A DNA stretch of 64,000 nucleotides from contig NZ_JAGTJK010000012.1 of the NCBI RefSeq assembly GCF_028435265.1, positions 102,900 through 166,899 on the forward strand. The letters are read 5' to 3'. This DNA comes from Polyangium jinanense. Its GTDB lineage: Bacteria; Myxococcota_A; Polyangia; Polyangiales; Polyangiaceae. The position numbers were made by a program, and so were the translations under genes. Within the stretch, counting starts at the first letter, position 1, and the number at the start of each line of letters is the position of its first letter. The notes under the pieces are model-generated. The model worked only from the letters and a program-made list of their open reading frames with translations. It did not search any database and was not told where the DNA came from. Positions 1-64,000 of the stretch are shown here, in pieces.

Positions 1-136
1 CGGCGGGCTCGGGCGCGAGGAGCGGGGCGTTCGCTTGCGAATCGGACTTCGGCGTGGGGGAGCACGCGGCGAAGCCGAGGAGGGCGAAGCGGGCGAGGGA
101 CCGGGGCGCGAATCGAGGGGCCGAGGGGAAGGCCAT
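1..136 (-). CDS. Lipoprotein precursor, N-terminal part only; the gene runs leftwards out of the window
   Basis: Not in the ORF track because there is no stop in the window. The reverse complement from the ATG at 136 reads MAFPSAPRFAPRSLARFALLGFAACSPTPKSDSQANAPLL. That gives a basic n-region, a hydrophobic core and a lipobox-like FAAC. It is divergent from the HAD gene across a 167-bp spacer. Confidence 0.4.
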   Translation of the reverse strand, partial: MAFPSAPRFAPRSLARFALLGFAACSPTPKSDSQANAPLLAPEPA

Positions 137-169
137 GTGGCCGTGAGCGTGGATCGAATCGAGCAGGCG

Positions 170-300
170 CGCTCGCGCCTTGGAGCGGCTTTTGCGTGTG
201 GAAATGGCGAATGCCTCACCGTGTTACCATGATGTCGTGAAAATGGTGTTCACGGGATTCGAGCTTTCCGTGGTAGGGTGATCTCAGAAAGGGGATCCTT
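170..300. repeat. Copy 1 (U1) of a ~130-bp upstream-region repeat, directly 5' of the HAD lipoprotein gene
   Basis: Aligns by eye with 2058..2197. Shared blocks are ggagcggcttt, gtgtggaaat, gtgttacca(t/c)gatgt, ttcac(g/c)ggattcgagctttc and (a/t)gggga. It lies in a divergent promoter region. Confidence 0.6.
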
Positions 301-303
301 GCC

Positions 304-1758
304 ATGATCAAGATTCGATCTTTTCTTCCCGTCGCGCTCGTTGTGGGGATGGCGACGCTCTCGGCGGCTTGCACGGACGAGGGAGAGAACGGCTCCGGAG
401 GCAACGGGGGAGCAGGCGCGACCGGTGGCACGGGCGGTACGGGCGGCACCGGTGGAATGGGCGGCACGGGCGGAATGGGCGGGGCCGGGGGAATGGGCGG
501 CGCGGGTGGAATGGGCGGCGTCGGCGGGATGGGCGGCGCGGGAGGCGCGATGGCCGCGCCGGACCTGGATTCGAATCTGATGTGGTACGGCCAGAACCGC
601 GAAGCGCTCGACAAGATGATCGACGAGGTCGGGGTGAACAGCGCGTCGTACGATCCGGCGCAGAAGCCCGTCGCGATTTTCGACTGGGACAACACGGTCA
701 TCAAGAACGACGTGGGGGATCTCGTGTTCTTCTGGCTCGTGAAGAACGACAAGATCATGCAGCCGCCGAACAAGGATTGGCGCACGACGAGCCGTTTCCT
801 GACGAATGACGCGCGGAACGCGCTGAACCAGGCGTGCGGAGCGCTGGTCGACGCGGGGATGCCGCTGCCAACGAGCACGAACGCGGAATGCGCGGACGAG
901 ATCCTCGCGGTGTATACGACGGGGAAGACGGTGGACGCGAAGGCGGCGTTCGAGGCGTGGAACTATCGCACGATGGAGCCTGCGTACGCCTGGGCCGCAG
1001 AGGTGCAGGCGGGATACACGCCGGCCGAGATGAAGGCATTCGCGAACACGGCGATCGAAGAGGGGCTCGCCGCGGCGGAGGGGACGAAGCAGACGATCGG
1101 GACGACGTCGGTCAATGCGTACGTGCGGATCTACGAGCAAATCAACGATCTGATCGACGTGATGCAGAAGAATGGGCTCGACGTGTGGGTGATTTCAGCA
1201 TCGCCGCAGCCGAACGTGGAGGCGTTCGCGGAGCGCGTGAACGTGGGCGCGGATCACGTGATCGCGATCCGGAACCTGCTCGACGGGGCCGGGAAGCTGA
1301 CGTACGACTTCGAGGGATGCGGATCGGTCGTGGATGGGTCGGGGAACGGCGCGAATCCCGTCGGCAATACGATGATCACGTACATCGAGGGCAAACGCTG
1401 CTGGATGAACAAGGTGATCTACGGGGTGACCGGGGCCGACGCGGAGAAGCCGAACGCGGACATGAAGAAGCGGCCGGTGTTCGGCGCGGGCGACTCGGAT
1501 ACGGACATCTCGTTCCTGCACGACGCGACGGTGCTGAAGCTCGCGGTGAACCGCAACAAGAACGAGCTCATGTGCAACGCATACGCGAACTACATGAACA
1601 AGTGGCTCGTGAACCCGATGTTCATCCTCCCAAACCCGCAGAAAGCCGCGCCGTACCCGTGTGCGACGACGGGCTGCAAGGACGCGTCGGGCGCCTCCGT
1701 TTCGTGCGTGAACGAGGTGGGTGAGGGGATCCCGGATCAGATGGATACGGTGTTCTGA
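304..1758 (+). CDS. Secreted HAD-superfamily (HAD-IB/SerB-like) phosphatase lipoprotein with a Gly-rich linker
   Basis: 484-aa ORF. The signal peptide plus lipobox reads LSAAC. A GGTGG/GGMGG low-complexity linker is encoded by short tandem repeats at ~400..545. HAD motifs are FDWDNT (DxDxT), ISASPQP, and K...GAGDSDTDISFL. Confidence 0.85.
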   Translation: MIKIRSFLPVALVVGMATLSAACTDEGENGSGGNGGAGATGGTGGTGGTGGMGGTGGMGGAGGMGGAGGMGGVGGMGGAGGAMAAPDLDSNLMWYGQNREALDKMIDEVGVNSASYDPAQKPVAIFDWDNTVIKNDVGDLVFFWLVKNDKIMQPPNKDWRTTSRFLTNDARNALNQACGALVDAGMPLPTSTNAECADEILAVYTTGKTVDAKAAFEAWNYRTMEPAYAWAAEVQAGYTPAEMKAFANTAIEEGLAAAEGTKQTIGTTSVNAYVRIYEQINDLIDVMQKNGLDVWVISASPQPNVEAFAERVNVGADHVIAIRNLLDGAGKLTYDFEGCGSVVDGSGNGANPVGNTMITYIEGKRCWMNKVIYGVTGADAEKPNADMKKRPVFGAGDSDTDISFLHDATVLKLAVNRNKNELMCNAYANYMNKWLVNPMFILPNPQKAAPYPCATTGCKDASGASVSCVNEVGEGIPDQMDTVF

Positions 1759-1773
1759 TCGCGGAAACGAAAA

Positions 1774-1799
1774 GGGAGGGCTCCGCGCGGGGCCCTCCC
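1774..1799. terminator. GC-rich hairpin between the convergent HAD gene and the FGE fragment (candidate bidirectional terminator)
   Basis: GGGAGGGC (1774..1781) pairs with GCCCTCCC (1792..1799). It starts 16 nt after the HAD stop. There is no U-tract, which is common in high-GC genomes. Confidence 0.45.
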
Positions 1800-1806
1800 C
1801 GGGTGT

Positions 1807-2053
1807 TCACGGGTTCCGGACGCAACGAAAGCCGAGCCCGGGGACCTCGTAGGTGTGAATGGCGGCGCCGCGGAAGGCGGTCTGGATGCCGAGGTTCGAT
1901 CGATTCCAGCCGCCGCCACGCACGACGTGCACGAGCACGCCGGGCTTTTGCACGTGGGGATCCGTGACGGCGTCGGCGCCATATTTGGCATAGGTGTCGT
2001 CGCACCACTCCCAGACGTTGCCCGCGAGGTCGTGGAGCGTGCCGGTGGGCCAG
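1807..2053 (-). pseudogene. 3' fragment of the FGE/SUMF1-family gene (duplicate of the C-terminal ~82 codons of 3328..4371)
   Basis: Lies inside repeat A copy 1. It encodes ...HDLAGNVWEWCDDTYAKYGADAVTDPHVQKPGVLVHVVRGGGWN...GFRCVRNP. Homology to the intact gene stops abruptly at 2053/2054. Confidence 0.85.
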
Positions 2054-2057
2054 ATGC

Positions 2058-2197
2058 GGTCGCGCCCTGGAGCGGCTTTGGGCGTGTGGAGTGCGTGTGG
2101 AAATAGGGAATGGTTCAGCGTGTTACCACGATGTAAATAAAATTACGTTCACCGGATTCGAGCTTTCTGGCGCGGGATGACCTCTTGGGGGAGTGGG
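2058..2197. repeat. Copy 2 (U2) of the ~130-bp upstream-region repeat, 5' of the small lipoprotein ORF
   Basis: Diverged copy of 170..300, with an extra gtgcgtgtgga (a local duplication of gtgtgga). It begins right at the breakpoint of the FGE fragment. Confidence 0.6.
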
Positions 2198-2235
2198 CGC
2201 GACCAGCTGCACGAACACATATCAATTGTTCAGTG

Positions 2236-2265
2236 TTGTGGCGCATGTCTGTTCCATACTATAGT
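2236..2265 (+). promoter_or_regulatory. Candidate sigma-70-type promoter for the small lipoprotein ORF
   Basis: TTGTGG (2236..2241), an 18-nt spacer, then TATAGT (2260..2265), inside a conspicuously AT-richer patch at 2100..2360. This is a pattern match only. Confidence 0.3.
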
Positions 2266-2361
2266 TCCTTGCCTCTCTGCGAGGGCGTAGTGCTAGGTGG
2301 CACGGGGCGCAGCGCAGCCAGGTGCGGTCAGGATGATCGATAGCAGAGGACGAGGTGAATC

Positions 2362-2793
2362 ATGCCTTCGAGCAAGATCGACGCGATGATGTTCACGGTT
2401 CTCATCGGAATGGTGTCGGCAGGCTGCATCGCCGAGGACGGCTCCGTCCAAGACGAGTATGCGATGCGTGCAGAGGAAGAGGTCGAGGCGGTTGAGGAGG
2501 CCGCGCAGGCGCTCGATACATGCACGACGACCGGCGGCGGCACCTGGGGAAACATCATTACCCTCTGCAGGACGTCGAACAACAGCCTCTACGTCAAGAA
2601 ACGCGACGGTGGGGCGTTTACGTCTTCGGGGACGATGAAGCTCAAGACGTGGTTGGGTACCATCGACACGAGGCCCGTATACGTCGGACAAAAGGAGGTC
2701 TGGTTCGGCCCCCCGGGGCCGGGATGGTATTCTGCTCTCTACGAGTCTAATGCGCCCGGGACGGCTTATACGGGCGAGATTCAGGTCCAGTAA
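2362..2793 (+). CDS. Small hypothetical lipoprotein (143 aa) carried on the low-GC insert
   Basis: A gaggacgagg RBS-like purine run precedes the ATG. The signal/lipobox reads MMFTVLIGMVSAGC. An acidic stretch is followed by a Gly/Thr/Tyr-rich ~90-aa domain with 2 Cys. A perfect hairpin follows the gene. No family was recognised. Confidence 0.55.
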   Translation: MPSSKIDAMMFTVLIGMVSAGCIAEDGSVQDEYAMRAEEEVEAVEEAAQALDTCTTTGGGTWGNIITLCRTSNNSLYVKKRDGGAFTSSGTMKLKTWLGTIDTRPVYVGQKEVWFGPPGPGWYSALYESNAPGTAYTGEIQVQ

Positions 2794-2803
2794 TGATCGT
2801 CTG

Positions 2804-2832
2804 CCCAGCGCCGCTACCCAAGCGGCGCTGGG
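2804..2832 (+). terminator. Perfect 12-bp stem hairpin after the small lipoprotein ORF
   Basis: CCCAGCGCCGCT, loop accca, then AGCGGCGCTGGG, starting 10 nt after the TAA stop. Its 3' arm overlaps the start of direct repeat B. Confidence 0.55.
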
Positions 2833-3047
2833 CGGGTGGGATCAGTCGAGGCCGAGGCGCGCGCGGGCGTCGGCGTACGCGTCGCTCACCGAGAACACGA
2901 TGAGCTCGCGGGCCTCGGCATTGCGACCGATCCAGGTGAGGCGCTCCTTGCCGGACGCCGGAGGCTGGTTCGTGTGGCCGCCAGCCCAGGCAATGCCCGT
3001 GAGCGCGATGTTGGGATCACCGACCGCGAGCAAGCCCGCGCGCGCAC
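2830..3047 (-). pseudogene. 3' fragment of the giant TPR gene (direct repeat B, copy 1, 218 bp)
   Basis: Identical to 4331..4548 apart from 2 mismatches seen by eye. It encodes ...AVGDPNIALTGIAWAGGHTNQPPASGKERLTWIGRNAEARELIVFSVSDAYADARARLGLD, which is the C-terminus of the 4343..9343 protein. Confidence 0.85.
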
Positions 3048-3279
3048 GACGGTGCTGAAGCTCGCGGTGAACCGCAACAAGAACGAGCTCATGTGCAACG
3101 CATACGCGAACTACATGAACAAGTGGCTCGTGACCCCGATGTTCATCCTGCCAAACCCGCAGAAAGCCGCGCCGTACCCGTGTGCGACGACGGGCTGCAA
3201 GGACGCGTCGGGCGCCTCCGTTTCGTGCGTGAACGAGGTGGGTGAGGGGATCCCGGATCAGATGGATACGGTGTTCTGA
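3048..3279 (+). pseudogene. 3' fragment of the HAD phosphatase gene (last ~76 codons)
   Basis: Encodes TVLKLAVNRNKNELMCNAYANYMNKWLV(T)PMFILPNPQKAAPYPCATTGCKDASGASVSCVNEVGEGIPDQMDTVF. It is fused in the ORF track (2836..3279) to the antisense of the TPR fragment, so the ORF is a chimera with no HAD catalytic motifs. Confidence 0.85.
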
Positions 3280-3294
3280 TCGCGGAAACGAAAA

Positions 3295-3320
3295 GGGAGG
3301 GCTCCGCGCGGGGCCCTCCC
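3295..3320. terminator. Second copy of the GC-rich hairpin (between the HAD fragment and the intact FGE gene)
   Basis: Same sequence as 1774..1799, offset by 1521 bp. Confidence 0.45.
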
Positions 3321-3327
3321 CGGGTGT

Positions 3328-4371
3328 TCACGGGTTCCGGACGCAACGAAAGCCGAGCCCGGGGACCTCGTAGGTGTGAATGGCGGCGCCGCGGAAGGCG
3401 GTCTGGATGCCGAGGTTCGATCGATTCCAGCCGCCGCCACGCACGACGTGCACGAGCACGCCGGGCTTTTGCACATGGGGATCCGTGACGGCGTCGGCGC
3501 CATATTTGGCATAGGTGTCGTCGCACCACTCCCAGACGTTGCCCGCGAGGTCGTGGAGCGTGCCGGTGGGCCAGCTTCGCGCGCCCTTCGGATGCGAACG
3601 CACGGGCGAGGTGCCACCGCCGTGGCAGCCGGAGTCGCCTCCGGGCGAGACGAGGACACCAATGGTGAAATCGGCGTGCTCGCAGGTGGGTTCGTCGTTG
3701 CCCCAGGGCCATTTGCGTCCGTCGCCGCCGGTCGCCGCCCATTCCCATTGCGCCTCGGTGGGGAGGTCTTTGCCTTGGGCCTTGCAATACTTCTTGGCCT
3801 TGTCCCAGGAGACCTCGTTGGCGGGGTGATCGGGGCGGCGCGGATAGTTCGCAAAGACTTCGAGGGTCTTCGGCGGGTCGCAGGTCTTTTCGTCGACGCA
3901 TGGTTTCATGGCGGCGACGGTGACCTCGGTCTCGTCCATGCAAAACGGGCGCGTGAGGACGACGCGGTGCGGGCGATCGGAGTCGGGCTGGTGTCCCTTG
4001 CGGAGGCGGCGCGCGCCGCCATTCAAGGTAAAACCTTTGCCCATGACGAATCCGTCAGGGCCGGTTTTCGGGATGTAAACCTCGCCCGCAGGGCAATGCG
4101 GGACACACGCGCCCGTGGCCTCGTCGCAGCGCTCGATCGAGGCGCAGGTGACGCCAGCGCAGCGGGAAGGTTCGGGCGGGGGCGCGGCCGAGGGGAGGGG
4201 CGTGGGCGCCGGCGGCGGAGATGCCGCAGACGCGGGTGGGGTGGGCGCGGGGGAGGCGTCCGGGGAGGAGCAGGCGGCGGCCCCGAGGAGGAGGGCCGCC
4301 GCAGAGGAGAGCAGGCGCGAGGCCAAGCGAGGGCGGGTGGGATCAGTCGAGGCCGAGGCGCGCGCGGGCAT
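3328..4371 (-). CDS. Formylglycine-generating-enzyme (FGE/SUMF1) family lipoprotein
   Basis: 347 aa. The signal/lipobox reads LLLGAAAC, followed by a Pro/Ala-rich linker. C-terminal motifs GNVWEWCDD, VVRGGGWN and GFRCVRNP are typical of the FGE-sulfatase domain. Its start overlaps the stop of the upstream TPR gene by 29 nt. Confidence 0.85.
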   Translation of the reverse strand: MPARASASTDPTRPRLASRLLSSAAALLLGAAACSSPDASPAPTPPASAASPPPAPTPLPSAAPPPEPSRCAGVTCASIERCDEATGACVPHCPAGEVYIPKTGPDGFVMGKGFTLNGGARRLRKGHQPDSDRPHRVVLTRPFCMDETEVTVAAMKPCVDEKTCDPPKTLEVFANYPRRPDHPANEVSWDKAKKYCKAQGKDLPTEAQWEWAATGGDGRKWPWGNDEPTCEHADFTIGVLVSPGGDSGCHGGGTSPVRSHPKGARSWPTGTLHDLAGNVWEWCDDTYAKYGADAVTDPHVQKPGVLVHVVRGGGWNRSNLGIQTAFRGAAIHTYEVPGLGFRCVRNP

Positions 4372-4548
4372 CGGCGTACGCGTCGCTCACCGAGAAGACG
4401 ATGAGCTCGCGGGCCTCGGCATTGCGACCGATCCAGGTGAGGCGCTCCTTGCCGGACGCCGGAGGCTGGTTCGTGTGGCCGCCAGCCCAGGCAATGCCCG
4501 TGAGCGCGATGTTGGGATCACCGACCGCGAGCAAGCCCGCGCGCGCAC
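4331..4548. repeat. Direct repeat B, copy 2 (218 bp; covers the TPR gene 3' end and the FGE gene 5' end)
   Basis: See 2830..3047. Confidence 0.9.
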
Positions 4549-7500
4549 CCCAGCCGTTCACCGCGGTGTTGAGGGTCGAGGCGCGGTTGCCGATGTTGGC
4601 GATGACGTCGGTCGCGAGCGTGCGCACCTGCGGATCGAGGCTCGCCGGGAGCGCCTTGGCGACGCGCGCCGACGCATCGTTGAGCTTGGCCGGGTCGACA
4701 CCTTGCGGGGCAAACCCGGGGCTCAGCGCCTTGAGGTACGCGGCGAGCAGCGGCCAGAGGTCGATCGGCGCGGTGCGCGCGAAGGCCGTGGCATTCGCCT
4801 GGACGACCTTGAGCGCGCGGTGAACGAGGAACGTGCGGACAGCCTCGTTCGTCGCGGCCACGAGCGGCGCGCCGAGCACGATCGTCGGTGGATGCGCGCT
4901 CGCTGCGACGCACACCGAGCCGAGCGTGGACGACTGCAGCACCTTGAGATCCTCGATCCCGTAGGCGCGTGCGAGCTCCTTGATCTCCTCGGCGAGGTGC
5001 GCCTGCGGGGGCGGGAAGGGCGTCGCGCGGACCGACGTGACGTCGAACGGCACGGCCGTGTCGAGCATCGGCCCAGTGCGCTGCAGGAGGTCGCGGAACG
5101 CAGGCGTCATCACGTCGGGCGCGACCAGCTCGTCGAGCGAGAGGTCGCCGGCCGCCACGCCCGCGCCCGGAAGATCGACCGCGCCGCCGTCGAGGGCCGC
5201 CACGCTGCCACGCGCGATGCGCGCGACCTCGGGCCTTCCGCGTAGATCGGCGACGGTGGCGACGGTGCTGAAGAGGTACGGCTCGAAGCGGCCGGTGCCG
5301 AGCGCGCGGCGCGCGTCGGCGACGGCACGATCGAGCAGGACGTTCGCAGCCTGCGCCTGATCGGTGCGCTGGTAGAAGCTCGCGAGCGCGCCGAGCGCGA
5401 CGTCGTCCTTGGGCCAGGTCTTGCGCGCCTGGAGCAAGGTCTGCTCGGCCTTCTTGAGGTCGCCCATCGCCTCGTAGATCTCGGCGAGCTGCGTCGTGCG
5501 ACGGCACTTCGCCTCGGGCTCCTCGACGTTGTTGATGAGGATCGTCTGCTGCTCGAGGGCCTTCGCCGTGTCGCCGAGGTTCTTGTAGAGGTCGACGAGG
5601 CGCTCACGCGCGGGCTCGTTGTTCGCGAAGCGCTTCAAGACCTCCTGGTAGGAGAGCTCGGCGCGCTCGGCGTTCGGCAACGGTCCGTTGTAGAGGTCGC
5701 CGAGGCGCATGTAGAGCTCGGCCTGGCGCTCGGGCTCCGCGACGAGGCGCGCGAGCCGGATCCAGGCCTGCTCCGCGCCGCCCCAGTCGTCTTCCCTCGC
5801 GCAGACGTCGGCAAACGCCGTCAGAGCCTCGACGTGGTCGGGGTTCTGATCGAGCGCCGCCGCGAGAGCCTGCTTCGCCGCCGCCGCGTCGCCGACGTCG
5901 GCGAGCGCGCGGCCACGCAGGACCTCCATCTCGACACGCTCGGCCGGATCGGTGACGGCGTCGAGGCGACGTTCGAGGAGCGCGGCGAGCTCGGCCCGCG
6001 CGCCACTCGCGACGTAGATCGCCTGTAAGCGCTGGAAGACGTCGAGGTACGAGGGATCAACCGCGAAGACGCTCTCGAAGGCGCCACGCGCGCGCTCGGT
6101 CTCGCTCGTCTTGTCGGCCCAGAGGACCGCGGCGAGGTAGAGGTTGCGCACGCGCTCCTCGGCCGTCGCGCTGGTCTGCGCGGCAGCTTCGAGCGTGGTC
6201 GCAGCCCCGACGAAGTCGCCGCTCTGCTCGAGGGCGCGGGCACGTTCGAGGTGCACCACGAGGTGACCAGGCACGAGCTCGATCGCCTTTTCGAGGAGCT
6301 CGCGGGCCTTCTCGGTTTGCCCCGCACGCGTCGCGGACTCGGCAGCGCGCAGCGAGAGCGTGGCGATCTCGGAGGCGCGCTCGGTGCGGTTCGCGAGCTC
6401 GAGGTCGGCTTCGAGCGCCGTCGCCTCGTCGCCGCGCGCGCGAGCATGCGCCGCCGTTTGGCGGAGCGCCCAGAGCCCGCGAGGCTCGTTGCGATAGGCG
6501 ATCTCGACCGGCTCGCGCGTCTCGTCCCAGCCGTGGATGCGGAGGCGGAGGCGCGCGGAGAGGTGCGCATGCGCGATGGCCTCGGGGCCTTCGAGCGTCC
6601 TCGCGAGCGTGAAGACGACCGGCTCGAGCTCCTCGTCGCGGCCGCCCGCGATGAGGGCGCTCGCCACGCGGCGGAGCGTCGGCAGGTGCGTAGGCGTCTC
6701 TTCGAGGATCGTGCGGCGCCAGAGCAGGCCGCTCGCCGCGTCGCCACGGCCGATCTCGTCGAGCTCGGCGAGGCGCTCGTACGCCTGGAGCCGCTCGACG
6801 GAATCCTCCGTCGCGCGGGCGTACTGCAAGAGGCCGTCGACGAGATCACTCGTGCCATGGCCCGCGAGCGCGGCGCGGTACGCGCAGAGCGGCGCGAGGA
6901 GCGTCTCGCCCGCGGCGATGGCTTGCCGCGAGAGGGCCGCGGCCTTCTCGAGGTCGCCGTCGCGCTCGTACTCGAGCGCGGCTTCGAGCGAGAAGCGCGC
7001 GGCGTCGGAGCCCGTGGAGGCAGCCGCGCGCTCGGCACGCCAGGCCGCGCGATCCGCGGGGCGCTCCGGCGAGAGGCGCTCGTAGAGCTCGCGCAGGCCG
7101 ATGTCGTCGGGACGCGCCGTGAGCGCCTGCGCGAGCAGGCCCGCCGCATGCGCCGCGCCTTCCGGCGTGATGAGGGCTTCGCGCACGAAGTCGCGGGCCT
7201 GCTCGATCGGATCCTCGCTCGCCTGACGGCGGAGGTGGAGCCACTCGATGAGGCCGTCGCGATCGCCCACGCCGCGCGCCGTGCGCTCGCCGAGGTGCAC
7301 GGAGAGCGGGAGGCGCGCGTCGATCTCGGCCGCGCCGCGGAGGAGTTTGTCGCGTTCGTCGTCGATCGAGGTGTCGGGGACCTCGACCTCGAGCAAGCGG
7401 ATCGCCGCCTCCGTGAGCAAGAGCGCGGCGCGCGTGCCAGGCTCGATCGACTGCGCGAGGCCGGCGAGGACACTCGAAGCGGTCGCGGCGTCGGCGCCCG

Positions 7501-9343
7501 TCGCGCGAGCGCGCGTGGCGCCTTCGTGGGCCGGATCCGATTGGCGCGCGCGATCGTACCCTTCGGCCGCGAGCTCCGCGTCGCCCGCGAGCTCGGCGAG
7601 GAGCGCGCTCGCCAGCGCGCTGTCGCGATCCCCGTCCTCTGCACCGCGCCACGCGGCGACGGCGCGGGCGACGTTCGCGCCAGCCTTCGACTCGAGGTCG
7701 AGCTCGAGCTTGAGCGCGCGGCCCGTGCCGCTGTCGGCGGCGTGCTCGGTGTAGCCGAGGATCGCCGCCGCGAGGGCGTCGTTCTCGCCGAGGGGCTTGC
7801 CGTCGGGGCGAGCGTCGGCGAGGGCGCGGCCGAGCGCCGCGGAAGCACGCGCGCTCGGGCTGCCAGCGCCGATGACGCTGCTCGAAGACGCGTCGGTTTC
7901 GCGGGAGGCCGCGCTCGCCGCGGCGAGCAGCGGCGCGAGCTCGTCGTCGCCCGCGGCCGCGTCGACGGCCTGGTCGAAGAGCTCGCGCGAGCCTCCGGTG
8001 AGCGCCGTCAAGGAGAGGCGGTCGGCAGCCGAGAACGCGATCGTGTCGCTGCCCTCGACGGCCGCGCGCGCCGCGGCGGCGTCGCCGAGCTCGATCGCGC
8101 GGGCCGCGAGGGCGCGCCGCGCGTCGGCGTCGTGCGTGCCGTCGAGCGCGCCGCGCAGGGCCTCGATCGAGCCCGGACGCGTGTCCTTGCGCGCGGCCGC
8201 GAGCATGCCCGCGAGCCAGCCCGCGCCGCCCTTGAGGGAGGCGGTGCTGCGCAGGCGCCCGAGGCTCGACACCGCGAGGGACACGTCGCCCGCTTCGAGC
8301 GCGGCGCGCGCGCGGAGGAGCGCGTCGTACGCGGAGACGACACCGCGGATGCCACGCGGCACCACGCCGCGGTGGATCGCGACCTGCGTGAACGCGTCGC
8401 GCAGCGCCGAGAGCTCGCTCGTTTCCGGCGCGCGAACCTTCGTGAAGGCGTCGTCGGCGCTGCCGAGCGCCTCGGAGAAGCGCTGCACGTGCGGGCGCGG
8501 ATCCGTGGGCAGCGAGCGCTGCGCGAGGTCCATGCGCTTCTGGGCGCCTTCCTCGTCCTCCTGGCGGATGCGCAGGACCTCGGCGCCGAGCACGGCGGCG
8601 TGGGCCCGCGCGGCCGGCGTCGGCGCGATGCGCGCCTCGGTGTCGAGCACCTCGATCGTGCCTTGCCAGTCCTGATCACGCGCGAGGAGCCCGCGGATCT
8701 GGCGATGCGCGAGCGGAGAGCTCGGCGCGAGCTCGCGCGCCTCGGCCGCGATCGCGCGCGCTGTCTGCTCCTCGCCCGCCATCGCGTAGATCTCGGACAC
8801 CGCCACGAGCGCTCGCGCGCGCGCGGCCTTGTCCTCCATCGCCTCGGCTTCGGCGCGCAGCCACGCGGCCCGCTCGGCCCACGCGTCACGCTGCTGCGTG
8901 CGCACGAGGTGCGCGCTCGCGTCCTGCTCGTCGTCGAACGTGGGCGCTCCCGCGACGGGCGCGCGCTCGCGCCGCGACGGCGCGATCGGCACGTCGTCCT
9001 CGGCTTCCACCTCGGCCACGACCGCGGCCACCGGCGTCTCCACGACGGAAGGTCCCGCGGGCGTCACCGCGTCGTGGGCGCTCGTGTCCGCGGCCGGCAG
9101 CGTGTTCGTCTCGTCGACGAGGGCCTCCACGAGCCCGTCGTCCTCGGGCCTCGTGGGCAACTCGTGCCGCACGTCCTCCTTCATGCGCGCGGTCACCTCG
9201 CCGATCTCCGGCTCGCTGCCGGAGTTCCGCAGCGACGCCATCAGCTCGTCGGGCACGTGCGCCATGATGGTCGCAGCGTCGTCGTCGTCGTCTTCGATCG
9301 CGTCCTCTGCGAGGTCGATCTCGTCGTCTTGGGGCTCGCTCAC
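4343..9343 (-). CDS. Giant TPR-repeat protein (~1666 aa) with an acidic N-terminus and a non-TPR C-terminal domain
   Basis: The ORF-track ORF 4343..11602 is trimmed. Upstream of 9343 its translation is Arg/Gly junk that overlaps the next gene in another frame. A GTG at 9343 is preceded by aaggatcaagg; an alternative ATG lies at 9265. The body consists of TPR-like A/L/E/R helical repeats. No signal peptide. Confidence 0.75.
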   Translation of the reverse strand: MSEPQDDEIDLAEDAIEDDDDDAATIMAHVPDELMASLRNSGSEPEIGEVTARMKEDVRHELPTRPEDDGLVEALVDETNTLPAADTSAHDAVTPAGPSVVETPVAAVVAEVEAEDDVPIAPSRRERAPVAGAPTFDDEQDASAHLVRTQQRDAWAERAAWLRAEAEAMEDKAARARALVAVSEIYAMAGEEQTARAIAAEARELAPSSPLAHRQIRGLLARDQDWQGTIEVLDTEARIAPTPAARAHAAVLGAEVLRIRQEDEEGAQKRMDLAQRSLPTDPRPHVQRFSEALGSADDAFTKVRAPETSELSALRDAFTQVAIHRGVVPRGIRGVVSAYDALLRARAALEAGDVSLAVSSLGRLRSTASLKGGAGWLAGMLAAARKDTRPGSIEALRGALDGTHDADARRALAARAIELGDAAAARAAVEGSDTIAFSAADRLSLTALTGGSRELFDQAVDAAAGDDELAPLLAAASAASRETDASSSSVIGAGSPSARASAALGRALADARPDGKPLGENDALAAAILGYTEHAADSGTGRALKLELDLESKAGANVARAVAAWRGAEDGDRDSALASALLAELAGDAELAAEGYDRARQSDPAHEGATRARATGADAATASSVLAGLAQSIEPGTRAALLLTEAAIRLLEVEVPDTSIDDERDKLLRGAAEIDARLPLSVHLGERTARGVGDRDGLIEWLHLRRQASEDPIEQARDFVREALITPEGAAHAAGLLAQALTARPDDIGLRELYERLSPERPADRAAWRAERAAASTGSDAARFSLEAALEYERDGDLEKAAALSRQAIAAGETLLAPLCAYRAALAGHGTSDLVDGLLQYARATEDSVERLQAYERLAELDEIGRGDAASGLLWRRTILEETPTHLPTLRRVASALIAGGRDEELEPVVFTLARTLEGPEAIAHAHLSARLRLRIHGWDETREPVEIAYRNEPRGLWALRQTAAHARARGDEATALEADLELANRTERASEIATLSLRAAESATRAGQTEKARELLEKAIELVPGHLVVHLERARALEQSGDFVGAATTLEAAAQTSATAEERVRNLYLAAVLWADKTSETERARGAFESVFAVDPSYLDVFQRLQAIYVASGARAELAALLERRLDAVTDPAERVEMEVLRGRALADVGDAAAAKQALAAALDQNPDHVEALTAFADVCAREDDWGGAEQAWIRLARLVAEPERQAELYMRLGDLYNGPLPNAERAELSYQEVLKRFANNEPARERLVDLYKNLGDTAKALEQQTILINNVEEPEAKCRRTTQLAEIYEAMGDLKKAEQTLLQARKTWPKDDVALGALASFYQRTDQAQAANVLLDRAVADARRALGTGRFEPYLFSTVATVADLRGRPEVARIARGSVAALDGGAVDLPGAGVAAGDLSLDELVAPDVMTPAFRDLLQRTGPMLDTAVPFDVTSVRATPFPPPQAHLAEEIKELARAYGIEDLKVLQSSTLGSVCVAASAHPPTIVLGAPLVAATNEAVRTFLVHRALKVVQANATAFARTAPIDLWPLLAAYLKALSPGFAPQGVDPAKLNDASARVAKALPASLDPQVRTLATDVIANIGNRASTLNTAVNGWGARAGLLAVGDPNIALTGIAWAGGHTNQPPASGKERLTWIGRNAEARELIVFSVSDAYADARARLGLD

Positions 9344-9375
9344 GGGACCTTGATCCTTTGCTCCAGAGTCGTGGC

Positions 9376-12300
9376 TCACCGGACACCCATGCCGAGCTTC
9401 TTGCGCAGCTCGAGGTAGCTGGGGGAAAGCACGAACGAGAGAAGGCGACGCGAGCGCTCGCTCTCGGTGACCACCGAGCCGAGCTGATCCCGCGGCACGC
9501 TCACGATGTCGCTCAGAACGATCGAGACGTCGCCGGCGGCGATCACCGCCATGCGATCCAGGCTGCGACGCGCCGCGTTCGTCCACGCGCGTGCATCCTG
9601 CTTGCTCGACACGACCTTCTGGCAGACCTCGCCGATGCTCTTGCGGATCTTGCGCGAGATCTCCTTGTGCACCGCGCGCTGGATCTCGCCGTAGACCGCG
9701 TAGCCGGGGTTTTGGACCTTGATGTCGACCTCGTTGCACGCCGCGATGACCACGGACGCGACCGTGGCCTCGTCGCGCGTGCGGAGCGAGGTGATCCCGC
9801 GCCGCAGGGCGAAGACCGTGCGTGCGATGGCCGAGCGCGCCGCCGCGTCGAGCGGCGTCGTGATCCCGGGCCCGACGACGATCGCGGGCACCTCGCCGGC
9901 GACGCCGTGCACGCCCTTCGGCTCGGGGCCGCCCACGTAGAGCTCGAAGTCGCCCTCGAAGCCCACCGCGCCCATCCACTCGGCGACCGCCACGCGCAGC
10001 GGGTGGCCGCCGCGCGAGTCGATGCGCTCCTTCTTGCCGACGTTCAGCGAGCCGAGCGTCGGGCCGAGCGCGAGCGTCACCGTCTCGGCCATGAGCACGA
10101 AGAGCTCCGCGATCGGGCCGTTGTCCTCCGGATCGGCGATCTCGGCCATGGCCTTCGCGTCGAGCACGATCTGCGGCCGCGTCGCGACGCGACCGTCGAT
10201 CCGTTTGAGCTCCGTCGAGATCGCGTCGTCGTCGCGACCGAGCGAGACGAGGCAGCCGAGCGTCGCCTGGCGGAGCGCCGCGTCCTGCCCGGCCTGCGCG
10301 ATCTTCGCGAGCCGCTCGACGCGGTCGGCGTCGCACGGATCCTCGGAGAGCTTCTGCACGAGCACGTTCTTCGCGCGGCCGAGCAGGCGCTGACGGAGCG
10401 ACGCCTCGTAGCTCGTGGTGAGCACGAGATCGAGCGCCTCGCCGTCGTCCGGCGACTCGTCGAGCAGCTTCACGACCGCGCTCTCGGCCTTGAGCGGATC
10501 GTTCTGCTTGTCGCGCCAGATGGCCATCGCGAGCCGCGCGGCCTCCATGCGACCCTCGCGCTTGTCGCGCTCCTGCATGAGCTGCTCGAGGATCGACGTC
10601 GCGCGCGACCACGCGCCCGTCTTCGCCGCGACGCGCGCGAGGCGCTCGCGCACGGGCGGCGTGGACAGGCCCGCCTCGTGGAGACCCACGAGCACCTTGA
10701 GCGCCTTCTCCGGGGCGTTCAGCTTGTTCTCGTAGATGTCCACCGCCGCGACGCCGGACATCAGCCGCTGCTGCGCCGGCGCCTCGCCGATGCCCGAGAG
10801 CCGACCGAGCAGGTCCGCCGCCTCGGCGAACTTGCCCATCGTGATCGAAATCTCGCCGGCGAGCGCGAGCGCGCCGACGTGATCGGGCTCGAGCATCGTG
10901 ACGTTCTCGAGCGCCGACAGCGCGCCCTCGCGATCGCCCTTCTTGCGAAGCACGCGCGCGCGCTCCCAGAAGAGCTTGCCGATTTCCGCCTCGTCGTCGG
11001 CCACGTCGAGACGGCGCCCGATGATGTCGAGCAGCTTGTCGTCCTCGTTGCGCGAACGGACGCGGCGGAAGAGTTTGTCGAAGGCGACCGAACGGCTCGG
11101 ATCCCGATCGAATGCGCGGGCGAACGCGATCTCCGCGTCGTCGTGCGCGTCGGTGTGATCGAGCAGGATGATGCCCGCGGACTCCCAGAACGCCGCGCCG
11201 CGCGTGTCGTCCTTGCTGAGGGCGCCGAGCTGCGCGAGCGCGAGCGCCGTGGAGACGTGGTCGCCGAGCGCCTCGCTCGCCGCGCGCACGCCCTCCCACG
11301 ACACGATGTCGTCCTGGCGGCGCTCGACGGCCGCGCGGAAGGTGGCGAGCGCCGCCTCCACGTTGCCCGCCGCGAGCTCCGACCAGCCGGAGAGCGCCGA
11401 AGCGTCGCTGCCCGCATCCTCGCCGAGCGCCCCGCCCACGTTCTGCAGGGCGAAGGCGCGGCGGCGCGGATCGCAGCCGGGCATCGCGAGCTCCAGGTTC
11501 GCGAGGCGCGTCGCGTCCGACGTGCCGGCGAGCAGGGGCTGCGGCGTGCTCGGCTGATCCAGCATCGCCACGAGCGCGGCCGACGCGTCCATCGCCGACC
11601 ACGGCTCGTCGTCGAGGAACGTTCCCACCGCGCGGCGCGCGGCCACCTCGGCATCACGATCCTTCGCGGCGAGCGCCGCCCCGAGCCACTCGAGCGCGGC
11701 GTAGAGCTTCGGCTCCGCGTCCGCCCAGGCCGCCGCGCGCGACACCGCCGCGCCCGGGTCCTGATCGACCGTGCGCGCAAGGCGATACCGCTCCGCGCGG
11801 GCGATCGCCGTCGCTTCGTCGCCCTGGTCTTCCAGACGATCGAGCGCGCGATCGATCGCCCCACGATCACTCTGCGCCTCGGGCCACGTCAGGCGCGCGA
11901 GCCCCGCGGCGACCGTGATGTCGCCCGAGCCCTCGGCCTCCGCCGTCTCCAGCGCCGTGAGCGCCTCGGGGCGGTCACCCGCCTCGCCCTGGCCCACCTC
12001 CAGGCCGAAGCGCTCGATCGCGATGCTCGCCGGATCGGCGCCCGCCTCCGCTGCCGTGAGCAGCGCGCGGCGACGACCGTCGAGGCTGTCGGGATCGGCC
12101 CCGCGCAGCGCCCACGCGAGCAGCGCCGCGGCCGCCTTCGACGCGCTGCCGCGCGCCTGCTCGATGAGCTCGATCGTCTTCTGCCGATCGCCGATCCGCC
12201 ACGTGAGAAGCGCGGCTTCCAGGTAGAGCGCGGCGCCGAGGTCGATGTCCTCGGTCGCCGTCGCGCATGCCGACAGGATGTTCGACGCGGCCGCGAGGTC

Positions 12301-14178
12301 CCCTGCGCGGCGCTCGAGGTCCGCGAGGAAAAGCGCCACCACCTCGTCCGACGGCTGCGCCTCGTGCAGCTCGCGCAGTCGCGCGCGCGCCGCATCGAGG
12401 TTGCCCGCGCGCGTGCTGCGCAGTGCAGCGACCACCCAGAGGCCCCGCGCGAGGCTCGGGTCCGTCTCGACCTTCGCGAGCTCCTCGATCGTCGCCGCGA
12501 TCGGGCGGAACGCGCTCACCTCGCCCGGCGCCGGCTTCTTCGCGCCGAGCGCGTAGGCCGCGAGCACACGCCCGAGCCACGTGGAGGCATCACCGTCGAG
12601 CGCCGCGAGCTTCGAGAACGCCTCGGCCGCGCCGTCCGCATCGCCTCGGATCGAGCGGCTCCGGCCGAGCTCGAACCAGAGGCTCGCCTCTTCGCCCGGC
12701 TCCGCGCCGCTCGCCACGAGCTCCGCCGTCACCTGCTCGTACCACGCCGCATCGCCCCGAACCGACGCGAGCGTGCGGGCGATCCGCGCGAGCAGCGGCG
12801 CCGGCGTACCGAGCGCCGCGGCCCGACCGAGCGCCGCCTTCGCGGCGTCCGAGTCTCCGGCCTGGCAGGCCCACACGTAGGCCGCGATGATCTCCGCGCG
12901 CGCCTTCGCCTCGTTCGTCGGGCACGACGCGCCCGAAGCTTCGAGCGATCGCGCGAGCGCCGCCGGATCCTGCGCGTCGCTCAAGAGGTCGAGCTCGAGC
13001 GCGCGCGCCATGATCGACGCCGGGTCTGCTTCGAGCGCGCTGCGCAGCGCGGCGAGTGCGCCATCCCGGTCGTTGTCGAGCATCGCCGCCTCGGCGATAC
13101 GCAGCCACAGCGCCGCCGCGGCCGGGCCCGGGGTGCCGCGCTCGAGCTCGGCCCGCGCGAGATCCGCCGCGCCCTTCGCGTCGCCGTTCGTCTCCAGCGA
13201 TGCGAGCCGCGAGCGCGCGATGAGCGACGACTGCGGGAGCTGCTCGGCGGCTCGCGCGAGCAGCTTCACCCAGCCTTCTTGATCCCCCGCGCGCCGCTTC
13301 AGCTCTGCCGCGCGCAGCCACGCGTCGGCTGCGTACTCGGCGCGCCGCGCGTAGCGGGGCACGCCGCTCGCGTCACCGCGCTCTGCGTCTTCGAGGGCCT
13401 CCTCGATGAGCTGCGCTTGACCTTCGAGGGCCCGCGCGAGCGCCGTCGTGTTGTCCTCCCGCGCCGCGATCGCTTCGAGCGTCACCTGCGACCGGAAACG
13501 GCCCTGACCATCCAGCGCGGCGGCGGCGTCGATCAGATCGTAGGCGCGCTGCGTGTCGCCGGCCTTCGCCGACAGCTCCGCGAGCTCGATGAACAGGAAC
13601 GCCTTCCACGTCGGATCGGATGCGAGCTCGGCGCGCGCCTCGATGGCGCGCATGCGGCCGGGCAGATCACCGTCCTTCGCCGCGATGAGCTCGAGCTCGA
13701 GCCACGGCGTCGGGTCCTCGGGGCTCGCGCCGACGGCCTCTTCGAGCGCTTCTTTTGCGCCCGGAAGATTCTGCTCGTAGTCCTGCAAGAACGCGGCGCG
13801 CTCCCAGAACGCGCGGGCACGCTCCTCCGGGGTCACGGAGGCGCGCGTCAGCGCTTCGAGCAGTTTCCCGAGGTTCTTGATGGACTTGCGTCGGGTCAAG
13901 ATCCGGACGAGAGCCTCGAGCGACTCGCGGTTTTGCGGATCCGCGTTGAAGGCGGCGAGGTAGTCCCGCGCGGCGGACGGCTCCTCCCCGTGCTTCTCTT
14001 CGAGGACGCCGCACTCGTGCAGGAGCAGCGCTTGGAGCGCGTTGTCCTCCTGCGCGGCGTGCTCGGACCGTAAACGATTGAGGAAGGCCGCCGCATCCTC
14101 GGCCTGCCCCGTGGGCATGGGTGTCTCTACCGTCATTGGGCTCGACGCGCCTCCCGCGGAGACGGGTTTCTGGTCCAT
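9376..14178 (-). CDS. Giant TPR-repeat protein (~1600 aa), paralogue of the downstream gene
   Basis: ORF 9376..14205 opens on TTG. The first ATG is at 14178 (MDQKPVSAGG...). The body is TPR-like repeats throughout. The C-terminal ~300 aa align by eye with the C-terminal domain of the 4343..9343 protein. The stop lies 32 nt upstream of the next start. Confidence 0.75.
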   Translation of the reverse strand: MDQKPVSAGGASSPMTVETPMPTGQAEDAAAFLNRLRSEHAAQEDNALQALLLHECGVLEEKHGEEPSAARDYLAAFNADPQNRESLEALVRILTRRKSIKNLGKLLEALTRASVTPEERARAFWERAAFLQDYEQNLPGAKEALEEAVGASPEDPTPWLELELIAAKDGDLPGRMRAIEARAELASDPTWKAFLFIELAELSAKAGDTQRAYDLIDAAAALDGQGRFRSQVTLEAIAAREDNTTALARALEGQAQLIEEALEDAERGDASGVPRYARRAEYAADAWLRAAELKRRAGDQEGWVKLLARAAEQLPQSSLIARSRLASLETNGDAKGAADLARAELERGTPGPAAAALWLRIAEAAMLDNDRDGALAALRSALEADPASIMARALELDLLSDAQDPAALARSLEASGASCPTNEAKARAEIIAAYVWACQAGDSDAAKAALGRAAALGTPAPLLARIARTLASVRGDAAWYEQVTAELVASGAEPGEEASLWFELGRSRSIRGDADGAAEAFSKLAALDGDASTWLGRVLAAYALGAKKPAPGEVSAFRPIAATIEELAKVETDPSLARGLWVVAALRSTRAGNLDAARARLRELHEAQPSDEVVALFLADLERRAGDLAAASNILSACATATEDIDLGAALYLEAALLTWRIGDRQKTIELIEQARGSASKAAAALLAWALRGADPDSLDGRRRALLTAAEAGADPASIAIERFGLEVGQGEAGDRPEALTALETAEAEGSGDITVAAGLARLTWPEAQSDRGAIDRALDRLEDQGDEATAIARAERYRLARTVDQDPGAAVSRAAAWADAEPKLYAALEWLGAALAAKDRDAEVAARRAVGTFLDDEPWSAMDASAALVAMLDQPSTPQPLLAGTSDATRLANLELAMPGCDPRRRAFALQNVGGALGEDAGSDASALSGWSELAAGNVEAALATFRAAVERRQDDIVSWEGVRAASEALGDHVSTALALAQLGALSKDDTRGAAFWESAGIILLDHTDAHDDAEIAFARAFDRDPSRSVAFDKLFRRVRSRNEDDKLLDIIGRRLDVADDEAEIGKLFWERARVLRKKGDREGALSALENVTMLEPDHVGALALAGEISITMGKFAEAADLLGRLSGIGEAPAQQRLMSGVAAVDIYENKLNAPEKALKVLVGLHEAGLSTPPVRERLARVAAKTGAWSRATSILEQLMQERDKREGRMEAARLAMAIWRDKQNDPLKAESAVVKLLDESPDDGEALDLVLTTSYEASLRQRLLGRAKNVLVQKLSEDPCDADRVERLAKIAQAGQDAALRQATLGCLVSLGRDDDAISTELKRIDGRVATRPQIVLDAKAMAEIADPEDNGPIAELFVLMAETVTLALGPTLGSLNVGKKERIDSRGGHPLRVAVAEWMGAVGFEGDFELYVGGPEPKGVHGVAGEVPAIVVGPGITTPLDAAARSAIARTVFALRRGITSLRTRDEATVASVVIAACNEVDIKVQNPGYAVYGEIQRAVHKEISRKIRKSIGEVCQKVVSSKQDARAWTNAARRSLDRMAVIAAGDVSIVLSDIVSVPRDQLGSVVTESERSRRLLSFVLSPSYLELRKKLGMGVR

Positions 14179-14385
14179 TGCATGCTGCGTGTGGAGACTA
14201 GCCAAACGGTGCGTCGGGAGTAAAGCGTGCTCGCGACGGATCGCGACGATCGCGCGCCTTGCCGCGATGCGCGGGTATTCCCGTGCGGCACGTGTTCGAC
14301 GCGGCCGGTCCCGATCGTGGGCGAGAGCCCCGCCCGTGGACCCCGGTGGGGGCGCCTTCCCGGCCTCGCCTGCTCGCTTGCTCGC

Positions 14386-14682
14386 TCAGGCCTTGCCGAG
14401 CATCGCGTCGAGCTTTTCGTGCAGCTTCGACTCGACCACGGGGCGCATCGCGCGGAGCAGGAGCGGCAGCTCCACCCGGATCCGCACGGCCTCCGCGGTC
14501 ACGCGCACCGACCCCCGCGTCCCCTTCGCAGGCCCGTTTGGCGCGTCGAGCCGGAGCTCGTCGCCCTCCCAGCGCCAGCGCACCCCGCGGCGTTGTTCCA
14601 GCCGCCTCGCCAGGTCCTCGGCGCGCCGCCGCGCCGCGTCCTCGCTCATGCCGTGGGGCCTCAGGATGTCGATCTGCGCCAT
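14386..14682 (-). CDS. Small polyhydroxyalkanoic-acid-system family protein-like (98 aa)
   Basis: The pattern MAQIDILRPHGMSEDAARRRAEDLARRLEQRRGVRWRWEGDELRL...VRVTAEAVRIRVELPLLLRAMRPVVESKLHEKLDAMLG matches my recollection of the putative PHA system protein family (H...A....E....L......W.W.GD.L.F.....G.i.v....v.i...L). Confidence 0.55.
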   Translation of the reverse strand: MAQIDILRPHGMSEDAARRRAEDLARRLEQRRGVRWRWEGDELRLDAPNGPAKGTRGSVRVTAEAVRIRVELPLLLRAMRPVVESKLHEKLDAMLGKA

Positions 14683-14707
14683 CGCGTCCGTCCCCTTCGT
14701 ATCGTGC

Positions 14708-15298
14708 CTACTCGATCCGTGTCACGATCCAGTAGCCGCGCGGCGTGTCGACGACCTCGCTCACCGCGCCCTTGGCCAGGCTGAAGAGAACATACTCCGG
14801 CGCGGGCTCCAAAATTCCGCGCGGCAGCCGCCCCGCGTTCTCCATCGAGCCCTTGTCGCCCTTCGCCACCGCCGCCTTGAAGTCCGTCTTCGCCTCCTCG
14901 GCGAGCTGCTTGGCGAGCGTCAGCGCCTCCTCGCGCGGCCGCGCGTTCGGGAGCGCGCCCTGCGCGCCCTTGTACTGCACGAGGATCACCCCGAACACGA
15001 CCGACTTCGGCACCTCACCCGCGAGGGGCGGCGGCGCCTCGCCCGTGAGCAGCAACGTCCCGCCCGCGTCGACCGGACCCGCCGGTTCCACCTCGCTGCC
15101 AGGCTCGCCGCTCGCGCCTGCATCCGAGGGCTCCGCGCCTCCGTCCGCCGCCGTCGCCGCGCCCGCGTCGCTCGGCGCGCCTGCATCGGCCGTCGCCGTC
15201 TCGGTGGACGGGCTTCCGCCGCGACCGCGCGGGACGACGACGAGCGCGATGGCCCCGAGGACCAACACGGCGAAGAGGAAGGCGGTCGCTTTCTGCAT
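14708..15298 (-). CDS. Secreted parvulin-type peptidyl-prolyl isomerase (PpiC/SurA-like rotamase domain)
   Basis: 196 aa with an N-terminal TM/signal segment (FLFAVLVLGAIALVVV) and an Ala/Gly/Asp-rich linker. The C-terminal VILVQYKGA...DFKAAVAKGDKGS...AGRLPRGILEPAPEYVLFSLAKGAVSEVVDTPRGYWIVTRIE resembles a parvulin domain. Confidence 0.6.
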   Translation of the reverse strand: MQKATAFLFAVLVLGAIALVVVPRGRGGSPSTETATADAGAPSDAGAATAADGGAEPSDAGASGEPGSEVEPAGPVDAGGTLLLTGEAPPPLAGEVPKSVVFGVILVQYKGAQGALPNARPREEALTLAKQLAEEAKTDFKAAVAKGDKGSMENAGRLPRGILEPAPEYVLFSLAKGAVSEVVDTPRGYWIVTRIE

Positions 15299-15482
15299 GG
15301 GGCGAGCGCGTTAGCATATTTCCCCGGCCCAGCGGAAGCGAGAGGCGCGAATCCACGCCGCTCGGCCGCCCGCTCGGCCCGCGCTCGCCGCCCTCCTCGT
15401 GTCGCAAAAGAGCCGCGAAGCCTCAAACCCTGGTAGAAGTGAGCAACGCGAACCATCGCGCGCCCCAGGGCCCCTCGAAGGC

Positions 15483-18400
15483 ATGAGCATGGTCAAGGTC
15501 GAGTGCGACTCCTGTAAGTCGCCGTACCAGGTGGAGGAACGACGGATCCCGGCGACGGGGCTCAAGATGCGCTGCTCGAAGTGCGGCACGAGCCTCTTGG
15601 TCCGCAAGCCCTCGGAGCCGGCGGAGGAGGAGATCGATCTCCCCTCGCCGGTCGCGCCGCGCGCGAAAGGTGGCTCCGAGCCGCTGCTCCCGCGCCCCGT
15701 GGCGGGCAAGGCGCCTGCCGCTCCGCTCGCGCCGAAGCCGCCCGTGCTCCCCGCCCAGCCGAAGCCGGCCGCGCCCGCAAAGCCCGCCGCGCCCGCAAAG
15801 CCTGTCGCGCCCGCAAAGCCTGTCGCGCCGGCGAAGCCCGTCGCGTCCGCGCCCGCGCCGAAGCCCGCCGAAGCCACGGAGCTCGATCTGTGGGGCGAAG
15901 GCGACGATCCGGGGTTCGGCGAGATCGATCTTCCCTCGCCCGCGAAGCCGACGGTGCGGCAGATGCCGGCGTCCTTGCCCGCGGCCGAAGAGGAAGAGCT
16001 CGTGGATCTGCCGGTGCCCGCGAAGCCCACGGTCCGGCAGATGCCCGCGGCGGCCGTGAACGAGTTCCCCCTCGATGAGGAAGAGGAGGAAGACGCCGCG
16101 CTCGCGGCGATCGAGCTGCCCCCCGGGATGCCCTCGACCAAGCCGACGGTCCGGCAGATGAAGGCCGTGGCGGCGACGACGTCGCTCGAAGTGGATCTGC
16201 CGTCGCCGTCGCCCTCGCCGACGCGCGCGGCCGCGTCCAAGCCGGGTCCTCCGAAACCGGAGGACAAACCGACCGCGCCCGCGCGTCCCGCGACGAAGGG
16301 GTTCGGCGAGATCGACCTGCCCTCGCCCGCGCGCCCCGCCGCGCCGAAGCCGCCGCCGAAGCCGGACGAAAAGCTCCCCGCGCCCGCGCGTCCCGTCGCG
16401 AAGAGCGCGCCCGAACCGGAGATCGATCTGCCGAGCCCGGCGCGCGCTGCGAAGAAGAGCACGCCCGAGCTCGATCTGCCGGCCCCCGCGCGCCCCGCGC
16501 CCGCGGCCAAGGGCTTCGGCGAGATCGACCTCCCCGCGCCGGCGAGGCCCGCCGCCGCGCGCCCCGCGCCGCCTGCGGCGAAGGGGTTCGGCGAGATCGA
16601 TCTCCCCGCGCCGGCGCGGGCTCCCGCGAAGAACGAGCCCCCCGATCTCCCCGCGCCGGCCCCGCCCGGCCCGAAGCACCGCTCCTCGGGCGCGATGACG
16701 GCGCTGCGCGGAAAACCCTTGAGCAGCTTCGACCTGCCCGCCGTTACCGCCGACACCGACCTCGGCAATTTCGGCGAGATCGATCTCCCGGCGCCCGATC
16801 TCGGCGGCTTCGGCGAGCTCGACCTGCCCGCGCCCGAAGGCCCGTCGTTCGGCGACCTCGAGCTCCCGCTGCCGCCGACCGCGGGCTCCGCGACACGGAA
16901 CGACGTGACCCGCAGGATGGATCCTGGCGCGACCGTCCCGTCCAGCGCGATCGCGGCCTTTGATCCGGGCGACCTCGGCGAGCTCGAGTTTCCCCTCGCG
17001 AGTGACCCTCCGCCTGCGCCCGCCGCCGCGCCCGCCGCGCCTCCGCGCGCCGCTCAGCCCTCGACGCCCAGCTTCGAGCTCGACGACGCGGCCTTCGACG
17101 CCGCGTTCGCCGATCCCCCGCCGAACAGGACCGCTGCCGCGCCCAAGACCACGCCGCATCCGCCGAACAGCACGCGTGCCGCGGCCCCTGTCTCCAAGCC
17201 GGGCGAGGAGTTTTCCCTCGAGCCGGCCATCGACCTCGCGGTGAGCGCGCCGATCAGCACGGGCGCGCCGACCCAGCGCGCCGAGGTCGACCTCGGCGCC
17301 GCGCCCGAGCCGCCTCCGGACGACAGCGCGGGCATCGGCGACGAGGTCGACCTTGCGCCGGGCGAGTCCGACGGAGCTGATGCGCCGCTCGCCAAGCGCG
17401 ACAAACCTCCGAAGAGCGTCGCCAGACCCGCGAGTGAAACGCGTCCCCGCGGCCGTGGCCGCGTCTATGGCATCGGCGCGGCCGTCCTCATCGCGATCGG
17501 CGGCGGCGCGCTCGCGCTCCTGCCCGACATCGGCCCGTTCGGCGTGCACGCCGTGAGTGATCTCGTGAATGCCTCCGCGCACGCCGAGGCGCTCACCGGC
17601 CTCGAAAAGAACACGCAGGCCACGCTCGACGAGGACACCGCCGCGGCCGCCGCGCGCGCGCTCGAAGCTGCCAAGGCCGCGCAGGTCTCGCGCCCGCGCC
17701 ACCGCGCGACGGCTGCGTACGCCGCGTACGTCGCCTTCGCGCGTAGCCTCCGCCATGGCCGCCGTGGCGACGACGAGACCCTCGGCAAGCAGCTCCTCGG
17801 ACAGACCGAGAGCCCGAGCCGCGAGCGCACCCTCGCGGTTGCCGCAGAGCACGCGCTCGCGGGCCGCCTTGAACCAGCCCGTCGCCTCGCCAAGGACGCG
17901 CTCGACGCCAATACGAACGACATCGACGCCGCGGTTCTGATCGGCGAGATCGAGCTCGCCTCCGGCGCCGCCGCCGACGCGCTCGTCGCGTGGAAACGCG
18001 CCGTCTCCCTTCACAAGGGCGCCCGCTCCCTTTATGGCCTCGCCCGCGCCGAGCTCGCCAAGGGCGACGCCGCGAGCGCCGAAAAGACTGCCCGCGCCGC
18101 GCTCGAAGCCTCCCCCAAGCACGCCGGCGCGCGCACCTTGCTCGCCTCGATCCTCGGCCGCGACCCTGCCAAAGAAACCGAGGCCCTCGATCTCCTCGGC
18201 AAGGTCACCGCCGACGGCGACATTCGCGCCTCTGCCAGCGAACGCGAGCTCGTCGAGGCCTACATCGAAATCGGCCGCATTCACCTCGGTCGCTCCCGCA
18301 TCACCGCGGCCGAGCAGGCCTTTGCTGCGGCGCTCAAGATCGACCCGCGCAGCGCGGCCGCGCTCATCGGCGACGGCGAGCTCTTTTATCGATCGAGCCG

Positions 18401-19898
18401 CTTCTCCCAGGCGCTCCTCCGCTTCGAGGAGGCCATGCGCGTCGACGAGACCAGCCTTCCGGCCCGCATCGGCGCCACGAAAACCCTCCTCGCGCTCGAA
18501 CGCCTCAAGGACGGAAAGGCCCTCGCCGAAAAACTCCGCGCCGACAAACCCGACGCCGCCGCCTCCGCCTACTGGCTCGGCCGCGTCGAGGATGCGCTTG
18601 GCAACAAGAAAGAAGCCGAGGCCCTTTACGCCCAGGCCATCAAGCTCGGCGGCGTGCAGACCGAGGCCGTCGAGGCCTACGTCGCGCTCGCCTCGCTCCT
18701 CTCGGCGGCCGGCCGCAATGACGAGGCGCAGGCCAAGCTTGGCGAGGCCAGCACCAAGTTCCCCGATCTCCCGGCGCTCCACCGCGCCAAGGGCGAGGTC
18801 TTCTCGCAGGCGGGCCGTTATTCCGAGGCGCGCACCGAATTCGAGGCTGCGCTCGCCAAGGAGGACGACCTCGGCACGCGCTTCCGCCTCGGCGTCACGC
18901 TCCGCCGCATGGGCTCGTTCGAGGAATCGCAGAAGGTCTTCGACCAGATCGCGACCATCGACAAGGAATTCCCGGGCCTCTCGCTCGAGCGCGGCCTTCT
19001 TTACGAGGAGACGGGCCAGAGCGAGCGCGCGCTCGAGATGTATGCGGCGGCGCTGGAGAAGGCGCCGAATGACATCGACCTCAAAATGCGCGTCGGCTCG
19101 GCGCAGGTCATGGCGGGCCATGCGGCGCAAGCCGAGCCGATTTTGCGTGAGGTCTTGAAGGAGCGCGGAAGCTCCTCGGACGCGAACCATTTCCTCGGCC
19201 GCGCGCTCCTCTTGAAGGGTGGCTCGACGGCGGCGGGGGATGCGATCCGCTTCCTCGAGCGGGCCACGGAGATCGACGGCAATCGCGCTGAATATTACCT
19301 GTACGTCGGCTGGGCGGCGAACGTCCTCGGCCAGTTCCCGAAGGCCGAGGCGGCCTTGAAGCGCGCGCTCGAGCTCGACCGCGAGCTCGCGGACGCCTAC
19401 TGGCAACGCGGCGTCTTGCTCCACAAGCAAGGCCGCACGCTCGATGCCCTCGCGGACCTCGAGATTGCCTTGCAAAAGCGCCCCTCCCGGCACGAGGCGC
19501 ACGCCACGATGGCGCTCTGTTATCAGGAGCTCGGCCGCTGGCCGGAGGCGCAGACGGCGTGGCAAAAGGCGATCGCCGGCAATGGCTCGGTCGCCGAGTG
19601 GCATTATCGGCTCGGGAAGATCTTCGAATCGAACGGGAACAAGCACGCGGCAACGCCGGAGCTCGACAAGGCCGTGGAGCTGCTCCTGCAGAAGGGCGGA
19701 CCGGCGGAGAGCTGGCACGCCGACGCGTATTTCCTCCACGGCGAGGCGATGCGCGCGACGGGGCAAAAGGACAAGGCCGTGAAGAGCTTCCTCCGATTCA
19801 AGGACGTGGCGGCGATGGATAATGCGTACCGCACCGACGTGGAGCGGGCGCTCGTGTCGCTGGGGCAGGGGGGAACCCCCCCTCGCCCCAATCCTTGA
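15483..19898 (+). CDS. MJ0042-type zinc-ribbon / Pro-rich FGEIDLP-repeat / single-TM / TPR protein (~1471 aa)
   Basis: The ATG at 15483 is in frame with track ORF 15399..19898. MSMVKVECDSCKSPYQVEERRIPATGLKMRCSKCGTSLLV is a CxxC...CxxC ribbon. At least 8 copies of (G)FGEIDLP(S/A)PA(K/R)P and 3 of KPTVRQM(P/K)A follow. A predicted TM helix reads VYGIGAAVLIAIGGGALALLP. The C-terminal ~800 aa is TPR-like. Confidence 0.8.
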   Translation: MSMVKVECDSCKSPYQVEERRIPATGLKMRCSKCGTSLLVRKPSEPAEEEIDLPSPVAPRAKGGSEPLLPRPVAGKAPAAPLAPKPPVLPAQPKPAAPAKPAAPAKPVAPAKPVAPAKPVASAPAPKPAEATELDLWGEGDDPGFGEIDLPSPAKPTVRQMPASLPAAEEEELVDLPVPAKPTVRQMPAAAVNEFPLDEEEEEDAALAAIELPPGMPSTKPTVRQMKAVAATTSLEVDLPSPSPSPTRAAASKPGPPKPEDKPTAPARPATKGFGEIDLPSPARPAAPKPPPKPDEKLPAPARPVAKSAPEPEIDLPSPARAAKKSTPELDLPAPARPAPAAKGFGEIDLPAPARPAAARPAPPAAKGFGEIDLPAPARAPAKNEPPDLPAPAPPGPKHRSSGAMTALRGKPLSSFDLPAVTADTDLGNFGEIDLPAPDLGGFGELDLPAPEGPSFGDLELPLPPTAGSATRNDVTRRMDPGATVPSSAIAAFDPGDLGELEFPLASDPPPAPAAAPAAPPRAAQPSTPSFELDDAAFDAAFADPPPNRTAAAPKTTPHPPNSTRAAAPVSKPGEEFSLEPAIDLAVSAPISTGAPTQRAEVDLGAAPEPPPDDSAGIGDEVDLAPGESDGADAPLAKRDKPPKSVARPASETRPRGRGRVYGIGAAVLIAIGGGALALLPDIGPFGVHAVSDLVNASAHAEALTGLEKNTQATLDEDTAAAAARALEAAKAAQVSRPRHRATAAYAAYVAFARSLRHGRRGDDETLGKQLLGQTESPSRERTLAVAAEHALAGRLEPARRLAKDALDANTNDIDAAVLIGEIELASGAAADALVAWKRAVSLHKGARSLYGLARAELAKGDAASAEKTARAALEASPKHAGARTLLASILGRDPAKETEALDLLGKVTADGDIRASASERELVEAYIEIGRIHLGRSRITAAEQAFAAALKIDPRSAAALIGDGELFYRSSRFSQALLRFEEAMRVDETSLPARIGATKTLLALERLKDGKALAEKLRADKPDAAASAYWLGRVEDALGNKKEAEALYAQAIKLGGVQTEAVEAYVALASLLSAAGRNDEAQAKLGEASTKFPDLPALHRAKGEVFSQAGRYSEARTEFEAALAKEDDLGTRFRLGVTLRRMGSFEESQKVFDQIATIDKEFPGLSLERGLLYEETGQSERALEMYAAALEKAPNDIDLKMRVGSAQVMAGHAAQAEPILREVLKERGSSSDANHFLGRALLLKGGSTAAGDAIRFLERATEIDGNRAEYYLYVGWAANVLGQFPKAEAALKRALELDRELADAYWQRGVLLHKQGRTLDALADLEIALQKRPSRHEAHATMALCYQELGRWPEAQTAWQKAIAGNGSVAEWHYRLGKIFESNGNKHAATPELDKAVELLLQKGGPAESWHADAYFLHGEAMRATGQKDKAVKSFLRFKDVAAMDNAYRTDVERALVSLGQGGTPPRPNP

Positions 19899-20017
19899 CC
19901 CGCGTTTCCTTCCTCGCCGAGCCAGACCCCAGAAAGCACTTCCTTCCATCCGCTGGCACGTGGTACAGGACCCTACCACGATTGTGCAGTGTGTACTGCT
20001 ACAGTGGATGAGGGGTT

Positions 20018-23000
20018 ATGTCTGGACTCGTATCTTCGTGTCCGAGAAAGGGAGCCGCGTCCGGTGTCGCGGCTCGTGATCGTATTCGGCGCGGCATCGG
20101 GGCCGCGCTCGTCGTCTGGCTCGTCGCGCTCGTCGCGTCGTGCTCCGCCCGCGATGCGGAGCTCTCGATGGGCGAGACCGCGCCTCCGGAGCCGGCGCCT
20201 CTGCGCGCGCCGGGGAAACGCACGCAGACGTCCGCTCCGTTTGATCTCGACGGGGTCATGCGGCAGGTCCATTTCGCTTTCCGGAAGGACGGCGAACGCT
20301 GGACGGGCGGGCACAGCACCTACGAGGTGCGCGCCTCGACCTCGGCCTTCGCGGTTCGGCCCGCGTCTACCGAGGCGCAGGGCGCGGAGGCCACGTTCGA
20401 AACCGTCTCGATGACCCGCGGCGCGGCCCGCAACCTTCGTGGCGTCGAAGGGCGCGTCGAGCAGGATGGCCACCTCGCCATCGCGCGGGGCGACGTCACC
20501 GAGCACCTGCGGAACGACGACGAGGGCGTCGAGCAGAGCTTCTCGTTCGAGGCGCAGCCGAAGGGCCGCGGCGATCTCGAAATCCGCGTCCGGGTCACGG
20601 GCCAGGCCTACGCGGGCGAGACCGCGGCGGGGCACCATTTCGTCGATCCGGCGACGGGCCTCGGGCTTCGGTATGGCCTGGCGACGTGGATCGACGGGCG
20701 CGGGGAACGGACGGCGGTCCCGGTGCGGTATGCCAAGGCCGGGGGCGAGCTCGTCTTGACCGTGCCCGCGGCCGTCGTGGAGGGCTCCGCTTACCCTGCG
20801 GTGCTCGACCCGACGATTGGCCCGGAGTTTGGCCTGGATGCCCCCATTTATTTCCCGGTGTCCGCAGCGCAGACGTACCCGCAGGTCGCCTTCGACGGGA
20901 CGAACTTTCTCGTTACCTGGCTCGACGCGCGGCAGATCAACAAAGTCGGCCTGCAAACGGTCGTGGGCGTCCGCGTCACGCCCGCGGGCGTGATCCTCGA
21001 CCCGGGGGGCTTCGAGATCGGAAACGCGGTACACTCCAACGGCCCAACCAAGGGGCCGGCCGTGGCCTTCACCGGCACCCATTACCTCGTGGTATGGGCG
21101 GGGGGCAGCGCCGAGGGCGGCGTCGTGGTAGGCGCGCGCGTCACGCCGGACGGCGCCGTGCTGGACCCGAAGAAATTGGGAAGCCAGACCGCCGGGGTAA
21201 GCGCGATCGACGTGGCCGCCGCGGGCGCGAATTCCCTTGTCGTCTGGGCGGCCGACGGGAAGGTGCAAGCTGTGCGCGTCGACGCGACGGGCGCGGCCGT
21301 CGGCAGTCAATTCCCCGTCCTCGCGAGCACGGCCAAGATCGAGTCCAACCCCGTGGTGGGGTCGAATGGAACCGACTTCCTCGTCGCGTGGGAAGACACG
21401 CGAAACAACGCCATCGCGGACATCTACGGCGCGCGCGTGACAGCGGCCGGGGCCGTGCTCGATCCCACTGGCTTTGCCATCTCGCTCGGGGCGCAGACCC
21501 AGCTCCTCCCCTCCGTCGCCTCCAATGGAACGGACTACTTCGTCGCCTGGGAAGACGGCAGGTGGGGAAACAAAGACATCTACGGCGCGCGGGTCTCGTC
21601 GTCCGGAGCCTTGCTGGATCCGATCGGCGTGCAGGTTTCCAAGAACGCGGGAACGCAGACGTCCCCCGCTGTCGCGTTCGACGGCAGCGGGTACGTCGTC
21701 GTCTGGAACGACAATCGCACGGGCGACTCCGACATCTGGCAGGGGCGGGTCTCGGTCGCCGGCGCTGCGCTCGATGGGACCGGGACCGCGGTCGCCGTCG
21801 CCACGAACCAGCAATCCCGGCCGAGCGTCGCGTGCGCGGGCGGCGCTTGTTTCGCTGCCTGGGAAGACCTGCGCGCCGGCGGCAATGCGGCCGCCTATGG
21901 TGCGCGCTTCACGGGGAGCACGGTCGACGATGCGGGCGGCCTGATGCTCCTCTCGGCCGCCAACCAGCAGGACGCGCCCTCCCTCGCCTACGACGGCACG
22001 AACTACCTGGTCGTCTGGCAGGACCTGCGCAACAACACGAACCTCGACATCTATGGCGCGCGGGTCTCGCCGGCCGGCGACGTGCTCGATCCCTCGGGCA
22101 TCCAGGTGTCGGCCGCGACCGGCGATCAATCCTCCCCGAAGGTCGTTTGGGGCGGCAGCCAGTACATGATCGTCTGGGAAGACAAGCGCTCGGGGACCTA
22201 TTACGACCTCTACGCCGCGCGCATGACCGCGGCCGGCGTCATCACCGATCCCAGCGGGATCCCCCTCGTCGCCGTCGCCAACCGGCACGAACAAGCCCCG
22301 CAGCTCGCGTTTGACGGCACGAATTACCTCGTCACCTGGCAGGACAATCGTTCGAGCGCCTCCTCCTTCAGCGTCTACGGCGCCCTGCTGACCCAGGCCG
22401 GCACGCTGCTCCAGCCGACCGGCTTCCAGATCGGATCGCTCGGCGTGGCCGGTTTCTCTCACGCCATGGCGTTCGGCGGGGGCCAATACTTCGTGGCATG
22501 GTATACTCCGGGTATCTTGGGCGGCGTGGGGGGCTTCCGAGGGGGGCGCGTCACGACCGCCGGGGCGCTCCTGGACAACACGGCGATCGTCATTCGTAAC
22601 ACCACGACCAACGGCCCCGTTGCGACGGCGTACGACGGGCTGAACTTCACCGTCGCGTACACCAGCACTCGCGTCTTTCTGGCCCGCGTGACGGGCGCCG
22701 GGGTCCTCATCGACACCCTCGACGTCGAGCTGACCCCCTCCAATATCTACAGCAGCCATCCCGCCATCGCCTTCGACGGGACCGATTGCCTCCTCGTCTG
22801 GCGTGACGGGAGGCATGGCAACAATGGTGCCATTTACGGCAGTTGGGTGACCGAGGCCGGCGACGTCCTCACCCCCGGCGGCCAGCCCTTCGCGGGCAAT
22901 GGCGCCATGTTCCACGGTCGCCCGGCGCTCGCGAGCGACGGCGCGGGCCACCTGCTCCTCGCTTATACGAAGGGCGATACCGCGCCTCCCTTCGGAAGCA

Positions 23001-23725
23001 ACCGCATCCGCGCCCGTCTCCTCACGACCTCCCAGCCCCTCGGCGCCGCCTGCTCCGCATCGACCGATTGCGCGAGCGGCTTCTGCGCCGACGGCGTCTG
23101 CTGCAACACGAGCTGCGGCGGCTCCGCGCCCGATTGCCAGGCCTGCGCGGCCGCGCTCGGCGCCTCCGCCGACGGCACCTGCACGCCGCTCACGGGCGCG
23201 ACCTGCAACGACGACAATGCCTGCACGCAAAGCGACACCTGCAATGCGGGCGCGTGCGTCGGCGCCGCTCCCGTCGTCTGCACGGCCCAGGACGAATGCC
23301 ACGATCCCGGCACCTGTGATCCGGCGACGGGCACCTGTGACGACCCGGCGAAGGCGGACGGCGAAGCCTGCGCGGGCGGCACCTGCATGGGCGGGGTTTG
23401 CCAGAGCAGCGGAGCCGGCACGGGCGGGAGTGGCGGCAATGGTGGGAGCGGCGGCAATGGTGGAAGCGGCGGGAGCGGCGGAAGCGGCGGAAGCAGTGAA
23501 TCCAGCTCCTCGGGCACCGGCGTGACCACGACCGGCGCGGGCGGTGGAAACGACCTGGCCCCGGGCGGCGGAGCCGACCAGGCCAAGGGCTCGGCCGTAT
23601 CCGTCGGCTGCCAGGCCGCGAATGCGCCTGCGACGGGCGCTCCGATCGCCGCGCTGATGCTCGCCGCCGGGCTCCTCGCTCGTCGACGCGTCACCTCGCG
23701 CCGCCGCGCCGCCTCTCTCGCCTGA
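20018..23725 (+). CDS. Repeat (beta-propeller-like) surface lipoprotein with a Cys-rich module, Gly/Ser linker and MYXO-CTERM-type tail (1235 aa)
   Basis: The lipobox reads LVALVASC. About 15 repeats of ~50 aa follow the pattern (D)IYGARV(T/S)..G.VLDP.G..(V/I)S....Q..P.VA.(D)G..YLVVW.D.R. The Cys-rich part is CSASTDCASGFCADGVCCNTSCGG...CQAC. The linker is (GGS/GGN)n. The tail is SVGCQAANAPATGAPIAALMLAAGLLARRR. Confidence 0.8.
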   Translation: MSGLVSSCPRKGAASGVAARDRIRRGIGAALVVWLVALVASCSARDAELSMGETAPPEPAPLRAPGKRTQTSAPFDLDGVMRQVHFAFRKDGERWTGGHSTYEVRASTSAFAVRPASTEAQGAEATFETVSMTRGAARNLRGVEGRVEQDGHLAIARGDVTEHLRNDDEGVEQSFSFEAQPKGRGDLEIRVRVTGQAYAGETAAGHHFVDPATGLGLRYGLATWIDGRGERTAVPVRYAKAGGELVLTVPAAVVEGSAYPAVLDPTIGPEFGLDAPIYFPVSAAQTYPQVAFDGTNFLVTWLDARQINKVGLQTVVGVRVTPAGVILDPGGFEIGNAVHSNGPTKGPAVAFTGTHYLVVWAGGSAEGGVVVGARVTPDGAVLDPKKLGSQTAGVSAIDVAAAGANSLVVWAADGKVQAVRVDATGAAVGSQFPVLASTAKIESNPVVGSNGTDFLVAWEDTRNNAIADIYGARVTAAGAVLDPTGFAISLGAQTQLLPSVASNGTDYFVAWEDGRWGNKDIYGARVSSSGALLDPIGVQVSKNAGTQTSPAVAFDGSGYVVVWNDNRTGDSDIWQGRVSVAGAALDGTGTAVAVATNQQSRPSVACAGGACFAAWEDLRAGGNAAAYGARFTGSTVDDAGGLMLLSAANQQDAPSLAYDGTNYLVVWQDLRNNTNLDIYGARVSPAGDVLDPSGIQVSAATGDQSSPKVVWGGSQYMIVWEDKRSGTYYDLYAARMTAAGVITDPSGIPLVAVANRHEQAPQLAFDGTNYLVTWQDNRSSASSFSVYGALLTQAGTLLQPTGFQIGSLGVAGFSHAMAFGGGQYFVAWYTPGILGGVGGFRGGRVTTAGALLDNTAIVIRNTTTNGPVATAYDGLNFTVAYTSTRVFLARVTGAGVLIDTLDVELTPSNIYSSHPAIAFDGTDCLLVWRDGRHGNNGAIYGSWVTEAGDVLTPGGQPFAGNGAMFHGRPALASDGAGHLLLAYTKGDTAPPFGSNRIRARLLTTSQPLGAACSASTDCASGFCADGVCCNTSCGGSAPDCQACAAALGASADGTCTPLTGATCNDDNACTQSDTCNAGACVGAAPVVCTAQDECHDPGTCDPATGTCDDPAKADGEACAGGTCMGGVCQSSGAGTGGSGGNGGSGGNGGSGGSGGSGGSSESSSSGTGVTTTGAGGGNDLAPGGGADQAKGSAVSVGCQAANAPATGAPIAALMLAAGLLARRRVTSRRRAASLA

Positions 23726-23815
23726 TTCGCTCCCCCCTCATTCTTGTGCGCTCGATTTGCCATCCCGTAACCTGGGTCGCCACGGGACTCCTGCGGCCTG
23801 TAGGGAGGGCTTGTC

Positions 23816-25396
23816 ATGACCTCGCACCGTGCGCTCTCACCCTCGTCGAATGCTCGCCTTTGGGGCAACGGTGCCGCCCTGATGCTCGTGGGCGCTGCTG
23901 TGCGGTTTCTTCGGCTTGCGTTTCCGCTGCTCTTCGCTGTTTGCGTCTCGGTATGGCTCGTCGGGTGCGGGGCGGCGGGCGTGCGCGCGGAGGGATGGGC
24001 GCAGGAGCTCCAGGGCAAGAGCTTGTTTCGCGTCTGCCGGCGTCATCCCCGCGTCGGCCCGCATGCGCGCTACTGGTACGAGCTCGGGGACGGAGTGCAT
24101 CGACCGGCGTTCGAACCGCTCGAAAAGCTCCTGGAAAACCCTTCGGTCAAGGCCGTCTTCATCCATGACCCCCACGCGCCGCCCGAGAGCCGGAGGCTTT
24201 TGGGGCTCGCGTATCAGGATCTGCCCTGCGACAAGCCGCCGCCGCCGCCGCCGCCGCCGCCCGAGAAGATTGCGGCGGAAGAGCCGGAAGCCGGGCCGGC
24301 CAAGCGCACCACGGTCCGAACCGAGACGCGGACGTCGGCGATGAGGCCCTGCGAGAGGCCGCGCAAGAGGCCACCCGATCAGCGTTTCCTCGGGCAAACG
24401 GCGCCCACGCCCGCTCCGATGCCTGGGACGAGGGTGCCGTGTCCGCCGCCTCCTCCGGGGAAGACATACGAAGAACAGAAAGTCAACCTGGCGCGGAGGG
24501 ACGCCGAGGAGGAGGCGAGGCGCACGGGGGAGCGGATCGGGCGCGAGTGGGGGGCGACGCTCGGCAAGGCGGCTGGAGTGAAGGACTCCATCGACGTCAC
24601 GTATTTAGGAAACTTCGATTATGACATTCGGGACAAACCTGATGCCGAAGTCTTCGAAGTCATCCGGACCAATCTTGCCAAACAACTCGATGCAATCCCT
24701 GACCTGCCGACATACGACGACGAGCGGCTCGCCACGATCGCCTGGGAGGGCTTCCTCAAGGGGTATGGGCGAGGCTGGGCGGACGCCGAGCTGAAATTCG
24801 CGATCGTGAACGCCCTGGCGGACACCTTGTTGATGGTCGCCTCCGGGGGAGCGGCGGCCCTGGAGACCGTGGGGGCGAGGGTGCTGCGGGGCGCCCAGCA
24901 GAGGCTACGAAGTATGCCGGTGTTCCTGCCGAGCGCGGCGGGCGGACCGGGCGGGTTCTTGCGGCGGCCGAAGCTGCCGAGTCCGCCGGCCGCGAGCACG
25001 CCGAAGGCAGTGGCACCGCCCAGCGCGACGACAGTCACGACGACGACGAAGCCGGTCAGGGCGCCGAACGGCGCGGCGGGGCAGGCGGGGGCGCCGAAAA
25101 TTCGGAACCAGCACCTCGCGGGCAAGAACCACCCCAAGACCGGGGTGCCCTTCGATGCCGAGGGGTATCCGGATTTCAAGGCTGCTGGCGTCGTAAAAAG
25201 GGAGGTAAAGATCACCCAGACGGGGGACCGGCCTCATGATTACCGGCTCGCGAATGAGGCAGCGGGAGAGAAAGTAACGCCCAAAGACCATACGTGGCAC
25301 CATCACCAGGACGGGAAGACGATGCAGCTCGTGCCCACACAAATTCATGCGGACACAGGACATACCGGCGGGGTCGCAACGAAGGGGAGACCATGA
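23816..25396 (+). CDS. Polymorphic-toxin lipoprotein with a C-terminal HNH/EndoVII-fold nuclease domain (WHH / GH-E-like)
   Basis: A GGGAGGG RBS lies 7 nt upstream. The signal/lipobox reads FAVCVSVWLVGC. The middle is Pro-rich (PPPPPPPPP). The C-terminal ~100 aa reads HLAGKNHPKTGVPFDAEGYPDFK...DYRLANEAAG...HTWHHHQDGKTMQLVPTQIHADTGHTGG, the signature of the WHH/GH-E clade of HNH/EndoVII toxin domains. Confidence 0.75.
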   Translation: MTSHRALSPSSNARLWGNGAALMLVGAAVRFLRLAFPLLFAVCVSVWLVGCGAAGVRAEGWAQELQGKSLFRVCRRHPRVGPHARYWYELGDGVHRPAFEPLEKLLENPSVKAVFIHDPHAPPESRRLLGLAYQDLPCDKPPPPPPPPPEKIAAEEPEAGPAKRTTVRTETRTSAMRPCERPRKRPPDQRFLGQTAPTPAPMPGTRVPCPPPPPGKTYEEQKVNLARRDAEEEARRTGERIGREWGATLGKAAGVKDSIDVTYLGNFDYDIRDKPDAEVFEVIRTNLAKQLDAIPDLPTYDDERLATIAWEGFLKGYGRGWADAELKFAIVNALADTLLMVASGGAAALETVGARVLRGAQQRLRSMPVFLPSAAGGPGGFLRRPKLPSPPAASTPKAVAPPSATTVTTTTKPVRAPNGAAGQAGAPKIRNQHLAGKNHPKTGVPFDAEGYPDFKAAGVVKREVKITQTGDRPHDYRLANEAAGEKVTPKDHTWHHHQDGKTMQLVPTQIHADTGHTGGVATKGRP

Positions 25397-25397
25397 C

Positions 25398-25916
25398 ATG
25401 GAAATCACAGACCGCGGAGAACCTTTGAGCGAGCAGGCCCTCCGAGAGTTGGAGGAGAAGCTCGGCGTGCGCCTGCCCGAACCCTATCGCCGGTTTTTGC
25501 AAGAGTACAATGGAGGCCGGCCAGACCCGGACATACTCGACATCGCCGGAGCCCCCTTCAAGGGCGCGGACGTCCACGTATTCTTTGGCCTAGGACGAGA
25601 GTACGAATCCGAGGATCTCTTGTGGAACAATGAGGACTGGAAGCGGCCCAGCTTGGGCAATGATGTCCTCGCAATCGCGTGTGATTCAGGCGGAAGCCTC
25701 TTCGGCATCGTCACCGAGGGGGAGCAGCGAGGCCGCGTGTACTATTTCGACTACTATGCGGACTGGGAGCCCTACTTCGTCGCCAGCGACTTCGACGCGT
25801 TCCTCCAGAAACTGCGAGCGTGGACGCCCGAGGAGCTAGCCGAGATCAAAAAGCTCGCGGCGGAGAACGCGGCGGCGAACGCCGCGGAGCTTGACCCCGA
25901 CAAACCTGCCGAGTAG
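25398..25916 (+). CDS. SMI1/KNR4 (SUKH-1) family immunity protein
   Basis: The ATG lies 1 nt after the toxin stop, preceded by gaaggggaga. LSEQALRELEEKLGVRLPEPYRRFLQEYNGG...VLAIACDSGGSLFGIV...GRVYYFDYY...FVASDFDAFLQKL is the classic SUKH-1 pattern. Confidence 0.8.
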   Translation: MEITDRGEPLSEQALRELEEKLGVRLPEPYRRFLQEYNGGRPDPDILDIAGAPFKGADVHVFFGLGREYESEDLLWNNEDWKRPSLGNDVLAIACDSGGSLFGIVTEGEQRGRVYYFDYYADWEPYFVASDFDAFLQKLRAWTPEELAEIKKLAAENAAANAAELDPDKPAE

Positions 25917-25932
25917 GATTCGCGGCAGAGAC

Positions 25933-26616
25933 ATGGACGACCAACTCGACCTCGGTCCGGCGTACGCGCCGTCCGCCGCGTCGCCGCCCGCCGCGCCCCT
26001 CCCCAGCGTGGTCGCGCCCTACGAAAGGGTGGTGATGTTCTCTTTCCCGGTCGGCGTCGTGGTCGGGCTGGTTGTAGGCTCTGTGGAGTATCTCCGGTTC
26101 GCCTACGCGCTGAGCTTCTTCGATCCGGACAAGCTCCTCCCGTATTTCACGGGCATCGCCGTGCTCCGCGTGATAGGCCCCTCCAGCGCCATGATCGCCG
26201 CATCGATCACGGCGGTCCTCGTCCTTCATCGCGCCGGGCGCAGGGCAAGCGGACCCATCGAGATCGATCACGCGCGCGTGCTCCTCGTCCTGGCGGCGCT
26301 CCCACATCTCACGGTCGTGACGATGCCATTCTGCGTCCTCGGCGCCCTGCTGGTGTGGCTTGCAAGAACCGCGGGAGCCGTGACCGTGTTTTTGAAAGCC
26401 ATGCTCGACGTCGGGGTGATATGGACCCATTTCGCTTTCGGCCTGGCCTTCACCGCGCTCTGCGGGCTTTGGCTCACGTACCTGCTCCGCATCGGGGCAA
26501 ACTGGCTCACCACGAAGAAGCACGGCCTCGCCCTGAAGCTCTTCGTCGCATTCGCCTCGCTCGCCATACCCAATGCTGTTCTACGGGCTGTCCTTTCGCT
26601 CGTGGATCCGGTTTGA
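25933..26616 (+). CDS. Hypothetical polytopic membrane protein (~227 aa)
   Basis: ATG at 25933 (MDDQLDLG...), in frame with track ORF 25891..26616. About 5-6 hydrophobic helices. No family was recognised confidently; any MlaE-like resemblance is too weak to call. Confidence 0.5.
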   Translation: MDDQLDLGPAYAPSAASPPAAPLPSVVAPYERVVMFSFPVGVVVGLVVGSVEYLRFAYALSFFDPDKLLPYFTGIAVLRVIGPSSAMIAASITAVLVLHRAGRRASGPIEIDHARVLLVLAALPHLTVVTMPFCVLGALLVWLARTAGAVTVFLKAMLDVGVIWTHFAFGLAFTALCGLWLTYLLRIGANWLTTKKHGLALKLFVAFASLAIPNAVLRAVLSLVDPV

Positions 26617-26644
26617 GCCCGCTCTTCCGGTTGCACACCTCAGC

Positions 26645-26926
26645 TACCCAGCGGGTCGTCCTCAGCGAGCCGGCAGGCCGTCCTCGTCCTTCCGCAGGCC
26701 GTCGTCACCTACGCGGCAAGCCGTCCTCGTCCTTCCGTAGGCCGTTCTCATCTACGCGGCAGGCCGTCCTCACCTAACCGGAAGGCCGTCCTCACCTACC
26801 CGGCAGGCCGTCCTCGTCCTCCCGCAGGCCGTCGCCACCTACCCGGCAGGCCATCCTCAGCCTCCGAGAGCCTGGCCTCAGCGAGGCAAAAGCCCATCCT
26901 CGTCCTCCCGCACCCCGTCCTCAACC
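26645..26926. repeat. Non-coding array of ~13 degenerate tandem repeats (20-23 bp; alternating long/short units give a ~43-bp super-unit)
   Basis: Example units are tacgcggcaggccgtcctcacc, tacccggcaggccgtcctcgtcc and tcccgcaggccgtcgccacc, sharing the core GGCCGTC(C/G)TC. The array fills most of the 393-bp gap between 26616 and 27010. Stops interrupt the frames I read through the array and no track ORF spans it. Confidence 0.85.
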
Positions 26927-27009
26927 TCCGCCCCTGACGAGATCGTGCTGCCCCTGAAGGAAATATCCGGCGTCAGCGTCTCTCGCGCACCCCTAACCGG
27001 AGGTGCTCG

Positions 27010-27510
27010 ATGACGACGGATACGTTCTCTCCTTATGCTGGCCCTTATGATGTGACCCTCGCTGACGTGAAGGACGATCTCGTCGATCTCCCCGCTGGAT
27101 CCTCCAAGGGCTTCCGTGGCGTGCAGCCTGGCATCGAGGACGTCGTCGACGAGCTTGCCGGCGCCATTCCCGTGTTCGGTGATGCCGCGGGGATCCCCGC
27201 GAAGGTCTACGAGCGCTTCACCGTCGAGACGATGAGCATCGACGCCCTCACCAGGAAGGAGGCGCTCCTCGAAAAGATGCTCGAGGCCACCCGCGAGTCG
27301 AGGCGCCTCAAGGTCCACCAGCGCGAGAACACCATCGCCCAGATGGTCGACATCGCCAAGTCCACCGCCCAGCGCACCCGCAACAAGGGCATCCTCGCGC
27401 CCTTCGAGAAGACCGTCCGCTACAACGCCCAGACCGCGCTCAAGGCCGTGAAGACCCGCCGCAAGAACGAAGCCGCGAAAGCCGCGGCCACGTCAAGCCT
27501 CGAAAAGTAG
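27010..27510 (+). CDS. Hypothetical protein (166 aa), no signal peptide, immediately upstream of the T6SS operon
   Basis: A GGAGG RBS lies 7 nt upstream of the ATG. The N-terminal half is acidic. The C-terminal half is a Lys/Arg-rich helix (RKEALLEKMLEATRESRRLKVHQRENTIAQMVDIAKSTAQRTRNKG...). No family was recognised. Confidence 0.55.
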   Translation: MTTDTFSPYAGPYDVTLADVKDDLVDLPAGSSKGFRGVQPGIEDVVDELAGAIPVFGDAAGIPAKVYERFTVETMSIDALTRKEALLEKMLEATRESRRLKVHQRENTIAQMVDIAKSTAQRTRNKGILAPFEKTVRYNAQTALKAVKTRRKNEAAKAAATSSLEK

Positions 27511-27692
27511 CCCTTCGTTCGACGCTCGGGGGCTACGCGCGGGCAAGCCGAGCTACGCCCCCAAACCCCCGCCCCCTCCTCGGCCATCCCACAGCCGTCC
27601 CCCCTAACCCATCGATTCCGCTCTCCTCTGTAGTCTACCTTCGCGAGTTTGTAGACCCGTCCCGCACGATCGCTCTACCCTATACGACACTC

Positions 27693-28190
27693 ATGGGTTC
27701 GTGTAGGCACGCTCGGGGCGGAGCGAGGGGCAGGGCGCGATGGATCGCAGCGCTTGCCCTGGTCTTGCCTTTGGGCCTCGGGTGCTCCGCGGGTCCCCCG
27801 CCGACCCGGTTTCTCGTCGAGGTCGCAATCACCGCCAAGGCGAACCGGAATTCGCCCGTCCCCATGACCCTCGTCGCGGTCCAGGACGCGAAGCTCTTCG
27901 ACCAGATCATCAAGCTCACCGCCAAGCAGTGGTACGAGCAGCGCGAGCAGATGCGCCGGGATTTCCCGAGCGGCACCGCGTTCACCGAGTGGGATTGGGA
28001 ATTCGTCCCGGGCCAGGCCCCACCACCCATGGTCGTCGAGGTCGACGGCAAGGCCCTCGGCGCCGTCATCTTTGCAAACTACCGCTCGCCCGGCGATCAT
28101 CGCTTTCGTATTGGCCCGCAACGCCGGATGCGGGTCGACCTCGGCGACGACGACCTCGTCGTGAGCCCCCTCGATGCTCCGGAGGATTGA
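27693..28190 (+). CDS. tssJ: T6SS outer-membrane lipoprotein TssJ
   Basis: 165 aa with lipobox LPLGLGC. The fold pattern EVAITAKANRNSPVPMTLVAVQDAKLF...AVIFANYRSPGDHRFRI resembles SciN/TssJ. Its position directly 5' of tssK-tssL-tssM supports the call. Confidence 0.75.
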   Translation: MGSCRHARGGARGRARWIAALALVLPLGLGCSAGPPPTRFLVEVAITAKANRNSPVPMTLVAVQDAKLFDQIIKLTAKQWYEQREQMRRDFPSGTAFTEWDWEFVPGQAPPPMVVEVDGKALGAVIFANYRSPGDHRFRIGPQRRMRVDLGDDDLVVSPLDAPED

Positions 28191-28191
28191 C

Positions 28192-29520
28192 ATGCGCGCC
28201 GACGACATTCCGCTCGCGATTCAATGGCACGACGGGATGCTCCTGTCGCCGCAGCACTTCCAGGAAGCCGATCGCAGATCCGAACGCCTGCTCGCCTATC
28301 ACCTCGGACAAGCCGCGCCGTATCACCACGGCATCGTCGAACTCAAGCTCGCCGAAGGCACGCTCGGCAGCGGTCTCCTCCGTGTTCAGAAGGTCGAAGC
28401 CATCATGCCCGATGGCACCCTCGTCCATCACGCCGGCGGCAAACACGACCTCTCCGTCGACCTCCGCCCCCAGGCCGCGCTCGTCCGCGACGCACCCGCC
28501 ACCGTCTTCCTCGCCGTCCCGCGCGCGCAGGCCGCCGTCTCCGCCTCCGCCGCGGACCTTGCGCGCCACCGCTCCGCCGAAGGCGCGGCCGTCGTCGACG
28601 AACACACCGGCGAAGATCCCCTCGAGATCCCGCGCATCGCCCCGAGCGTCCGCCTCCTCGTCGCGGCCGAACCTCCGCCGCGCCTCGTCTGTTTGCGCAT
28701 CGCGCGCGTTCGCCTCGAAGGCGAGGCGTTCGTCGCGACCGACTACATCCCGCCGACCCTCGGCGTCGCCCCGGGCTCGCCCCTCGACGAGATGTGTCAA
28801 CGCCTTGCCGGTCGCCTCCGCGAGAAGGCCATGCGCCTCGCCGAAAAGGCGAACTTCCTCTCACGCACCACCGATCGCGAGCTCATCGGCGAGATCCGCC
28901 GCCAGATCCAGTGCCTCGTCGCCGCGCTCCCTCCCTTCGAGGCCGTCCTCTACTCCGAGCGCCCGCATCCGTTCTCCCTGTTCGTCACGCTCACGGGCCT
29001 CGTCGGCCAGATCTCCTCGCTCGCGCGCACGCCCGTGCCGCCGCTCCTGCCGAGGTACCGGCACGACGACCTCCGCGCGACCTTCGAGAATGCCCGCGAT
29101 CACATCTTCCGCATGGTCGACGAGGGCATCATCGAGTCGTTCACGGCCTATCCGTTCGACCTCAAGGAGGGCAAGTACAACGTCCTCTTCCAGCGCGAGT
29201 TCCGAACGCGCGCCGTCGTCATCGCCGTCCGCGCCCCGCGTGGCGTGCGCGAGGATCAGCTCCTCAACTGGATGAACGGCGCGCTCATCGGCGCCCCGGG
29301 GCGCCTGCGCACCATGCAGGAGAGCCGCATCCTCGGCGCTGGCAGGAAGCGCGTCGAGCGCCACGGCGACCTCGTCGCCACGCCCGGCACCTTGCTCTTC
29401 GAGCTCGAAGAGCAGAGCGTCTACCTCGACCCGGGCGAGCCGCTCACCTTGTGCAACACGGCCGATCCGACGGGCCAGAGCGGACCGTCCGAGGCGGTCC
29501 TCTACGTGAAGAGCGGGTAG
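28192..29520 (+). CDS. tssK: T6SS baseplate subunit TssK
   Basis: The ATG at 28192 follows a ggagga RBS. The N-terminus MRADDIPLAIQWHDGMLLSPQHFQEADRRSERLL is the canonical TssK start (W.eGm.L.PqHFQq.dr). ~442 aa. Confidence 0.9.
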   Translation: MRADDIPLAIQWHDGMLLSPQHFQEADRRSERLLAYHLGQAAPYHHGIVELKLAEGTLGSGLLRVQKVEAIMPDGTLVHHAGGKHDLSVDLRPQAALVRDAPATVFLAVPRAQAAVSASAADLARHRSAEGAAVVDEHTGEDPLEIPRIAPSVRLLVAAEPPPRLVCLRIARVRLEGEAFVATDYIPPTLGVAPGSPLDEMCQRLAGRLREKAMRLAEKANFLSRTTDRELIGEIRRQIQCLVAALPPFEAVLYSERPHPFSLFVTLTGLVGQISSLARTPVPPLLPRYRHDDLRATFENARDHIFRMVDEGIIESFTAYPFDLKEGKYNVLFQREFRTRAVVIAVRAPRGVREDQLLNWMNGALIGAPGRLRTMQESRILGAGRKRVERHGDLVATPGTLLFELEEQSVYLDPGEPLTLCNTADPTGQSGPSEAVLYVKSG

Positions 29521-29527
29521 GGGCGCG

Positions 29528-30283
29528 ATGGCTGCTTCTCCGGGACGCTTTGCGCTCGGCCCCAAACAGGCCGCCCTGCGGGACCAGCGCGTCCTCGTCG
29601 ACGCGTTCTGCAACTTCCACGCGGACGTCGTCACGCAGAAGCGCATCGTCGTCGCCTCGGGCGGCGTCATGCCCTACGACGCCGTCCAGCAGCGCCTCCT
29701 CGACGCCTTCGAACAGCAGGCCGGCAAGATCCAGAGCTCGCTCCCCGAGCACGAACGCCGCCTCTTCGAGGAGACCCGCTACGTCATGATCGCCATGGCC
29801 GACGAGGTCTTCCTCCACCTCGACTGGTTTGGCAAAGAGTACTGGGCAGACAAACCGCTCGAATCGATCGTCTTTCAGACCCGCGACTCGGGCGATCGTT
29901 TCTTCAATCGCATCGACGACGCCCTCAACGGACGCACCCCGGCGTCGTCGCAGCTCCTCACGGTGTACCTCACGGCCCTCGCGCTCGGCTTCCGCGGCCG
30001 GTACGCGCCCCTCGGCACCGGCGAGCCCGAGACCTACCGCGCGCGTATCGTCGACTTCCTCGCCCGCACCGATCCCGAGATCGTCCGCGGCGAAGACCTC
30101 TGCCCCCAGGCGCACGAGCACACCGCGACCGATACGCCCCAGAAACGTTTGCCCTCCCTCTCCCGAGGCATCCTGCCGTTCCTCGTCGTCATCCTCGGCT
30201 GGATCGTCATCGGTGAGATCCTCTGGCTTTATCGCACGGCCGAGCTCGACACCGTGCTCGACCGCATCGAGGACGCCACGTGA
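29528..30283 (+). CDS. tssL: T6SS membrane-complex protein TssL (DotU/IcmH family), without a peptidoglycan-binding extension
   Basis: YVMIAMADEVFL...SGDRFFNRIDDAL...LLTVYLTALALGFRGRY followed by a C-terminal TM helix (ILPFLVVILGWIVIGEILWLY) is the DotU pattern. 251 aa. Confidence 0.9.
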   Translation: MAASPGRFALGPKQAALRDQRVLVDAFCNFHADVVTQKRIVVASGGVMPYDAVQQRLLDAFEQQAGKIQSSLPEHERRLFEETRYVMIAMADEVFLHLDWFGKEYWADKPLESIVFQTRDSGDRFFNRIDDALNGRTPASSQLLTVYLTALALGFRGRYAPLGTGEPETYRARIVDFLARTDPEIVRGEDLCPQAHEHTATDTPQKRLPSLSRGILPFLVVILGWIVIGEILWLYRTAELDTVLDRIEDAT

Positions 30284-33200
30284 CCGTCGGCACCCTCCTC
30301 AAGATCGTCGCCGGCCTGATCGCGCTCGCCGTCGTTGGCGTCGGGATCTACGCGTTCGTCCTCGCGCAGAAAAAGAAAGCGCAGAAGGCCGCGGAGCTCG
30401 CGAGGCAGGGCGGCGCGCCCGATCCCATCGCCGAGATCCGCGCCTCCGTGGCCAAGGCCAAAGCCGCGCTCGTCAAGAAGGTCCAGGACAAGACCGCGCG
30501 CGAGGAGATGCCGCGCTACCTCGTCCTCGGCGAACCCTCGTCCGGAAAAACCACGCTCCTCGGCGGCTCGGGCCTCAGCGTCCAGCTCATGGAGGGCGGC
30601 GATCCCGCGCCCGGCGATACGTCGTCCGTCAACCTCTGGATGCTCGGCAAGGCCCTCATCGTCGACGTCGCCGGCCGCCTCCTCTTCGGCGAGGGCGGCA
30701 CGGCCGCGCCCGATCCGCCGTATCGCGCCCTGCTCCAGGAGCTCAAGCGCCTCCACCCCGATCGCCCCATCGACGGCATCCTGCTCACGGTCCCTTGCGC
30801 CGAGGTCATGCAGACGGCGCGCTCCACGCCCGCCGAGCGCAAGCGCAAGGCCACGATCCTGCGCGCCGCCATCTCCTTGGCGCAGCAGACCCTCGGCATG
30901 AACGTCCCGGTCTACGTGATCGTCACGCAGACCGATCGCCTCGCCGGTTTCCGTAGCCTCGGCATGGAGGTCGCGCAGACCCGTCGCGACGACATCCTCG
31001 GCTGGTCGAGCCCGCACCCGCCCTTCACCGACGGCTCCGAGGACTGGGCCTCCGAAGCGCTCGGCACCGTCCGCGATGCACTCCTCCGTTACCAGGCGCG
31101 ACGCTTCGCCGGCCCCTCCGTCGTCCGCGCGCCTGACGACTTTTTCCTGTTCCCGAGCGAGATCGAGGCGCTCACCGACGGCCTGCAAACCTACGTCGAC
31201 CCCGTCTTTCTCGAAGGCGCCGGCCAGGACACGCTCACCCTCCGCGGCATCTACTTTTGCGGCCTCGCCGATCCGCCCGGTCCTCCGCAGCTCACGGCCC
31301 CGGGCGCCACGCCCGCCGCGCTCGCGCCGCCGCCCGCGGCCGCGGCTGGGTCGGGCAAGGTCCTCTTCTCGAAGGACCTCTTCGAGCACAAAGTGTTTGC
31401 CGAGCGGAACCTCGGCCAGCCCGCGGCCGCCGCGCTCAGGAGCCGCCGGCGTATCAACCTCGCGCTCCAGATCGCGGCGTGTTGCCTCGGCGGCGCCTTC
31501 CTCGCGGCCCTCTGGATCGACGCCTCGCGCCTCGAACGCCGCACGAACGCGCTGATGCCGTTCCTCCGCGACGTGCAGAGCAACGTCCTTTCGGCGAAGA
31601 GCGAGGCCCCGGGCACCGAGGCGAACTTCGACGCCAAGAAGCTCCGCGCCAAGGCCCTGATCGAAAAACTCGAAACGATCGAAGAGTCGGGCCGCCTCCG
31701 CTCCCCGCTGAACCCCTCTTCCTGGTGGGGCCGCCTCGATCGCCGCGTCGATCAGGCGTTCGTCGTGGCCCTCGAGAGTGTCCTCGTCGACACCTTCCGC
31801 GCCGGCCTCAACGAGGAGGCCGCGCACCTCTTGCGCCCGCTCCCGCCGCAGCCCCCGCCCGACGCGTTTTTCCCCCTCAGCGTCGAGAAGAGCCAGGAGT
31901 ACATCAACCTGGAGACGTGGCTGCGCGAGCTCACCGCGTTCGAGGCCCACGTCGCGCGCCACGACGGCCTGCTCGGCGAGTTGCCCAAGGACGCCACGCC
32001 CGACGCCCGCATGCAGAGCGTCGCCGACCTCTCGGATTACCTGCTCGGCTACAAGACTTCGCCCACGATCGCGGTCGACTACTACCGCAACGCCCTCGCG
32101 CGCGGCGCGCGCCGTCAGCCCTTTGACGTCGCCCCGCGCCGCGATCCGGCTCGGGAGAAGGCCACGGCGCTCTTCAAGGGCCTGCAGGATCGGGTCCTCG
32201 AAGCCTACAGCGACGCCGTCGTCCGCGCCGACGTCGAGCAGCTCGTGCAGAGCCTCAAGGACCTCGAAACGAAGGGCGCCGAGTACACCGTGCAGGACCT
32301 CTGGACCTTGCGCGACACGATCGCCCGGGTCGAAGCGCACCTCGGCGCGCCCACGCTCTCCTGGGTCTCGGGCGAGTCGCTCCCGCCGAACGAGGGCATC
32401 GCGAACCTGCTCAAGACCGTCAAGAATTCGCGCCTCCTCGGCCCCGACGTCGAGGCGTCCTTGCGCGGCGGCGTCGACGCGCGCCTGCTCGACCTCAAGA
32501 CCTACGTCGCGAGCGCGGGCGCGCCCCTCTCCGGGCCCATCCTGGAGCGCAAGGGCGGCGTCCTGCTCATGCGCCTCTCGCCCTTCATCCTCGGGCTCAA
32601 GGCGCCCATCGACGCGCTCCGCCAGCAGACGTTCATGACGGCCGAGGAGGAGAAGACCCTCACGCCCGACGTCGATCGCTCGCGTGTCGACTGGGACGGC
32701 GAGGTGCTCAAAGAGGCCGCGCGTTTGCCCAAGGACTACGAGGCCTTCGTCCAGGGCGGCGTCCTCAAGACGGTCGATTCGCGCATCCGCAACACCATCT
32801 CCGACCTCACGGTCCGCCAGGTCAAGGCGAACACCCTCGGCGCCGTCGCCCGCGCCGCGCGCCCGGCCACGCCGCTGTCGGGGAACAACAATCGCCAGTT
32901 CGAGAACGTCCGCGCCGACGCCGCGAACCTCGGCCAGGCGATGGCGCCCATTCGCGAGATGATCGGCGCGTTCGTGCGCCTGCGCATGGACGACGCCCGC
33001 GATCGCCTGCGCGAGGTCTTGCGTGGCCAGGGCTCCGAGGTCCTCGGCCGCGGCGCCGACGTCCTGCGCGCCGAGAACCTCTACGGCCTCAAGAAGGGCG
33101 GCTTCACCTGGTGGGATGGCAAATCGACGCCGGCGTTCGAGGCGTTCAGCGTCCCCGACGCCGGGCGTTTGTCCGAGTATGCCGCGGCCCAGCGCACGCG

Positions 33201-34326
33201 CGCGGCCACGTTGCACAAGGAGCTCGCCGAGCCGCTGCTCACGGCCATGGAGAGCCCCGAGGTCGCGGGCGACGCGAGCGGTGATCCCAACGTCTCGCTC
33301 TGGCAGAACGTCGCCTGGCCGCTCAAGGATTACGAGAACAAGAAGGCGGGCAACGGGGTCTCGAACCTGGAGACCTTCATGCTCTCGGATCTCCCGCTCA
33401 TCACGGCGAAGAACTGCATCGCCGAGCTCGACAAACGCGCCGGCGTCGACGGCTCGGGCGGCTTCTTCGCGGGCAAGCAGAAGTACATCGTCGAGGAGCT
33501 GCGCGAGCGGTGCCGCGTCCTTGCCGGCGAGGAGATGCGTGATCGTTATGCCGCGCTCCGCCGCACCTTCAACCGCGAGCTGTCGGGCAAGTTCCCCTTC
33601 GTGAAGATCGAGCCGGGCATCCGCGTCGAGGACGCGCGGCCCGAGACCGTGCGGCGTTTCCTCCAGGACGCCGCCGATTTCCGTTCCGATTTCGGCTACG
33701 TCCTCGGCAAGGACACGAAGGCCTCGGCCGGCGAGGTCGGGCGATTCCTCGAAAAGATCGAGGCTGTCCGCGCCTTCATGATGCCCATGTGGGCGCAGGT
33801 CGAGTCGGCCGAGGACGGCATCTACGACGTCAAGGTCGAGTTCCGCGTCAATCCCGGCCTCGAGGTCGGCGGCAACCGCATCGCCGAGTGGGCCGTGCGC
33901 CTCGCGGACGAACGCCTGTGGCGCGACGGCCCCAAGGCCGAGGCGAGCTGGCGCGTGAACGACTCGGTCCGCCTCGATCTGCGCTGGGCGAAGAGCAGCC
34001 TCGACGTCCCGCTGCCGACGCAGGGCCCCAATGTCTTCGTCAATGATCGGACCGTCACGTTCGAGGAGCGCGGCCCCTGGGCGCTCTTGCGCATGATCGC
34101 GTTCCATCAGACCGCGGCGCGCGACGGCTCGCAGAAGACCGAGGGGGGCTCGCACGTGCTCGGCTTCGTCGTGCAATCGTCGCCCGATCCGACGGGTGGC
34201 TTCATCGAGCGCGTCGGCACCGACGCCAACACCGTCCGTGTCTTCATCCGCGTCGCGCTCACCGGCGTCGAGAAGGACCGGCTCCTCCGATACCCCGAGT
34301 TTCCGGCGATCGCCCCGAACCTTTAG
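30280..34326 (+). CDS. tssM: T6SS membrane-complex protein TssM (IcmF family)
   Basis: A GTG start overlaps the tssL stop (GTGA). There is an N-terminal TM helix and a Walker A motif LGEPSSGKTTLL. 1348 aa, in the syntenic position after tssL. Confidence 0.9.
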   Translation: MTVGTLLKIVAGLIALAVVGVGIYAFVLAQKKKAQKAAELARQGGAPDPIAEIRASVAKAKAALVKKVQDKTAREEMPRYLVLGEPSSGKTTLLGGSGLSVQLMEGGDPAPGDTSSVNLWMLGKALIVDVAGRLLFGEGGTAAPDPPYRALLQELKRLHPDRPIDGILLTVPCAEVMQTARSTPAERKRKATILRAAISLAQQTLGMNVPVYVIVTQTDRLAGFRSLGMEVAQTRRDDILGWSSPHPPFTDGSEDWASEALGTVRDALLRYQARRFAGPSVVRAPDDFFLFPSEIEALTDGLQTYVDPVFLEGAGQDTLTLRGIYFCGLADPPGPPQLTAPGATPAALAPPPAAAAGSGKVLFSKDLFEHKVFAERNLGQPAAAALRSRRRINLALQIAACCLGGAFLAALWIDASRLERRTNALMPFLRDVQSNVLSAKSEAPGTEANFDAKKLRAKALIEKLETIEESGRLRSPLNPSSWWGRLDRRVDQAFVVALESVLVDTFRAGLNEEAAHLLRPLPPQPPPDAFFPLSVEKSQEYINLETWLRELTAFEAHVARHDGLLGELPKDATPDARMQSVADLSDYLLGYKTSPTIAVDYYRNALARGARRQPFDVAPRRDPAREKATALFKGLQDRVLEAYSDAVVRADVEQLVQSLKDLETKGAEYTVQDLWTLRDTIARVEAHLGAPTLSWVSGESLPPNEGIANLLKTVKNSRLLGPDVEASLRGGVDARLLDLKTYVASAGAPLSGPILERKGGVLLMRLSPFILGLKAPIDALRQQTFMTAEEEKTLTPDVDRSRVDWDGEVLKEAARLPKDYEAFVQGGVLKTVDSRIRNTISDLTVRQVKANTLGAVARAARPATPLSGNNNRQFENVRADAANLGQAMAPIREMIGAFVRLRMDDARDRLREVLRGQGSEVLGRGADVLRAENLYGLKKGGFTWWDGKSTPAFEAFSVPDAGRLSEYAAAQRTRAATLHKELAEPLLTAMESPEVAGDASGDPNVSLWQNVAWPLKDYENKKAGNGVSNLETFMLSDLPLITAKNCIAELDKRAGVDGSGGFFAGKQKYIVEELRERCRVLAGEEMRDRYAALRRTFNRELSGKFPFVKIEPGIRVEDARPETVRRFLQDAADFRSDFGYVLGKDTKASAGEVGRFLEKIEAVRAFMMPMWAQVESAEDGIYDVKVEFRVNPGLEVGGNRIAEWAVRLADERLWRDGPKAEASWRVNDSVRLDLRWAKSSLDVPLPTQGPNVFVNDRTVTFEERGPWALLRMIAFHQTAARDGSQKTEGGSHVLGFVVQSSPDPTGGFIERVGTDANTVRVFIRVALTGVEKDRLLRYPEFPAIAPNL

Positions 34327-34340
34327 GAGACAGAGCCTCG

Positions 34341-35420
34341 ATGTCGACGAAGGCCCCGCTCATCGATCTGGAGATCCTGCTCCAGCCCATCTCCGAGGAG
34401 GCGCCTTGTGGCACGTCTCTCCGGTACGAAGGCACCTACGATCGGGTCCGCGAGGCGCGCCGCGAGGACGACCCCTCGCTGCCGATGGGCGAATGGGAGA
34501 CCAAGCTCAAGGTCTCCGACCTCGCGCTCGTGGACAAACTTTGCCAGGAAGCGCTGCGCAAGAAATCGAAGGACCTCCAGATCGCGGCCTGGCTCGTGGA
34601 GGCGTGGCTCCGGCGTTACCGCGTGAAGGGCCTCGGCCATGGTTTGTCCCTCGTCACCGGGCTCTGCGAGCGATTCTGGGACGGCCTCTTCCCCGAGGTG
34701 GGCGACGACCCCGACGCCGCGGCGCGCGCCGCGCTTTACGAGTGGATGGACGACGTCCTCTCCGATCGCCTGCGCCGCACGCCTTTCACGGAGGGCGACG
34801 GATCCTTTTCGCTGCTCGATTGGGAGCTCGGCGGCGCGTCTGTGTCCGCCGACGGGGAAGGGGAGGGCGCGCGGCCCACGCGAGAATCGCTGCTCGCCAA
34901 GATCTCGCTCGGCGGCGCGGGCACGCGCTGGACCGACATCGCGCTCGACGCGGGCACGGCCATCATGGCGGCCGAGGCGGCCGAGGCGGCGATCGCCGCG
35001 CAGATCTCGCGCCCGCCCACGCTCCGCCGCGTGCGGGAGGTCCTCACGCAGATCGAGCTCCTCGCGCGCGAAACGGCGCGTATCAACGGCGAGAGCGTGC
35101 CCGTGGCGAGCGCGCCCGCGGCGAGCCCGCCGCCGCTCGGATCGGCCGCTGCGGCTGCGGCGGCGTTCACGGCGCCTTCCGGGGGAGGGGCGGGCGGCTC
35201 GTTTGCGATCACGAGCCGCGCCGACGCCTATTATCGGCTCGCCGAGGCGGCCGAGTACCTCATGCGGACCGAGCCGCACAGCCCTGTGCCGTACCTGGTC
35301 AAACGTGCGGTGCAGTGGGGCAACATGTCGCTCGCCCAGCTCCTCTACGAGTTCGTAGGAAACCCCGATGATCTCGTGGCGATACAGCGCTTGCTCGGGA
35401 TGCGCGGGAGGGAGGAGTAA
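34341..35420 (+). CDS. tssA: T6SS protein TssA (ImpA N-terminal domain)
   Basis: PISEEAPCGTSLRYEGTYDRVREARREDDPSLPMGEWETKLKVSDLALVDKLCQEALRKKSKDLQIAAWLVEAWL...GLCERFWDGLFP is the ImpA_N signature. 359 aa. Confidence 0.9.
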   Translation: MSTKAPLIDLEILLQPISEEAPCGTSLRYEGTYDRVREARREDDPSLPMGEWETKLKVSDLALVDKLCQEALRKKSKDLQIAAWLVEAWLRRYRVKGLGHGLSLVTGLCERFWDGLFPEVGDDPDAAARAALYEWMDDVLSDRLRRTPFTEGDGSFSLLDWELGGASVSADGEGEGARPTRESLLAKISLGGAGTRWTDIALDAGTAIMAAEAAEAAIAAQISRPPTLRRVREVLTQIELLARETARINGESVPVASAPAASPPPLGSAAAAAAAFTAPSGGGAGGSFAITSRADAYYRLAEAAEYLMRTEPHSPVPYLVKRAVQWGNMSLAQLLYEFVGNPDDLVAIQRLLGMRGREE

Positions 35421-35593
35421 CGCCGGGGGGAAAAAGGGGGGGTGCGAGAGAGCGCCCCTACGAGGGTGTTGTGTTGACGAGCCTGGGCACGGTAAAAGGG
35501 TAATGCGCCAGCCTTACGCGCCGTGCGCGGGCGGGTTTTCGGAGAGTTCGCAAGCCGCGGCGCCGCCGCGAGAGCCGAGGAAGGGAGCCATCG

Positions 35594-36094
35594 ATGGCAG
35601 AGAGCAAGCAGCACTGGCTGGACCGAAACCGTCCGCCGCGTGTGCAGATCACCTATGACGTCGAGACGGGCAACGCAATCGAGAAGAAAGAGATCCCGTT
35701 CGTGGTCGGCGTGCTCAGCGACCTGGGGCGGAACGAGGCAAACCCGCTGCCCAAGCTGAAGGATCGCAAGTTTGTCGAGATCGACCGCGACAATTTCAAC
35801 GACGTCCTCGCCTCGACGAAGCCCGAGATCACGGTGAAGGTCGACGACGTCCTCAAGGGCACCGGCAAGATCGGGATTCCGCTGACGTTCACGCACCTCG
35901 ACGATTTCCGGCCCGAGCGTCTCGTCGAGCGGATCCCGGAGCTCCGCAAGCTTCTTCGCGCGCGCGAGCGCCTGAACGATCTTCTCGCCAAGCTCGAGGG
36001 CAACGACGAGCTTTCGGCGGCGCTGCGTGAGGTCATGGAGAGCACGGATGCTCTCCAGAAGATCACGGCGGAAGTCTCCAAGGATCAGAGCTAG
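35594..36094 (+). CDS. tssB: T6SS contractile sheath small subunit TssB (VipA)
   Basis: RPPRVQITYDVETGNAIEKKEIPFVVGVLSDL... is the canonical TssB pattern. 166 aa, followed 20 nt later by tssC. Confidence 0.92.
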   Translation: MAESKQHWLDRNRPPRVQITYDVETGNAIEKKEIPFVVGVLSDLGRNEANPLPKLKDRKFVEIDRDNFNDVLASTKPEITVKVDDVLKGTGKIGIPLTFTHLDDFRPERLVERIPELRKLLRARERLNDLLAKLEGNDELSAALREVMESTDALQKITAEVSKDQS

Positions 36095-36114
36095 GCCGCG
36101 CGGAGGGTACGAAC

Positions 36115-37617
36115 ATGCCGGAAACTGTAAGCGTCAAGCAACTCATCGCCTCGAGCGCGGACGGCTCTGCCATCATCGATCAGATCCTCTCCGAGGGCGC
36201 GATGGTTCGCGGGGACAACCCCGTTCAGAAGAAGCACGCGCGCGACATCATCGGGGAGTTTTGCCAGCAGATCCTCGACGAGCGGGATCCGAACGACAAG
36301 CAGCGGGCCCTCGATCTCGGCGCGGTCGCGGCCATTCAGGATCGCATCAACGAGATCGACGAGATCATCGGCAAGCAGCTCGACGCGATCCTGCACGCGC
36401 CCGAGTTCCAGTATCTCGAGTCGCGTTGGCGGGGGCTTCACTACCTCGTCATGAACACGGAGACGAGCACGCGTCTCAAGATTCGCGTGATGAACGTCCG
36501 CAAGGACGAGCTACGCAAGGATTTTGAAGCCTCGCCCGAGTTCGATCGCAGCTCGCTTTTCAAGAAGGTGTACGAGGAGGAGTACGGCACGTTTGGCGGC
36601 GCGCCCTACGGCCTGCTTCTCGGCGACTACGAGTTCGACGGTTCGAATCCGGACGTCGGCCTTTTGACCGAGCTTTCGAAGGTCGCGGCGGCGGCGCACG
36701 CGCCCTTCATCTCGGCGGCGAGCCCGCACCTCTTCGACATGGAGAACTTCGGCCAGATCGGCGTGCCCGGTGATCTCGCCAAGCTCTTCGAGAGCACGCA
36801 GCTCATCAAGTGGAAGGAGTTCCGCGAGAGCGAGGACAGCCGTTATGTCGGCCTCGTCCTGCCGCACGTCCTCGTGCGCCTGCCGTATGGCCCGAAGGGC
36901 GTCCCCGTGGACGGGTTCGTCTACGAGGAGAACGTCGGCGCCGAGGACAAGAACTTCCTCTGGGGCAACGCGGCGTACGCGCTCGGCCAGCGCATCACGA
37001 ACGCGTTCGCGCATTATGGCTGGTGCGCGGCGATCCGCGGCGTCGAGGGCGGCGGCCTCGTCGAGAACCTCCCGGTGCACGTCTTCAAGACGAGCGAGGG
37101 CGATCTCGCGGTGAAGACGCCGACCGAGGTGGCGATCACCGATCGCCGCGAGAACGAGCTCTCGGAGCTCGGCTTCATCGGGCTTTGTTATCGCAAGAAC
37201 AGCGGCCAGGCCGCGTTCTTCGGCGGCGCGACCGCGAACAAGCCCAAGGTGTACAACCTGCCCTCGGCGACGGCGAACGCCCGTTTGTCGGCGCAGCTCC
37301 CGTACATCCTCGCGACGAGCCGGTTCGCCCATTACATCAAGGTCATGATGCGCGACAAGATCGGCAGCTTCATGACGAAGGACAACGTGTCGTCGTACCT
37401 CAACAACTGGATCGCGGACTACGTGCTCCTGAACGACGACGCGGGTCAGGACACGAAGGCGCGACTGCCTTTGCGTGAGGCGCGGATCGACGTGACGGAC
37501 GTGCCCGGCAAGCCCGGCGCGTACCGTGCTGTCGTTTTCTTGAAGCCGCACTTCCAGCTCAACGAGCTCACGGTCTCGATGCGCCTCGTGGCGGATCTTC
37601 CGCCTCCGGCTGCGTGA
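36115..37617 (+). CDS. tssC: T6SS contractile sheath large subunit TssC (VipB)
   Basis: 500 aa. Motifs are ILHAPEFQYLESRWRGLHYLV, EEEYGTFGGAPYGLLLGDYEF and LPLREARIDV. Confidence 0.92.
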   Translation: MPETVSVKQLIASSADGSAIIDQILSEGAMVRGDNPVQKKHARDIIGEFCQQILDERDPNDKQRALDLGAVAAIQDRINEIDEIIGKQLDAILHAPEFQYLESRWRGLHYLVMNTETSTRLKIRVMNVRKDELRKDFEASPEFDRSSLFKKVYEEEYGTFGGAPYGLLLGDYEFDGSNPDVGLLTELSKVAAAAHAPFISAASPHLFDMENFGQIGVPGDLAKLFESTQLIKWKEFRESEDSRYVGLVLPHVLVRLPYGPKGVPVDGFVYEENVGAEDKNFLWGNAAYALGQRITNAFAHYGWCAAIRGVEGGGLVENLPVHVFKTSEGDLAVKTPTEVAITDRRENELSELGFIGLCYRKNSGQAAFFGGATANKPKVYNLPSATANARLSAQLPYILATSRFAHYIKVMMRDKIGSFMTKDNVSSYLNNWIADYVLLNDDAGQDTKARLPLREARIDVTDVPGKPGAYRAVVFLKPHFQLNELTVSMRLVADLPPPAA

Positions 37618-37720
37618 CGGGCCTCGCGAATCGGTGTAGGGTACATCAGGATGTTGCCGTCCCGCGCTCGAAGGGAGCGCGCGGGCGGCGACGGTCGACG
37701 GGGACGCGGAGGATTGCACG

Positions 37721-38215
37721 ATGGAAACTAGTTTCTTGGAGATCGAGGGCGTCAAAGGCGAGAGCACGGCGAGCCAGGGGAAGGACAAGATCGAGATCCT
37801 TTCCTTCAGCCACACCGTCGCGATGCCTCTGACGGCGGGCGGCTCGGCGAACGCGCGCGCGCACGGCCGCACGGTTCATTCGGACTTCACGTTCAGCAAG
37901 TATCTCGACATCTCGTCGCCCACGCTGAACCTCAAGTGCAGCGGCGGCGACAACATCAAGAAGGCCGAGCTCACCGTCTTCCAGGCCGACAAGAATGACG
38001 GCGACATGGTTCTTTATTACAAGATCACGTTCGAGGACGTGATCCTGACGAACGTCGCGGTGAGCGGCGGCAGCGGCGGTCGTCCGGTCGAGACGGTCAC
38101 GTTCAACTACCGCAAGATCAAGTGGTCGTACGCCCAGCAGGGCCAGCCTTCGCCGGCCGGCAAGAAGGGCACGGCCGAGGCGGGGTGGACGCTCGAGGAA
38201 AACAAGAAGCTCTAA
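37721..38215 (+). CDS. hcp: T6SS inner tube protein Hcp (TssD)
   Basis: 164 aa. FLEIEGVKGESTASQGKDKIEILSFSHTV...FTFSKYLDISSPTLNLKCSGGDNIKKAELTVFQA...YYKITFEDVILTNV is the Hcp pattern. Confidence 0.92.
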   Translation: METSFLEIEGVKGESTASQGKDKIEILSFSHTVAMPLTAGGSANARAHGRTVHSDFTFSKYLDISSPTLNLKCSGGDNIKKAELTVFQADKNDGDMVLYYKITFEDVILTNVAVSGGSGGRPVETVTFNYRKIKWSYAQQGQPSPAGKKGTAEAGWTLEENKKL

Positions 38216-38251
38216 CCCGAGGACGATTCGGCGTCCCAGGGGAACGACAGA

Positions 38252-38728
38252 ATGGCGAAAGCGTGGGGAGCCACGAGCGCGGGCAGGGTTCCCCTGTTCG
38301 ACCGGCTGGTCGACGAGAACCCTGCTCAAAAACAGGAAGCCGTCCCCTATTGCACCCTCGATCGAGACGGGCTGCGCGCCTCGGTGGCCCGCGAGCTCGG
38401 TCGAATCCTCGGCACCCGCAGCCCCATCTCCGGCGACGAGGCTCTCTCCCGGCAGCGCACGACCATCGATTATGGTTTGCCCGACCTCGAGCTCGGCGGC
38501 CGTGCGCTCGTCCCGGAGGAGCTTCGCCGTCTCGTGCGCCTCGTGCAAAAGACGATCGAGGCGTACGAGCCGAGGCTCCAGAACGTACGCGTGGAAATCA
38601 AGCGATGCGAGGACGCGCCGCCGCATGCGCGCCTCGTGGTCGCGCTCTCGGCGACGCTCGTCACCGACGAGGTGCGTGAGCCCCTCTCGTTCGAGGCGCC
38701 GCTCGAAGGAGGCCCGGGGGCCGCATGA
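38252..38728 (+). CDS. tssE: T6SS baseplate subunit TssE (gp25-like)
   Basis: 158 aa. PLFDRLVDE...LRASVARELGRILGTRS...TTIDYGLPDL is the GPW/gp25-like signature. The stop overlaps the tssF start by 4 nt. Confidence 0.88.
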   Translation: MAKAWGATSAGRVPLFDRLVDENPAQKQEAVPYCTLDRDGLRASVARELGRILGTRSPISGDEALSRQRTTIDYGLPDLELGGRALVPEELRRLVRLVQKTIEAYEPRLQNVRVEIKRCEDAPPHARLVVALSATLVTDEVREPLSFEAPLEGGPGAA

Positions 38729-40533
38729 GCAAGGGTGATCCGGATCGGGAAATGCTCGAGCTGTATGCGCGTGAGCTCGCGTATCTGCGCGAGCGTGGCG
38801 CCGAGTTCGCCAAGGATTATCCGAAGATCGCGGCGCGCCTCGGCACCTCGAACCAGGCCTCGTCCGATCCACACGTCGAGCGCCTGGTCGAGGCATTCGC
38901 GTTCCTCTCGGCGCGCCTCACGCGCGACATCGAGGCGGAGCTGCCGATTTACACGACCTCGCTGCTCGGCACCCTTTATCCGCAGCTCGCGTGTCCCGTG
39001 CCGGCGATGGCGATCGCCGGGTTCGAGATCGACCCGAAGGAGGCCAAGCTCGGCTCCGGGTACACGGTCGAGAAGCACACGCCGCTTTTCGCGGCCTCGC
39101 AAACCGGGCCGGTCTGTCATTTCCGCACCGCGTATCCGGTCACGCTCTGGCCGATCGAGATCGTCAATGCGGGCATGGTCCCGCCCGAGAACCTCGACGT
39201 TCCCTCGTGGCTGCTCACGAACGCGGCGGCGGCGCTGGAGATCGAGATCGCGACGGGCGGCGTTCCGCTCGACAAACTCGGCATGCGCTCGCTCCGCTTC
39301 CACATCACGGGCGGGGGCATGGGCGCGGCGCGCCTCTACGATCTGCTCGCGGCGCACGCCGTGCAGGTCCTCGTGGTCGGGGAAAAACCCTCGGAGGACT
39401 GGGCCTACGGAAAGATCCGGCCCGTCGGCTTCGAGGCGAACGAGGACGTCCTGCCGTATCCGCCGCACGCGCACCGCGGCCATCGCCTCGTGCAGGAGTA
39501 TTTCGCGTTCCCGGAGAAGTTCCATTTCTTCGACCTCGAACTGCCGAAGCTCCCGCCGCGCAAGAACGCGAAGATCCTCGTCCTCTTCGATCAGAAGCCG
39601 CCGGCCGGCGTCGCGGTTCGCCCGACGACGTTGAAGCTCGGCTGCACCCCGATCATCAACCTCTTCCCGCGCAGCGCCGAGCCCATCCGCGTCGATCACA
39701 CCCGGCCCGAATATCGCCTCGTCGCGGACGCGCGTCGCGAGCGGACCACGGAGATCCATTCGATCACGCGCGTCGCGGCCACGGCGCCCGGCGAGCCCAA
39801 GCAGATCGATTACGCGCCTTTCTTCTCGTTCGTGCACCACCGCGCGGGCGAAAGACCCCGCGCGTTCTGGCACGCGCGCCGCGTCGCCACGGGCCGCAAG
39901 GATCTGCCGGGCACCGACGTCTGGCTCACGTTCGTCGACACCGATTTCAAGCTCTCACGTCCCCCGTCGGAGACCGTTTACGCCGGCGTCCTCTGCACGA
40001 ACCGCGACCTCGCGAACGAGATCGCCAAGGACACGCAGCTCTCCCCCGAGCGCCCCGTCCCGGCCAAGAAAATCGTTTGTCTGACGAAACCAACCCCCCA
40101 GCGCGCCGCGCCGATGGGCGGCGAAGCGCTCTGGCGGCTCGTCTCGAACCTTTCGCAGAACCACCTCTCGATCACGGACGGCAAGACCGGCGTCGCCGCG
40201 CTCCGCGAGATCCTGCGCGCCTACGTCTTCGGCGATTCGCCCGACGCCGAGCGCCAGATCGACGCGCTCCTCGAAATTTCGAGCCGCGTGGTCACGCGTC
40301 GCCTCGGCAATGACGCGTGGCGGGGGTATTGCCGGGGCCTCGAGATCACGCTCACGCTCGCGGACGAGCAGTTCGCCGGATCGAGCCCGGTCCTTTTGGC
40401 CTCGGTCTTGAGCCGATTTTTCGCCTTGCAGGCGCACATCAATGCGTTCACCGAGCTCGTCCTGAAGCGCGCCTCGCGCGCGGAGGTCTGGAAACGATGG
40501 CCGCCCACGGCTGGCGAAAGAGCCCTTCTGTAG
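38725..40533 (+). CDS. tssF: T6SS baseplate subunit TssF
   Basis: 602 aa. LELYARELAYLRERGAEFAKDYPKIAARLG...DPHVERLVEAFAFLSARL is the canonical TssF N-terminus. Confidence 0.9.
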   Translation: MSKGDPDREMLELYARELAYLRERGAEFAKDYPKIAARLGTSNQASSDPHVERLVEAFAFLSARLTRDIEAELPIYTTSLLGTLYPQLACPVPAMAIAGFEIDPKEAKLGSGYTVEKHTPLFAASQTGPVCHFRTAYPVTLWPIEIVNAGMVPPENLDVPSWLLTNAAAALEIEIATGGVPLDKLGMRSLRFHITGGGMGAARLYDLLAAHAVQVLVVGEKPSEDWAYGKIRPVGFEANEDVLPYPPHAHRGHRLVQEYFAFPEKFHFFDLELPKLPPRKNAKILVLFDQKPPAGVAVRPTTLKLGCTPIINLFPRSAEPIRVDHTRPEYRLVADARRERTTEIHSITRVAATAPGEPKQIDYAPFFSFVHHRAGERPRAFWHARRVATGRKDLPGTDVWLTFVDTDFKLSRPPSETVYAGVLCTNRDLANEIAKDTQLSPERPVPAKKIVCLTKPTPQRAAPMGGEALWRLVSNLSQNHLSITDGKTGVAALREILRAYVFGDSPDAERQIDALLEISSRVVTRRLGNDAWRGYCRGLEITLTLADEQFAGSSPVLLASVLSRFFALQAHINAFTELVLKRASRAEVWKRWPPTAGERALL

Positions 40534-41558
40534 AGGCCTGGCTCTTCGACGAGGGGCACGCCTTCGATTTTTATCAGGCCGTCTCCCTCCTCGAACGCTT
40601 TCGGGAAGGCGACGCCGTCCCCGTCGGCGAGGGCTCCGATCCTTCGCGCGAGTCCGTGCGATTCGCCGGGAGCATCGCGCTCGCCTTCCCCGAGACCGAC
40701 GTCGCGCGCATTCGCCCGCCGCACCGCGAACGCGAGCCCGCGCAGATGCTCGTGAACTTCCTCGGTCTCGGCGGCGCCCTCGGCCCACTGCCGCCGCCGA
40801 TCGTCGAGTCGATTTACATGCGCGCCGTCCGCGGCGACACCGCGGCGCGGGATTTCCTCGACATCTTCAACCATCGCCTCGTCTCGTTCGCATATCGCAT
40901 CCGCAAGAACCATCGCCTCGGCCTCGGCATCTCCTCGCCCGAAAAAGACGGCGCGGCGCGGCACCTCTTCGCGCTCATGGGCCTCGGCTTTCAGGCGCTC
41001 GAAGGCCGCCTCGCGGTCCAGGATCGCGCCCTGCTCGAACACGCGGCAAACCTCGGAAGCGAGTCCCGTTCGCTCGAAGGCCTCGTCGCCATTCTCCGCC
41101 GGCATTTCGGCGTCCCCATCGAGCCCATCCCGCTCACAGGCGCCTTTCACCCGATCGAGGAAAACGATCGCACGGCGATCGGCCGATCCGGTCAGAACCG
41201 CGCACTCGGCCGCGACGCATGTCTGGGGGGCCGTTTCTGGGATCAGGAGTCCACGTTCGATCTGCGCATCGGGCCCATGAAGCTCGATGAATTCCTGCGA
41301 TTCCTCCCGGACGGCGACGCGCTCCGGCCTCTCTGCTCCCTCGTCCGTTTTTATGCAGGCGCACGATTCCACTTTGGCCTCATCCTCGTGCTGGCCGAGG
41401 GCGAGGCGCCGCGGATCGAGCTCGGCCGCGCCACGTGCGCGCTCCTCGGCCAAATCGCCTGGCTCGGAAACGTGAACAAGCACGGCGGCAGGGTGCGCGA
41501 GGTGCGTTTGTCGCGTGCGGCCATTCGGAAAGGCCTCGGTGAGGCGCCGGGCGGCTGA
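40497..41558 (+). CDS. tssG: T6SS baseplate subunit TssG
   Basis: The ATG at 40497 is in frame with track ORF 40317..41558 and overlaps tssF by 37 nt. FDFYQAVSLLERF...VRFAGSIALAFPETDV...MLVNFLGLGGALGPLP is the TssG pattern. Confidence 0.88.
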   Translation: MAAHGWRKSPSVEAWLFDEGHAFDFYQAVSLLERFREGDAVPVGEGSDPSRESVRFAGSIALAFPETDVARIRPPHREREPAQMLVNFLGLGGALGPLPPPIVESIYMRAVRGDTAARDFLDIFNHRLVSFAYRIRKNHRLGLGISSPEKDGAARHLFALMGLGFQALEGRLAVQDRALLEHAANLGSESRSLEGLVAILRRHFGVPIEPIPLTGAFHPIEENDRTAIGRSGQNRALGRDACLGGRFWDQESTFDLRIGPMKLDEFLRFLPDGDALRPLCSLVRFYAGARFHFGLILVLAEGEAPRIELGRATCALLGQIAWLGNVNKHGGRVREVRLSRAAIRKGLGEAPGG

Positions 41559-41611
41559 AACACTCCCTTGTCAACCGTCTGCGCGCCGGGATATCGTTCT
41601 GCTGAGGCCTT

Positions 41612-44600
41612 ATGACGACTGCAGAACAGAGCCAGGGCGCCACGGAGAGCATTCCGAGCAAGCTCGGGAAGTTCGCCACGGAGCAGATCGACAAGGCCGA
41701 GGTCACGGTCACGAAGGGCGTCTCTACCGTCCGTGACTCCACGAACCAGATCATCAGCAAGGCCGAAGAGCAGATCCTCAAGCTCAACAAGGCCCTCTAC
41801 GAGACCAAGAACGGCATCTCGTCCGGCATCGACACGGCCATCAAGGAGACGGAAGGCCAGCTCAAAGGGATCACGCCCGAGCTCAAGAAGATGGGCGAGG
41901 ATGCGATCAAGACGGCCAAGGACAAACTCGACGGACTCGTCGACGAGGTCGAGGGCAAGCTCGAATCGCAAAAAGACTCGCTCGTCAAGACGGCGCAGGA
42001 TCAGATTCGGAACGCGGCCGATCAGGCGAAGGGCAAGATCGACGAGATCGGACAGCTCGGCGAGGATCAGGCGAAGAAGGTCCTCGATGCGGTCAAGACG
42101 CAGGCCGACACCGTCGATCAGAAGCTCGGCGATCTCGAGGGGCAGATCGACGGCAAGATCCAGGCGATCGGCGACGACGTGCGCGGCAAGTTCGAAGCGG
42201 CGCTCGCCAAGGTGCCGGATCACGACGGCGCGAAGGTCGAGATGTCGGCGAACGTCGACGCCGTCGTCGCGGAGCTGCGTAGTGCCACGAAGGACTCGAT
42301 CGAGCAGGCGCGCGAGACGCTCAAGTCGCTGGTCAAGCAGACCGACGACACGATCATGCAGACGATCGGCGACGTGCGGCGCGCGATCGGCGAGGTCCCC
42401 GCTCGCATCAACCAGTGTGCGCAGGACATCCTCGCGAAGGTCAATGACGCGATCCAGAAGACGATCGACGAGATCTCGAACCTCGCGCACGGGCTCGTGG
42501 CGCGCACGGCGGAGCTGCTCAACCAGGCGCTGCTCACGATCACGAGCACCGTCGACAAACTCCTCGCCGACGGCTTCGCGCTCGTGCGTGGGATCAAGGC
42601 GGATCTCGATCGTCTCCTCGACAAACTGCTCGAACAGATCCGGGATCTGACGCTCGGCACGCTGGAGGACGTCCGCAAGGCGGCGAACGAGCTACTCGGC
42701 ACGTTCGAGGCTGAATGCAAGAAGATCCTCCAGACGATGGAGGAGTCCGTCATCGGCTCGGTCGAGGAGCTCGGCGGCAAGATGAACGCCTCGATCAAGG
42801 CGCTCCAGGCCGACCTGAACCTCGATGCCGACAAGATCGTCCGGGACCTCGTGGCCGAGGGCGCGAAAGGGCACGACGACGCGCTCGCCGACTTCATCAG
42901 CGCTGGTTATTCCGAGGACACCTCGGTCATCCCCAAGATCCGGGCCAAGGGCGAGGCTGCGATCAAGCAGATCGAGGCCAAGACGAAGGCCCAAGGGGAG
43001 AAGCTGATCAAGGACTTCGAGATGCAGGCGACCCTGCTGAAGCCCAAGATCCAGGCGCAGGGTATCAAGGTCGTCGCGCAGATCGCCGCGCTCGGACCGA
43101 AGCTTGCGATGCAGGCGGTCCAGATTGCGACGAGCATCGCGTCGTCCATCAAGGACAAGGGCGAGGCGGTCAAGAAGACGTTCGAGGAGCTGCAAAAGAC
43201 GCTCGTCGACGCGATCACGAAGAAGATCCCCGATTACCTCGAAAACTGCAAGAAGCAGATCAAGGCCGCGGCCGATGCGCTCGTCGAGGCGGGCAAGACG
43301 TTCTACGAGAAGACGCTCGCCGACATCATGGGGGCGATCAAGGCGGCCGAGGCGCGGTTCAAGCAGCTTGCCTCGGAGATGAAGGACCTCATCGAGACGC
43401 AGGTCCTCGCGCTCGTGGCCTCCATTCGCAGGACGGTGGAGACGTCCATCCAGCGCTTCAAGGATCTCGGCGCCGCGTTCGAGGAAAAGACGAATGCGCT
43501 CGTCAACGACATCCCGGCGCGGCTCATCAAGCTGGAGCAGGTCGCGCGGCTCGCGGTCGAGCGCGAGATCACGCTGGCGAAGGGGCTCGCCAATGCGACG
43601 AAGGACGACATTCTCCTGAAGGCGCGGACGACGCTGTCGGAGATCAAAAAAGCGGCGTACGGGGTCCTCGGCGGCATCCGGGGCGATTTCGGCGCGGTGC
43701 AGGGATCGCTCGCGCTCATCGTCCCGGCGGGCGCGGGGCTCGACGCGGCGGGCGCGATCAACCTCGCGGTCTCGGGCGGGCTCGAAGGGATGATCGCGTC
43801 GGCGGCGAATGCGGCGCAGGCCGCGGTGACGGCGGGCGTGAATGCGGCCGAGGCCGTGAACAATGCAGCCGAGCAGGCGGCGGCCGCGATGAGCGCGGCT
43901 GGATTCGACGGCGCGGCGAAGTCATTGACGGACGTGCTCTCGCAGCAGATGGGCGAGGTGCGGACGGAGGGCGAGAAGGCCAAGAACGTCATTGCCGCGG
44001 CGAAGGAGAAGATGACGGCGGTCGCCAAGGAGGCGACGGACACCTGCACGCAGGCGGCGCAGGCGGCGCAGGCCGCGGCCGCGGAGGTCGTGGCGGCCGC
44101 GAATTCGACGGGCGACGCGATCAAGGCGTCGGCGGAGAACCTGACGAAGGGCCTCGAAAAGGCGAAGGACATCGTCAAGGATGCCGGCAAGGCCGCGATG
44201 CAATCGATGAAAGAGGCCCAGGACGTGCGCAAGGGAGGCGACGGCGCGCAAGCCGGCGCGGGTGCGCAGGCCAAGGCCGGCGGGGCGGATGGCGCGGCGG
44301 CGGGCGCGGATGCGGGCGGCGCGGATGGCTTGGCGGTGCCCGAGGGCGAGGCGGCGGCTCCGGAAGGGGAGGCGGCCGCGGCTCCGGGCGGCGCGGAGGC
44401 GGCTCCGGACGGCGCGGCGGCGGCTCCGGATGTCAAGGCAGCGGCTCCGGATGCCAAGGCGGCGGTTCCGGATGCCAAGGTGGCGGTTCCGGATGCCAAG
44501 GTGGCGGTTCCGGATGCCAAGGTGGCGGCTCCGGATGCCTCGAAATCGGCGCCGGATGTCCCGAAATCGGCGCCGGATGTCTCGAAACCGGAACTGGACG

Positions 44601-45289
44601 TCTCGAAACCGGAACCAGGCGCCGATGTAGCGGCGGTGGCCGCCAAGGTACCGGATCCGGCTGCCAAGGTAGCGGCTCCGGCCGCCAAGGTAGAGGTGCC
44701 GGCCGCCAAGGTAGAGGCGCCGGCCGCCAAGGTAGAGGCGCCGGCCGCCAAGGTAGAGGCGCCGGCCGCCAAGGTAGAAATTCCGGGCGCCCCGAAAGCG
44801 GCGCCGGCCGCCAAGGTAGAAATTCCGGCCGCCCCGAAGGCGGCGCCGGCCGCCAAGGTAGACATTCCGGCTGCCAAGGTAGACGTTCCGGCTGCCAAGG
44901 CGGTGCCCGGCGTGCCGGAAGGCAAGGCTCCGGCGCCCCCAGGCAAAGCTGCGATGCCGGAAGGCAAACCGCAGGTGCCCGAAGGCGGCATGCCCGGGGT
45001 GCCAAAAACCGGCGAAAAGCCCGCCTTTCCTCCCGCCCCCGCGCCTCAGGCCCCCGCGCCTCCCGCTCCGGCGGACGTGGCCCCCTTCGCGCCCGCGCCG
45101 AAGCCGCCGGCCGCGCCCGCCGTCCCTGCCGGCGCGAAACCCGCGCCCGCCGCGCCCGCCGCCCCCGTGATCCCTGCCGGCGCGAAACCCGCGCCCGCCG
45201 CGCCCGCGCCGCCCGCCACGCCCGCGGCCAAGCCCGTCGTTCCCGCCGCCCCCGGCAGCAAATGGCCTGGCAGCGGCAACAAGCCTTGA
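41612..45289 (+). CDS. Uncharacterised 1225-aa helical-repeat protein with a Pro/Ala/Lys-rich tandem-repeat C-terminus, last gene of the T6SS core operon
   Basis: It starts 53 nt after tssG on the same strand. No signal peptide or TM helix is evident. The first ~870 aa are K/E/D/A/Q-rich amphipathic-helix-like sequence (for example KAEEQILKLNKALYETKNGISSGIDTAIKETEGQLKGITPELKKMGEDAIKTAKDKLDGLVDEVEGKLES). The last ~350 aa contain AVPDAKV, SAPDV(P/S)K and PAAKVE(A/V/I) heptad repeats and then an AP-rich tail. No enzymatic motif was recognised. Confidence 0.75.
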   Translation: MTTAEQSQGATESIPSKLGKFATEQIDKAEVTVTKGVSTVRDSTNQIISKAEEQILKLNKALYETKNGISSGIDTAIKETEGQLKGITPELKKMGEDAIKTAKDKLDGLVDEVEGKLESQKDSLVKTAQDQIRNAADQAKGKIDEIGQLGEDQAKKVLDAVKTQADTVDQKLGDLEGQIDGKIQAIGDDVRGKFEAALAKVPDHDGAKVEMSANVDAVVAELRSATKDSIEQARETLKSLVKQTDDTIMQTIGDVRRAIGEVPARINQCAQDILAKVNDAIQKTIDEISNLAHGLVARTAELLNQALLTITSTVDKLLADGFALVRGIKADLDRLLDKLLEQIRDLTLGTLEDVRKAANELLGTFEAECKKILQTMEESVIGSVEELGGKMNASIKALQADLNLDADKIVRDLVAEGAKGHDDALADFISAGYSEDTSVIPKIRAKGEAAIKQIEAKTKAQGEKLIKDFEMQATLLKPKIQAQGIKVVAQIAALGPKLAMQAVQIATSIASSIKDKGEAVKKTFEELQKTLVDAITKKIPDYLENCKKQIKAAADALVEAGKTFYEKTLADIMGAIKAAEARFKQLASEMKDLIETQVLALVASIRRTVETSIQRFKDLGAAFEEKTNALVNDIPARLIKLEQVARLAVEREITLAKGLANATKDDILLKARTTLSEIKKAAYGVLGGIRGDFGAVQGSLALIVPAGAGLDAAGAINLAVSGGLEGMIASAANAAQAAVTAGVNAAEAVNNAAEQAAAAMSAAGFDGAAKSLTDVLSQQMGEVRTEGEKAKNVIAAAKEKMTAVAKEATDTCTQAAQAAQAAAAEVVAAANSTGDAIKASAENLTKGLEKAKDIVKDAGKAAMQSMKEAQDVRKGGDGAQAGAGAQAKAGGADGAAAGADAGGADGLAVPEGEAAAPEGEAAAAPGGAEAAPDGAAAAPDVKAAAPDAKAAVPDAKVAVPDAKVAVPDAKVAAPDASKSAPDVPKSAPDVSKPELDVSKPEPGADVAAVAAKVPDPAAKVAAPAAKVEVPAAKVEAPAAKVEAPAAKVEAPAAKVEIPGAPKAAPAAKVEIPAAPKAAPAAKVDIPAAKVDVPAAKAVPGVPEGKAPAPPGKAAMPEGKPQVPEGGMPGVPKTGEKPAFPPAPAPQAPAPPAPADVAPFAPAPKPPAAPAVPAGAKPAPAAPAAPVIPAGAKPAPAAPAPPATPAAKPVVPAAPGSKWPGSGNKP
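44420..44900 (+). repeat. In-frame 21-bp tandem repeat blocks inside the 1225-aa gene
   Basis: Block 1 (~44420..44625) has units like gcggttccggatgccaaggtg and ggcgccggatgtcccgaaatc. Block 2 (~44655..44900) has units like ccggccgccaaggtagaggcg. Several adjacent units are identical. Confidence 0.85.
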
Positions 45290-45296
45290 AGAGCGC

Positions 45297-45686
45297 TCAG
45301 GGCACCTGCACCGTGACCTGCCCGGGGAACGAGATCTGAATCACCCCGCCCCACATGCACATCAGCTTCGAGCTGTTGTTCAGCGCGGGCATGTTCGCGA
45401 GCAGCACCGTTGGGGCACCGACGATCCACGGCGCCGGCGTGTTCGGAATGCACGGCATTGGCGTGAGCACGCCCATCGCCGCCGCCGTCGCCGCGGCCAC
45501 CGTCGGGTTCGCCAGGCTCTGACACATCCCGAACGGCAGCACGTTCAGCATGGGCTTGCCGTCCATGATGTTCGCCAGCGGCCCCGCGCTGTTCATCGTC
45601 CGGTTCGCGGGAAGCACCGTGAGCGAGCTCGGCGCCACGCCGAAGCTGCATTGCATCATCGCCCCCATGCATACGTGCTGGCCCAT
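45297..45686 (-). CDS. DUF4280 (PAAR-like) spike-tip protein, stand-alone
   Basis: 129 aa. GAMMQCSFGVAPSSLTVLP...NVLPFGMCQSLANP...PCIPNTPAPWIVGAPTVLLANMPALNNSSKLMCMWGGVIQISFPGQ matches the DUF4280 pattern (C.FG...L.V...FG.C...C.P...W...C..GG.I.I...GQ). It is the last gene of the vgrG operon. Confidence 0.8.
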   Translation of the reverse strand: MGQHVCMGAMMQCSFGVAPSSLTVLPANRTMNSAGPLANIMDGKPMLNVLPFGMCQSLANPTVAAATAAAMGVLTPMPCIPNTPAPWIVGAPTVLLANMPALNNSSKLMCMWGGVIQISFPGQVTVQVP

Positions 45687-45688
45687 CG

Positions 45689-46441
45689 TCAGCCTCCCGC
45701 GAGCTTGTTCACGACCTTGTCGAAGAAGGACTCTTTTTTCTCCTCCTTCGCCTTCGGAATGCCCTTGTCGTCGTACTCGACCTCGCCGCGCTTCTCGCCG
45801 TCCTTGTACGTCGCCTTCGCCTTCAGCTTGCCCTGCACGTCGTAGCTGAACGCGTCGCCTTGCTTCTTGCCGTTGTCATAGATGGCGCGCTCGCGGACCT
45901 CGCCGTTCGGGAAGTACTCGATCACCTCCCCGTGCAGTTTGTCGGCCTTGTAGCTCGCTTTGCGCAGGGTGTTGCCCTTGCCGTCGAGGAACAAGGATTC
46001 CCCTTCGAGCTTGCCGTTCTTGTAGAACGACCGGACGACCTCGTTGCCCTGCTCGTCGAACGACATGAACGGGCCGTTCTGCTTGCCCTTCTCGAAATGC
46101 ATGAGCGTCCGGAGCCGGCCGTCGTCGTAGAGCCGCGTCGGCCCGTGCTGCTCGCCCTTCGCGAACGTGACGATCTGCGAGACCTTGCCGTTCTCGTCTA
46201 CGATCTTCGTCTCGCCGTGGAGCACGCCGTCCTGGAATGACGAACGCTCGACCTCGCGTCCTTCCGGATCGTACGTGATCGACAAACCGTGCAGCTTGCC
46301 GTTCTTGTAATTCGCCCGGTGCGCGATCTGCTTTTCGGTCTCCCCGTACTGGACGAACTCGCCGTGGAGCACGCCGTCTTCCATCTCGAACCGGGAGATC
46401 AGCTTGCCGTTCTCGTCGCGCTCTTCGTGGTCGGTCGGCAT
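45689..46441 (-). CDS. MORN-variant repeat protein (YwqK-family-like)
   Basis: 250 aa with ~9 repeats of the form Y.NGK.HG....Y...G (NYKNGKLHGLSITYDPEG, FQDGVLHGETKIVDENG, FYKNGKLEGESLFLDGKG, YKADKLHGEVIEYFPNG...) and a Lys-rich tail. It lies between vgrG and the DUF4280 gene with 10- and 2-nt spacers. Confidence 0.75.
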   Translation of the reverse strand: MPTDHEERDENGKLISRFEMEDGVLHGEFVQYGETEKQIAHRANYKNGKLHGLSITYDPEGREVERSSFQDGVLHGETKIVDENGKVSQIVTFAKGEQHGPTRLYDDGRLRTLMHFEKGKQNGPFMSFDEQGNEVVRSFYKNGKLEGESLFLDGKGNTLRKASYKADKLHGEVIEYFPNGEVRERAIYDNGKKQGDAFSYDVQGKLKAKATYKDGEKRGEVEYDDKGIPKAKEEKKESFFDKVVNKLAGG

Positions 46442-46451
46442 CGGATCCTCG

Positions 46452-48452
46452 CTAATTGATCTTCACCATGCCGCCCTTCAAGGTCAGCATGCCGCCGCCC
46501 TCCACCGCCGCCTGCGCGCCGCCCTTCGCCTTCAGCGCGATCGCGCCCTCGAGCGTCATGTTCGTCCCGCCCTTGGCCTTGAAATCGGTGCCGGCCTTCA
46601 GGTCCATCGCCGTCCCGGACTCGGCCTTGAAATCCGTGCCCGCCTTCATCGAAAACGCCTGCTTGGCCTTGATCGTGACGCTCTTCGCCTCGATCACGAG
46701 GTCGCCGTCGACCTTGATCGTGTAGTTCTTCGTCACCTTGTAATCGAGGTTCGCCTTGTTCGTGTGCGCCTCGTCCTTGGTGACCGTGAGCGTGCGTTTG
46801 CCCTTCACGCTGTGCGTCTCGTCGCCCTTGTCGACCTTGATCGTGCGGTTGCCCTTGGTGACCGTGAGCGTCTCGTCGCCCTCCTCGATCGTCACCTTCC
46901 GCTCGTTTTTGACGTTCTTCGTGTAATCGTGGAGGACCTTGACCGTCCAGTCGTTCTCCACCTCGAAGAGCATGTCCTTCTGGGCGTGCGCGTAAAACTC
47001 CTCGTTATCCTTCTTGTCGTCGAAGCGCAGTTCGTTCCCCGCCTCGCCCTCCTTCGACGATCGGCTCAGGATCGTGCTCTTCGTCTGCGCGCCCGGCAGC
47101 CCATAAGGCACCGTCTGCTCGGCGTTGTACACCGAGCCCGTCACGAGCGGCCTGTCCGGGTCGCCGTCGATGAAGCTCACGACGACCTCCTGCCCGATGC
47201 GCGGCAAGAACCACGCGCCCCAGCTCTTGCCCGCCCACGCCTGCACGACGCGCACGAAGCACGAGCTCTTGTCGTCCTTCGCGCCCTTGCGATCCCAGTG
47301 GAACTGGACCTTGATGCGCCCGTATTCGTCGGTCCACTGCTCCTCGCCGCTCTTGCCCACGACGACGGCCGTCTGCGTGCCGGGGATCGCGGGCTTCGGC
47401 GTGATGCGCGGCGGGCGGTACGACGTCTTCTTCGGGAACGCCTCGAAGGTATTCGTGTACCCCTCCTGGCTTGCGCGGTGCATGATCGAGGTGAGAACCC
47501 AGTCCGTGTTCGCGTCGTCCCGATCGTGCTCGTCGAGCTTGAACGCGTGCCCCGCCGTGAAGGCGCGGCAGCTCGATGTACCCGACAAACGCACCGCCCG
47601 CGCCTCCTCGGCCTCGATGCGGAGCTTCGCGCGCGTGTCGCCCGGGCTTTTCTCGATGTGCCCGCCCGGGTACTCGAAGAGCTCGAGCTTGGCCGTTTCG
47701 CCCGAGACCTCCGCGAGCAGCGACGTGCTCGGCATCTCGAAGTTGTAATCCGTCGACGCGTACTTTCCCGCGACGATCTCCTCTTCGAGCGTGCACTCGA
47801 GGACGGCGTCCTCGTCCGTCGACGTGGAGAACTGCTCGACGAACCGCGCCTTGTCGAGGTTCGGGCACGGCGCGGCCGACGCGCTGTCGTCCGAGAGCAC
47901 CATCACGTGCTTGCCGTCCTCGTGCTTGAAATAATAATGGATCCCCTCGTCCTCCATGAGCCGCGACACGAAATCGAGCGCGGTCTCCTGGTACTGCACG
48001 CAGTAGGGGCGCGGGGTGTAGGAGCCCTTCAGCGAATCCTTGAAGTGCTCGCCCGACGAGAAGCCGAGCTCCTGGAAGAGCGCCTTCAGGATGTCGGGCA
48101 CGCTCTTCTCCTGGAAGATCCGGCAATCGCTGGTCTTGCCGAGCAGCCATAACCACGGGTGCAGCTCCGCGCGGTAACGCGTCTGCTTGCCGACGCGCCC
48201 CGCCTGGACGAACCGCGTGCAGATCCCGTGGATGAAGCGCGGCTTCTCCTTGGCCATGCCCCGGATCGTCAAGGTCACGCCCTTGCCGACGATCGCCTTG
48301 AAGTCGAGCGCCTTCTCCGGCGACAAAAGCTCGAGCTCGAAGCGGAAGAGCCCCGAGATCCGCTCTTCGCCATGCAGATCGACGAGCAGCACCGCGTCCG
48401 CGCCGAAGGGCGTCGAGATGGCGATGCCGAGGGTGCCCTGCGGATAAGGCAT
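46452..48452 (-). CDS. vgrG: T6SS spike protein VgrG (TssI), no C-terminal effector extension
   Basis: 666 aa. LLVDLHGEERISGLFRFELELLS..., YRAELHPWLWLLGKTSDCRIFQEKSVPDILKALF and RVVQAWAGKSWGAWFLPRIGQEVVVSFIDGDPDRPLVTGSVYN are followed by gp5-like beta-helix repeats (HSVKGKRTLTV.., DYKVTKNYTIKVDGDL..). Confidence 0.92.
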   Translation of the reverse strand: MPYPQGTLGIAISTPFGADAVLLVDLHGEERISGLFRFELELLSPEKALDFKAIVGKGVTLTIRGMAKEKPRFIHGICTRFVQAGRVGKQTRYRAELHPWLWLLGKTSDCRIFQEKSVPDILKALFQELGFSSGEHFKDSLKGSYTPRPYCVQYQETALDFVSRLMEDEGIHYYFKHEDGKHVMVLSDDSASAAPCPNLDKARFVEQFSTSTDEDAVLECTLEEEIVAGKYASTDYNFEMPSTSLLAEVSGETAKLELFEYPGGHIEKSPGDTRAKLRIEAEEARAVRLSGTSSCRAFTAGHAFKLDEHDRDDANTDWVLTSIMHRASQEGYTNTFEAFPKKTSYRPPRITPKPAIPGTQTAVVVGKSGEEQWTDEYGRIKVQFHWDRKGAKDDKSSCFVRVVQAWAGKSWGAWFLPRIGQEVVVSFIDGDPDRPLVTGSVYNAEQTVPYGLPGAQTKSTILSRSSKEGEAGNELRFDDKKDNEEFYAHAQKDMLFEVENDWTVKVLHDYTKNVKNERKVTIEEGDETLTVTKGNRTIKVDKGDETHSVKGKRTLTVTKDEAHTNKANLDYKVTKNYTIKVDGDLVIEAKSVTIKAKQAFSMKAGTDFKAESGTAMDLKAGTDFKAKGGTNMTLEGAIALKAKGGAQAAVEGGGMLTLKGGMVKIN

Positions 48453-48570
48453 GGATCTTCAGACGAGAGCGTACCGGGCTTCTCGGGTTTTCGGCAAGAG
48501 GCTTGATCTCCGGCGCACACTCATCGATGATCGAGCGCGCTGTGGTGTGCTTTCAGGAAGAGACCTGCCG

Positions 48571-49860
48571 ATGACGTTCTTCCGAACGGGCCATGGTCTC
48601 TTCCAGTTCGGGAGGCCGAAGCGCCTCGACAGGCACGGGATCCTCGCCTTTCTGCGCAGCGTCGCGACCGATCGTGGAGGCATGCTGGAGCTTCGGCGCA
48701 TCCTCGCCGACGAGCTGCATCGCACGTCGATCCACAACATGCGCGACGAGCTCGTGATCGAGCAGCTCGCGGACCGTTACCTGCGCGGCTCGCTCACGCT
48801 CGTCCACGTGCGCCCGCTCGACATCGGGATCGAGCTCGAGGGCTTCCTCGTCGAAGGCGCGGACGCCACGCCTTTGACCGGCCCGAAGAACGAGGCCGGC
48901 GACCTGCGCCCCGCGCCCGAGGTCCCACCCGAATATCCGGTCCTCGCGCGTGTCGAGTCCGATCAGATCATCGACTCCACGCTGAAGCTCGTCGCGAAAC
49001 TCGGCGATCTGCTCTTCGGGGCGTTTGGCCTGCAAAAACGTCCCTCGACGCTCGCGAAGGAGCTCGTGCTGCTCGCCGCCGAAGAGGCGAGCGGCGTGAA
49101 GCTCGCGAACACGAAGGTCGATCTCGATCTCGGGTTGCAACTGCATCCGCAGGGCAAGATCCTGCTGCCCGATCCGCAAGTGAAGGACGCGTACGTCGCC
49201 GCGGCGGCCGAGATCGCGGCGGGGCCGCGTCCGGCGGCAAAGGGTCTCATCGATTTGATGTGGCCGCTCACGCGGGTCGACACGAACCGCCGCTTCGACA
49301 ATCCCGTCGGGGCCGGGCCGGTGAAGAGCGATCAAAGCGACGGGAAGAAGGGCCCCGAGGCCGCGCTGGATTGGGTCGAAATCGAGCTCGTCGACGACGG
49401 CGATCCGCCGAAGCCCTACGCCGGCGCGCGGTATCGAATCGAGCTCGAGGGCGGCAAGGTGATCGAGGGGACGCTCGACGACGACGGCAAGGCGCGCGTC
49501 GATGGGATTCCGTCGGGCAGCGGGACCGTCACGTTCCCGGACATCGACGCCGGGTTTTGGGGGACGAACGGCGCAGGCAGCGCAGGCGCCGCCGCGCCGC
49601 CGCCTCCGTCTTCGTCGTCGTCCTCCGCGGTCTCCGCGGACGAGGCGTGGGTCGAGATCGAGCTCGTCGACGACGACGACCCGCCGAAGCCCCGCGCCGG
49701 CGCGCGATATCGTATCGAGCTCGAGGGCGGCAAGGTGGTCGAGGGGACGCTCGACGACCAAGGGAAAGCGCGCGTCGACGGGATTCCGTCGGGCAGCGGG
49801 ACCGTCACGTTCCCGGATATCGATGGCAGCACGTGGGGGCCGGGAGAACGAGGCACATGA
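48571..49860 (+). CDS. Hypothetical protein (~429 aa) with two copies of a ~59-aa beta-rich module; first gene of the putative effector operon divergent from vgrG
   Basis: The ATG at 48571 follows caggaagag and is in frame with track ORF 48451..49860, whose first 40 codons would overlap the vgrG start. No signal peptide. The C-terminal modules read WVEIELVDD(G/D)DPPKP.AGARYRIELEGGKV.EGTLDD.GKARVDGIPSGSGTVTFPDID. Confidence 0.65.
   Translation: MTFFRTGHGLFQFGRPKRLDRHGILAFLRSVATDRGGMLELRRILADELHRTSIHNMRDELVIEQLADRYLRGSLTLVHVRPLDIGIELEGFLVEGADATPLTGPKNEAGDLRPAPEVPPEYPVLARVESDQIIDSTLKLVAKLGDLLFGAFGLQKRPSTLAKELVLLAAEEASGVKLANTKVDLDLGLQLHPQGKILLPDPQVKDAYVAAAAEIAAGPRPAAKGLIDLMWPLTRVDTNRRFDNPVGAGPVKSDQSDGKKGPEAALDWVEIELVDDGDPPKPYAGARYRIELEGGKVIEGTLDDDGKARVDGIPSGSGTVTFPDIDAGFWGTNGAGSAGAAAPPPPSSSSSSAVSADEAWVEIELVDDDDPPKPRAGARYRIELEGGKVVEGTLDDQGKARVDGIPSGSGTVTFPDIDGSTWGPGERGT
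49372..49824 (+). repeat. Internal duplication: two 177-bp units (49372..49548 and 49648..49824) separated by a Ser/Pro/Ala linker
   Basis: The two units align colinearly without gaps, with most positions identical at the nucleotide level by eye. Confidence 0.85.
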
Positions 49861-50072
49861 GCGACGAAGTCCTTTACTCCGATCTCGGGATTCCCGAGTG
49901 GGATCCGGACCGCGAACCTGCGGCGGAGCCCGAGGCCGGCGCGTCCCCCCCGGGGCCGCCCGCGCAGGGCTCCATCGAGGATATGGGCGTGCGCTGCGTG
50001 GCGCGGTCGGCGGACGGGACACGAGCGGTGTGTACGCTCGAAGTGCTGCGGCCGTTTGTCCTGTCCGCTTGA
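49857..50072 (+). CDS. Small hypothetical protein (71 aa), start overlapping the upstream stop (ATGA)
   Basis: MSDEVLYSDLGIPEWDPDREPAAEPEAGASPPGPPAQGSIEDMGVRCVARSADGTRAVCTLEVLRPFVLSA. It is in frame within track ORF 49260..50072. The ATGA overlap suggests translational coupling. No family, signal peptide or TM was recognised. Confidence 0.4.
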   Translation: MSDEVLYSDLGIPEWDPDREPAAEPEAGASPPGPPAQGSIEDMGVRCVARSADGTRAVCTLEVLRPFVLSA

Positions 50073-50098
50073 GCTGACGACGCATCCTGGAGAACGCC

Positions 50099-53000
50099 AT
50101 GAGCAAGAAGATGCCGACGAAAGGGGTGCTCACGTTCGAGGCCGAGGGCAGCGACTCGAGCAGCTCGCCTTATTACTCGCGCGTGCTCCACCACCCGACG
50201 ATGGGGTCGGGCGTGACGATCGGCCGCGGCTACGACATGAAGGACCGTTCGTCCGCGGACGTCGAAAAAGATTTCGTCGCGGCGGGTCTGTCCGCGGATG
50301 TCGCGAAGAAGTATGCCAAAGGCGCGGGGCTCACGGGGTCCGAGGCGCGGACGTTCGTCACGAACAACAAGGGCGTCTTGCCCGAGCTCACGTGGGACCA
50401 GCAGCTCGCGCTCTTCGAGTCCACGTATGCGTGGCACGAGAAGGACGTCAAGCGCATCTGCGACAAGGAAGATTGTCAGAACATCTACGGCGTCGTGGAC
50501 TTCAAGACGCTCCACCCGCGCATCCTCGACGTGCTCGTGGATCTCAGGTTCCGCGGCGACTACACGCCCGCGTCGCGCAAGCGCATCCAGAAGCTCGTCG
50601 TCGAGAACGATTATGCGCGCTTCCGCGCGGACCTCTCCAATCGGTCGAACTGGAGCGCGGTGCCGGAGGACCGTTTCGATCGGCGGAGCAAGTACCTGAA
50701 GGACGCGCCGCAGACGGACGACACGGCCGATCACGAGGATGTGACGTACAGCACGCCGACCAAATCGTTTGACCTCAAGACGATGGGCGAGGCAGAGCTC
50801 TACGATCACCTCCGGAGCGTGTGGAAGGCGGAGCAGAAGGCGTTCGGCAACGAGGGCAAACCCGAATTCGACTTCCAGGACGAGGAGGGCCGCGTGAACC
50901 TGCTCGGCGCGCGCGGGTTCGACGCCGACCAGATGGTGCCCGTGCCGAGCACGAACACGAAATACGACGACACGCTTTTCCTCGTCTACAAGAAGGACGG
51001 CGCGAAGCACGTCGAGAAGTTCCACTACTCGAGCGAGTGGACGAGGACGGGCTCGAAGGGGGCCGTGATCATCCTCGGGCAGCACAAGTACTGCCTGGCG
51101 ATCCACAAGAAGCTCAAGGAAGACGGCACGCCCTACCCGTACAACAAGCTCCCCGCGTGGCGCGATTACTACAACACGAACAAGACGCAGCCGCCGGGAG
51201 CCGGTTACCGCGCATTGAACCCGGACCCGACGGTCGGCATCGTCCGCGTGCACGATGCAAGCGCGGCAGGATCCGTGGGCGCTGAGACCACGGGGGTCAC
51301 GCAGAACGCCTCGATCAACATCCATTACGGCGGCGAGGTGCCGAGCGGCTGGACGCCCAGCAAGGGGTGGTCCGACGGGTGCCAGGTCCTCATGCGCGGC
51401 GACCGGTACCTGCGGTTCATGGAGGTCATCGAGTCCGATCACTCCCTGAAGGGCACGATCAACAACGAGCTCGCGCCCAAGCCTTCGGCCGACGGGAAGC
51501 GGTCGCTCATCTACACGCTCGTCAAGGGCGACTCCCTCGCGCCGAGGGACGCGCCGTCCATGGGGTTCCCCGTGGACATCGGCAAAGGGAAGAAGATCGA
51601 CAATTCGACCACGCTCGCGATGTTCGAGCACACCGAGAAGACGATCGACAGCGGCTATTTCCCTCTCGGGACGAATACGACCTGGCACGGCGGCGCCCAT
51701 TTGCACGTCGCCGAGGGGACCGCGGTCCACGCGATGTTCGACGGGCGGATCGTCGCCGCGCGGCTGCCCGCGGCGGCGGACAAATCGAAGGGGGCCTTCG
51801 GCAGCAGGAACTTCATCCTGATCCGGCACGAGATCGACGGGGATCGCTTGAACAAGGCGAATGCCCTGCTCAAGCGCACCCTCATCGGGTACACGATCCG
51901 CGCCGAGACGCTCGTGCTCCGCAAGGAGCCGGGCAACGCCGCGGCCGTCGTCGATACCTTGAAGGTGGGCGACGAGGTGCTGCTGAAGACCGTCCCCCAT
52001 CCGAAGAAGGACGGCGTCTCGTGGGCGCACGTCGTCGTTTCCAAATCGGCGAAGGAAGGCCTGAAGGACAAGGTCGGCTATGTGGCCGCCACGTCCTTGC
52101 TCGTCACGCCCAGGTACGCGCCGCCGAAGGAGCGCGTGAAGCCGTCCGAGACGCGGGTGGTGTATTCGCTCTACATGCACCTCGGGCCCCAGGCGCTCGA
52201 CACGACGAACTCCGTCCTCGCCTCGATCCCCTGGGTCTCGGGGGCGCAGTGGAGCGTGTCGGACGACGTCCGGCTCCGCAGCGCGCCGGGCGTCCCGGAT
52301 CCGGACAAGACGCAGATCGGTACGCTCGTCTCCGGCGACACGTTCGTGCAGCTCACCCCCGACCTCGTGACCGCGGGGAGTTATCAGTGGATGAAGGTCC
52401 GCGTCACCAAGGCGAAAGACGCGAAGCTCGCGAACAAGGAGGGGTTCGTCGCGAAGCTCGACAAACGCATGAGCCTCACGAAGGCGCCGAGCGCGGAGAT
52501 CCTCGACAAGCTCAAGTCCGGCGACGTGGTCAAGCTCGACAAACCGGTGGTCGCGGGGGAGCAGATCTGGACGGCGGGCACGATGACGGGGGCCTCGGGT
52601 GGGGCGCAGGCGGGCATTCACTGGGAGGTCTTCTCGGAGCAGCCCCTCTTCCCGGACTGGCCGTCCGCCGACGATCCCGACGAAAATCTGAACATGGACG
52701 TGAAGAAGATTTTCGACATGATCGAGCAGGAGTTCTGGGGGTACAACGACACGATCTCCGCGTCCGAGCTGAACGATTTCTACAAGAACAATCCCAAGGC
52801 GAAATCGCTGCGATACTACGCGTGCCGGTTCATGAGCGAGTGGGGCTGCGACATCGACAAGGCCGTCGCGCAGATCCAATCGAGGGGGCTCTACAGCGTC
52901 TCGGGGCTCGCCGACAAGATGCGGCCCTACCTGTGGTGGAAGGAGGCGGAGGGCAAGAAGGTGGAGCTGCCGAAGAGCCCGATCGTCTGGCACTACAACC

Positions 53001-53986
53001 CGATCGGGTTCGTCTACGCGATGACCAAGATCGAGGAGACCCCCGCCCCGCGCACCGAGCCGGCGCAGACGAAGGAGGATCCGAAGGTCGCCACGGAGAC
53101 GCAATGGTCCGGCGTCGCGTACGGCGATTACGTGCTGAAGAAGGGCGACGACGACGGCAAGCAGACCTGGGGCGGCCTCGCGCGCAAGGAGAAGGGCACA
53201 TACGTGGTCGAGCTGCAGAAGGATCTGCTCGAGCTCGGCTACTGGATCAGCGCCGCGAGCTCGAACAAGGGGATGAACGCCGACGGCAATTTCGGCGGCA
53301 CGGTGCGCGGCGCCGTCATGCTCTTCCAGCGCGAGCACGGGTTGAAGGAGACGGGGGAGGTCGACGCGGCGACGGCGAAGCTCATCAAGGAAAAGACGAA
53401 GGTAGCGAACTACGAGCGGCCCGGGCACAAGGCGGGCGATTACGGTCAGTTTTATCAGCTCCCGCCTTCGGAGAACTACGAGCGGTACGACGAGGTGCGC
53501 GACGACAATTGCATCCCGAAGGACAACTGGGGCACGAAGGAGATGATCAAGATGCTCACCTCCGCGGGCAAGGCCTGGAAGGAGCAAGGAAAGTCGCTGT
53601 TCCTGGTCGGGGACGTCTCGCTCTACAACGGTGGCAAGATGGACCCGCACAAGTCCCACCAGGACGGCACCGGCGTGGACCTCGACTCCGATGAGCTGTG
53701 CAGCATCAACCGGGCGACGTTCAAGAAAGAGGAGTCCCTGTCGCTCACGCAGCTGCTCATCAAGCACGGCGCGAAGCGCGTCCTCTTCAATTGCAAGTAC
53801 GTGACCGACCAGGTGCCCGAGGCGTTCGCGTTATCGGGGCACCACCACCATTACCACGTCGACGTGAAGCCGGGGCTGAAGACGAACGAGCACCCCGAGG
53901 AGGAGTGCAAGTGGTGCCACAAGTCGGTGTACAAGAAGTGCGACTACGCCAAGAAGGCGAAGCGCTCGGACTCGGAGCTCACCTGA
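50099..53986 (+). CDS. Multi-domain peptidoglycan-hydrolase protein (1295 aa), candidate T6SS antibacterial effector
   Basis: No signal peptide. Modules read by eye, in order:
- A lysozyme/pesticin-like N-terminus (FEAEG...GVTIGRGYD, ~50100-50700).
- A region with INIHYGG...WSDGCQV (~50900-51500), reminiscent of the YkuD-fold H...(S)xGC active site.
- An M23/LytM-like domain split by two SH3b-like inserts (WHGGAHLHVAEGTAVHAMFDGRIV, FILIRHEIDG, YSLYMHLGP, AGIHWEVF; ~51660-52650).
- PG_binding_1 (VVELQKDLLELGYW...DGNFGGTVRGAVMLFQREHGLKETGEVD, ~53190).
- A MepA/LAS-type metallopeptidase (DPHKSHQDGTGVDLD ... GHHHHYHVD, ~53500-53900). Confidence 0.8.
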   Translation: MSKKMPTKGVLTFEAEGSDSSSSPYYSRVLHHPTMGSGVTIGRGYDMKDRSSADVEKDFVAAGLSADVAKKYAKGAGLTGSEARTFVTNNKGVLPELTWDQQLALFESTYAWHEKDVKRICDKEDCQNIYGVVDFKTLHPRILDVLVDLRFRGDYTPASRKRIQKLVVENDYARFRADLSNRSNWSAVPEDRFDRRSKYLKDAPQTDDTADHEDVTYSTPTKSFDLKTMGEAELYDHLRSVWKAEQKAFGNEGKPEFDFQDEEGRVNLLGARGFDADQMVPVPSTNTKYDDTLFLVYKKDGAKHVEKFHYSSEWTRTGSKGAVIILGQHKYCLAIHKKLKEDGTPYPYNKLPAWRDYYNTNKTQPPGAGYRALNPDPTVGIVRVHDASAAGSVGAETTGVTQNASINIHYGGEVPSGWTPSKGWSDGCQVLMRGDRYLRFMEVIESDHSLKGTINNELAPKPSADGKRSLIYTLVKGDSLAPRDAPSMGFPVDIGKGKKIDNSTTLAMFEHTEKTIDSGYFPLGTNTTWHGGAHLHVAEGTAVHAMFDGRIVAARLPAAADKSKGAFGSRNFILIRHEIDGDRLNKANALLKRTLIGYTIRAETLVLRKEPGNAAAVVDTLKVGDEVLLKTVPHPKKDGVSWAHVVVSKSAKEGLKDKVGYVAATSLLVTPRYAPPKERVKPSETRVVYSLYMHLGPQALDTTNSVLASIPWVSGAQWSVSDDVRLRSAPGVPDPDKTQIGTLVSGDTFVQLTPDLVTAGSYQWMKVRVTKAKDAKLANKEGFVAKLDKRMSLTKAPSAEILDKLKSGDVVKLDKPVVAGEQIWTAGTMTGASGGAQAGIHWEVFSEQPLFPDWPSADDPDENLNMDVKKIFDMIEQEFWGYNDTISASELNDFYKNNPKAKSLRYYACRFMSEWGCDIDKAVAQIQSRGLYSVSGLADKMRPYLWWKEAEGKKVELPKSPIVWHYNPIGFVYAMTKIEETPAPRTEPAQTKEDPKVATETQWSGVAYGDYVLKKGDDDGKQTWGGLARKEKGTYVVELQKDLLELGYWISAASSNKGMNADGNFGGTVRGAVMLFQREHGLKETGEVDAATAKLIKEKTKVANYERPGHKAGDYGQFYQLPPSENYERYDEVRDDNCIPKDNWGTKEMIKMLTSAGKAWKEQGKSLFLVGDVSLYNGGKMDPHKSHQDGTGVDLDSDELCSINRATFKKEESLSLTQLLIKHGAKRVLFNCKYVTDQVPEAFALSGHHHHYHVDVKPGLKTNEHPEEECKWCHKSVYKKCDYAKKAKRSDSELT

Positions 53987-53990
53987 GCCG

Positions 53991-54665
53991 CTAGAGCCCG
54001 TACACCTTCGCGAGCGCCTTCTGCGTCGTCGCGTCGTACTTGCCCGTCACGGAGATCTTTTCGGCGCGCTGGAAGGCCTCGATCGCCGCGGTCGTCGCCT
54101 CGTCGAGCGTGCCGCTCGGCTCGTCGGCATGAAGCCCGAGGTTCTTGAGGCGCGTTTGCGCCCCGCGGATCGTGTCGATCGGCTCGAGCTCGCCGAGCGC
54201 GAGCTTGTACGTTTGTCGCCGGTTCGGCAGCTTCAGCACCGCCTCGGCCTGATCCGCCGGCACCTCGGCTTCCAGTGTCCCGTCGTCCCCTGTCGTCCCC
54301 TCGAGCTTGCGCTCGCCGCACTCGATCTCCCAGGGCTCGTTCGCGAGCGGCTCCTGGCCCGCGGTGAGCTTCAGGTAGACCCGGACCTTTTCGCGCTTGA
54401 CCACGAACCTGTGCGACTTGCCCGTCTCGATCGGCGACGGCTTCGGCTTCGGCTGCGGCACCGTCACCTTGTCGCCCGGCGCGAGCACGTTCGGATCCTT
54501 GCGCAGCTTGCGCAGCGCCGCGTTCTCCGGCGCCTCCCATACCGTCTTCCACGGAAGACCGTATTTCGCCGCGATCGTCGCGATGCACTCCCCCGCCTGG
54601 ACGTCGTGTGTCGTGCCTGCCATGGCGATTCCCAGGCGATGATACACGTCGCGCTGTCCGATCAC
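53991..54665 (-). CDS. LysM plus PG_binding_1 peptidoglycan-binding protein with a central beta-rich module
   Basis: The LysM domain reads THDVQAGECIATIAAKYGLPWKTVWEAPENAALRKLRKDPNVLAPGDKVTVP. The C-terminal IRGAQTRLKNLGLHADEPSGTLDEATTAAIEAFQRAEKISVTGKYD is PG_binding_1-like. A GTG at 54665 overlaps the upstream stop (GTGA); an alternative ATG is at 54623. No signal peptide. Confidence 0.75.
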   Translation of the reverse strand: MIGQRDVYHRLGIAMAGTTHDVQAGECIATIAAKYGLPWKTVWEAPENAALRKLRKDPNVLAPGDKVTVPQPKPKPSPIETGKSHRFVVKREKVRVYLKLTAGQEPLANEPWEIECGERKLEGTTGDDGTLEAEVPADQAEAVLKLPNRRQTYKLALGELEPIDTIRGAQTRLKNLGLHADEPSGTLDEATTAAIEAFQRAEKISVTGKYDATTQKALAKVYGL

Positions 54666-56206
54666 TCCATCAAAAAGCCCATCCGCGCAAAGCGCAGGAG
54701 CTTCTGCTCGGTGATCTCGGCGAACACCTCCGCATCCGTGCAGGGCGCGCCGTTCATCTCCACCGACACCACACAGCGACGCGCGTCCTCGAGCGCCGCC
54801 TCCGTGAGCGCCGAAGCGTCACGCGTCCCATCCATGCGCGCGAGGATCGCCCGATCGAACGTGTCGACCTGCACGCCCTCGTGCAGGAGCGTGGTGCAAA
54901 ACGGGCTGCCCACGCTCGCCTGATAACGCGCGAACGGGAAGACGCGCGGGCGCTCGGCGGGCGCCTGGGCCACGGGCTTTGGCGAGGCCCAGAGCCGGAT
55001 CGCGCCTTTCGTGTAGAGCCCGAGGAGGTTTCGCGCGAGCCGCGCCCGCGCCTCGCCCTCGAACGCCGCGAGCCCGAGCTTCTCGCCGGTTTGCCACGCG
55101 AGCGCGTCGAACGGGAGCCCGCCGGGCGTGTATTCGGAGAGCGTGACGAGCGCGGCCTTGAGCGTGGCCTGATCGGTGCCGATCGCCCCGCCTGGCCCGA
55201 TGAACGTTTCCTCCACGCCCTCGGCGAGGTTTGGCGCCGTGACCCCCGGCGCGAGCGGCGAGGCGAGCACGAGCGAAAAGATTCGATCGGCCGAGACGCG
55301 GGGCGAGAGCGGGGCGTCGTCGCGGCAAAGGACGGCGCGGCGAAAACACCGGAGCTCGAGGAGGTCGAGCGATTGCTGGAGGGAGACGAGGTCGCCACTG
55401 CCTGCCCGCGCCCGGACGGCCTCGTCGGCGGCGGGCCCGAGGCGCTCGGGAAACACGAGCGGCACGTGGGCGTCGGTGACGAACGCGAGCCCCGCGCCTT
55501 CCATGTCGCGGACGAAGTCGGCGAAATACTCGGCGTGGTTGTTCGGGGCGAGGTGCTCACCGATCAGGTAGTGGTCCGAGAGCTCGGCGAGGGTTTGCAG
55601 CTCGCTCGCGAGCCAGGCGCGCGTGGGATCGGAGCCTGTGGCCTCGGTGCCGAGGAAACGCAAAAAAGCGCGCGCCTTCGCGACGCGCTCGGCGGCGGAT
55701 CCTTCCGTGCCGACCTCACGCCGTAGCATGTCGCGGATCGCGCCGCGCAGGTGCCAGCCGGGCAAGGTATTGAAGCTGATGTAGGCGAGGCCGTGGGGCG
55801 CGAGGTGCCGGCGGACGACGCGGCGAATGGCTTCGCGGGCGTCGTCGGGGACCCACGAGTAGACGCCGTGGCAGACGATGTAATCGAAGGAGCCGGGTTC
55901 GTCCTCGAATTCGCGGATGTCGGCGAGGTGGAGGGCGAGGTTTGCGAGCCGGGCGCCCTCGGCGTGTTTTCGAGCGACGGCGAGCGAGTCTTCGGCGCGA
56001 TCGAGGGCGACGAAGCGGCTCTCGGGGAAGGCGGCGGCCATGGGAAGGACGTTGCCGCCGGTGGCGGTGCCGATCTCGAGGACGCGGCATCGAGCGGGCG
56101 GGGCGGGCCGGAGGCCAAAGAGGACGCCGATCGCGCCGAGGTGGTCGGGGTGCGTCTCGGCGAAGGGCAGGGCCTCGTAGAAATAATCCTCGTTCGCGTC
56201 GGCCAA
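54662..56206 (-). CDS. Class I SAM-dependent methyltransferase fused to a C-terminal methyltransferase-regulatory-type domain (~514 aa)
   Basis: Track ORF 54662..56902 is trimmed; its first ~230 codons are the antisense of the coiled-coil gene. A TTG at 56206 is preceded by GGAGGA with a 5-nt spacer. YEALPFAETHPDHLGAIGVLFGLRPAPPARCRVLEIGTATGGNVLPMAAAFPESRFVALD is motif I (E.G...G). The C-terminal ~300 aa resemble the predicted methyltransferase regulatory domain family. Confidence 0.75.
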   Translation of the reverse strand: MADANEDYFYEALPFAETHPDHLGAIGVLFGLRPAPPARCRVLEIGTATGGNVLPMAAAFPESRFVALDRAEDSLAVARKHAEGARLANLALHLADIREFEDEPGSFDYIVCHGVYSWVPDDAREAIRRVVRRHLAPHGLAYISFNTLPGWHLRGAIRDMLRREVGTEGSAAERVAKARAFLRFLGTEATGSDPTRAWLASELQTLAELSDHYLIGEHLAPNNHAEYFADFVRDMEGAGLAFVTDAHVPLVFPERLGPAADEAVRARAGSGDLVSLQQSLDLLELRCFRRAVLCRDDAPLSPRVSADRIFSLVLASPLAPGVTAPNLAEGVEETFIGPGGAIGTDQATLKAALVTLSEYTPGGLPFDALAWQTGEKLGLAAFEGEARARLARNLLGLYTKGAIRLWASPKPVAQAPAERPRVFPFARYQASVGSPFCTTLLHEGVQVDTFDRAILARMDGTRDASALTEAALEDARRCVVSVEMNGAPCTDAEVFAEITEQKLLRFARMGFLME

Positions 56207-56312
56207 GCGCGTCCTCCGGAAGGGCCGCCACCTTGGCGGGATCGGGAGGCGGGCGCAAGTGTTTGCCTTGAAGGGCCTGCCTGCCCCATGCTGGGCGCGC
56301 GCCGGTGCGCGT

Positions 56313-57233
56313 ATGGATGGGCTCTCGTTGATTCTGGTCGCGGTGGTCTGCGCGCTCGCGCTCGTGATCGGAGTGCTTTTGCGATCACGAGGCGCGCTCG
56401 CGCGGGAGCTCGGGGCCGCGCGGGAAGAGGCGCGGGCGCTCGGGAAAGCCGCCGCCGAGGCGAAGCGGGCTCTGCCGCAGGCGGAGGCGGAAGCGGGAGC
56501 GGCGGCGGCAGCGGAGGCGGCGGCGGCAGCGGAGGCGGCGGCGGCAGCGGAGGCGCGCGCGAGATCCGCGGAGCTGGAAAGCGAGCTCCGGGAAGCGCGC
56601 GAGCGGTCCGAAGAGCTGTCCCGAGTGGTCGGGGAGGCGCGCAAGAGCGCCGAAGAGCTGTCCCGAGACGTCAGGGAGGCGCGCAAGAGCTCCGAAGTGC
56701 TGTCCCAAGAGGTCGGGGAGGCGCAAAAGAGGTCCGAAGAGCTGTCCCGCGACGTCGGGGAGGCTCGCAAGAGCTCCGAAGCGCTGTCCGGAGAGCTCCG
56801 GGAGGCGCGCGCAAGGGCCGAGGCGCTCGAACGTGAGCTCGCCGAGGCCCGCAGCAAGACCGATGACAGGGGAGGGGACCTCGCCGCCGCGATGCGCCGC
56901 ATCGAGGAGCTTTCGCGCGCCTATCGGCAAGCCGAGCAGGACGTCGAGGCCCTCTCGATACAAAAGGACGCCTTTGCCGCCGAGGTGCGCGCCCTCAGGG
57001 ACGAACTCGAGCGCCGCAAGAAGGCCGCGGAGGCCGCAGCCGCCGTCGAAGGAAAACCGCTCGCCGCGCCGCCGTCCCGGCAGCCAGCCAAGAAGCCGCC
57101 GCCGCCCGAGCCTATCACCGCGTTTTTCTGTCTCATTTGCGGGGAGGGGAGCTCGGGGGCAAAGCCGCACCGCTGCCTCGTCGAGGAGGCGGAGCTCGCG
57201 AAGAAGAAAGCTGCGGCGACAGTGAAGCGGTAG
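56313..57233 (+). CDS. Membrane-anchored coiled-coil protein with 14-aa tandem repeats and a C-terminal Cys/His cluster (~306 aa)
   Basis: ATG at 56313 (MDGLSLILVAVVCALALVIGVLL is the TM anchor). An (AAAAEA)3 tract is followed by 7 repeats of the form EELSRDVGEARKSS. The C-terminus reads FFCLICGEGSSGAKPHRC. Confidence 0.65.
   Translation: MDGLSLILVAVVCALALVIGVLLRSRGALARELGAAREEARALGKAAAEAKRALPQAEAEAGAAAAAEAAAAAEAAAAAEARARSAELESELREARERSEELSRVVGEARKSAEELSRDVREARKSSEVLSQEVGEAQKRSEELSRDVGEARKSSEALSGELREARARAEALERELAEARSKTDDRGGDLAAAMRRIEELSRAYRQAEQDVEALSIQKDAFAAEVRALRDELERRKKAAEAAAAVEGKPLAAPPSRQPAKKPPPPEPITAFFCLICGEGSSGAKPHRCLVEEAELAKKKAAATVKR
56568..56861 (+). repeat. Seven in-frame 42-bp tandem repeats
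   Basis: The units start at 56568, 56610, 56652, 56694, 56736, 56778 and 56820. An example is gaagagctgtcccgagacgtcagggaggcgcgcaagagctcc. Confidence 0.85.
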
Positions 57234-57346
57234 GCGGCGGGGTGCGGCGCGTATCGCCTGGATCGGCCGCAACACTCTTGTAAGGAGGTCCTCGCTGCGG
57301 ATACGATGGGACCGCCCTCTCACCTTTTTATCAGGCAGGCAGCCCT

Positions 57347-60300
57347 ATGACGCGGCGGACCGGGTACTCCTTGCTGGGGCTCTTGATGGCGGCGATGACC
57401 ATCCTGAGCTGCACCACGATCCTCGGCATTGATACCGAGAGCGACGAGAACCCGTGCAGCGCCGGGGACCTGCCGCCGCTCGAGTGCGGCGTCGGCGCCT
57501 GCCGCACGATCCGGCCCGCGTGCGTGAACGGCCTGCCGATGACCTGTCCGCCCGTCGACTCCCAGGCCGACGAGATCTGCGACGGCATCGACAACAACTG
57601 CGACGGGCTCATCGACGAGGGGTGTCCCTGCATGGAAGGGGCGGTCCAGAGTTGTTATAGCGGCGCGCCCCTCACCCGGAACGTCGGTATCTGCGTCACC
57701 GGCATCCAGACCTGCACGAACGGCATCTGGCTCGATTGCACCGGCGAGGTGCTACCGGGCCTCGAGAACTGCGACGACAGCTTCGACAACGATTGCAACG
57801 GCAAGGTCAACGACAACTGCGCCTGCACCGAGGGGCAGACCCGCAAGTGTTACGGCGGCCCGCCGATCACGCAGGGCGTCGCGAACTGCAAGGAAGGTGA
57901 TCAGACCTGCCTGAACGGCTTCTGGGGCGACTGCAAGGCGGACGTCATCCCCGGCGGCGAGGTCTGCGACGGCGTCGACAACAACTGCGATGGCGCCATC
58001 GACGAGATTTCCGGCTGCGAGTGCTCCGGGGATCAGACGAAGGAGTGTTACACGGGCGACGACAAGTTCGTCGGCATCGGCGTCTGCAAGAAGGGGTATT
58101 ACCCCTGCAAGGGCGGCAAGTTCGACGAGACGAAGTGCCTGACCGAGGTGCTCCCCGGCGCCGAGGTCTGCAATGGCCTCGACGACGATTGCAACGGCCT
58201 GCCCGACGACGCGATGGGCCTCGGCCTCGATTGCACGACGAAGCTGCCCGGCATCTGCAAGTTCGGCAAGACGGATTGCGGCATCGACGAGGAGACGGGC
58301 AAGCCGGGCACGATCTGCACGCCCGACGTCAAGCCCTTCCAGAACCCCGAGCAGGGCTGCAACCTGGTCGACGACAACTGCGACGGCGTCATCGACGAGG
58401 GCGTCCTCTGCTGCCCGGAAGACGGCATTCAGAACGGCAGCGAGACCGACGTCAACTGCGGCGGCACCTGCGTGATCAAGTGCCCCGACGGCAAGAAGTG
58501 CAACACGGGCGACGACTGCGTCTCGCAGGTCTGCGTGAGCGGCATCTGCGTCGGCGACACGTGCGACGACGCGACGGAGAACGGCACGGAGACGGACGTC
58601 GATTGCGGCGGCTCCGCCTGCCCCGGCTGCCAGCCCACGAAGAACTGCGAGTACGGGTCCGACTGCCTCTCGAACGTGTGCGTCGGCGGCAAGTGCCAGG
58701 CGCCGACCTGCTTCGACGGCGTGGAGAACGGTAACGAGAGCGACAAGGACTGCGGCGACGCCTGCAAGCCTCTGCTCTGCGTCAACCTCCAGAATTGCAA
58801 CAGCGCGCTCGATTGCGTGAGCCTCTCCTGCAAGGACAAGGTCTGCCAGGCGGCGACCTGCGGCGACACCACGAAGAACGGCAGCGAGACGGACATCGAT
58901 TGCGGCGGTGGCCAGTGCCAGGGCTGCGGCACGGGGCAGGGCTGCAACGTCGGCGCCGATTGCAAGGAGAAGGTCTGCGGGGCGAACAAGACGTGCCTCG
59001 CGCCGACGTGCACCGACAGCGCGGCGAACGGGCAGGAGACGGACGTCAACTGCGGCGGCCCCGACTGCGTCGCCCGCTGCGACACGGGCCAGAAGTGCCT
59101 CGTGGCGACCGACTGCCAGAGCAAGATCTGCACGAACAACATCTGCGCCCCCTCGCAGTGCACGGACTTCGTGCAGAACGGGACCGAGACGGACGTCGAT
59201 TGCGGCGGCGGTTGTCCGGAGAAATGCGACCCGTCCGAGAAGTGCAAGACCAACGTCGACTGCAAGAGCGACGTCTGCACGGGCGGCATCTGCCTTTCGC
59301 CGACCTGCTCGGACAACAAGAAGAACGGCGCCGAGACGGACCTCGACTGCGGCGGCCCGTGCGTGCAGGAGCAGAAGAAGTGCTCGGACGGCAAGCAGTG
59401 CCAGTTCGCCGGCGACTGCCAGAGCGGCGTCTGCACGGGCGGCATCTGCGTGCCCGCGCAGTGCAACGATCAAACGAAGAACGGCAACGAGACGGACATC
59501 GACTGCGGCGGCGGCCTGCCCTGCCAGGCCTGTGACATCGGCAAGAATTGCCTGAACGCCATCGACTGCAAGACGAACATCTGCTCGGCCGGCAAGTGCG
59601 CGCCGAAGCCGATCGGCGAGTTCTGCCTCTCGGCGCTCGAGTGCGCGAGCGGCAACTGCGTCGACGGGTTCTGCTGCAACAGCTCCTGCGACGGCACCTG
59701 CTTCGCGTGCTCGGCCGCCAAGAAAGGCCAGGGCAACAACGGCTTCTGCCAGGCGATCGTCGGCAACGCCGATCCGGACAACGAGTGCGCGTCGGACAAC
59801 CCGAGCAGCTGCGGCAACACGGGCTTCTGCAACGGCGCCGGGGCGTGCGCGAAATACAGCAATAGCGTCGAGTGCGTGGTGGCGACGTGCAAGGACATCA
59901 CGACGGCGAAGCTGCCGCAGTTCTGCAACGGCAACGGCGCGTGCCTGACGAGCGCCGAGCAGTCGTGCGTGCCGTACACGTGCAGCGCCGGCCAGTGCAA
60001 CACGAGCTGCGCGATCGACGCGCAATGCGCGGGCGGGTACTACTGCAACAATAGCCAGTGCATTCCGAAGGGCACCATCAGTTCGTCGTGCCAGACGAAC
60101 AACCAGTGCGCGAGCGGCAACTGCGTCGACGGCGTCTGCTGCGACTCGGCCTGCACGGGCACCTGCTACGCGTGCTCGGCGGGCAAGAAGGGCCAGGGTA
60201 GCGACGGCATCTGCGGGCCGGTCGTGAACAACGGAGACCCCGACAACGAGTGCGCGACGACGTCGATCGCGAGCTGCGGGACGACGGGCGTCTGCGACGG

Positions 60301-63300
60301 CACGGGCAAATGCGCCCTGCACCCGAACGGCGCCCCCTGCGCCGCGGCGGAGTGCCTCAACGCGACGACCCTGAGCCCGAGCTCGACCTGCAACGGCTCC
60401 GGCACCTGCACGGCCACGTCGCAGATCTCGTGCGCGCCATACCTCTGCAAGAACAACGCGTGTTCGAGCACGTGCGTGGGCGACGTGGACTGCGCGACGG
60501 GCAACTACTGCCTGCTTTCGTCTTGCCAGGCGAAGAAGGCGGACGGCAACTCGTGCATTGGCAACAACGAGTGCGCGAACGGCAACTGCGTCGACGGCGT
60601 CTGCTGCAACAACGCGTGCACGGGCCTCTGCCAGGCCTGCTCGGCGGGCAAGAAGGGCAGCGGCGCGGACGGTACGTGCGGGCCGATCGCGAACGGCCAA
60701 GACCCCGACAACGATTGCATGGACGGCCAGTGCGCGGACAGCACCACGCTCAACGTGACGCAGGTCTGCAACGGCGCGGGTGCGTGCAAGGCCGGGGTCA
60801 CGGCGAGCTGCACGCCCTACGTGTGCGCGCCGGGCGTCTCCTGCCCGACGACGTGCACGAGCGACGCAAACTGCGCGTCGACGCATTATTGCAACGCCTC
60901 GAACCAGTGCGTCTCGAAGAAGGCGACGGGACAGACCTGCACGAACCCGACCGGCAACGAGTGCACGAGCGGCAACTGCGTCGACGGCTATTGCTGCAAT
61001 GAGGCGTGCGCGGGGACGTGCCGGGCGTGCTCGATCGCGGCGGGCGCGGCGACGAACGGCTCCTGCGCGAACATCCAGAACGGCGGCACGGACGCGAACC
61101 CGGTCTGCGGCGGGCTCAACACGTGCGACGGCGGGGGCGTCTGCAAGAAGGCGCTCGGTCAGGCGTGCGGCGTGGGGAGCGATTGCTCGAGCGGTTTCTG
61201 CGCGGACGGCGTCTGCTGCAACGAGGCGTGCGGCGGGACGTGCCGGGCCTGCACGCTGGCGAAGAAGGGCGCCGGGACCGACGGGCAATGCGGCAACATC
61301 GCGTCGGGCAGCACGGATGACGCGCCCGTTTGCGGCGGCGCGAACGTGTGCGACGGGACCGGCGCGTGCAAGAAGAAGATGGGCGAGGCTTGCGTCGTCG
61401 GGACGGAGTGCGTGAGCGGCTCCTGCGTCGACGGCGTTTGCTGCAGCTCGGGGTCGTGCTCGACGTGCCAGACCTGCAACAAGAACATCATGACCGCCGG
61501 CACGTGCCAGAACATCAACGCCGGCACGACGGACAACAACCCCGTCGGCGCCTGCACCGGCACGAACACCTGCGACGGGAGCGGGACCTGCAAGAAGAAC
61601 GACGGGCAGGTCTGCGGGAACGCCAGCGAATGCCTGAGCGGCAACTGCGTGGACGGGGTCTGCTGCAACGGCACGTGCACCGGTGAATGCCAGGCGTGCT
61701 CGGTGGCGGCGGGCGCCGCGACGAACGGCGTTTGCGGCAACATCACGTCGGGCCAGCCCGACAATTACCCCGCGAACACGTGCGCCGCGCCGAAAGCCTG
61801 CGACGGCGGCGGGGTGTGCAAGAGCGCGAATGGCATCGTGTGCGCGACGGGCAGCGACTGCGTCACCGGCAACTGCGTGGACGGGGTCTGCTGCGACACC
61901 TCGTGCACCGGCGTCTGCAAGGCGTGCTCGGTGGCGAAAGGCGCCGCGGCGAACGGCGTCTGCGGGAACATCGCGCCGGGCAGCACGGACGACGCGCCCG
62001 TCTGCGGTGGCTCGAACGTCTGCAACGGCAGCGGCGCGTGCCTGAAGACGAAGGGCGAGGTGTGCTCGACGGCCTCCGAGTGCGCGAGCGGCGCGTGCGT
62101 CGACGGGGTTTGCTGCACGGCGATGGCCTGCGGGTCGTGCCAGACCTGCAACAAGAACATCATGCTCGCCGGCACCTGCACGAACATCGACAGCGGTCAG
62201 CCGGACAATTTCCCGGCGGGCAACTGCACGGGGACGAACGTGTGCGACGGCGCCGGCGTGTGCAAGGAGCTGAACGGCAGCGCGTGCTCCACGGCCGGCG
62301 AGTGCTTCAGCGGCAACTGCATCGACGGGTTCTGCTGCGACTCCGCGTGCAACGGCACCTGCCGGACGTGCGCGGCGGCATCGGGCGCGCCGGCAAACGG
62401 CACGTGCGGCAACGTCACGTCGGGCACGCAGGACACGGTCCCGGCGAACGCCTGCACCGGGACGAACGTGTGCGACGGTACGGGCACATGCAAGAAGTCG
62501 AACGGCGCGGTGTGCGGCGCGGGGAACGAATGCCTGAGCGGCAACTGCGTGGACGGGGTCTGTTGCAACAGCACGTGCACGAGCACCTGTCAGGCGTGCT
62601 CGGCGGCGGCGAAGGGGCAAGGCTCGGACGGCACGTGCGGCAACATCGTGTCGGGCATGCAGGACAACGTCGCGGCGAGCACCTGCGTCGGGATGAACGC
62701 GTGCAACGGCTCGGGCGTCTGCAAGGAGACGAATGGCTCGGCGTGCTCGACGACCGGCGAATGTTTGAGCAACTTCTGCGCGGACGGGGTCTGCTGCAAC
62801 GCGGCATGCACGGGCACCTGTGATGCCTGTTCGATCGCGGCCGGCGGGACCACGGACGGCACGTGCGGCGACATGATCCCCGGCCTGGAGGACACGAACG
62901 CGACGACTGTCTGCAGCGGCGCGAACGCGTGCGGGCCGAGCGGCACGTGCGTCAACAACAAGAAGGAAAATGGCCAGTCTTGCACCATGGCGAACGACTG
63001 CGCCTCGGGGCAATGCGTCGAGGGGGTCTGCTGCAACTCGGCGTGCACTGGCACGTGCCAGTCGTGCAGCGTGACGGGCAATGTCGGTATGTGCTCGCCG
63101 ATCCCGGCAGGACAGCCGGACAACGTGCCAGCGAACACGTGCACGGGGACGAGCGCCTGCGACGGCGCGGGCACCTGTGAAAAGGCCAATGGCCAGACCT
63201 GCTCGACGCCCGACGAATGCGGCAGCGGCAATTGCGTGGACAACGTCTGCTGCAACTCGTCGTGCAACGGGGTCTGCCAGGCGTGCAATACCGCCGGAAA

Positions 63301-63625
63301 CCCGGGCGTGTGCTCGCCCGTCCCCGTGGGCACGTCCGATTCGCTCTGCCCCACGGGCCAGGGCTGCGACGGCGCGGGCGGCTGCAAGAAGCTGAACGGG
63401 CAGGCGTGCGCCAGTGCAGCGGAGTGCAACAGCGGCCACTGCGTGGACGGCGTCTGCTGCAACGGCGCCTGCTCGGGTGTCTGTGAGGCTTGCTCGGCGG
63501 CGGCGAAGGGCAGCGGGGGCAACGGGACCTGTCAACCGATCACCTCGGGTAAGTACGACGACTTCCCGGCGAACACCTGCGTCGCCCCGAGCGCCTGCAA
63601 CGGCGCCGGCGTCTGCTCCCCGTGA
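57347..63625 (+). CDS. Giant Cys-rich modular lipoprotein (2092 aa): MopE-like CDGxDNDCDG motifs, NGxETDVDCGG modules and ~15 CxSGxCVDGVCC modules
   Basis: The lipobox reads MTILSC. There are 5 copies of E(I/V)CDG(I/V)DNNCDG.IDE-type motifs (57.5-58.4 kb), ~8 modules of ~47 aa of the form C.D...NG.ETD(V/I)DCGG..C..C..G..C....DC.S.VC..G.C..P.C (58.4-59.5 kb), then ~15 larger modules each containing G..C....(E/D)C.SG.CVDGVCC...C.G.C.ACS.A..G...G.CG.I..G..D....C (59.6-63.6 kb). Confidence 0.85.
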   Translation: MTRRTGYSLLGLLMAAMTILSCTTILGIDTESDENPCSAGDLPPLECGVGACRTIRPACVNGLPMTCPPVDSQADEICDGIDNNCDGLIDEGCPCMEGAVQSCYSGAPLTRNVGICVTGIQTCTNGIWLDCTGEVLPGLENCDDSFDNDCNGKVNDNCACTEGQTRKCYGGPPITQGVANCKEGDQTCLNGFWGDCKADVIPGGEVCDGVDNNCDGAIDEISGCECSGDQTKECYTGDDKFVGIGVCKKGYYPCKGGKFDETKCLTEVLPGAEVCNGLDDDCNGLPDDAMGLGLDCTTKLPGICKFGKTDCGIDEETGKPGTICTPDVKPFQNPEQGCNLVDDNCDGVIDEGVLCCPEDGIQNGSETDVNCGGTCVIKCPDGKKCNTGDDCVSQVCVSGICVGDTCDDATENGTETDVDCGGSACPGCQPTKNCEYGSDCLSNVCVGGKCQAPTCFDGVENGNESDKDCGDACKPLLCVNLQNCNSALDCVSLSCKDKVCQAATCGDTTKNGSETDIDCGGGQCQGCGTGQGCNVGADCKEKVCGANKTCLAPTCTDSAANGQETDVNCGGPDCVARCDTGQKCLVATDCQSKICTNNICAPSQCTDFVQNGTETDVDCGGGCPEKCDPSEKCKTNVDCKSDVCTGGICLSPTCSDNKKNGAETDLDCGGPCVQEQKKCSDGKQCQFAGDCQSGVCTGGICVPAQCNDQTKNGNETDIDCGGGLPCQACDIGKNCLNAIDCKTNICSAGKCAPKPIGEFCLSALECASGNCVDGFCCNSSCDGTCFACSAAKKGQGNNGFCQAIVGNADPDNECASDNPSSCGNTGFCNGAGACAKYSNSVECVVATCKDITTAKLPQFCNGNGACLTSAEQSCVPYTCSAGQCNTSCAIDAQCAGGYYCNNSQCIPKGTISSSCQTNNQCASGNCVDGVCCDSACTGTCYACSAGKKGQGSDGICGPVVNNGDPDNECATTSIASCGTTGVCDGTGKCALHPNGAPCAAAECLNATTLSPSSTCNGSGTCTATSQISCAPYLCKNNACSSTCVGDVDCATGNYCLLSSCQAKKADGNSCIGNNECANGNCVDGVCCNNACTGLCQACSAGKKGSGADGTCGPIANGQDPDNDCMDGQCADSTTLNVTQVCNGAGACKAGVTASCTPYVCAPGVSCPTTCTSDANCASTHYCNASNQCVSKKATGQTCTNPTGNECTSGNCVDGYCCNEACAGTCRACSIAAGAATNGSCANIQNGGTDANPVCGGLNTCDGGGVCKKALGQACGVGSDCSSGFCADGVCCNEACGGTCRACTLAKKGAGTDGQCGNIASGSTDDAPVCGGANVCDGTGACKKKMGEACVVGTECVSGSCVDGVCCSSGSCSTCQTCNKNIMTAGTCQNINAGTTDNNPVGACTGTNTCDGSGTCKKNDGQVCGNASECLSGNCVDGVCCNGTCTGECQACSVAAGAATNGVCGNITSGQPDNYPANTCAAPKACDGGGVCKSANGIVCATGSDCVTGNCVDGVCCDTSCTGVCKACSVAKGAAANGVCGNIAPGSTDDAPVCGGSNVCNGSGACLKTKGEVCSTASECASGACVDGVCCTAMACGSCQTCNKNIMLAGTCTNIDSGQPDNFPAGNCTGTNVCDGAGVCKELNGSACSTAGECFSGNCIDGFCCDSACNGTCRTCAAASGAPANGTCGNVTSGTQDTVPANACTGTNVCDGTGTCKKSNGAVCGAGNECLSGNCVDGVCCNSTCTSTCQACSAAAKGQGSDGTCGNIVSGMQDNVAASTCVGMNACNGSGVCKETNGSACSTTGECLSNFCADGVCCNAACTGTCDACSIAAGGTTDGTCGDMIPGLEDTNATTVCSGANACGPSGTCVNNKKENGQSCTMANDCASGQCVEGVCCNSACTGTCQSCSVTGNVGMCSPIPAGQPDNVPANTCTGTSACDGAGTCEKANGQTCSTPDECGSGNCVDNVCCNSSCNGVCQACNTAGNPGVCSPVPVGTSDSLCPTGQGCDGAGGCKKLNGQACASAAECNSGHCVDGVCCNGACSGVCEACSAAAKGSGGNGTCQPITSGKYDDFPANTCVAPSACNGAGVCSP

Positions 63626-63634
63626 AATGGCAGC

Positions 63635-63663
63635 GGCCCGGCTCCCTTCGCGGGGGCCGGGCC
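63635..63663. terminator. GC-rich hairpin between convergent genes
   Basis: GGCCCGGCTCCC, loop ttcgc, then GGGGGCCGGGCC. This is a 12-bp stem with one U-G pair, starting 10 nt after the stop at 63625. Confidence 0.5.
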
Positions 63664-63715
63664 GGCAGAAGGCGGGCGCCGCAAGGGCGTCCGCGGTGCT
63701 TCGAGGGACGACCGA

Positions 63716-64000
63716 TCAGAACTTCGCGCGGAACGACGCGATCATGCGCATCCCCTCGGTACGCGTCGACTCCGGCGCGCTCTTCTCGAACAGATAAAAG
63801 ACGAAGGTCTTCTCCTCGCGTCCCGCGTCGACGACGGCATACTGGAAGCCCGCTTCGCCCATGGCGATGCGGCATGCGCCGTCGCTCGCCTTCGCCTCGA
63901 GCTGCCCCTCACCCACGCGAATCGAGCGTTCCTCGGCGAGACGCACCTCGGTCGCGCCGAACACGGCGAGCGCGGCGTCGCGCTTGCCGGCCAGGGTGTC
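63716..64000 (-). CDS. C-terminal part of a protein ending in an outer-membrane beta-barrel-like signature; the gene starts beyond the window
   Basis: The frame stays open to the window edge; track ORF 63716..63964 merely begins at an internal GTG. The protein ends ...TEGMRMIASFRAKF. A terminal Phe with alternating hydrophobics is typical of OMP C-termini. The functional call is weak. Confidence 0.35.
   Translation of the reverse strand, partial: DTLAGKRDAALAVFGATEVRLAEERSIRVGEGQLEAKASDGACRIAMGEAGFQYAVVDAGREEKTFVFYLFEKSAPESTRTEGMRMIASFRAKF

Follow-up and report, generated by a model that had tools for sequence, protein, structure and literature searches.

A mosaic rearrangement with direct repeats around a small predicted lipoprotein gene in Polyangium jinanense

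RESULTS

The HAD-FGE-TPR locus of Polyangium jinanense carries a genuine structural variant that is specific to this species, and we attribute it to homology-poor recombination rather than to a mobile element. It probably arose by illegitimate recombination that duplicated a segment in tandem, followed by replacement of the 5' part of one FGE copy with a cassette.

A 64-kb window containing the locus was analyzed, and base-by-base comparison identified two pairs of direct repeats. Repeats A (1527..2053) and A' (3048..3574) are 527 bp long with 3 mismatches (1613 A/C, 1629 C/G, and 1954 G/A), and repeats B (2830..3047) and B' (4331..4548) are 218 bp long with 2 mismatches (2869 G/A and 2896 C/G). 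These coordinates and counts are exactly those of the original prediction. Identity ends abruptly at all four outer repeat edges. A repeat search and self-BLAST also recovered both pairs, with no further long near-identical repeats in the window. The resulting layout is a-A-X-B-A'-c-B'-e, with an A-c-B unit of 1,501 bp, and X (2054..2829, plus strand, 776 bp) fills the slot in the first unit that c (3575..4330, 756 bp) holds in the second. X and c are unalignable (~46% identity), and the two units are therefore not both complete and colinear. As anticipated, X is a low-GC insert in the position of c, with a G+C content of 59.1% compared to 70.1% for c and 68.5% for the window.

Three intact genes were identified using open reading frames and Pfam. 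An HAD-family hydrolase lipoprotein gene (304..1758, plus strand, 484 aa; PF12710, 8e-11) has orthologs with 88–95% identity in sister Polyangium, and upstream of it the divergent intergenic region includes a promoter-like part (169..268, plus strand) that is a paralog of the left end of X and is 93–97% conserved in sister strains. An FGE-sulfatase (SUMF1/EgtB/PvdO-type) lipoprotein gene (3328..4326, minus strand, 332 aa; PF03781, 1.5e-38) is an exact match to a GenBank protein (P0024). Its TTG start at 4326 is conserved in sister genomes, including L010, where the ORF has 331 aa; the ATG at 4371 is not the conserved start but the product of a derived substitution at 4370. Segment c consequently holds FGE codons 1–251 of 332 and a 4-nt leader, about three quarters of the gene and not the 5' two-thirds first proposed. 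The TPR-repeat protein gene (4343..9379, minus strand) has TPR Pfam hits and an approximate start, with a GTG at 9379 yielding 1678 aa compared to 1669–1677 aa in sister genomes (ORF 12509..17542 in L010; 1669 aa in L018). HAD and FGE converge on a terminator hairpin (1774..1799; 11-bp G+C stem, dG -31.7 kcal/mol) that is kept in sister strains and has a second copy at 3295..3320.

The repeats cut across these genes. Repeat A takes in the final 232 nt of HAD, the intergenic terminator between HAD and FGE, and the final 247 nt of FGE, and B contains 12 nt of the TPR-FGE spacer and the last 206 nt of TPR. In the second unit, A' holds an HAD 3' fragment (3048..3279) and the terminator together with the 3' end of the intact FGE, and B' lies within the 3' end of the intact TPR and the TPR-FGE spacer. 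Three 3' fragments accompany the three intact genes, as had been described. The FGE fragment (1807..2118, minus strand) joins 82 FGE codons (1810..2053) to 21 codons antisense to X, and its translation exactly matches a 103-aa GenBank protein (P0025; MDC3956728.1 and MDC3984791.1). The TPR fragment (2842..3033, minus strand) is annotated as a 63-aa protein and is an exact match to P0039 (MDC3956730.1 and MDC3984793.1). The HAD fragment (3052..3279, plus strand) is annotated as a 75-aa protein (P0023; MDC3956731.1 and MDC3984794.1) with a Thr allele specific to copy 2.

All six sister loci have a single-copy arrangement (a-A-c-B-e) with HAD convergent to FGE and TPR (L010, L001, L002, L003, and L004, and L018 of P. 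mundeleinium, which is on a 13.2-Mb contig). None has a gene resembling X, and the B|A' join at 3047/3048 occurs only in P. jinanense. The single-copy order in six sister genomes indicates that the a-A-X-B-A'-c-B'-e layout is derived, in agreement with the proposal of a recent, lineage-specific mosaic. Polarization using these outgroups assigned two derived changes to copy 1 and three to copy 2. All three of the derived changes in intact genes are synonymous, and the sole non-synonymous derived change is in the HAD remnant. The copies differ at 5 of 745 positions (0.67%), versus 34 of 745 (4.6%) to the nearest sister. The description of the event as very recent thus holds in relative terms, but five substitutions have had time to accumulate.

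These comparisons bear on whether the structure is an assembly artifact, or the result of stitching together wild-type and variant molecules from a mixed culture. At 527 bp and 218 bp, the repeats exceed the length of short reads, and the longest contig in the public assemblies, which are drafts, is 257,795 bp. However, any assembler would need reads holding three novel junctions (A|X, X|B, and B|A'), a mixture of two alleles would produce a bubble and not a B|A' join, and each copy has substitutions that are derived relative to the six outgroups, in a pattern resembling selection. Moreover, two P. jinanense assemblies annotate the series of five ORFs (FGE fragment, X, TPR fragment, HAD fragment, and FGE), two of which need novel junctions, with consecutive accessions (MDC3956728-32 and MDC3984791-95), although these assemblies have identical proteins and may be from the same or clonal strains, and so are not fully independent. 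The occurrence of the series in both makes misassembly, which the original prediction had allowed for, very unlikely.

Segment X, which the original prediction did not recognize as a gene, is a complete and functional-looking gene cassette, with a promoter-like region, a lipoprotein gene, and a terminator hairpin. The promoter-like segment (X-left; 2056..2167, plus strand) has ~75% identity over 112 nt to the HAD upstream region and was not found upstream of X homologs in other taxa. The gene (2362..2793, plus strand) codes for a 143-aa lipoprotein with a VSAGC lipobox that is 100% identical to a P. jinanense protein (P0001). Homologs are 61–76% identical with 63 invariant columns, and the family, which is conserved in Polyangiaceae, is rare, with only 18 representatives among 1.8 billion proteins. 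A structure model and fold search predict an Ig-like beta-sandwich fold for the protein. Downstream, a perfect 13-bp palindrome with a 5-nt loop (2803..2833, plus strand; dG -39.7 kcal/mol, z -6.6) probably serves as terminator for the X gene; it straddles the X|B junction, with 4 nt of its right arm in repeat B, and X homologs also have a hairpin directly 3' of the stop codon. Neither the window nor the fetched loci contain a second copy of the palindrome. Homology with relatives is confined to the coding region. Homologs of the gene occur in variable neighborhoods, adjoining McrBC genes and, once, an rve integrase fragment.

Could X be a mobile element or site-specific cassette (an IS, MITE, integron cassette, or integrative element) that caused the duplications? 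The variable neighborhoods of its homologs and the strong palindrome at its end are features such an element might have, but X encodes neither a transposase nor an integrase, and Pfam has no match for the one conserved ORF in it. Pfam identified no transposase flanking or inside X, and a check of inverted repeats and flanks found neither terminal inverted repeats linking its ends nor a short target-site duplication, which bears out the earlier report that transposase, integrase, and inverted terminal repeats are missing here. The palindrome is not a repeated REP-like element, homology limited to the coding region does not fit a mobile unit, and transposition would not yield a 527-bp and a 218-bp duplication in permuted order. 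X also has no second copy in the window, and protein accessions indicate a single copy. We regard a mobile origin as barely credible.

At the B|A' junction (3047/3048), the repeats abut without a spacer, as first described, with a 1-nt overlap (C at 1526 = 3047 = 4548) that is common to both parents. One shared base is inside the range of 0–5 bp of identity found at bacterial duplication joins (PMC9997567). Microhomology at the other two junctions is read from the surrounding sequence: X-left and the HAD upstream region are paralogous, which points to a CAG at A|X, and a GGGC at X|B is suggested by the perfect 13-bp palindrome, which needs those 4 nt. All three breakpoints are within 1 kb, with microhomology of 1 nt observed at one and of 3–4 nt only inferred at the other two.

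This clustering raises the alternative of one replication-based event with three template switches (MMBIR/FoSTeS-like). Replication would have copied a-A, jumped at CAG to an X template, continued for 776 nt to the base of the terminator hairpin, jumped at GGGC to B, copied 218 nt, and jumped at C back to the start of A. Microhomology of 1–4 nt at all three novel junctions (observed at one and putative at two) is consistent with this route, one junction coincides exactly with the base of a very stable hairpin that is a plausible polymerase stalling site, and a single event is the more parsimonious account. Elsewhere, complex patterns of duplication and insertion with microhomology have been documented (PMC3638133, PMC11790251). 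However, switching of the copy type keeps its template, and X has one accession per P. jinanense assembly (single copy, as judged from protein accessions in draft assemblies), no paralog in the protein database, and no second copy in the window. The source of X would need to be lost, unassembled, or transient foreign DNA. Nor was X-left copied from the local HAD upstream region, given that the two are only ~75% identical. We consider template switching unlikely as the origin. Of the two histories in the original prediction, duplication followed by replacement is favored, and the single-copy status of X in the genome counts against a purely intragenomic, copy-type template switch.

The same junctions could also result from recombination between alleles. 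An a-A-X-B-e allele, in which X destroyed FGE, would have arisen first and then come together with a wild-type allele in a single cell, either through DNA uptake or with the two on sister chromosomes. One homologous flank crossover and one illegitimate join (B|A'), by homology-facilitated illegitimate recombination or unequal crossing-over, would have restored FGE beside X. The structure is exactly the product expected from one anchor crossover and one 1-nt illegitimate join, and the five differences could be allelic between close strains instead of post-dating a duplication. In addition, X begins with 10 nt (ATGCGGTCGC) that agree with the FGE allele of L003 and L018 (GTGCGGTCGC) at 9 of 10 positions, with CTTCGCGCGC in copy 2. 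That match is not significant, because X-left already resembles the HAD upstream sequence there, which itself matches the FGE allele at 8 of 10 over the same nucleotides. The a-A-X-B-e allele is in none of the genomes examined, and the sister-locus comparison yielded neither a donor allele nor a recombination tract. Within A and B, copy 1 also has every window-specific difference from L010, so a donor would have to be of the same species. An allelic origin is quite improbable.

DISCUSSION

The sequence of events that we favor, duplication and then cassette replacement, would begin with an ancestral locus in which HAD converged on FGE and TPR. The 1,501-bp A-c-B segment, with the whole of FGE and the 3' ends of its neighbors, would have been duplicated head-to-tail through a join at 3047/3048 with 1 nt of shared sequence. 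The upstream FGE copy would thereby have been severed from the promoter of the TPR-FGE operon by the HAD/FGE terminator and a truncated TPR, and would have been dispensable as a result. Its 5' 756 bp would then have been swapped for an imported 776-bp cassette via two more joins, each with a putative microhomology of ~3–4 nt. This path has costs: to exchange 756 bp for a cassette of nearly the same size (776 bp), two illegitimate joins must occur independently within a small target, a rare event. The same product could come from a single replication event with several template switches, or from a wild-type allele joined illegitimately to an a-A-X-B-e allele.

The closest parallels to the duplication are the cat amplicons of Acinetobacter baylyi, spontaneous tandem duplications with join points formed by illegitimate recombination (PMC9997567). 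Both have head-to-tail direct copies, a novel join (B|A' here, with 1 nt), and a single-copy ancestor, and in both, homologous recombination between copies can collapse the structure. They differ in unit size (1.5 kb in P. jinanense and 12–290 kb in the A. baylyi type) and in setting, as the P. jinanense duplication is fixed in a natural isolate and the A. baylyi type is selected in the laboratory. Foreign DNA in the middle of one P. jinanense copy also makes the units non-equivalent, unlike those of A. baylyi.

FoSTeS/MMBIR rearrangements with templated insertions at duplication junctions are known from human, cancer, and yeast genomes (PMC3638133, PMC11790251). The P. jinanense locus resembles them in having several breakpoints within 3 kb, one of them at a hairpin, and a duplication-insertion-duplication layout; microhomology of 1–4 nt, putative at two of the junctions, may be a further likeness. 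It differs in that X has no detectable template elsewhere in the draft assemblies and in its bacterial host, as events of this type have seldom been documented in bacteria.

Two further systems combine insertion with flanking homology. In a Campbell-type merodiploid, the single-crossover integrant of a circular A-X-B molecule has a topology identical to a-A-X-B-A'-c-B'-e and the same two alternative resolution products, but B and A' abut directly here, with no vector or replicon sequence between them, and such a reading needs a 1.5-kb circle with no known natural source. The second, homology-facilitated illegitimate recombination during natural transformation, was reportedly treated by de Vries and Wackernagel in 2002. 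The term is discussed in PMC6382021. The topology of the P. jinanense locus is compatible with this route, which sets foreign DNA beside homologous sequence through one illegitimate join with minimal microhomology and yields an insertion flanked by host sequence; the A|X and X|B joins of P. jinanense differ in needing a separate explanation, and neither a donor allele nor any sign of transformation was found for Polyangium.

The rearrangement is real but ordinary, an event of a known kind. On balance, one new gene has been gained between HAD and FGE and none has been lost, and three short gene remnants remain. Recombination between A and A' would delete X, and recombination between B and B' would delete FGE. 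Assuming that typical rates of RecA-dependent deletion between repeats of 200–500 bp also apply to Polyangium, selection for both X and FGE may be the best explanation for the survival of the structure through five substitutions.

Repeat structure and gene content

The locus has the order a-A-X-B-A'-c-B'-e, in which A/A' and B/B' are direct-repeat pairs (copy 1, A and B; copy 2, A' and B'), X is a 776-bp insert in the first unit, and c is the 756-bp segment of the second unit that holds the 5' part of an FGE gene. Repeats A (1527..2053) and A' (3048..3574) share 527 bp with three differences (1613 A/C, 1629 C/G, and 1954 G/A), and repeats B (2830..3047) and B' (4331..4548) share 218 bp with two (2869 G/A and 2896 C/G). 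Comparison of the copies found the positions in the original prediction to be exact, with identity lost directly beyond all four edges. Self-BLAST and a repeat search returned the same two pairs and no further long near-identical repeat in the 64-kb window. B and A' are contiguous at 3047/3048. The G+C content of X (2054..2829) is 59.1%, while the window as a whole has 68.5% and c has 70.1%.

Genes were identified with Pfam as HAD (304..1758, plus strand) and, both on the minus strand, FGE-sulfatase and a long TPR protein. Three alternative starts of the HAD protein gave no exact match in the protein collection. Gly-rich 18/36-nt coding repeats (GGxGGM units) at 427..542 form a linker following the HAD lipoprotein signal, and similar repeats are found at 23417..23490, in a second gene of the window, and at sister loci in a gene that lies upstream of HAD.

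An ATG at 4371 (codon 4369..4371) was rejected as the FGE start (347 aa, overlapping TPR); it was created by a lineage-specific G>A at 4370 that is derived relative to all outgroups. The conserved start is a TTG at 4326 (codon 4324..4326), giving a gene at 3328..4326 and a protein of 332 aa that carries the lipoprotein signal MASRLLSSAAALLLGAAAC, agrees with the TTG-initiated 331-aa ORF of the nearest sister, and exactly matches a GenBank protein. The TPR stop codon is 16 nt upstream of this start, and TPR and FGE are therefore probably co-transcribed. The intact FGE gene lies wholly inside A' and c, and the X/B boundary is 4 nt upstream of the would-be FGE start codon position. A mechanical 2,419-aa ORF at 4343..11602 probably combines two neighbouring genes for TPR proteins; the annotation of sister genomes has a protein of ~1,670 aa and then a second large TPR protein upstream.

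Elsewhere in the window, a 176-bp direct repeat (49372..49547 and 49648..49823; 92% identity, 276-bp spacing) lies within overlapping long ORFs. Diverged tandem repeats with 73–83% identity at 59640..62797, within a 2,092-aa ORF (57347..63625), include 225-nt Cys-rich units at 60958..61445 and are probably repeated protein domains. Short-period (21-43-84 nt) tandem arrays at 26638..26923, 44299..44900, and 56479..56853 apparently encode repeats of low complexity or coiled-coil-like type.

Comparison with related genomes and age of the arrangement

When one genome per species was scanned, HAD was confined to Polyangium and the Polyangiaceae, with the closest match in Polyangium sp. 15x6 (L010; 95% amino acid identity). 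BLAST and multiple alignment identified a single-copy HAD> <FGE <TPR order in L010, two further relatives (L001 and L002), P. fumosum (L003), and a short contig (L004), each with one A, one c, one B, and nothing resembling X. The same single-copy order is present on a 13.2-Mb contig of P. mundeleinium (L018). No X-like gene was detected by tblastn at the HAD loci of relatives (L001–L011 and L018), and a distant HAD locus among these was rejected as the donor of X. Because these loci are single-copy and have no X-like gene, the layout is a derived state in the P. jinanense lineage, in support of a lineage-specific rearrangement.

Five ORFs in the region have exact matches to P. jinanense proteins, each with two GenBank accessions: the FGE remnant (1807..2118; 103 aa, annotated "FGE family protein"), X (143 aa, 100% identical), the TPR remnant (2842..3033; 63 aa, "hypothetical protein"), the HAD remnant (3052..3279; 75 aa, "hypothetical protein"), and intact FGE (332 aa). 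Their accessions are consecutive and in this order in both MDC3956728-32 and MDC3984791-95. The FGE-remnant ORF crosses the A/X junction and continues into antisense X, and the HAD-remnant ORF has a Thr specific to copy 2. One and the same arrangement is thus annotated in two assemblies; support is good and not fully independent, since all five proteins are identical between the assemblies, which may represent the same or clonal strains.

The five differences between copies were polarized with outgroups. Positions 1629 (intact HAD) and 2896 (TPR remnant) are derived in copy 1 and synonymous, and three positions are derived in copy 2: 3134 (HAD remnant, Asn to Thr), 3475 (intact FGE, synonymous), and 4370 (intact TPR, synonymous). 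Derived changes are present in each copy, all three in intact genes are silent, and the sole amino acid change is in a remnant, a pattern that looks like real post-duplication evolution and unlike the product of an assembler. Misassembly, which the original prediction had left as an option, is unlikely given these changes in both copies and the ORF series in two assemblies. Divergence between copies is 0.67% (5/745), compared to 4.6% (34/745) for matching columns between the window and L010. The event, predicted to be very recent, is young relative to speciation and is not brand-new.

The X cassette

X appears to be a complete small transcription unit. Its left end (2056..2167) shares ~75% identity with 169..268, which belongs to the divergent intergenic region directly upstream of HAD, and the shared promoter-like element is 112 nt long, with conserved blocks GTGGAAAT, GTTACCAYGATGT, AAAAT, and GTTCAC.GGATTCGAGCTTTC. 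Four sister strains have the element conserved upstream of HAD, whereas the X homologues of other taxa lack it. Recent copying of the local HAD promoter was rejected as its source because identity is so low while the HAD-upstream region is 93–97% conserved in sister strains; the left end of X also has a 12-nt internal duplication. It is thus either an old paralogue or an orthologue of foreign origin. An Rfam scan of the whole window found no family reaching the gathering score, so the element corresponds to no known RNA. A sigma-70 promoter scan of 1..4800 found nothing exceeding chance.

The X gene (2362..2793) encodes a 143-aa lipoprotein. Conservation of the mature part is strong across five homologues (61–76% identity): 63 columns are invariant, and there are two Cys as well as the motifs TGGGTWG and YxSNAPGTAYTGEIQV. 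Only 18 representatives of the family were identified among 1.8 billion proteins at E < 1e-3. An AF2 model (mean pLDDT 65, core 80–90) has an Ig-like beta-sandwich. A fold search gave generic Ig-like beta-sandwich matches alone (DUF3244, E ~6e-3) and no informative structural neighbour, and no function was assigned from these generic matches. Homology to X is restricted to the coding region, and the homologues occur in unrelated, variable neighbourhoods. In Polyangiaceae MAGs (contig L015, 5433..5840; contigs L013–L016, 7197..11000) they adjoin a McrBC restriction system, and on one contig an rve integrase fragment, neighbours which point to a gene travelling in regions of variable or defence type. 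This very rare family seems to move between Polyangiaceae genomes.

A perfect 13-bp palindrome at 2803..2833 (dG −39.7 kcal/mol, z −6.6) is unique within the window and all fetched loci. It is plausibly the native terminator of the X gene, because the homologues also have a hairpin directly 3' of their stop codons. Pfam and the repeat search found no transposase or terminal inverted repeats tied to X, as first read from the sequence, and no target-site duplication. With these hallmarks absent and the palindrome unique, X was rejected as a mobile element, integron cassette, or REP, and a mobile-element origin is unlikely.

Junctions and mechanism

The B/A' join has 1 nt of microhomology, a C that closes B/B' and also stands directly before A. 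At the X/B join, the right arm of the palindrome takes in the four bases with which B begins (GGGC), and the join would have used 4 nt of microhomology at the hairpin foot if the hairpin is native to X. X is homologous to the HAD-upstream region right to 2054; that region reads ...GAGCAG/GCGCGC... and A ends ...GGGCCAG/ (slashes mark the join), which suggests a CAG overlap at A/X. The A/X and X/B microhomologies stay inferred, since a search of metagenomes for relatives of X confirmed none of its 600 pattern matches and did not find the native X locus. The first 10 nt of X (2054..2063) match the FGE allele of P. fumosum and P. mundeleinium at 9/10 positions, so that the A/X crossover could lie anywhere in ~2051..2064. 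Descent of copy 1 from an older lineage was rejected as an explanation for this resemblance, which was judged to be chance and not significant because the HAD-upstream sequence itself matches the allele at 8/10; such descent is also at odds with a between-copy divergence of 0.67%.

Homology-poor (illegitimate) joining fits all data, and a two-step path is favoured. The 1,501-bp A-c-B unit would first have been tandemly duplicated; bacterial duplication joins typically have 0–5 bp of identity (PMC9997567). The 776-bp cassette would then have replaced, via homology-poor joins, 756 bp at the 5' end of the FGE copy lying upstream. This copy was probably silent, since a HAD/FGE terminator hairpin (present at 1774..1799 and 3295..3320) and the truncated TPR separate it from the TPR-FGE operon promoter, and as a spare it would have been free to be destroyed. 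Of the two histories originally proposed, duplication followed by replacement is thus preferred and a template switch is kept as a rival. A single multi-switch replication event is attractive in that it accommodates the clustering of microhomology joins and the breakpoint at a hairpin, and is weakened by X being single-copy in the genome, whereas copy-type switching retains its template. The topology is also compatible with illegitimate joining of a wild-type allele to an a-A-X-B-e allele already in existence, but the latter allele was not seen.

The locus has the defining features of tandem duplication by illegitimate recombination, including a short-junction join, and differs in that the two units are non-equivalent, with a filler or replacement insertion. 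It is also similar to FoSTeS/MMBIR complex rearrangements (PMC3638133, PMC11790251), except that on present data a template is not retained.

Consequences for the locus

Recombination between A and A' would remove 1,521 bp, X included, and return the locus to its ancestral form (FGE+ X−). Recombination between B and B' would remove 1,501 bp, after which FGE would be interrupted by X (FGE− X+). Direct repeats are generally subject to RecA-dependent deletion. That the structure has lasted long enough to fix five substitutions, although its direct repeats measure 527 bp and 218 bp, suggests selection on X as well as on FGE. It is highly improbable that the locus is a selection-stabilized natural merodiploid acting as a two-way recombinational switch. 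If it were, an FGE+ X+ parent would continuously yield two alternative surface-lipoprotein/FGE genotypes in the P. jinanense population, a primitive RecA-driven phase variation created by duplication-buffered gene capture.

This is a known kind of event that is well resolved here; it would not surprise a specialist and does not challenge current understanding. The annotated 63-, 75-, and 103-aa P. jinanense proteins are gene remnants and should be treated as pseudogene fragments, and the potential two-way collapse of the locus matters for strain stability and assembly. The locus provides a natural, fully resolved example of a bacterium gaining a gene with none lost, in which a small tandem duplication would have supplied a spare, promoter-less gene copy that absorbed the incoming cassette and left datable remnants.

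Follow-up and report, generated by a model that had tools for sequence, protein, structure and literature searches.

The SitA/SitI systems of Myxococcus are lipoprotein polymorphic toxins delivered by TraAB outer-membrane exchange. SitA toxins act as self-identity barcodes that decide which Myxococcus strains merge, and 25-80 sitAI loci are found in Myxococcus. An upstream accessory gene, sitB, is frequent in these systems but not obligatory. The SitA4-7 families were reportedly defined in a PNAS paper of 2019 and, to our knowledge, all six described SitA families come from Cystobacterineae, one myxobacterial branch. At the level of architecture, SitA toxins are lipoproteins with an escort domain of ~375 aa, which sets the entry route, and a C-terminal nuclease (PMC5562445, PMC8546572). 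One of them, SitA1/SitI1, is a lipoprotein-WHH/SUKH pair (PMC5562445).

Here we describe a cassette from Polyangium jinanense, located in a 64,000-nucleotide stretch of contig NZ_JAGTJK010000012.1 (the window). Judged from its sequence, it is a toxin-immunity pair from a previously undescribed family, built like the exchanged toxins of Myxococcus. The coordinates of its features are collected in Table 1.

Table 1. Features of the P. jinanense cassette, in positions of the window
Feature	Position	Strand	Basis or description
Shine-Dalgarno-like GGGAGGG	23803..23809	+	6 nt 5' of toxin ATG; read from sequence
Toxin ORF	23816..25396	+	ATG start, 526 aa, stop TGA 25394-25396
Type II (lipoprotein) signal peptide, aa 1-51	23816..23968	+	translation; ends in lipobox L-V-G-C
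Escort module 1, aa 52-197	23969..24406	+	small Cys/Pro-rich domain, then poly-Pro run, then basic linker
Escort module 2, aa 198-404	24407..25027	+	helical bundle ending in RLRSMPVFLPSAAGGPGGFLRRPKLP
Thr-rich junction TTVTTTTKPV...	25028..25084	+	motif positions across paralogues
WHH (HNH/EndoVII) nuclease toxin domain and stop codon	25085..25396	+	Pfam, PDB alignments
SUKH-1 (SMI1/KNR4) immunity gene, 172 aa	25398..25916	+	Pfam, sequence, gene call in deposited assembly
Conserved third gene, ~226-aa multi-pass membrane protein (MDDQLDLG...)	25933..26616	+	orthologues at other loci

The toxin precursor, its immunity gene and a third gene

The 526-aa product is a lipobox-bearing precursor with a two-module N-terminal region of ~350 aa, a Thr-rich junction and a C-terminal WHH DNase-type domain. 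In the translation, an Arg-bearing n-region is followed by the hydrophobic stretch LAFPLLFAVCVSVW, the lipobox L48-V49-G50-C51 and G-A-A. The codon of Cys51 lies at 23966-23968, and the +2 residue is Gly, not Lys. An earlier note on this DNA had proposed the LVGC leader and a poly-Pro linker, and both were found: the Pro run spans ~aa 141-150, after ...LPCDK, and the lipobox is conserved among family members. Using calls made by eye and with a regular expression, we found the L[LVF][GA]C-GA lipobox in all full-length Polyangium paralogues (P0001-P0020) and in most of the distant relatives whose N-termini are intact. The toxin ends in ...HTWHHHQDGKTMQLVPTQIHADTGHTGG. It is 99% identical to a P. 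jinanense 'HNH endonuclease', assembly GCA_028435365.1 has an identical locus layout, and conservation across species is 74-86%. The genes of this lipoprotein-toxin family are at present annotated just as 'HNH endonuclease' or 'hypothetical protein'.

For the C-terminal nuclease, suggested before as HNH/EndoVII, the profile search assigned the WHH family (PF14414, aa 485-522, E 1.7e-15, 56.9 bits versus a cut-off of 25.1). Colicin-DNase (PF12639) also matched at aa 446-518 (E 2e-13), and Rhs C-terminal toxins in the PDB aligned over aa 424-524 (8bd1_A, E 2e-15; 8h8a_B, E 5e-15). Residues W494-H495-H496, H511 and H516 line up with the solved Rhs toxin 8bd1_A. By this homology, the C-terminal domain is a predicted DNA-cutting toxin. 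It is ~70% identical to the WHH domain of Corallococcus lipoprotein toxins, and homologous to that of the Rhs C-terminal WHH toxins (8bd1_A, 8h8a_B/8h8b_A) at E about 1e-15. Unlike the Rhs proteins, the Polyangium toxin has no RHS repeats or core in Pfam scans, and a lipoprotein leader replaces the Rhs shell.

The SMI1/KNR4 (SUKH-1) gene that was expected 1 nt past the toxin stop is indeed there. It has its own Shine-Dalgarno sequence, GAAGGGGAG, at 25381-25389 within the 3' end of the toxin gene. The product matches SMI1_KNR4 (PF09346, E 1.5e-20, 74.5 bits versus a cut-off of 25.4) and also SUKH_6 (E 5e-19, 69.3 bits). The deposited P. jinanense assembly calls an identical 172-aa gene 1 nt after the toxin gene, and the same spacing is present at two other loci of the family (L001 and L027). 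The start at 25398 was preferred to a longer one at 25347, since it fits the Shine-Dalgarno sequence, the point where the alignment begins and the 1-nt spacing at L001 and L027. This layout indicates that translation of the SUKH-1 gene is coupled to that of the toxin.

The third gene probably has an accessory role in the cassette. Its orthologues (63-90% identity) sit behind the immunity gene at four loci with different toxin types, and remnants of its 3' end were found at two further loci. When its profile was compared to the PDB, MlaE chains were the sole matches, and they were weak (6xbd_G, E 0.0026); against Pfam MlaE (PF02405) it scored 15.8 bits, under the cut-off of 22.5 (E 0.011). No mlaF or mlaD partner genes were found near the gene or its orthologues at the examined loci, and its single-sequence AF2 model was unusable (pLDDT 48.6). 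These values fall short of MlaE membership, and 'MlaE-like' is used here as a weak lead, not as an assignment.

The two-module escort region

The earlier note recognised no domain in the N-terminal ~400 aa. This agrees with our scans: Pfam contained no known domain for the escort region, and NCBIfam gave nothing useful for the toxin, the immunity protein or the neighbouring genes. For the mature escort region, the AF2 model had a mean pLDDT of 53, with only the helical module confident (helices at 75-89) and module 1 at low confidence. Foldseek against the PDB retrieved no match at E<1 for this model, generic helical bundles only, and no fold was assignable.

Module 1 carries the motif WAQ..FRVCRRHP...YWY.LGDG...DP.AP.ESR.LLG...LPCD. 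In the family alignment (A2), its C24 and C88 (mature numbering) are invariant, and the conserved Cys residues possibly form a disulfide. This module is confined to lipoproteins, as profile positions 1-140 match only lipobox-bearing proteins.

Module 2 has a wider distribution. Its profile (positions 148-350) matches the Sorangium Rhs proteins P0042, P0043, P0044 and P0048 downstream of the '...YYHGARYYAPWLGRWTSADP...' RHS core, where it lies between core and toxin as a pre-toxin module. Since it is also found behind the RHS core, module 2 is probably delivered cargo. A mosaic variable segment with lower GC3 lies inside it (~24566-24715). The Thr-rich junction that follows is a conserved boundary, beyond which family members split into different toxins.

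As a functional analogy only, the entry domains of CdiA-CT toxins and colicins are conserved, lie just N-terminal to variable nucleases and move with their cargo, as module 2 does. However, module 2 has no sequence match (Pfam) and no fold match (Foldseek against the PDB, E<1) to CdiA-CT or colicin translocation domains. By this analogy, its placement is as expected of a module that carries a nuclease across the inner membrane of the recipient. The same role has been proposed for the SitA escort domains (PMC8546572).

The Polyangiaceae family compared to SitA/SitI

An exhaustive HMMER profile search of the N-terminal region against 1.84 billion representatives retrieved 65 matches (cluster representatives). 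Twenty of the 65 were looked up, and all ten of these that carried an organism name were Polyangiaceae. The whole N-terminal region was matched by Polyangium proteins only. Going by these matches, the N-terminal ~350 aa mark out a family of polymorphic toxins in which every named member belongs to Polyangiaceae.

Behind the conserved N-terminal ~350-400 aa, the C-terminal toxins were WHH, HNH/HNH_5, Tox-GHH (PF15636), PF15650, AHH or of unknown type. The immunity type co-varies with the toxin: SUKH accompanies WHH, and DUF4265 or an RraB-like protein accompanies HNH and an unknown toxin. At one syntenic hotspot in four species, toxin and immunity genes were replaced, leaving behind SUKH fragments and 3' remnants of the membrane gene. 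Thus, comparison of the loci showed that the N-terminal region and the lipobox are conserved, while toxin/immunity modules are swapped among paralogues, and among species at the same site. About 2-5 family loci were found per genome, with three cassettes in tandem in P. fumosum, and some copies are fragmented or frameshifted (P0012, P0016, P0017, L025). GC3 was 0.73 in the toxin module and 0.76 in the immunity module, compared to 0.85-0.9 in the neighbouring genes. The genes upstream of the cassette differed at every examined locus, and no plasmid or phage sequence in the collections searched by tblastn matched the escort region.

Several features are shared with SitA/SitI: a lipobox whose +2 residue is not Lys, an N-terminal region that stays conserved while the C-terminal nuclease behind it is exchanged, an immunity gene directly downstream in the same operon, and several paralogous loci per genome. 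The combination of a WHH toxin and SUKH immunity is also that of SitA1/SitI1. The six SitA escort families (SitA1/2, 3, 4, 5, 6, 7), in contrast, were not matched, as judged indirectly via Corallococcus lipoproteins, profile search and NCBIfam. Against the N-termini of Corallococcus WHH lipoproteins, the N-terminal region displayed no detectable homology (hhalign probability 0.2%), and no relatives of the escort region were detectable in Cystobacterineae by profile search. Since the Corallococcus WHH lipoproteins themselves matched no SitA model in NCBIfam, this database is unfit for testing SitA membership. Thus, of the SitA/SitI-like character that the earlier note had claimed, the architecture and probably the logic stand, but not membership of the six escort families.

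The family also differs from SitA in its two-module escort region, with one module common to Rhs cargo, and in having no conserved sitB-like gene upstream but a conserved MlaE-like membrane gene downstream. No phage or plasmid association was detected for the Polyangium escort region, and the number of loci per genome is far from the 25-80 of Myxococcus.

Delivery and alternative readings

We lean towards reading the cassette as one of a family of polymorphic nuclease toxins that Polyangiaceae carry as outer-membrane lipoproteins, with an organisation like that of SitA/SitI. The precursor would be exported by Sec and lipidated on Cys51; as its +2 residue is Gly rather than Lys, Lol would then take it to the outer membrane. 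This sorting rule for +2 is one of Myxococcus, and Polyangium may not follow it. The toxin would then reach neighbouring, probably related cells via shared outer-membrane material. Delivery could be by outer-membrane exchange of TraAB type if Polyangium has TraAB, and could otherwise proceed by membrane vesicles or contact fusion; the adjacent T6SS would have no part in it. Once inside the recipient, helical module 2 may help the nuclease across the inner membrane, and the WHH domain would cut nucleic acid unless bound by the cytoplasmic SUKH protein. The MlaE-like membrane protein, whose partner would be the conserved N-terminal region and not a particular toxin, may serve in handling, release or self-protection.

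For TraAB, we obtained Myxococcus traA and traB via primer-derived probes: a traB 20-mer recovered Myxococcus loci in the genome collection, and a DK1622 traA 35-mer had no match there. The recovered Myxococcus TraA and TraB were validated with NF033759 and NF033763. In two TraB searches, the best 120 matches (to E about 1e-138) were Cystobacterineae and one 'Polyangia bacterium' MAG, whose 680 bits narrowly miss the NCBIfam cut-off (700); no entry from Polyangium was among them. Sorangium cellulosum has traAB but outer-membrane exchange was undetectable, and Chondromyces has no traAB (PMC6372800). As a TraA-like receptor, we considered an upstream 1235-aa protein with a MYXO-CTERM-like tail and rejected it, as it matched no TraA, PA14 or Cys-repeat model and is not conserved at other loci.

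The T6SS locus had been placed about 2 kb downstream, and it lies at that distance. A likely TssJ starts at 27693, ~1.8 kb past the SUKH stop and on the toxin strand, followed by TssK (from 28174), DotU (from 29528), and then TssM, TssA, Hcp and TssF, with E-values far beyond chance. As in T6SS effector-immunity pairs, a nuclease toxin and its adjoining immunity gene stand beside a T6SS cluster in P. jinanense. This position, together with the WHH toxins at the C-terminus of Rhs proteins of known structure (8bd1, 8h8a-c) and with module 2 occurring in Sorangium Rhs proteins, speaks against the SitA-like organisation and would fit a cargo effector of the neighbouring T6SS with SUKH as its immunity partner. 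We consider this improbable. Unlike T6SS effectors, the Polyangium toxin has a Sec/lipoprotein signal, and this conserved leader and the conserved, possibly disulfide-forming Cys residues imply that the protein would leave for the envelope before a T6SS could load it. Pfam scans detected no adaptor or spike domains: no PAAR, VgrG, Hcp, MIX/FIX, DUF4123 or Rhs element was found in the toxin or beside it, and the T6SS cluster carries its own VgrG/MORN/PAAR-like (DUF4280) module. Besides, a membrane gene, a 285-bp repeat array and a 166-aa ORF lie between the cassette and the T6SS genes. The adjacency was seen at the P. jinanense locus only, as none of the nine other family loci (on other contigs or in other genomes) had T6SS genes within 6-10 kb. 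The earlier argument that a lipoprotein leader counts against T6SS delivery has thus become stronger, with a family-wide lipobox, the Cys residues of module 1, no cargo markers and no T6SS linkage at the other loci. Still less credible is that the cassette is no interbacterial weapon, but an envelope nuclease (for scavenging extracellular DNA or controlling self-DNA, with SUKH protecting against enzyme in the wrong compartment) or a decaying, inactive copy. Some family copies are indeed fragmented or frameshifted; here, however, the ORF is intact, the catalytic W-H-H and His residues are present by alignment, and the immunity gene is coupled to the toxin. The swapping of toxin types, their pairing with matching immunity genes and the conservation across species form a pattern that fits polymorphic toxin systems and not housekeeping nucleases.

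A lipoprotein toxin may also work without TraAB, shed on outer-membrane vesicles or surface-exposed and released, and hit prey and competitors generally, in a bacteriocin-like or predatory manner that is not kin-restricted. This is doubtful, but it deserves serious consideration. No Polyangium was listed among the best 120 TraB matches, and the findings in S. cellulosum and Chondromyces as well as the low copy number per genome point in the same direction; together with the missing sitB-like gene, the latter observations also speak against the SitA-like organisation. Moreover, a module common to Rhs cargo suggests a generic entry device that fits several delivery routes. On the other hand, conflicts within a species typically involve cytoplasmic immunity of the SUKH type, fast swapping of toxin and immunity genes and cassettes in tandem, there is no receptor-binding or lysis gene at the cassette, and the named members fall within one bacterial family, as is usual for kin-directed systems.

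A broader view, which we regard as unlikely, is that Polyangiaceae have a three-gene system of their own, made of toxin, immunity protein and MlaE-like inner-membrane protein. Module 2 would be a portable inner-membrane entry device for both lipoprotein and Rhs-encapsulated toxins, and the MlaE-like protein its dedicated partner, which may, for example, extract the lipoprotein toxin or bar its re-entry into the producer. If this were true, the cassette would also provide the first genetic readout of whether Polyangia share outer-membrane material; exchange has been looked for there and not detected.

Import is the least understood step for envelope-delivered nuclease toxins, and module 2, common to lipoproteins and Rhs cargo, is a candidate import domain. 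A family in Polyangiaceae that is structurally equivalent to SitA but apparently not related to it would point to more than one origin, or more than one diversification, of the design of a lipoprotein escort with a swappable nuclease. With such a family, exchange of outer-membrane material in Polyangium and Sorangium could also be probed by a simple killing assay (compare S. cellulosum, PMC6372800).

Toxin, immunity gene and their genomic setting

At the gene level, the finding of the earlier note is real and was correctly read. The translation displays the lipoprotein it described: a basic n-region, a hydrophobic LAFPLLFAVCVSVW and an L-V-G-C lipobox, in which Cys51 is followed by G-A-A, with a poly-Pro run placed after ...LPCDK. 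For the C-terminal nuclease domain, the profile search proposed there matched WHH (aa 485-522, E 1.7e-15) and Colicin-DNase (aa 446-518, E 2e-13) in Pfam. The last ~100 aa also align with the solved Rhs C-terminal toxins 8bd1_A and 8h8a_B (E about 1e-15), and the WHHHQDGKTM.L.P core lies inside this alignment. The gene claimed 1 nt after the toxin stop encodes a SMI1/KNR4 (SUKH-1) protein (Pfam, E 1.5e-20). The two genes are predicted with high confidence to form a toxin/immunity pair, and export of the toxin as a lipoprotein is predicted almost as confidently. GC3 is lower in the toxin domain (0.73) and SUKH gene (0.76) than in neighbouring genes (0.85-0.9).

The toxin was 99% identical to a P. 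jinanense 'HNH endonuclease' in the homologue search, and the deposited P. jinanense contig has a gene order identical to the window: 1235-aa protein, toxin, 172-aa SUKH (1 nt downstream, as in the window), 227-aa membrane protein, 166-aa ORF, TssK, DotU, TssM, and TssA. The 1235-aa protein has a lipobox-like LVASC and a MYXO-CTERM-like tail, together with a Cys-rich region and many beta-propeller-like repeats ('...VAW.D.R...DIYGARV'). TraA, PA14, and Pfam models gave no match for it, and it is not kept at other toxin loci. The intergenic space that separates the membrane gene from the 166-aa ORF, itself 5' of the T6SS genes, contains an array of ~10 copies of a 22-nt unit (consensus ...CCGGCAGGCCGTCCTC...), also scored as a 43-nt period with 4.7-6.2 copies.

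Features of the window and of related loci (L numbers: cassettes on other contigs or genomes, locus-internal coordinates)
Feature	Position	Strand	Details
1235-aa protein	20018-23725	+	directly upstream of toxin
GGGAGGG	ends 6 nt 5' of toxin ATG	+	read from sequence
Toxin ORF	23816-25396	+	526 aa, translation
Toxin stop codon	25394-25396	+	
SUKH-1 gene start	25398	+	preceded by GAAGGGGAG; 172-aa product
Multi-pass membrane protein	25933-26616	+	about 226 aa; directly after SUKH gene; conserved start MDDQLDLG
Repeat array	26638-26923		
T6SS cluster	about 27.7-41.6 kb		TssJ-like, TssK, DotU, TssM, TssA, TssB/C, Hcp, TssE, TssF; TssB/C and TssE assigned by position
1225-aa protein	41612-45289	+	apolipoprotein-like helical repeats; after TssF/TssG
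VgrG-MORN_2-DUF4280 (PAAR-like) module	45297-48452	-	divergent from T6SS cluster; the T6SS's own
Locus of 1295-aa protein	50099-54665		
2092-aa ORF	57347-63625	+	
Escort module 1	profile positions 1-140		small domain, invariant Cys residues
Escort module 2	profile positions 148-350		helical, AF2 pLDDT 75-89; ends RLR.MP.F.PG..GG.G.F
Mosaic segment of module 2	24566-24715		toxin aa ~251-300
Membrane gene, related loci	L001 12113-12793; L003 11949-12629; L004 11971-12654		
SUKH remnants	L001 9443-9526; L002 12012-12113; L003 11825-11929; L004 11823-11951		local tblastn
Remnants of SUKH gene / membrane-gene 3' end (joint list)	also L005 12580-12729; L006 12566-12721		
WHH toxin / long SUKH pairing	L005 11676-12545; L006 11631-12539		
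Distant family member	L025 4849-7441		Polyangiaceae MAG

A polymorphic-toxin family with exchanged cassettes

The toxin is one member of a genuine polymorphic-toxin family. A search for homologues retrieved 20 proteins that share its N-terminal region and not always its C-terminus; those with an organism name were all Polyangium, and 4/20 came from metagenome assemblies. Every full-length member retains L[LVF][GA]C-GA, the ~350-aa region and a TTV(T/K)TTTKPV junction, followed by WHH, HNH/HNH_5, Tox-GHH (PF15636), PF15650 or unassigned domains. In a distant member (L025), an SpvB-domain ORF lies 25 nt upstream and the AHH toxin domain sits in a separate overlapping ORF, probably from frameshift or decay.

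Across genomic contexts, the immunity type is matched to the toxin type. P. fumosum harbors three tandem cassettes (WHH+SUKH, HNH+DUF4265/RraB, WHH+SUKH). One syntenic site (thiolase ... MFS ... / toxin / immunity / Ser/Thr kinase, VWA) is common to P. jinanense, P. mundeleinium, Polyangium sp. 15x6, and P. sorediatum, with variable contents: HNH+DUF4265, HNH plus a small ORF, or WHH plus a long SUKH. SUKH remnants were found 3' of non-SUKH immunity genes at four loci, a footprint of toxin/immunity replacement by recombination, and 3'-end fragments of the membrane gene remain at two loci of the syntenic site. These fragments behind other toxin/immunity pairs suggest an ancestral toxin-SUKH-membrane gene cassette, with modules displaced later. 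At L005 and L006, the WHH toxins are 76-80% identical to the window toxin domain, whereas their much longer SUKH partners (289-302 aa) are only ~26% identical to the window SUKH; immunity diverged far more than toxin.

At four loci that differ in toxin/immunity type, an orthologue of the membrane gene (63-90% identity) lies 3' of the immunity gene. Since the gene is kept across toxin types, with fragments at the syntenic site, it goes with the conserved N-terminal region, not with the toxin. The protein is a possible accessory of the cassette; lipoprotein handling and self-protection at the inner membrane are candidate roles. Its only PDB profile matches were MlaE permeases, weak (E 0.0026), and its Pfam MlaE score was under threshold.

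Escort modules and delivery route

An exhaustive search with the profile of the mature N-terminal region gave only 65 matches among 1.84 billion representatives, and these resolve two modules within it. Module 1 recurs in distant relatives as 'VC.RPP.V.P...YD..AP.S...LP....L.C' and, where the N-terminus is intact, occurs in lipobox-bearing proteins only. Module 2 accompanies module 1 in the lipoproteins and is also found between the RHS core motif and the toxin of Rhs proteins from Sorangium (So ce302, So ce1504, So ce124). Because it rides inside Rhs cargo, export from the producer is an unlikely role for module 2; more probably it acts in the recipient, e.g., in crossing the inner membrane. 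The toxins of the distant lipoprotein relatives are AHH or unassigned, and the relatives with an organism name (10 of the 20 looked up) were all Polyangiaceae. One short segment of the otherwise conserved module 2, with a GC3 of just 0.58, differs between paralogues in a mosaic pattern, pointing to recombination inside the escort region.

The earlier note argued from the leader against T6SS delivery despite the proximity of the cluster, and this argument gained strength. The Sec/lipobox leader and the module 1 Cys residues (possibly disulfide-forming) are conserved, the toxin has no T6SS cargo markers (Pfam), 0/9 other family loci have T6SS genes within 6-10 kb, and the window T6SS has its own spike-associated module. 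Thus, the toxin is probably independent of the T6SS, and its position beside it appears incidental. TraAB-dependent exchange specifically, drawn by analogy with SitA, would be a tentative and rather doubtful route. Among Polyangiaceae genera, traAB is present in Sorangium, Byssovorax, Aetherobacter, and Minicystis and absent in Chondromyces, and S. cellulosum showed no detectable outer-membrane exchange (PMC6372800). Myxococcus traA/traB were recovered by primer-derived probes and confirmed with NF033759 and NF033763. The best 120 matches of each of two TraB searches were filled by Cystobacterineae; apart from these, the sole named match listed came from a 'Polyangia bacterium' MAG and scored slightly below the TraB cut-off.

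Within the T6SS region, no ClpV/TssH was recognisable among the window ORFs scanned. Near the VgrG-MORN_2-DUF4280 module, a 1295-aa protein with PG_binding_1 and M74-like peptidase domains lies beside a PG_binding_1 protein of 224 aa encoded on the other strand; they may be a cell-wall-targeting effector/immunity pair. The sole Pfam match of the 2092-aa ORF is a MopE-like metal-binding motif, and the high-GC3 ORFs opposite appear to be its shadows.

Relation to SitA toxins

SitA toxins are lipoproteins, lack Lys at +2, and join a family-defining escort domain of ~375 aa to a C-terminal nuclease; each has a downstream SitI immunity gene, delivery is TraAB-dependent, and there are six non-homologous families, with SitA1 a WHH toxin and SitI1 a SUKH protein (PMC5562445, PMC8546572, PMC10433427). 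The SitA1/2 and SitA3 homologues of the original paper were Cystobacterineae without exception.

The proposed SitA/SitI likeness holds for the architecture, which is exactly that of SitA1/SitI1 (lipoprotein-WHH plus SUKH), but not for the escort region. Corallococcus lipoprotein toxins have a WHH domain about 70% identical to the Polyangium one, whereas their N-termini are unrelated (hhalign probability 0.2%). The Cystobacterineae proteins expected from SitA escort homology were not among the 65 matches, as far as organism names were looked up. Membership in the SitA1-7 escort families was rejected on these two grounds, an indirect comparison made via Corallococcus N-termini and search breadth; they also agree with the earlier remark that the N-terminus holds no recognised escort domain. 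We therefore treat the region, as judged from sequence, as a putative new escort family with SitA-like logic. The cassette represents a Polyangiaceae-specific, uncharacterised form of the lipoprotein toxin design seen in SitA; it has a modular escort region partly common to Rhs cargo, plus an extra conserved membrane gene.

Follow-up and report, generated by a model that had tools for sequence, protein, structure and literature searches.

Phased tandem-repeat arrays upstream of an unannotated gene family in Polyangium jinanense and its relatives: candidate protein-binding control regions

Phased arrays of protein-binding sites are known from plasmid origins, from centromeres and from a few virulence promoters. 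Plasmid iterons are exemplified by the seven 22-bp repeats of the R6K gamma origin and the four 22-bp repeats of pPS10, and the protein that binds the iterons autoregulates the adjacent gene. Among partition centromeres, parC of plasmid R1 consists of ten 11-bp repeats bound by ParR and contains the promoter of its operon, and sopC of plasmid F consists of twelve 43-bp repeats. Tandem repeats of another kind characterize the type III toxin-antitoxin systems (ToxIN, CptIN, TenpIN), which combine 34-40-nt units, pseudoknots and a terminator with a ToxN/AbiQ endoribonuclease. In Bordetella pertussis, six dimers of BvgA, a response regulator of the NarL/FixJ type, are positioned 22 bp apart on one helical face with the last dimer abutting the -35 element, and at the Pptx and Pfha promoters the cooperative binding of BvgA spreads toward the core promoter (PMC7250471).

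Here we report the analysis of a tandem array of 21-22-bp units in a 64,000-nucleotide stretch of Polyangium jinanense DNA (contig NZ_JAGTJK010000012.1), referred to below as the window, and of equivalent arrays at related loci. The array precedes a gene encoding a 166-aa protein of an unannotated family, here called the 27010 gene after its start position. Array and gene together appear to form an undescribed module; our literature searches found no description of a chromosomal array of 13-17 units linked to a single uncharacterised family through a bacterial class, and no expression or binding data for any member of the family. From the comparison of sequences, we consider it about an even chance that the array is a cis-acting, phased protein-binding region controlling the 27010 gene. 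The features of the region are as follows, with positions in the window.

23816-25396, same strand, upstream of the array: WHH/colicin-DNase toxin.
25347-25916, same strand, upstream of the array: SUKH immunity protein.
25891-26616, same strand, upstream of the array: membrane ORF, 241 aa.
26632..26934, no strand assigned: tandem array, 13 clear units preceded by a degenerate one (repeat detection, core location and hand alignment).
26935..27009, + strand: array-to-start segment, presumed core promoter and short leader (inferred, with an alignment of Polyangium species).
27010..27510, + strand: gene of the 166-aa protein, unannotated family (ORF and family searches).
27693-28190, downstream of the 27010 gene: TssJ-like lipoprotein, 165 aa, with a lipobox, taken as TssJ by its position.

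The TssJ-like gene is followed by genes for TssK, TssL, TssM and TssA, then by those for TssB, TssC, Hcp, TssE, TssF and TssG, with VgrG further on. No transcription factor gene was found in this T6SS cluster or adjoining the array, and no Rep, ParA, ParM or TubZ gene in the window neighbourhood. The array fills about three quarters of the intergenic region 26617-27009, which is bounded by the membrane ORF and the 166-aa ORF, and the GC content is 0.62-0.69 throughout positions 26500-27100.

The units are arranged head-to-tail, each of them opening with the conserved 10-bp core GGCCGTCCTC and continuing with 11-12 bp of more variable sequence. When located as matches to GGCCGTCCTC with at most three mismatches, the 13 cores start at positions 26654, 26676, 26697, 26719, 26740, 26762, 26784, 26806, 26827, 26849, 26870, 26892 and 26913, and the core-to-core spacings (22, 21, 22, 21, 22, 22, 22, 21, 22, 21, 22 and 21 bp) alternate between 22 and 21 bp with a mean period of 21.6 bp. 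The degenerate 14th unit at 26632-26653 has about 15/22 matches in the hand alignment. Two types of unit, A (GGCCGTCCTCACCTACCCGGCA, 22 bp) and B (GGCCGTCCTCGTCCTCCCGCA, 21 bp), mostly alternate and thus give rise to a 43-bp super-period. Tandem Repeats Finder (TRF) placed the array at 26638-26923 and counted 10.3 copies at period 22 and 4.7-6.2 copies at period 43 (scores of 253-260, above those for period 22), and the repeat search gave spacings of 43/43/44/43/43. The conserved columns are clustered in one half of the unit (permutation P=0.007), and neither the repeat search nor the unit alignment revealed a dyad in the window units.

These results bear out the anatomy given in a preliminary description of this DNA, which had counted about 13 tandem units sharing a core at a spacing of about 21.5 bp, had noted a super-period of about 43 bp from alternating units, had located the array between a toxin-immunity island and the 27010 gene with tssJ, and had proposed the check with Tandem Repeats Finder. 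It had also set the array apart from CRISPR, and indeed the units are contiguous and their variable half comes in two recurring types and not as unique spacers. Its statement that no ORF crosses the array agrees with the ORF list of the window, and a coding array was rejected on the same ground and because the mixed 21/22 spacing breaks every frame.

Within the window, the core GGCCGTCCTC with at most one mismatch occurs 36 times versus 16.0 +/- 4.2 times in shuffled sequences, none of 100 shuffles reaching 36; nine of the 36 matches lie inside the array, all on the + strand, and the excess is the array itself. A scan of genome contigs with the pattern GGCCGTCCTCN{11,12}GGCCGTCCTC returned at least 120 chance matches from unrelated GC-rich genomes, with no Polyangium record among the matches listed.

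In its geometry the array resembles the BvgA-bound promoters, where the sites stand 22 bp apart, centre to centre, on one face of the helix, and the window spacing of 21.6 bp fits this arrangement. The BvgA arrays, however, comprise three to six sites, each an inverted pair of heptads for a dimer, and these sites are weak and dissimilar, whereas here we find 13-17 near-identical direct repeats, without a dyad in the window units and without a regulator gene nearby. Furthermore, the array described here is tied to one gene family and not to a regulon.

Related loci were obtained for all six database relatives of the 166-aa protein (L001-L006) and for five further lineages whose proteins are 24-42% identical to that of the window (L128, L129, L132, L135 and L138). 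With the window and L001 counted as one, the sample comprises 11 distinct loci, supplemented by four that were inferred from ORF artefacts. A tandem array or periodicity of 21-22 bp is present 5' of the homologue in 10 of the 11 distinct loci; four of the sampled arrays are degenerate, and L135 is not convincing. Each of the loci L001-L006 has about 370-450 bp of periodic, non-coding DNA before the gene. The array consists of 13 units of the window type in L002, of 14 units of CATCCTCCCGC-AGGCTGATTT in L003 (21/22 bp; TRF 21 bp x 13.3) and of 14 units of CGACGACTTCGCCAACCAACG in L006 (21 bp; TRF 21 x 12.7). In the more distant lineages, L132 carries 16.6 copies of the 22-bp unit GACTTCCGGCCGGTGGTCGACA with 93% matches, L129 has three consecutive 22-bp sub-arrays (7.5 + 5.8 + 3.0 copies) that reach the contig end, and L128 is periodic over about 315 bp (21 x 5.6 + 63 x 2.3). 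The degenerate arrays of L004 and L005 retain TCCTC/GAGGA motifs at intervals of about 22 bp, with peaks of autocorrelation at 22/43/65. No TRF array was detected in L138, where the four strongest autocorrelation lags are 42, 63, 21 and 85, and in L135 there is nothing beyond low-complexity, C-rich DNA and a single repeat of 20 bp x 2.5. Many contigs stop a few hundred bases 5' of the family gene, the pattern expected if assemblies break in repeats.

The genomic context of the homologues varies. The homologue lies directly before tssJ-K-L-M in L001 (P. jinanense), L002 (Polyangium sp. 15x6), L003 (P. spumosum) and L004 (sp. 6x1), it is separated from tssJ and the T6SS by two other genes in L005 (sp. 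y55x31), and in L006, a Polyangiaceae metagenome-assembled genome, there is no T6SS gene within 6 kb. T6SS genes are absent from L128, L129, L132, L135 and L138, and these five loci have unrelated neighbours. Among L001-L006, nearly every species has different upstream neighbours, which include toxin islands, an AraC-type gene, a lipoprotein gene and the gene of a 1207-aa protein. Other neighbours at the related loci, such as adenylosuccinate synthase, pseudouridine synthase, HSP20 and UvrD, have housekeeping functions and point to chromosomal contexts. The array holds the same position at the gene across species with different neighbours, which supports the linkage of the two.

As a background check, TRF was run over 170 kb (the window and the loci) for arrays with four or more copies. 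All listed arrays whose period or super-period is not divisible by 3 are located 5' of a family gene; the L006 and L128 arrays were listed at 21/42/63. Elsewhere the periods are 15, 18, 21, 27 or 42, all multiples of 3, and we take these arrays to be coding repeats by their position inside long ORFs. No gene other than that of the 27010 family is consistently linked to such arrays, and on this comparison of loci the array belongs to the 27010 gene and not to the T6SS locus.

Comparison of the arrays demonstrated an unusual pattern of conservation, in which period and length are kept and sequence is replaced. The mean period is 21.6 bp in the window, 21.4 in L003, 21.2 in L006, 21.9 in both L129 and L132, and 21.0 in L128, and overall the clear arrays have periods of 21.0-22.0 bp, 13-17 or more units and lengths of about 290-460 bp. 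In a circular comparison of unit consensuses, the window matches L003 and L005 at 15-18 of 21 positions, at or above almost all shuffles, and between genera no similarity was detectable; a short motif common to all arrays was rejected, as the consensus similarity is confined to Polyangium. Within arrays, identity is 80-100% in a block of 10-11 columns and 40-70% in the other half, and the clustering of conserved columns is supported by permutation in L003 (P=0.0006) and L006 (P=0.03) and is not significant in L128. The units of the window, L002 and L003 are purely direct repeats. The conserved block contains dyads in L006 (CGACGAnnTCGTCG), L132 (CCGGCCGG and GTCGAC) and L129 (GCACTcggcAGTGC), and a dyad CGTCCTC-n-GAGGACG is found in L004/L005. 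The anatomy of the array, its linkage to the gene and the conservation of period and length despite turnover of the units can all be read directly from these loci.

We also compared the array length between strains, as had been advised in the preliminary description. The arrays of the window and L001 are equal, with 13 units each, and align without gaps with 2 substitutions in 290 bp (0.7%), the flanking segments differing by about 0-1.8%. The array is not a hypervariable locus at this timescale, the stability of its copy number being judged from this one strain pair.

The segment 26935..27009 between the array and the start codon holds GACGAGATCGTGCTGCCCCT, with an ACGAnnTCGT dyad conserved in five Polyangium species, followed by CGCGCACCCCTAACC and by the Shine-Dalgarno sequence GGAGG, 7 nt ahead of the ATG. 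The distance from the end of the array to the ATG is 68-75 bp in the Polyangium species (75 bp in the window), and the segment is kept as GACGA(G/C)(A/T)TCGTGCT(G/C)CCCC, then CGCGCACCCCTA, then GGAGG. A scan of the window region with the sigma-70 consensus gave no promoter match. L128, L129, L132 and L134/L135 share an AT-rich stretch, A6-8TT, which we estimate from the alignment to be roughly 100-150 bp 5' of the ATG and which precedes CCTTGCAC or CTTGACA with TATAcc-like hexamers ~17 bp later. A TTGCAC/TTGACA -35 hexamer between array and gene was recognized by eye in L128, L129, L132 and L134. Assigning promoters by eye throughout, we read the element of L128/L129/L132/L134/L135 as a putative UP element with a sigma-70-type promoter and a long conserved leader. 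If this reading is right, the arrays in those loci would be placed upstream of the promoter, and in L128, L129, L132 and L134 the array probably is. In L138 the periodic region reaches a TTGACC hexamer, and in L128, L129 and L132 about 170-430 bp separate the array from the putative promoter or gene.

A relative encoded in P. jinanense (L001) is 99% identical to the 166-aa protein. A profile search against 1.84 billion representative proteins collected 240 clusters (50% identity) at E <= 1e-3 and 151 clusters at E <= 1e-10, with most members 160-200 aa long. A second search returned only 'hypothetical protein' or evidently spurious automatic names for the family; its named sources are limited to Polyangium, Polyangiaceae and Haliangium, and the remainder are metagenomes, including those from soil. 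Sequence searches of the family against Pfam, NCBIfam, PADLOC, PHROGs and PDB yielded nothing meaningful, and a scan of viral contigs found no relatives. Among metagenome contigs, a narrow alignment detected one partial locus (L127) without upstream DNA, and a broad alignment contained no usable conserved stretch. The array thereby offers a handle on a large family that is without annotation.

The AlphaFold2 model of the 166-aa protein is confident (mean pLDDT 84.7, 74-sequence alignment): its first 40 residues are ordered and extended, and after a short helix the chain forms a long helical hairpin (helices 64-123 and 126-162). It matched no known fold in our searches, DNA-binding folds such as RHH and HTH included. 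Overall, the family is acidic (median pI 5.2), with a net charge of -5 in the N-terminal part and an acidic low-complexity tail. The second helix is basic, with a net charge of +5 over 31 residues, and carries the best-conserved motif of the family, KAxKTRRKN. This pattern of charges neither establishes nor excludes nucleic-acid binding.

We propose the following mechanism, in which the binding of a protein, the identity of the binder and the sign of the regulation are what we infer. One 10-bp recognition core would be presented per 21-22 bp, that is per two helical turns, on the same face of the helix, with a less constrained spacer in between. A sequence-specific protein would bind the cores cooperatively along about 300 bp, building a nucleoprotein filament or solenoid that would extend to the core promoter immediately downstream and govern transcription of the 27010 gene. 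In Polyangium, read-through might also influence the tssJ-K-L-M operon behind this gene. Part of the preliminary description is retained in this proposal, namely that of a phased array for cooperative binding, with which the core and the variable half of the units are in agreement; its other part, an iteron or centromere, fails on the features considered below.

A serious candidate for the binder is the 27010 product itself, which would then autoregulate its gene, since the units change between genera and the only constant neighbour is the family gene. Where the sequence is replaced between genera next to a fixed gene family, the binder would have to change its specificity along with the array, and such a joint change would be easiest for a cis-encoded binder, a role for which the family protein is a candidate. 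Within the binding model, we consider binding by the family protein itself and binding by a lineage-specific regulator acting in trans roughly equally likely. AraC-type monomers cover about 21 bp; an AraC-type regulator as the general binder was dropped, its gene adjoining the array only in L003 and having no homologue in the window.

The division of the unit into core and variable half argues for an array of binding sites, as does the precedent for its geometry in BvgA (PMC7250471), and the short-loop dyads seen in relatives are typical of dimer binding sites. Against protein binding we count that no regulator gene adjoins the window array or lies in its T6SS cluster, and that the family protein is acidic with a single basic helix and no known DNA-binding fold. 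The same applies to the unit sequences, which are not shared beyond the genus, an unusual situation for a conserved regulator-operator pair, to the missing sigma-70 match in the window together with the gaps of about 170-430 bp between array and promoter or gene in L128/L129/L132, and to the number of sites, which at 13-17 is far above that in known activator arrays.

Several other explanations were weighed against a phased binding array for transcriptional control. The nearest to it is a self-contained polyangial module, centromere-like or organiser-like, in which the 166-aa protein would be a new coiled-coil DNA-binding protein that polymerises on its own array of 13-17 sites, as ParR does on parC and without a motor, specificity and core co-evolving by lineage. 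Such a module might serve autoregulation or titration or, in a structural role beyond autoregulation, the local organisation or anchoring of DNA. We regard it as possible and on the whole unlikely, in this specific form as in its general one. It would account for the family gene being the only constant partner of the array, for the conserved basic helix, for the array length being kept at about 300 bp or more, and for the joint divergence of units and protein, the units being related where the proteins are 70-79% identical and no longer so where identity is 53% or less. Long phased repeat arrays and their assembly into a filament or solenoid are shared with parC and sopC, and the 43-bp super-period echoes sopC. 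As a candidate centromere adaptor, the 166-aa protein is small and helical with one basic helix, and no RHH or HTH was detected in it; it is acidic overall, and no ParA, ParM or TubZ gene for a partner NTPase was found in the window or at any related locus examined. Moreover, the protein is most strongly conserved at its basic motif, a conservation with no counterpart in the DNA cores. A functionless satellite (VNTR), produced by slippage or unequal crossing-over, homogenized by concerted evolution and merely tolerated, is in our view distinctly improbable. The complete replacement of the unit sequences between genera would follow naturally from it; the higher-order periods of 43, 63 and 65 bp point to amplification of multimers, the 93% homogeneity of L132 suggests recent amplification, and L004, L005, L135 and L138 are decayed. 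However, arrays of the same period and of similar length recur 5' of one family in lineages whose proteins share only 25-50% identity, as is not expected of a neutral satellite, and every array listed elsewhere in the 170 kb has a period divisible by 3. The mismatches are gathered in one half of the unit, and, in contrast to VNTR or contingency loci, the copy number is the same in the one pair of strains, the window and L001.

Very unlikely, in our assessment, is an action of the array as RNA, be it as an inhibitor resembling a type III antitoxin, as a sponge for an RNA-binding protein through GGA motifs of the minus strand, or as a CCUCC-rich leader masking GGAGG. The position of the array immediately 5' of a gene of roughly 170 aa, on the same strand, and the differences of the repeats among members are as in ToxIN-type loci; the + strand is C-rich with repeated CCTC/CCTCC, the minus strand has GAGGAC every 21.5 nt, and the arrays of several relatives fold much better than shuffles (z -4 to -11). 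These strongly negative values arise because the units contain dyads, several of which have loops of 0-2 nt, so that RNA hairpins are impossible there. In contrast to type III systems, the units here are 21-22 bp long, and the window has no folding signal relative to shuffles on either strand, whether the intergenic region (z -0.63 and -0.35) or the array alone (z -0.5/-0.1) is folded. A scan of 26617-27010 found no terminator-like site, and the protein, an all-helical hairpin in its model, has no ToxN/AbiQ match in Pfam or PADLOC. No Rfam covariance model matched the window array: the best E values of 0.46-6.7 came with scores far below gathering, the top models being eukaryotic lncRNA, miRNA or snoRNA families or a weak PhotoRC-I cis-regulatory hit (13.1 vs 45 bits). 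In addition, the GGA and CCUCC motifs are missing from L006 and are not common to the lineages, and the UP-like element and -35 hexamer that intervene between array and gene in L128, L129, L132 and L134 would probably place the array upstream of the promoter. Least probable of all, even taken together, are a plasmid-type iteron origin, a partition centromere and a T6SS-specific enhancer, which includes the regulatory platform for the T6SS and the iteron or centromere of the preliminary description. With iterons the array has in common direct repeats of ~20-22 bp, helical phasing, a conserved core with a variable flank and a place beside the promoter of the adjacent gene, and direct repeats, ~22-bp phasing and core recall sopC/parC as well. 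Yet there is no Rep initiator (winged-helix, Rep_3-like) and no partition NTPase; an AT-rich unwinding element is missing, as the GC content nowhere in the region falls below 0.62, and there is no DnaA box close by, the TTATCCACA-like sites (at most one mismatch) nearest to the array being at 38976 and 48439. The setting beside housekeeping genes is chromosomal, and the copies are two to four times more numerous than in iterons. An enhancer for the T6SS would agree with the gene being directly before tssJ-K-L-M in four Polyangium species (window/L001 to L004), but equivalent arrays occur without any T6SS in L006, L128, L129, L132, L134 and L138, and in L005 the homologue is separated from tssJ. 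A relic of a mobile-element boundary, also suggested earlier, finds no support, as the array keeps its position at the gene while the upstream neighbours change.

For the Polyangium T6SS, the assignment of the array to the 27010 gene would mean that the first gene of the cluster is a passenger with its own control region and not a T6SS component. The analysis also corrects an annotation artefact, in that several database ORFs are translated repeat arrays: examples are an ORF of 119 aa called in L006 and extensions at the N-terminus that reach about 200 residues. Such extensions in the family ORFs P0033, P0057, P0111 and P0161 show a periodicity of 7 and 14 residues, as results from the translation of a 21-bp array, and thereby give independent evidence from protein sequences for the link between array and family.

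The loci of distant family members share a promoter-like segment 5' of the family gene, in which an A6-8TT AT-rich stretch is followed by CCTTGCAC or CTTGACA and then by a TATAcc-like hexamer.

L128, 5820-6003; L129, 700-892; L132, 5800-6003; L134 and L135, 5' of the family gene: promoter-like segment with the AT-rich stretch
L129, 1453-2013: ECF sigma factor gene directly downstream of the family gene and convergent with it
L006 (Polyangiaceae metagenome genome), 8641-9291: ECF sigma factor gene three genes from the family gene, putative anti-sigma factor alongside
L132, 2020-2110: fragment from the C-terminus of a second protein of the family, YDKLHAYRSAVGHKAAKTPRRNEA...

In these distant loci, the hexamer is followed by a leader of ~100-150 nt with the conserved blocks GCGCAC... 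and GGTCTATCTGGAGGCATCCG.... The whole segment resembles a strong promoter of the UP-element type with a conserved 5' UTR behind it, the latter of which could be a regulatory RNA in itself. This arrangement is absent from the window-type loci. An ECF sigma factor gene lies near the family gene in two loci, L129 and L006, unrelated to each other; this proximity may be a coincidence, or a clue to the sigma factor that reads the family-gene promoters. The L132 fragment, located 4 kb upstream of the intact family gene, resembles a decayed paralogue, which hints that the array-gene module has been duplicated or moved.

Database gene calls translate repeat arrays in several cases. The 119-aa 'gene' of L006 (5587-5946) is a translated array, and four family proteins (P0033, P0057, P0111 and P0161) carry N-terminal extensions of 100-200 residues with a 7-residue periodicity; the L006 'gene' and these extensions are annotation artefacts, open frames in GC-rich 21-bp repeats.

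Upstream of the array in the window, the toxin-immunity pair of a WHH nuclease and a SUKH protein (23816-25916), compared with L001 and L002, is a variable island. In L002 (another Polyangium), the WHH gene is truncated to 133 aa, the SUKH protein differs from that of the window, and the membrane ORF is reduced to a remnant (window 26466-26497 joined to 26630). Wholly different genes occupy this position in L003-L005.

Further tandem repeats in the window fall within ORFs.

44332-44986: long 21-bp (also 63/84-bp) repeats, in a 1225-aa ORF (41612-45289) that comes after tssG in the T6SS cluster
56549-56853: 42/84/126-bp repeats, in a 746-aa methyltransferase-domain ORF (54662-56902, minus strand)
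60958-61445: 225-bp repeat, 2.2 copies, in a 2092-aa ORF (57347-63625)

Since their period is a multiple of 3, the first most likely encode heptad repeats; the 1225-aa protein gave only sub-threshold apolipoprotein-like helical-repeat matches (61.7 bits vs the 90-bit cutoff). The second presumably encode a linker of 14-residue repeats, and the Cys-rich translated consensus of the third (CxxGxC...) suggests a repeated extracellular domain.
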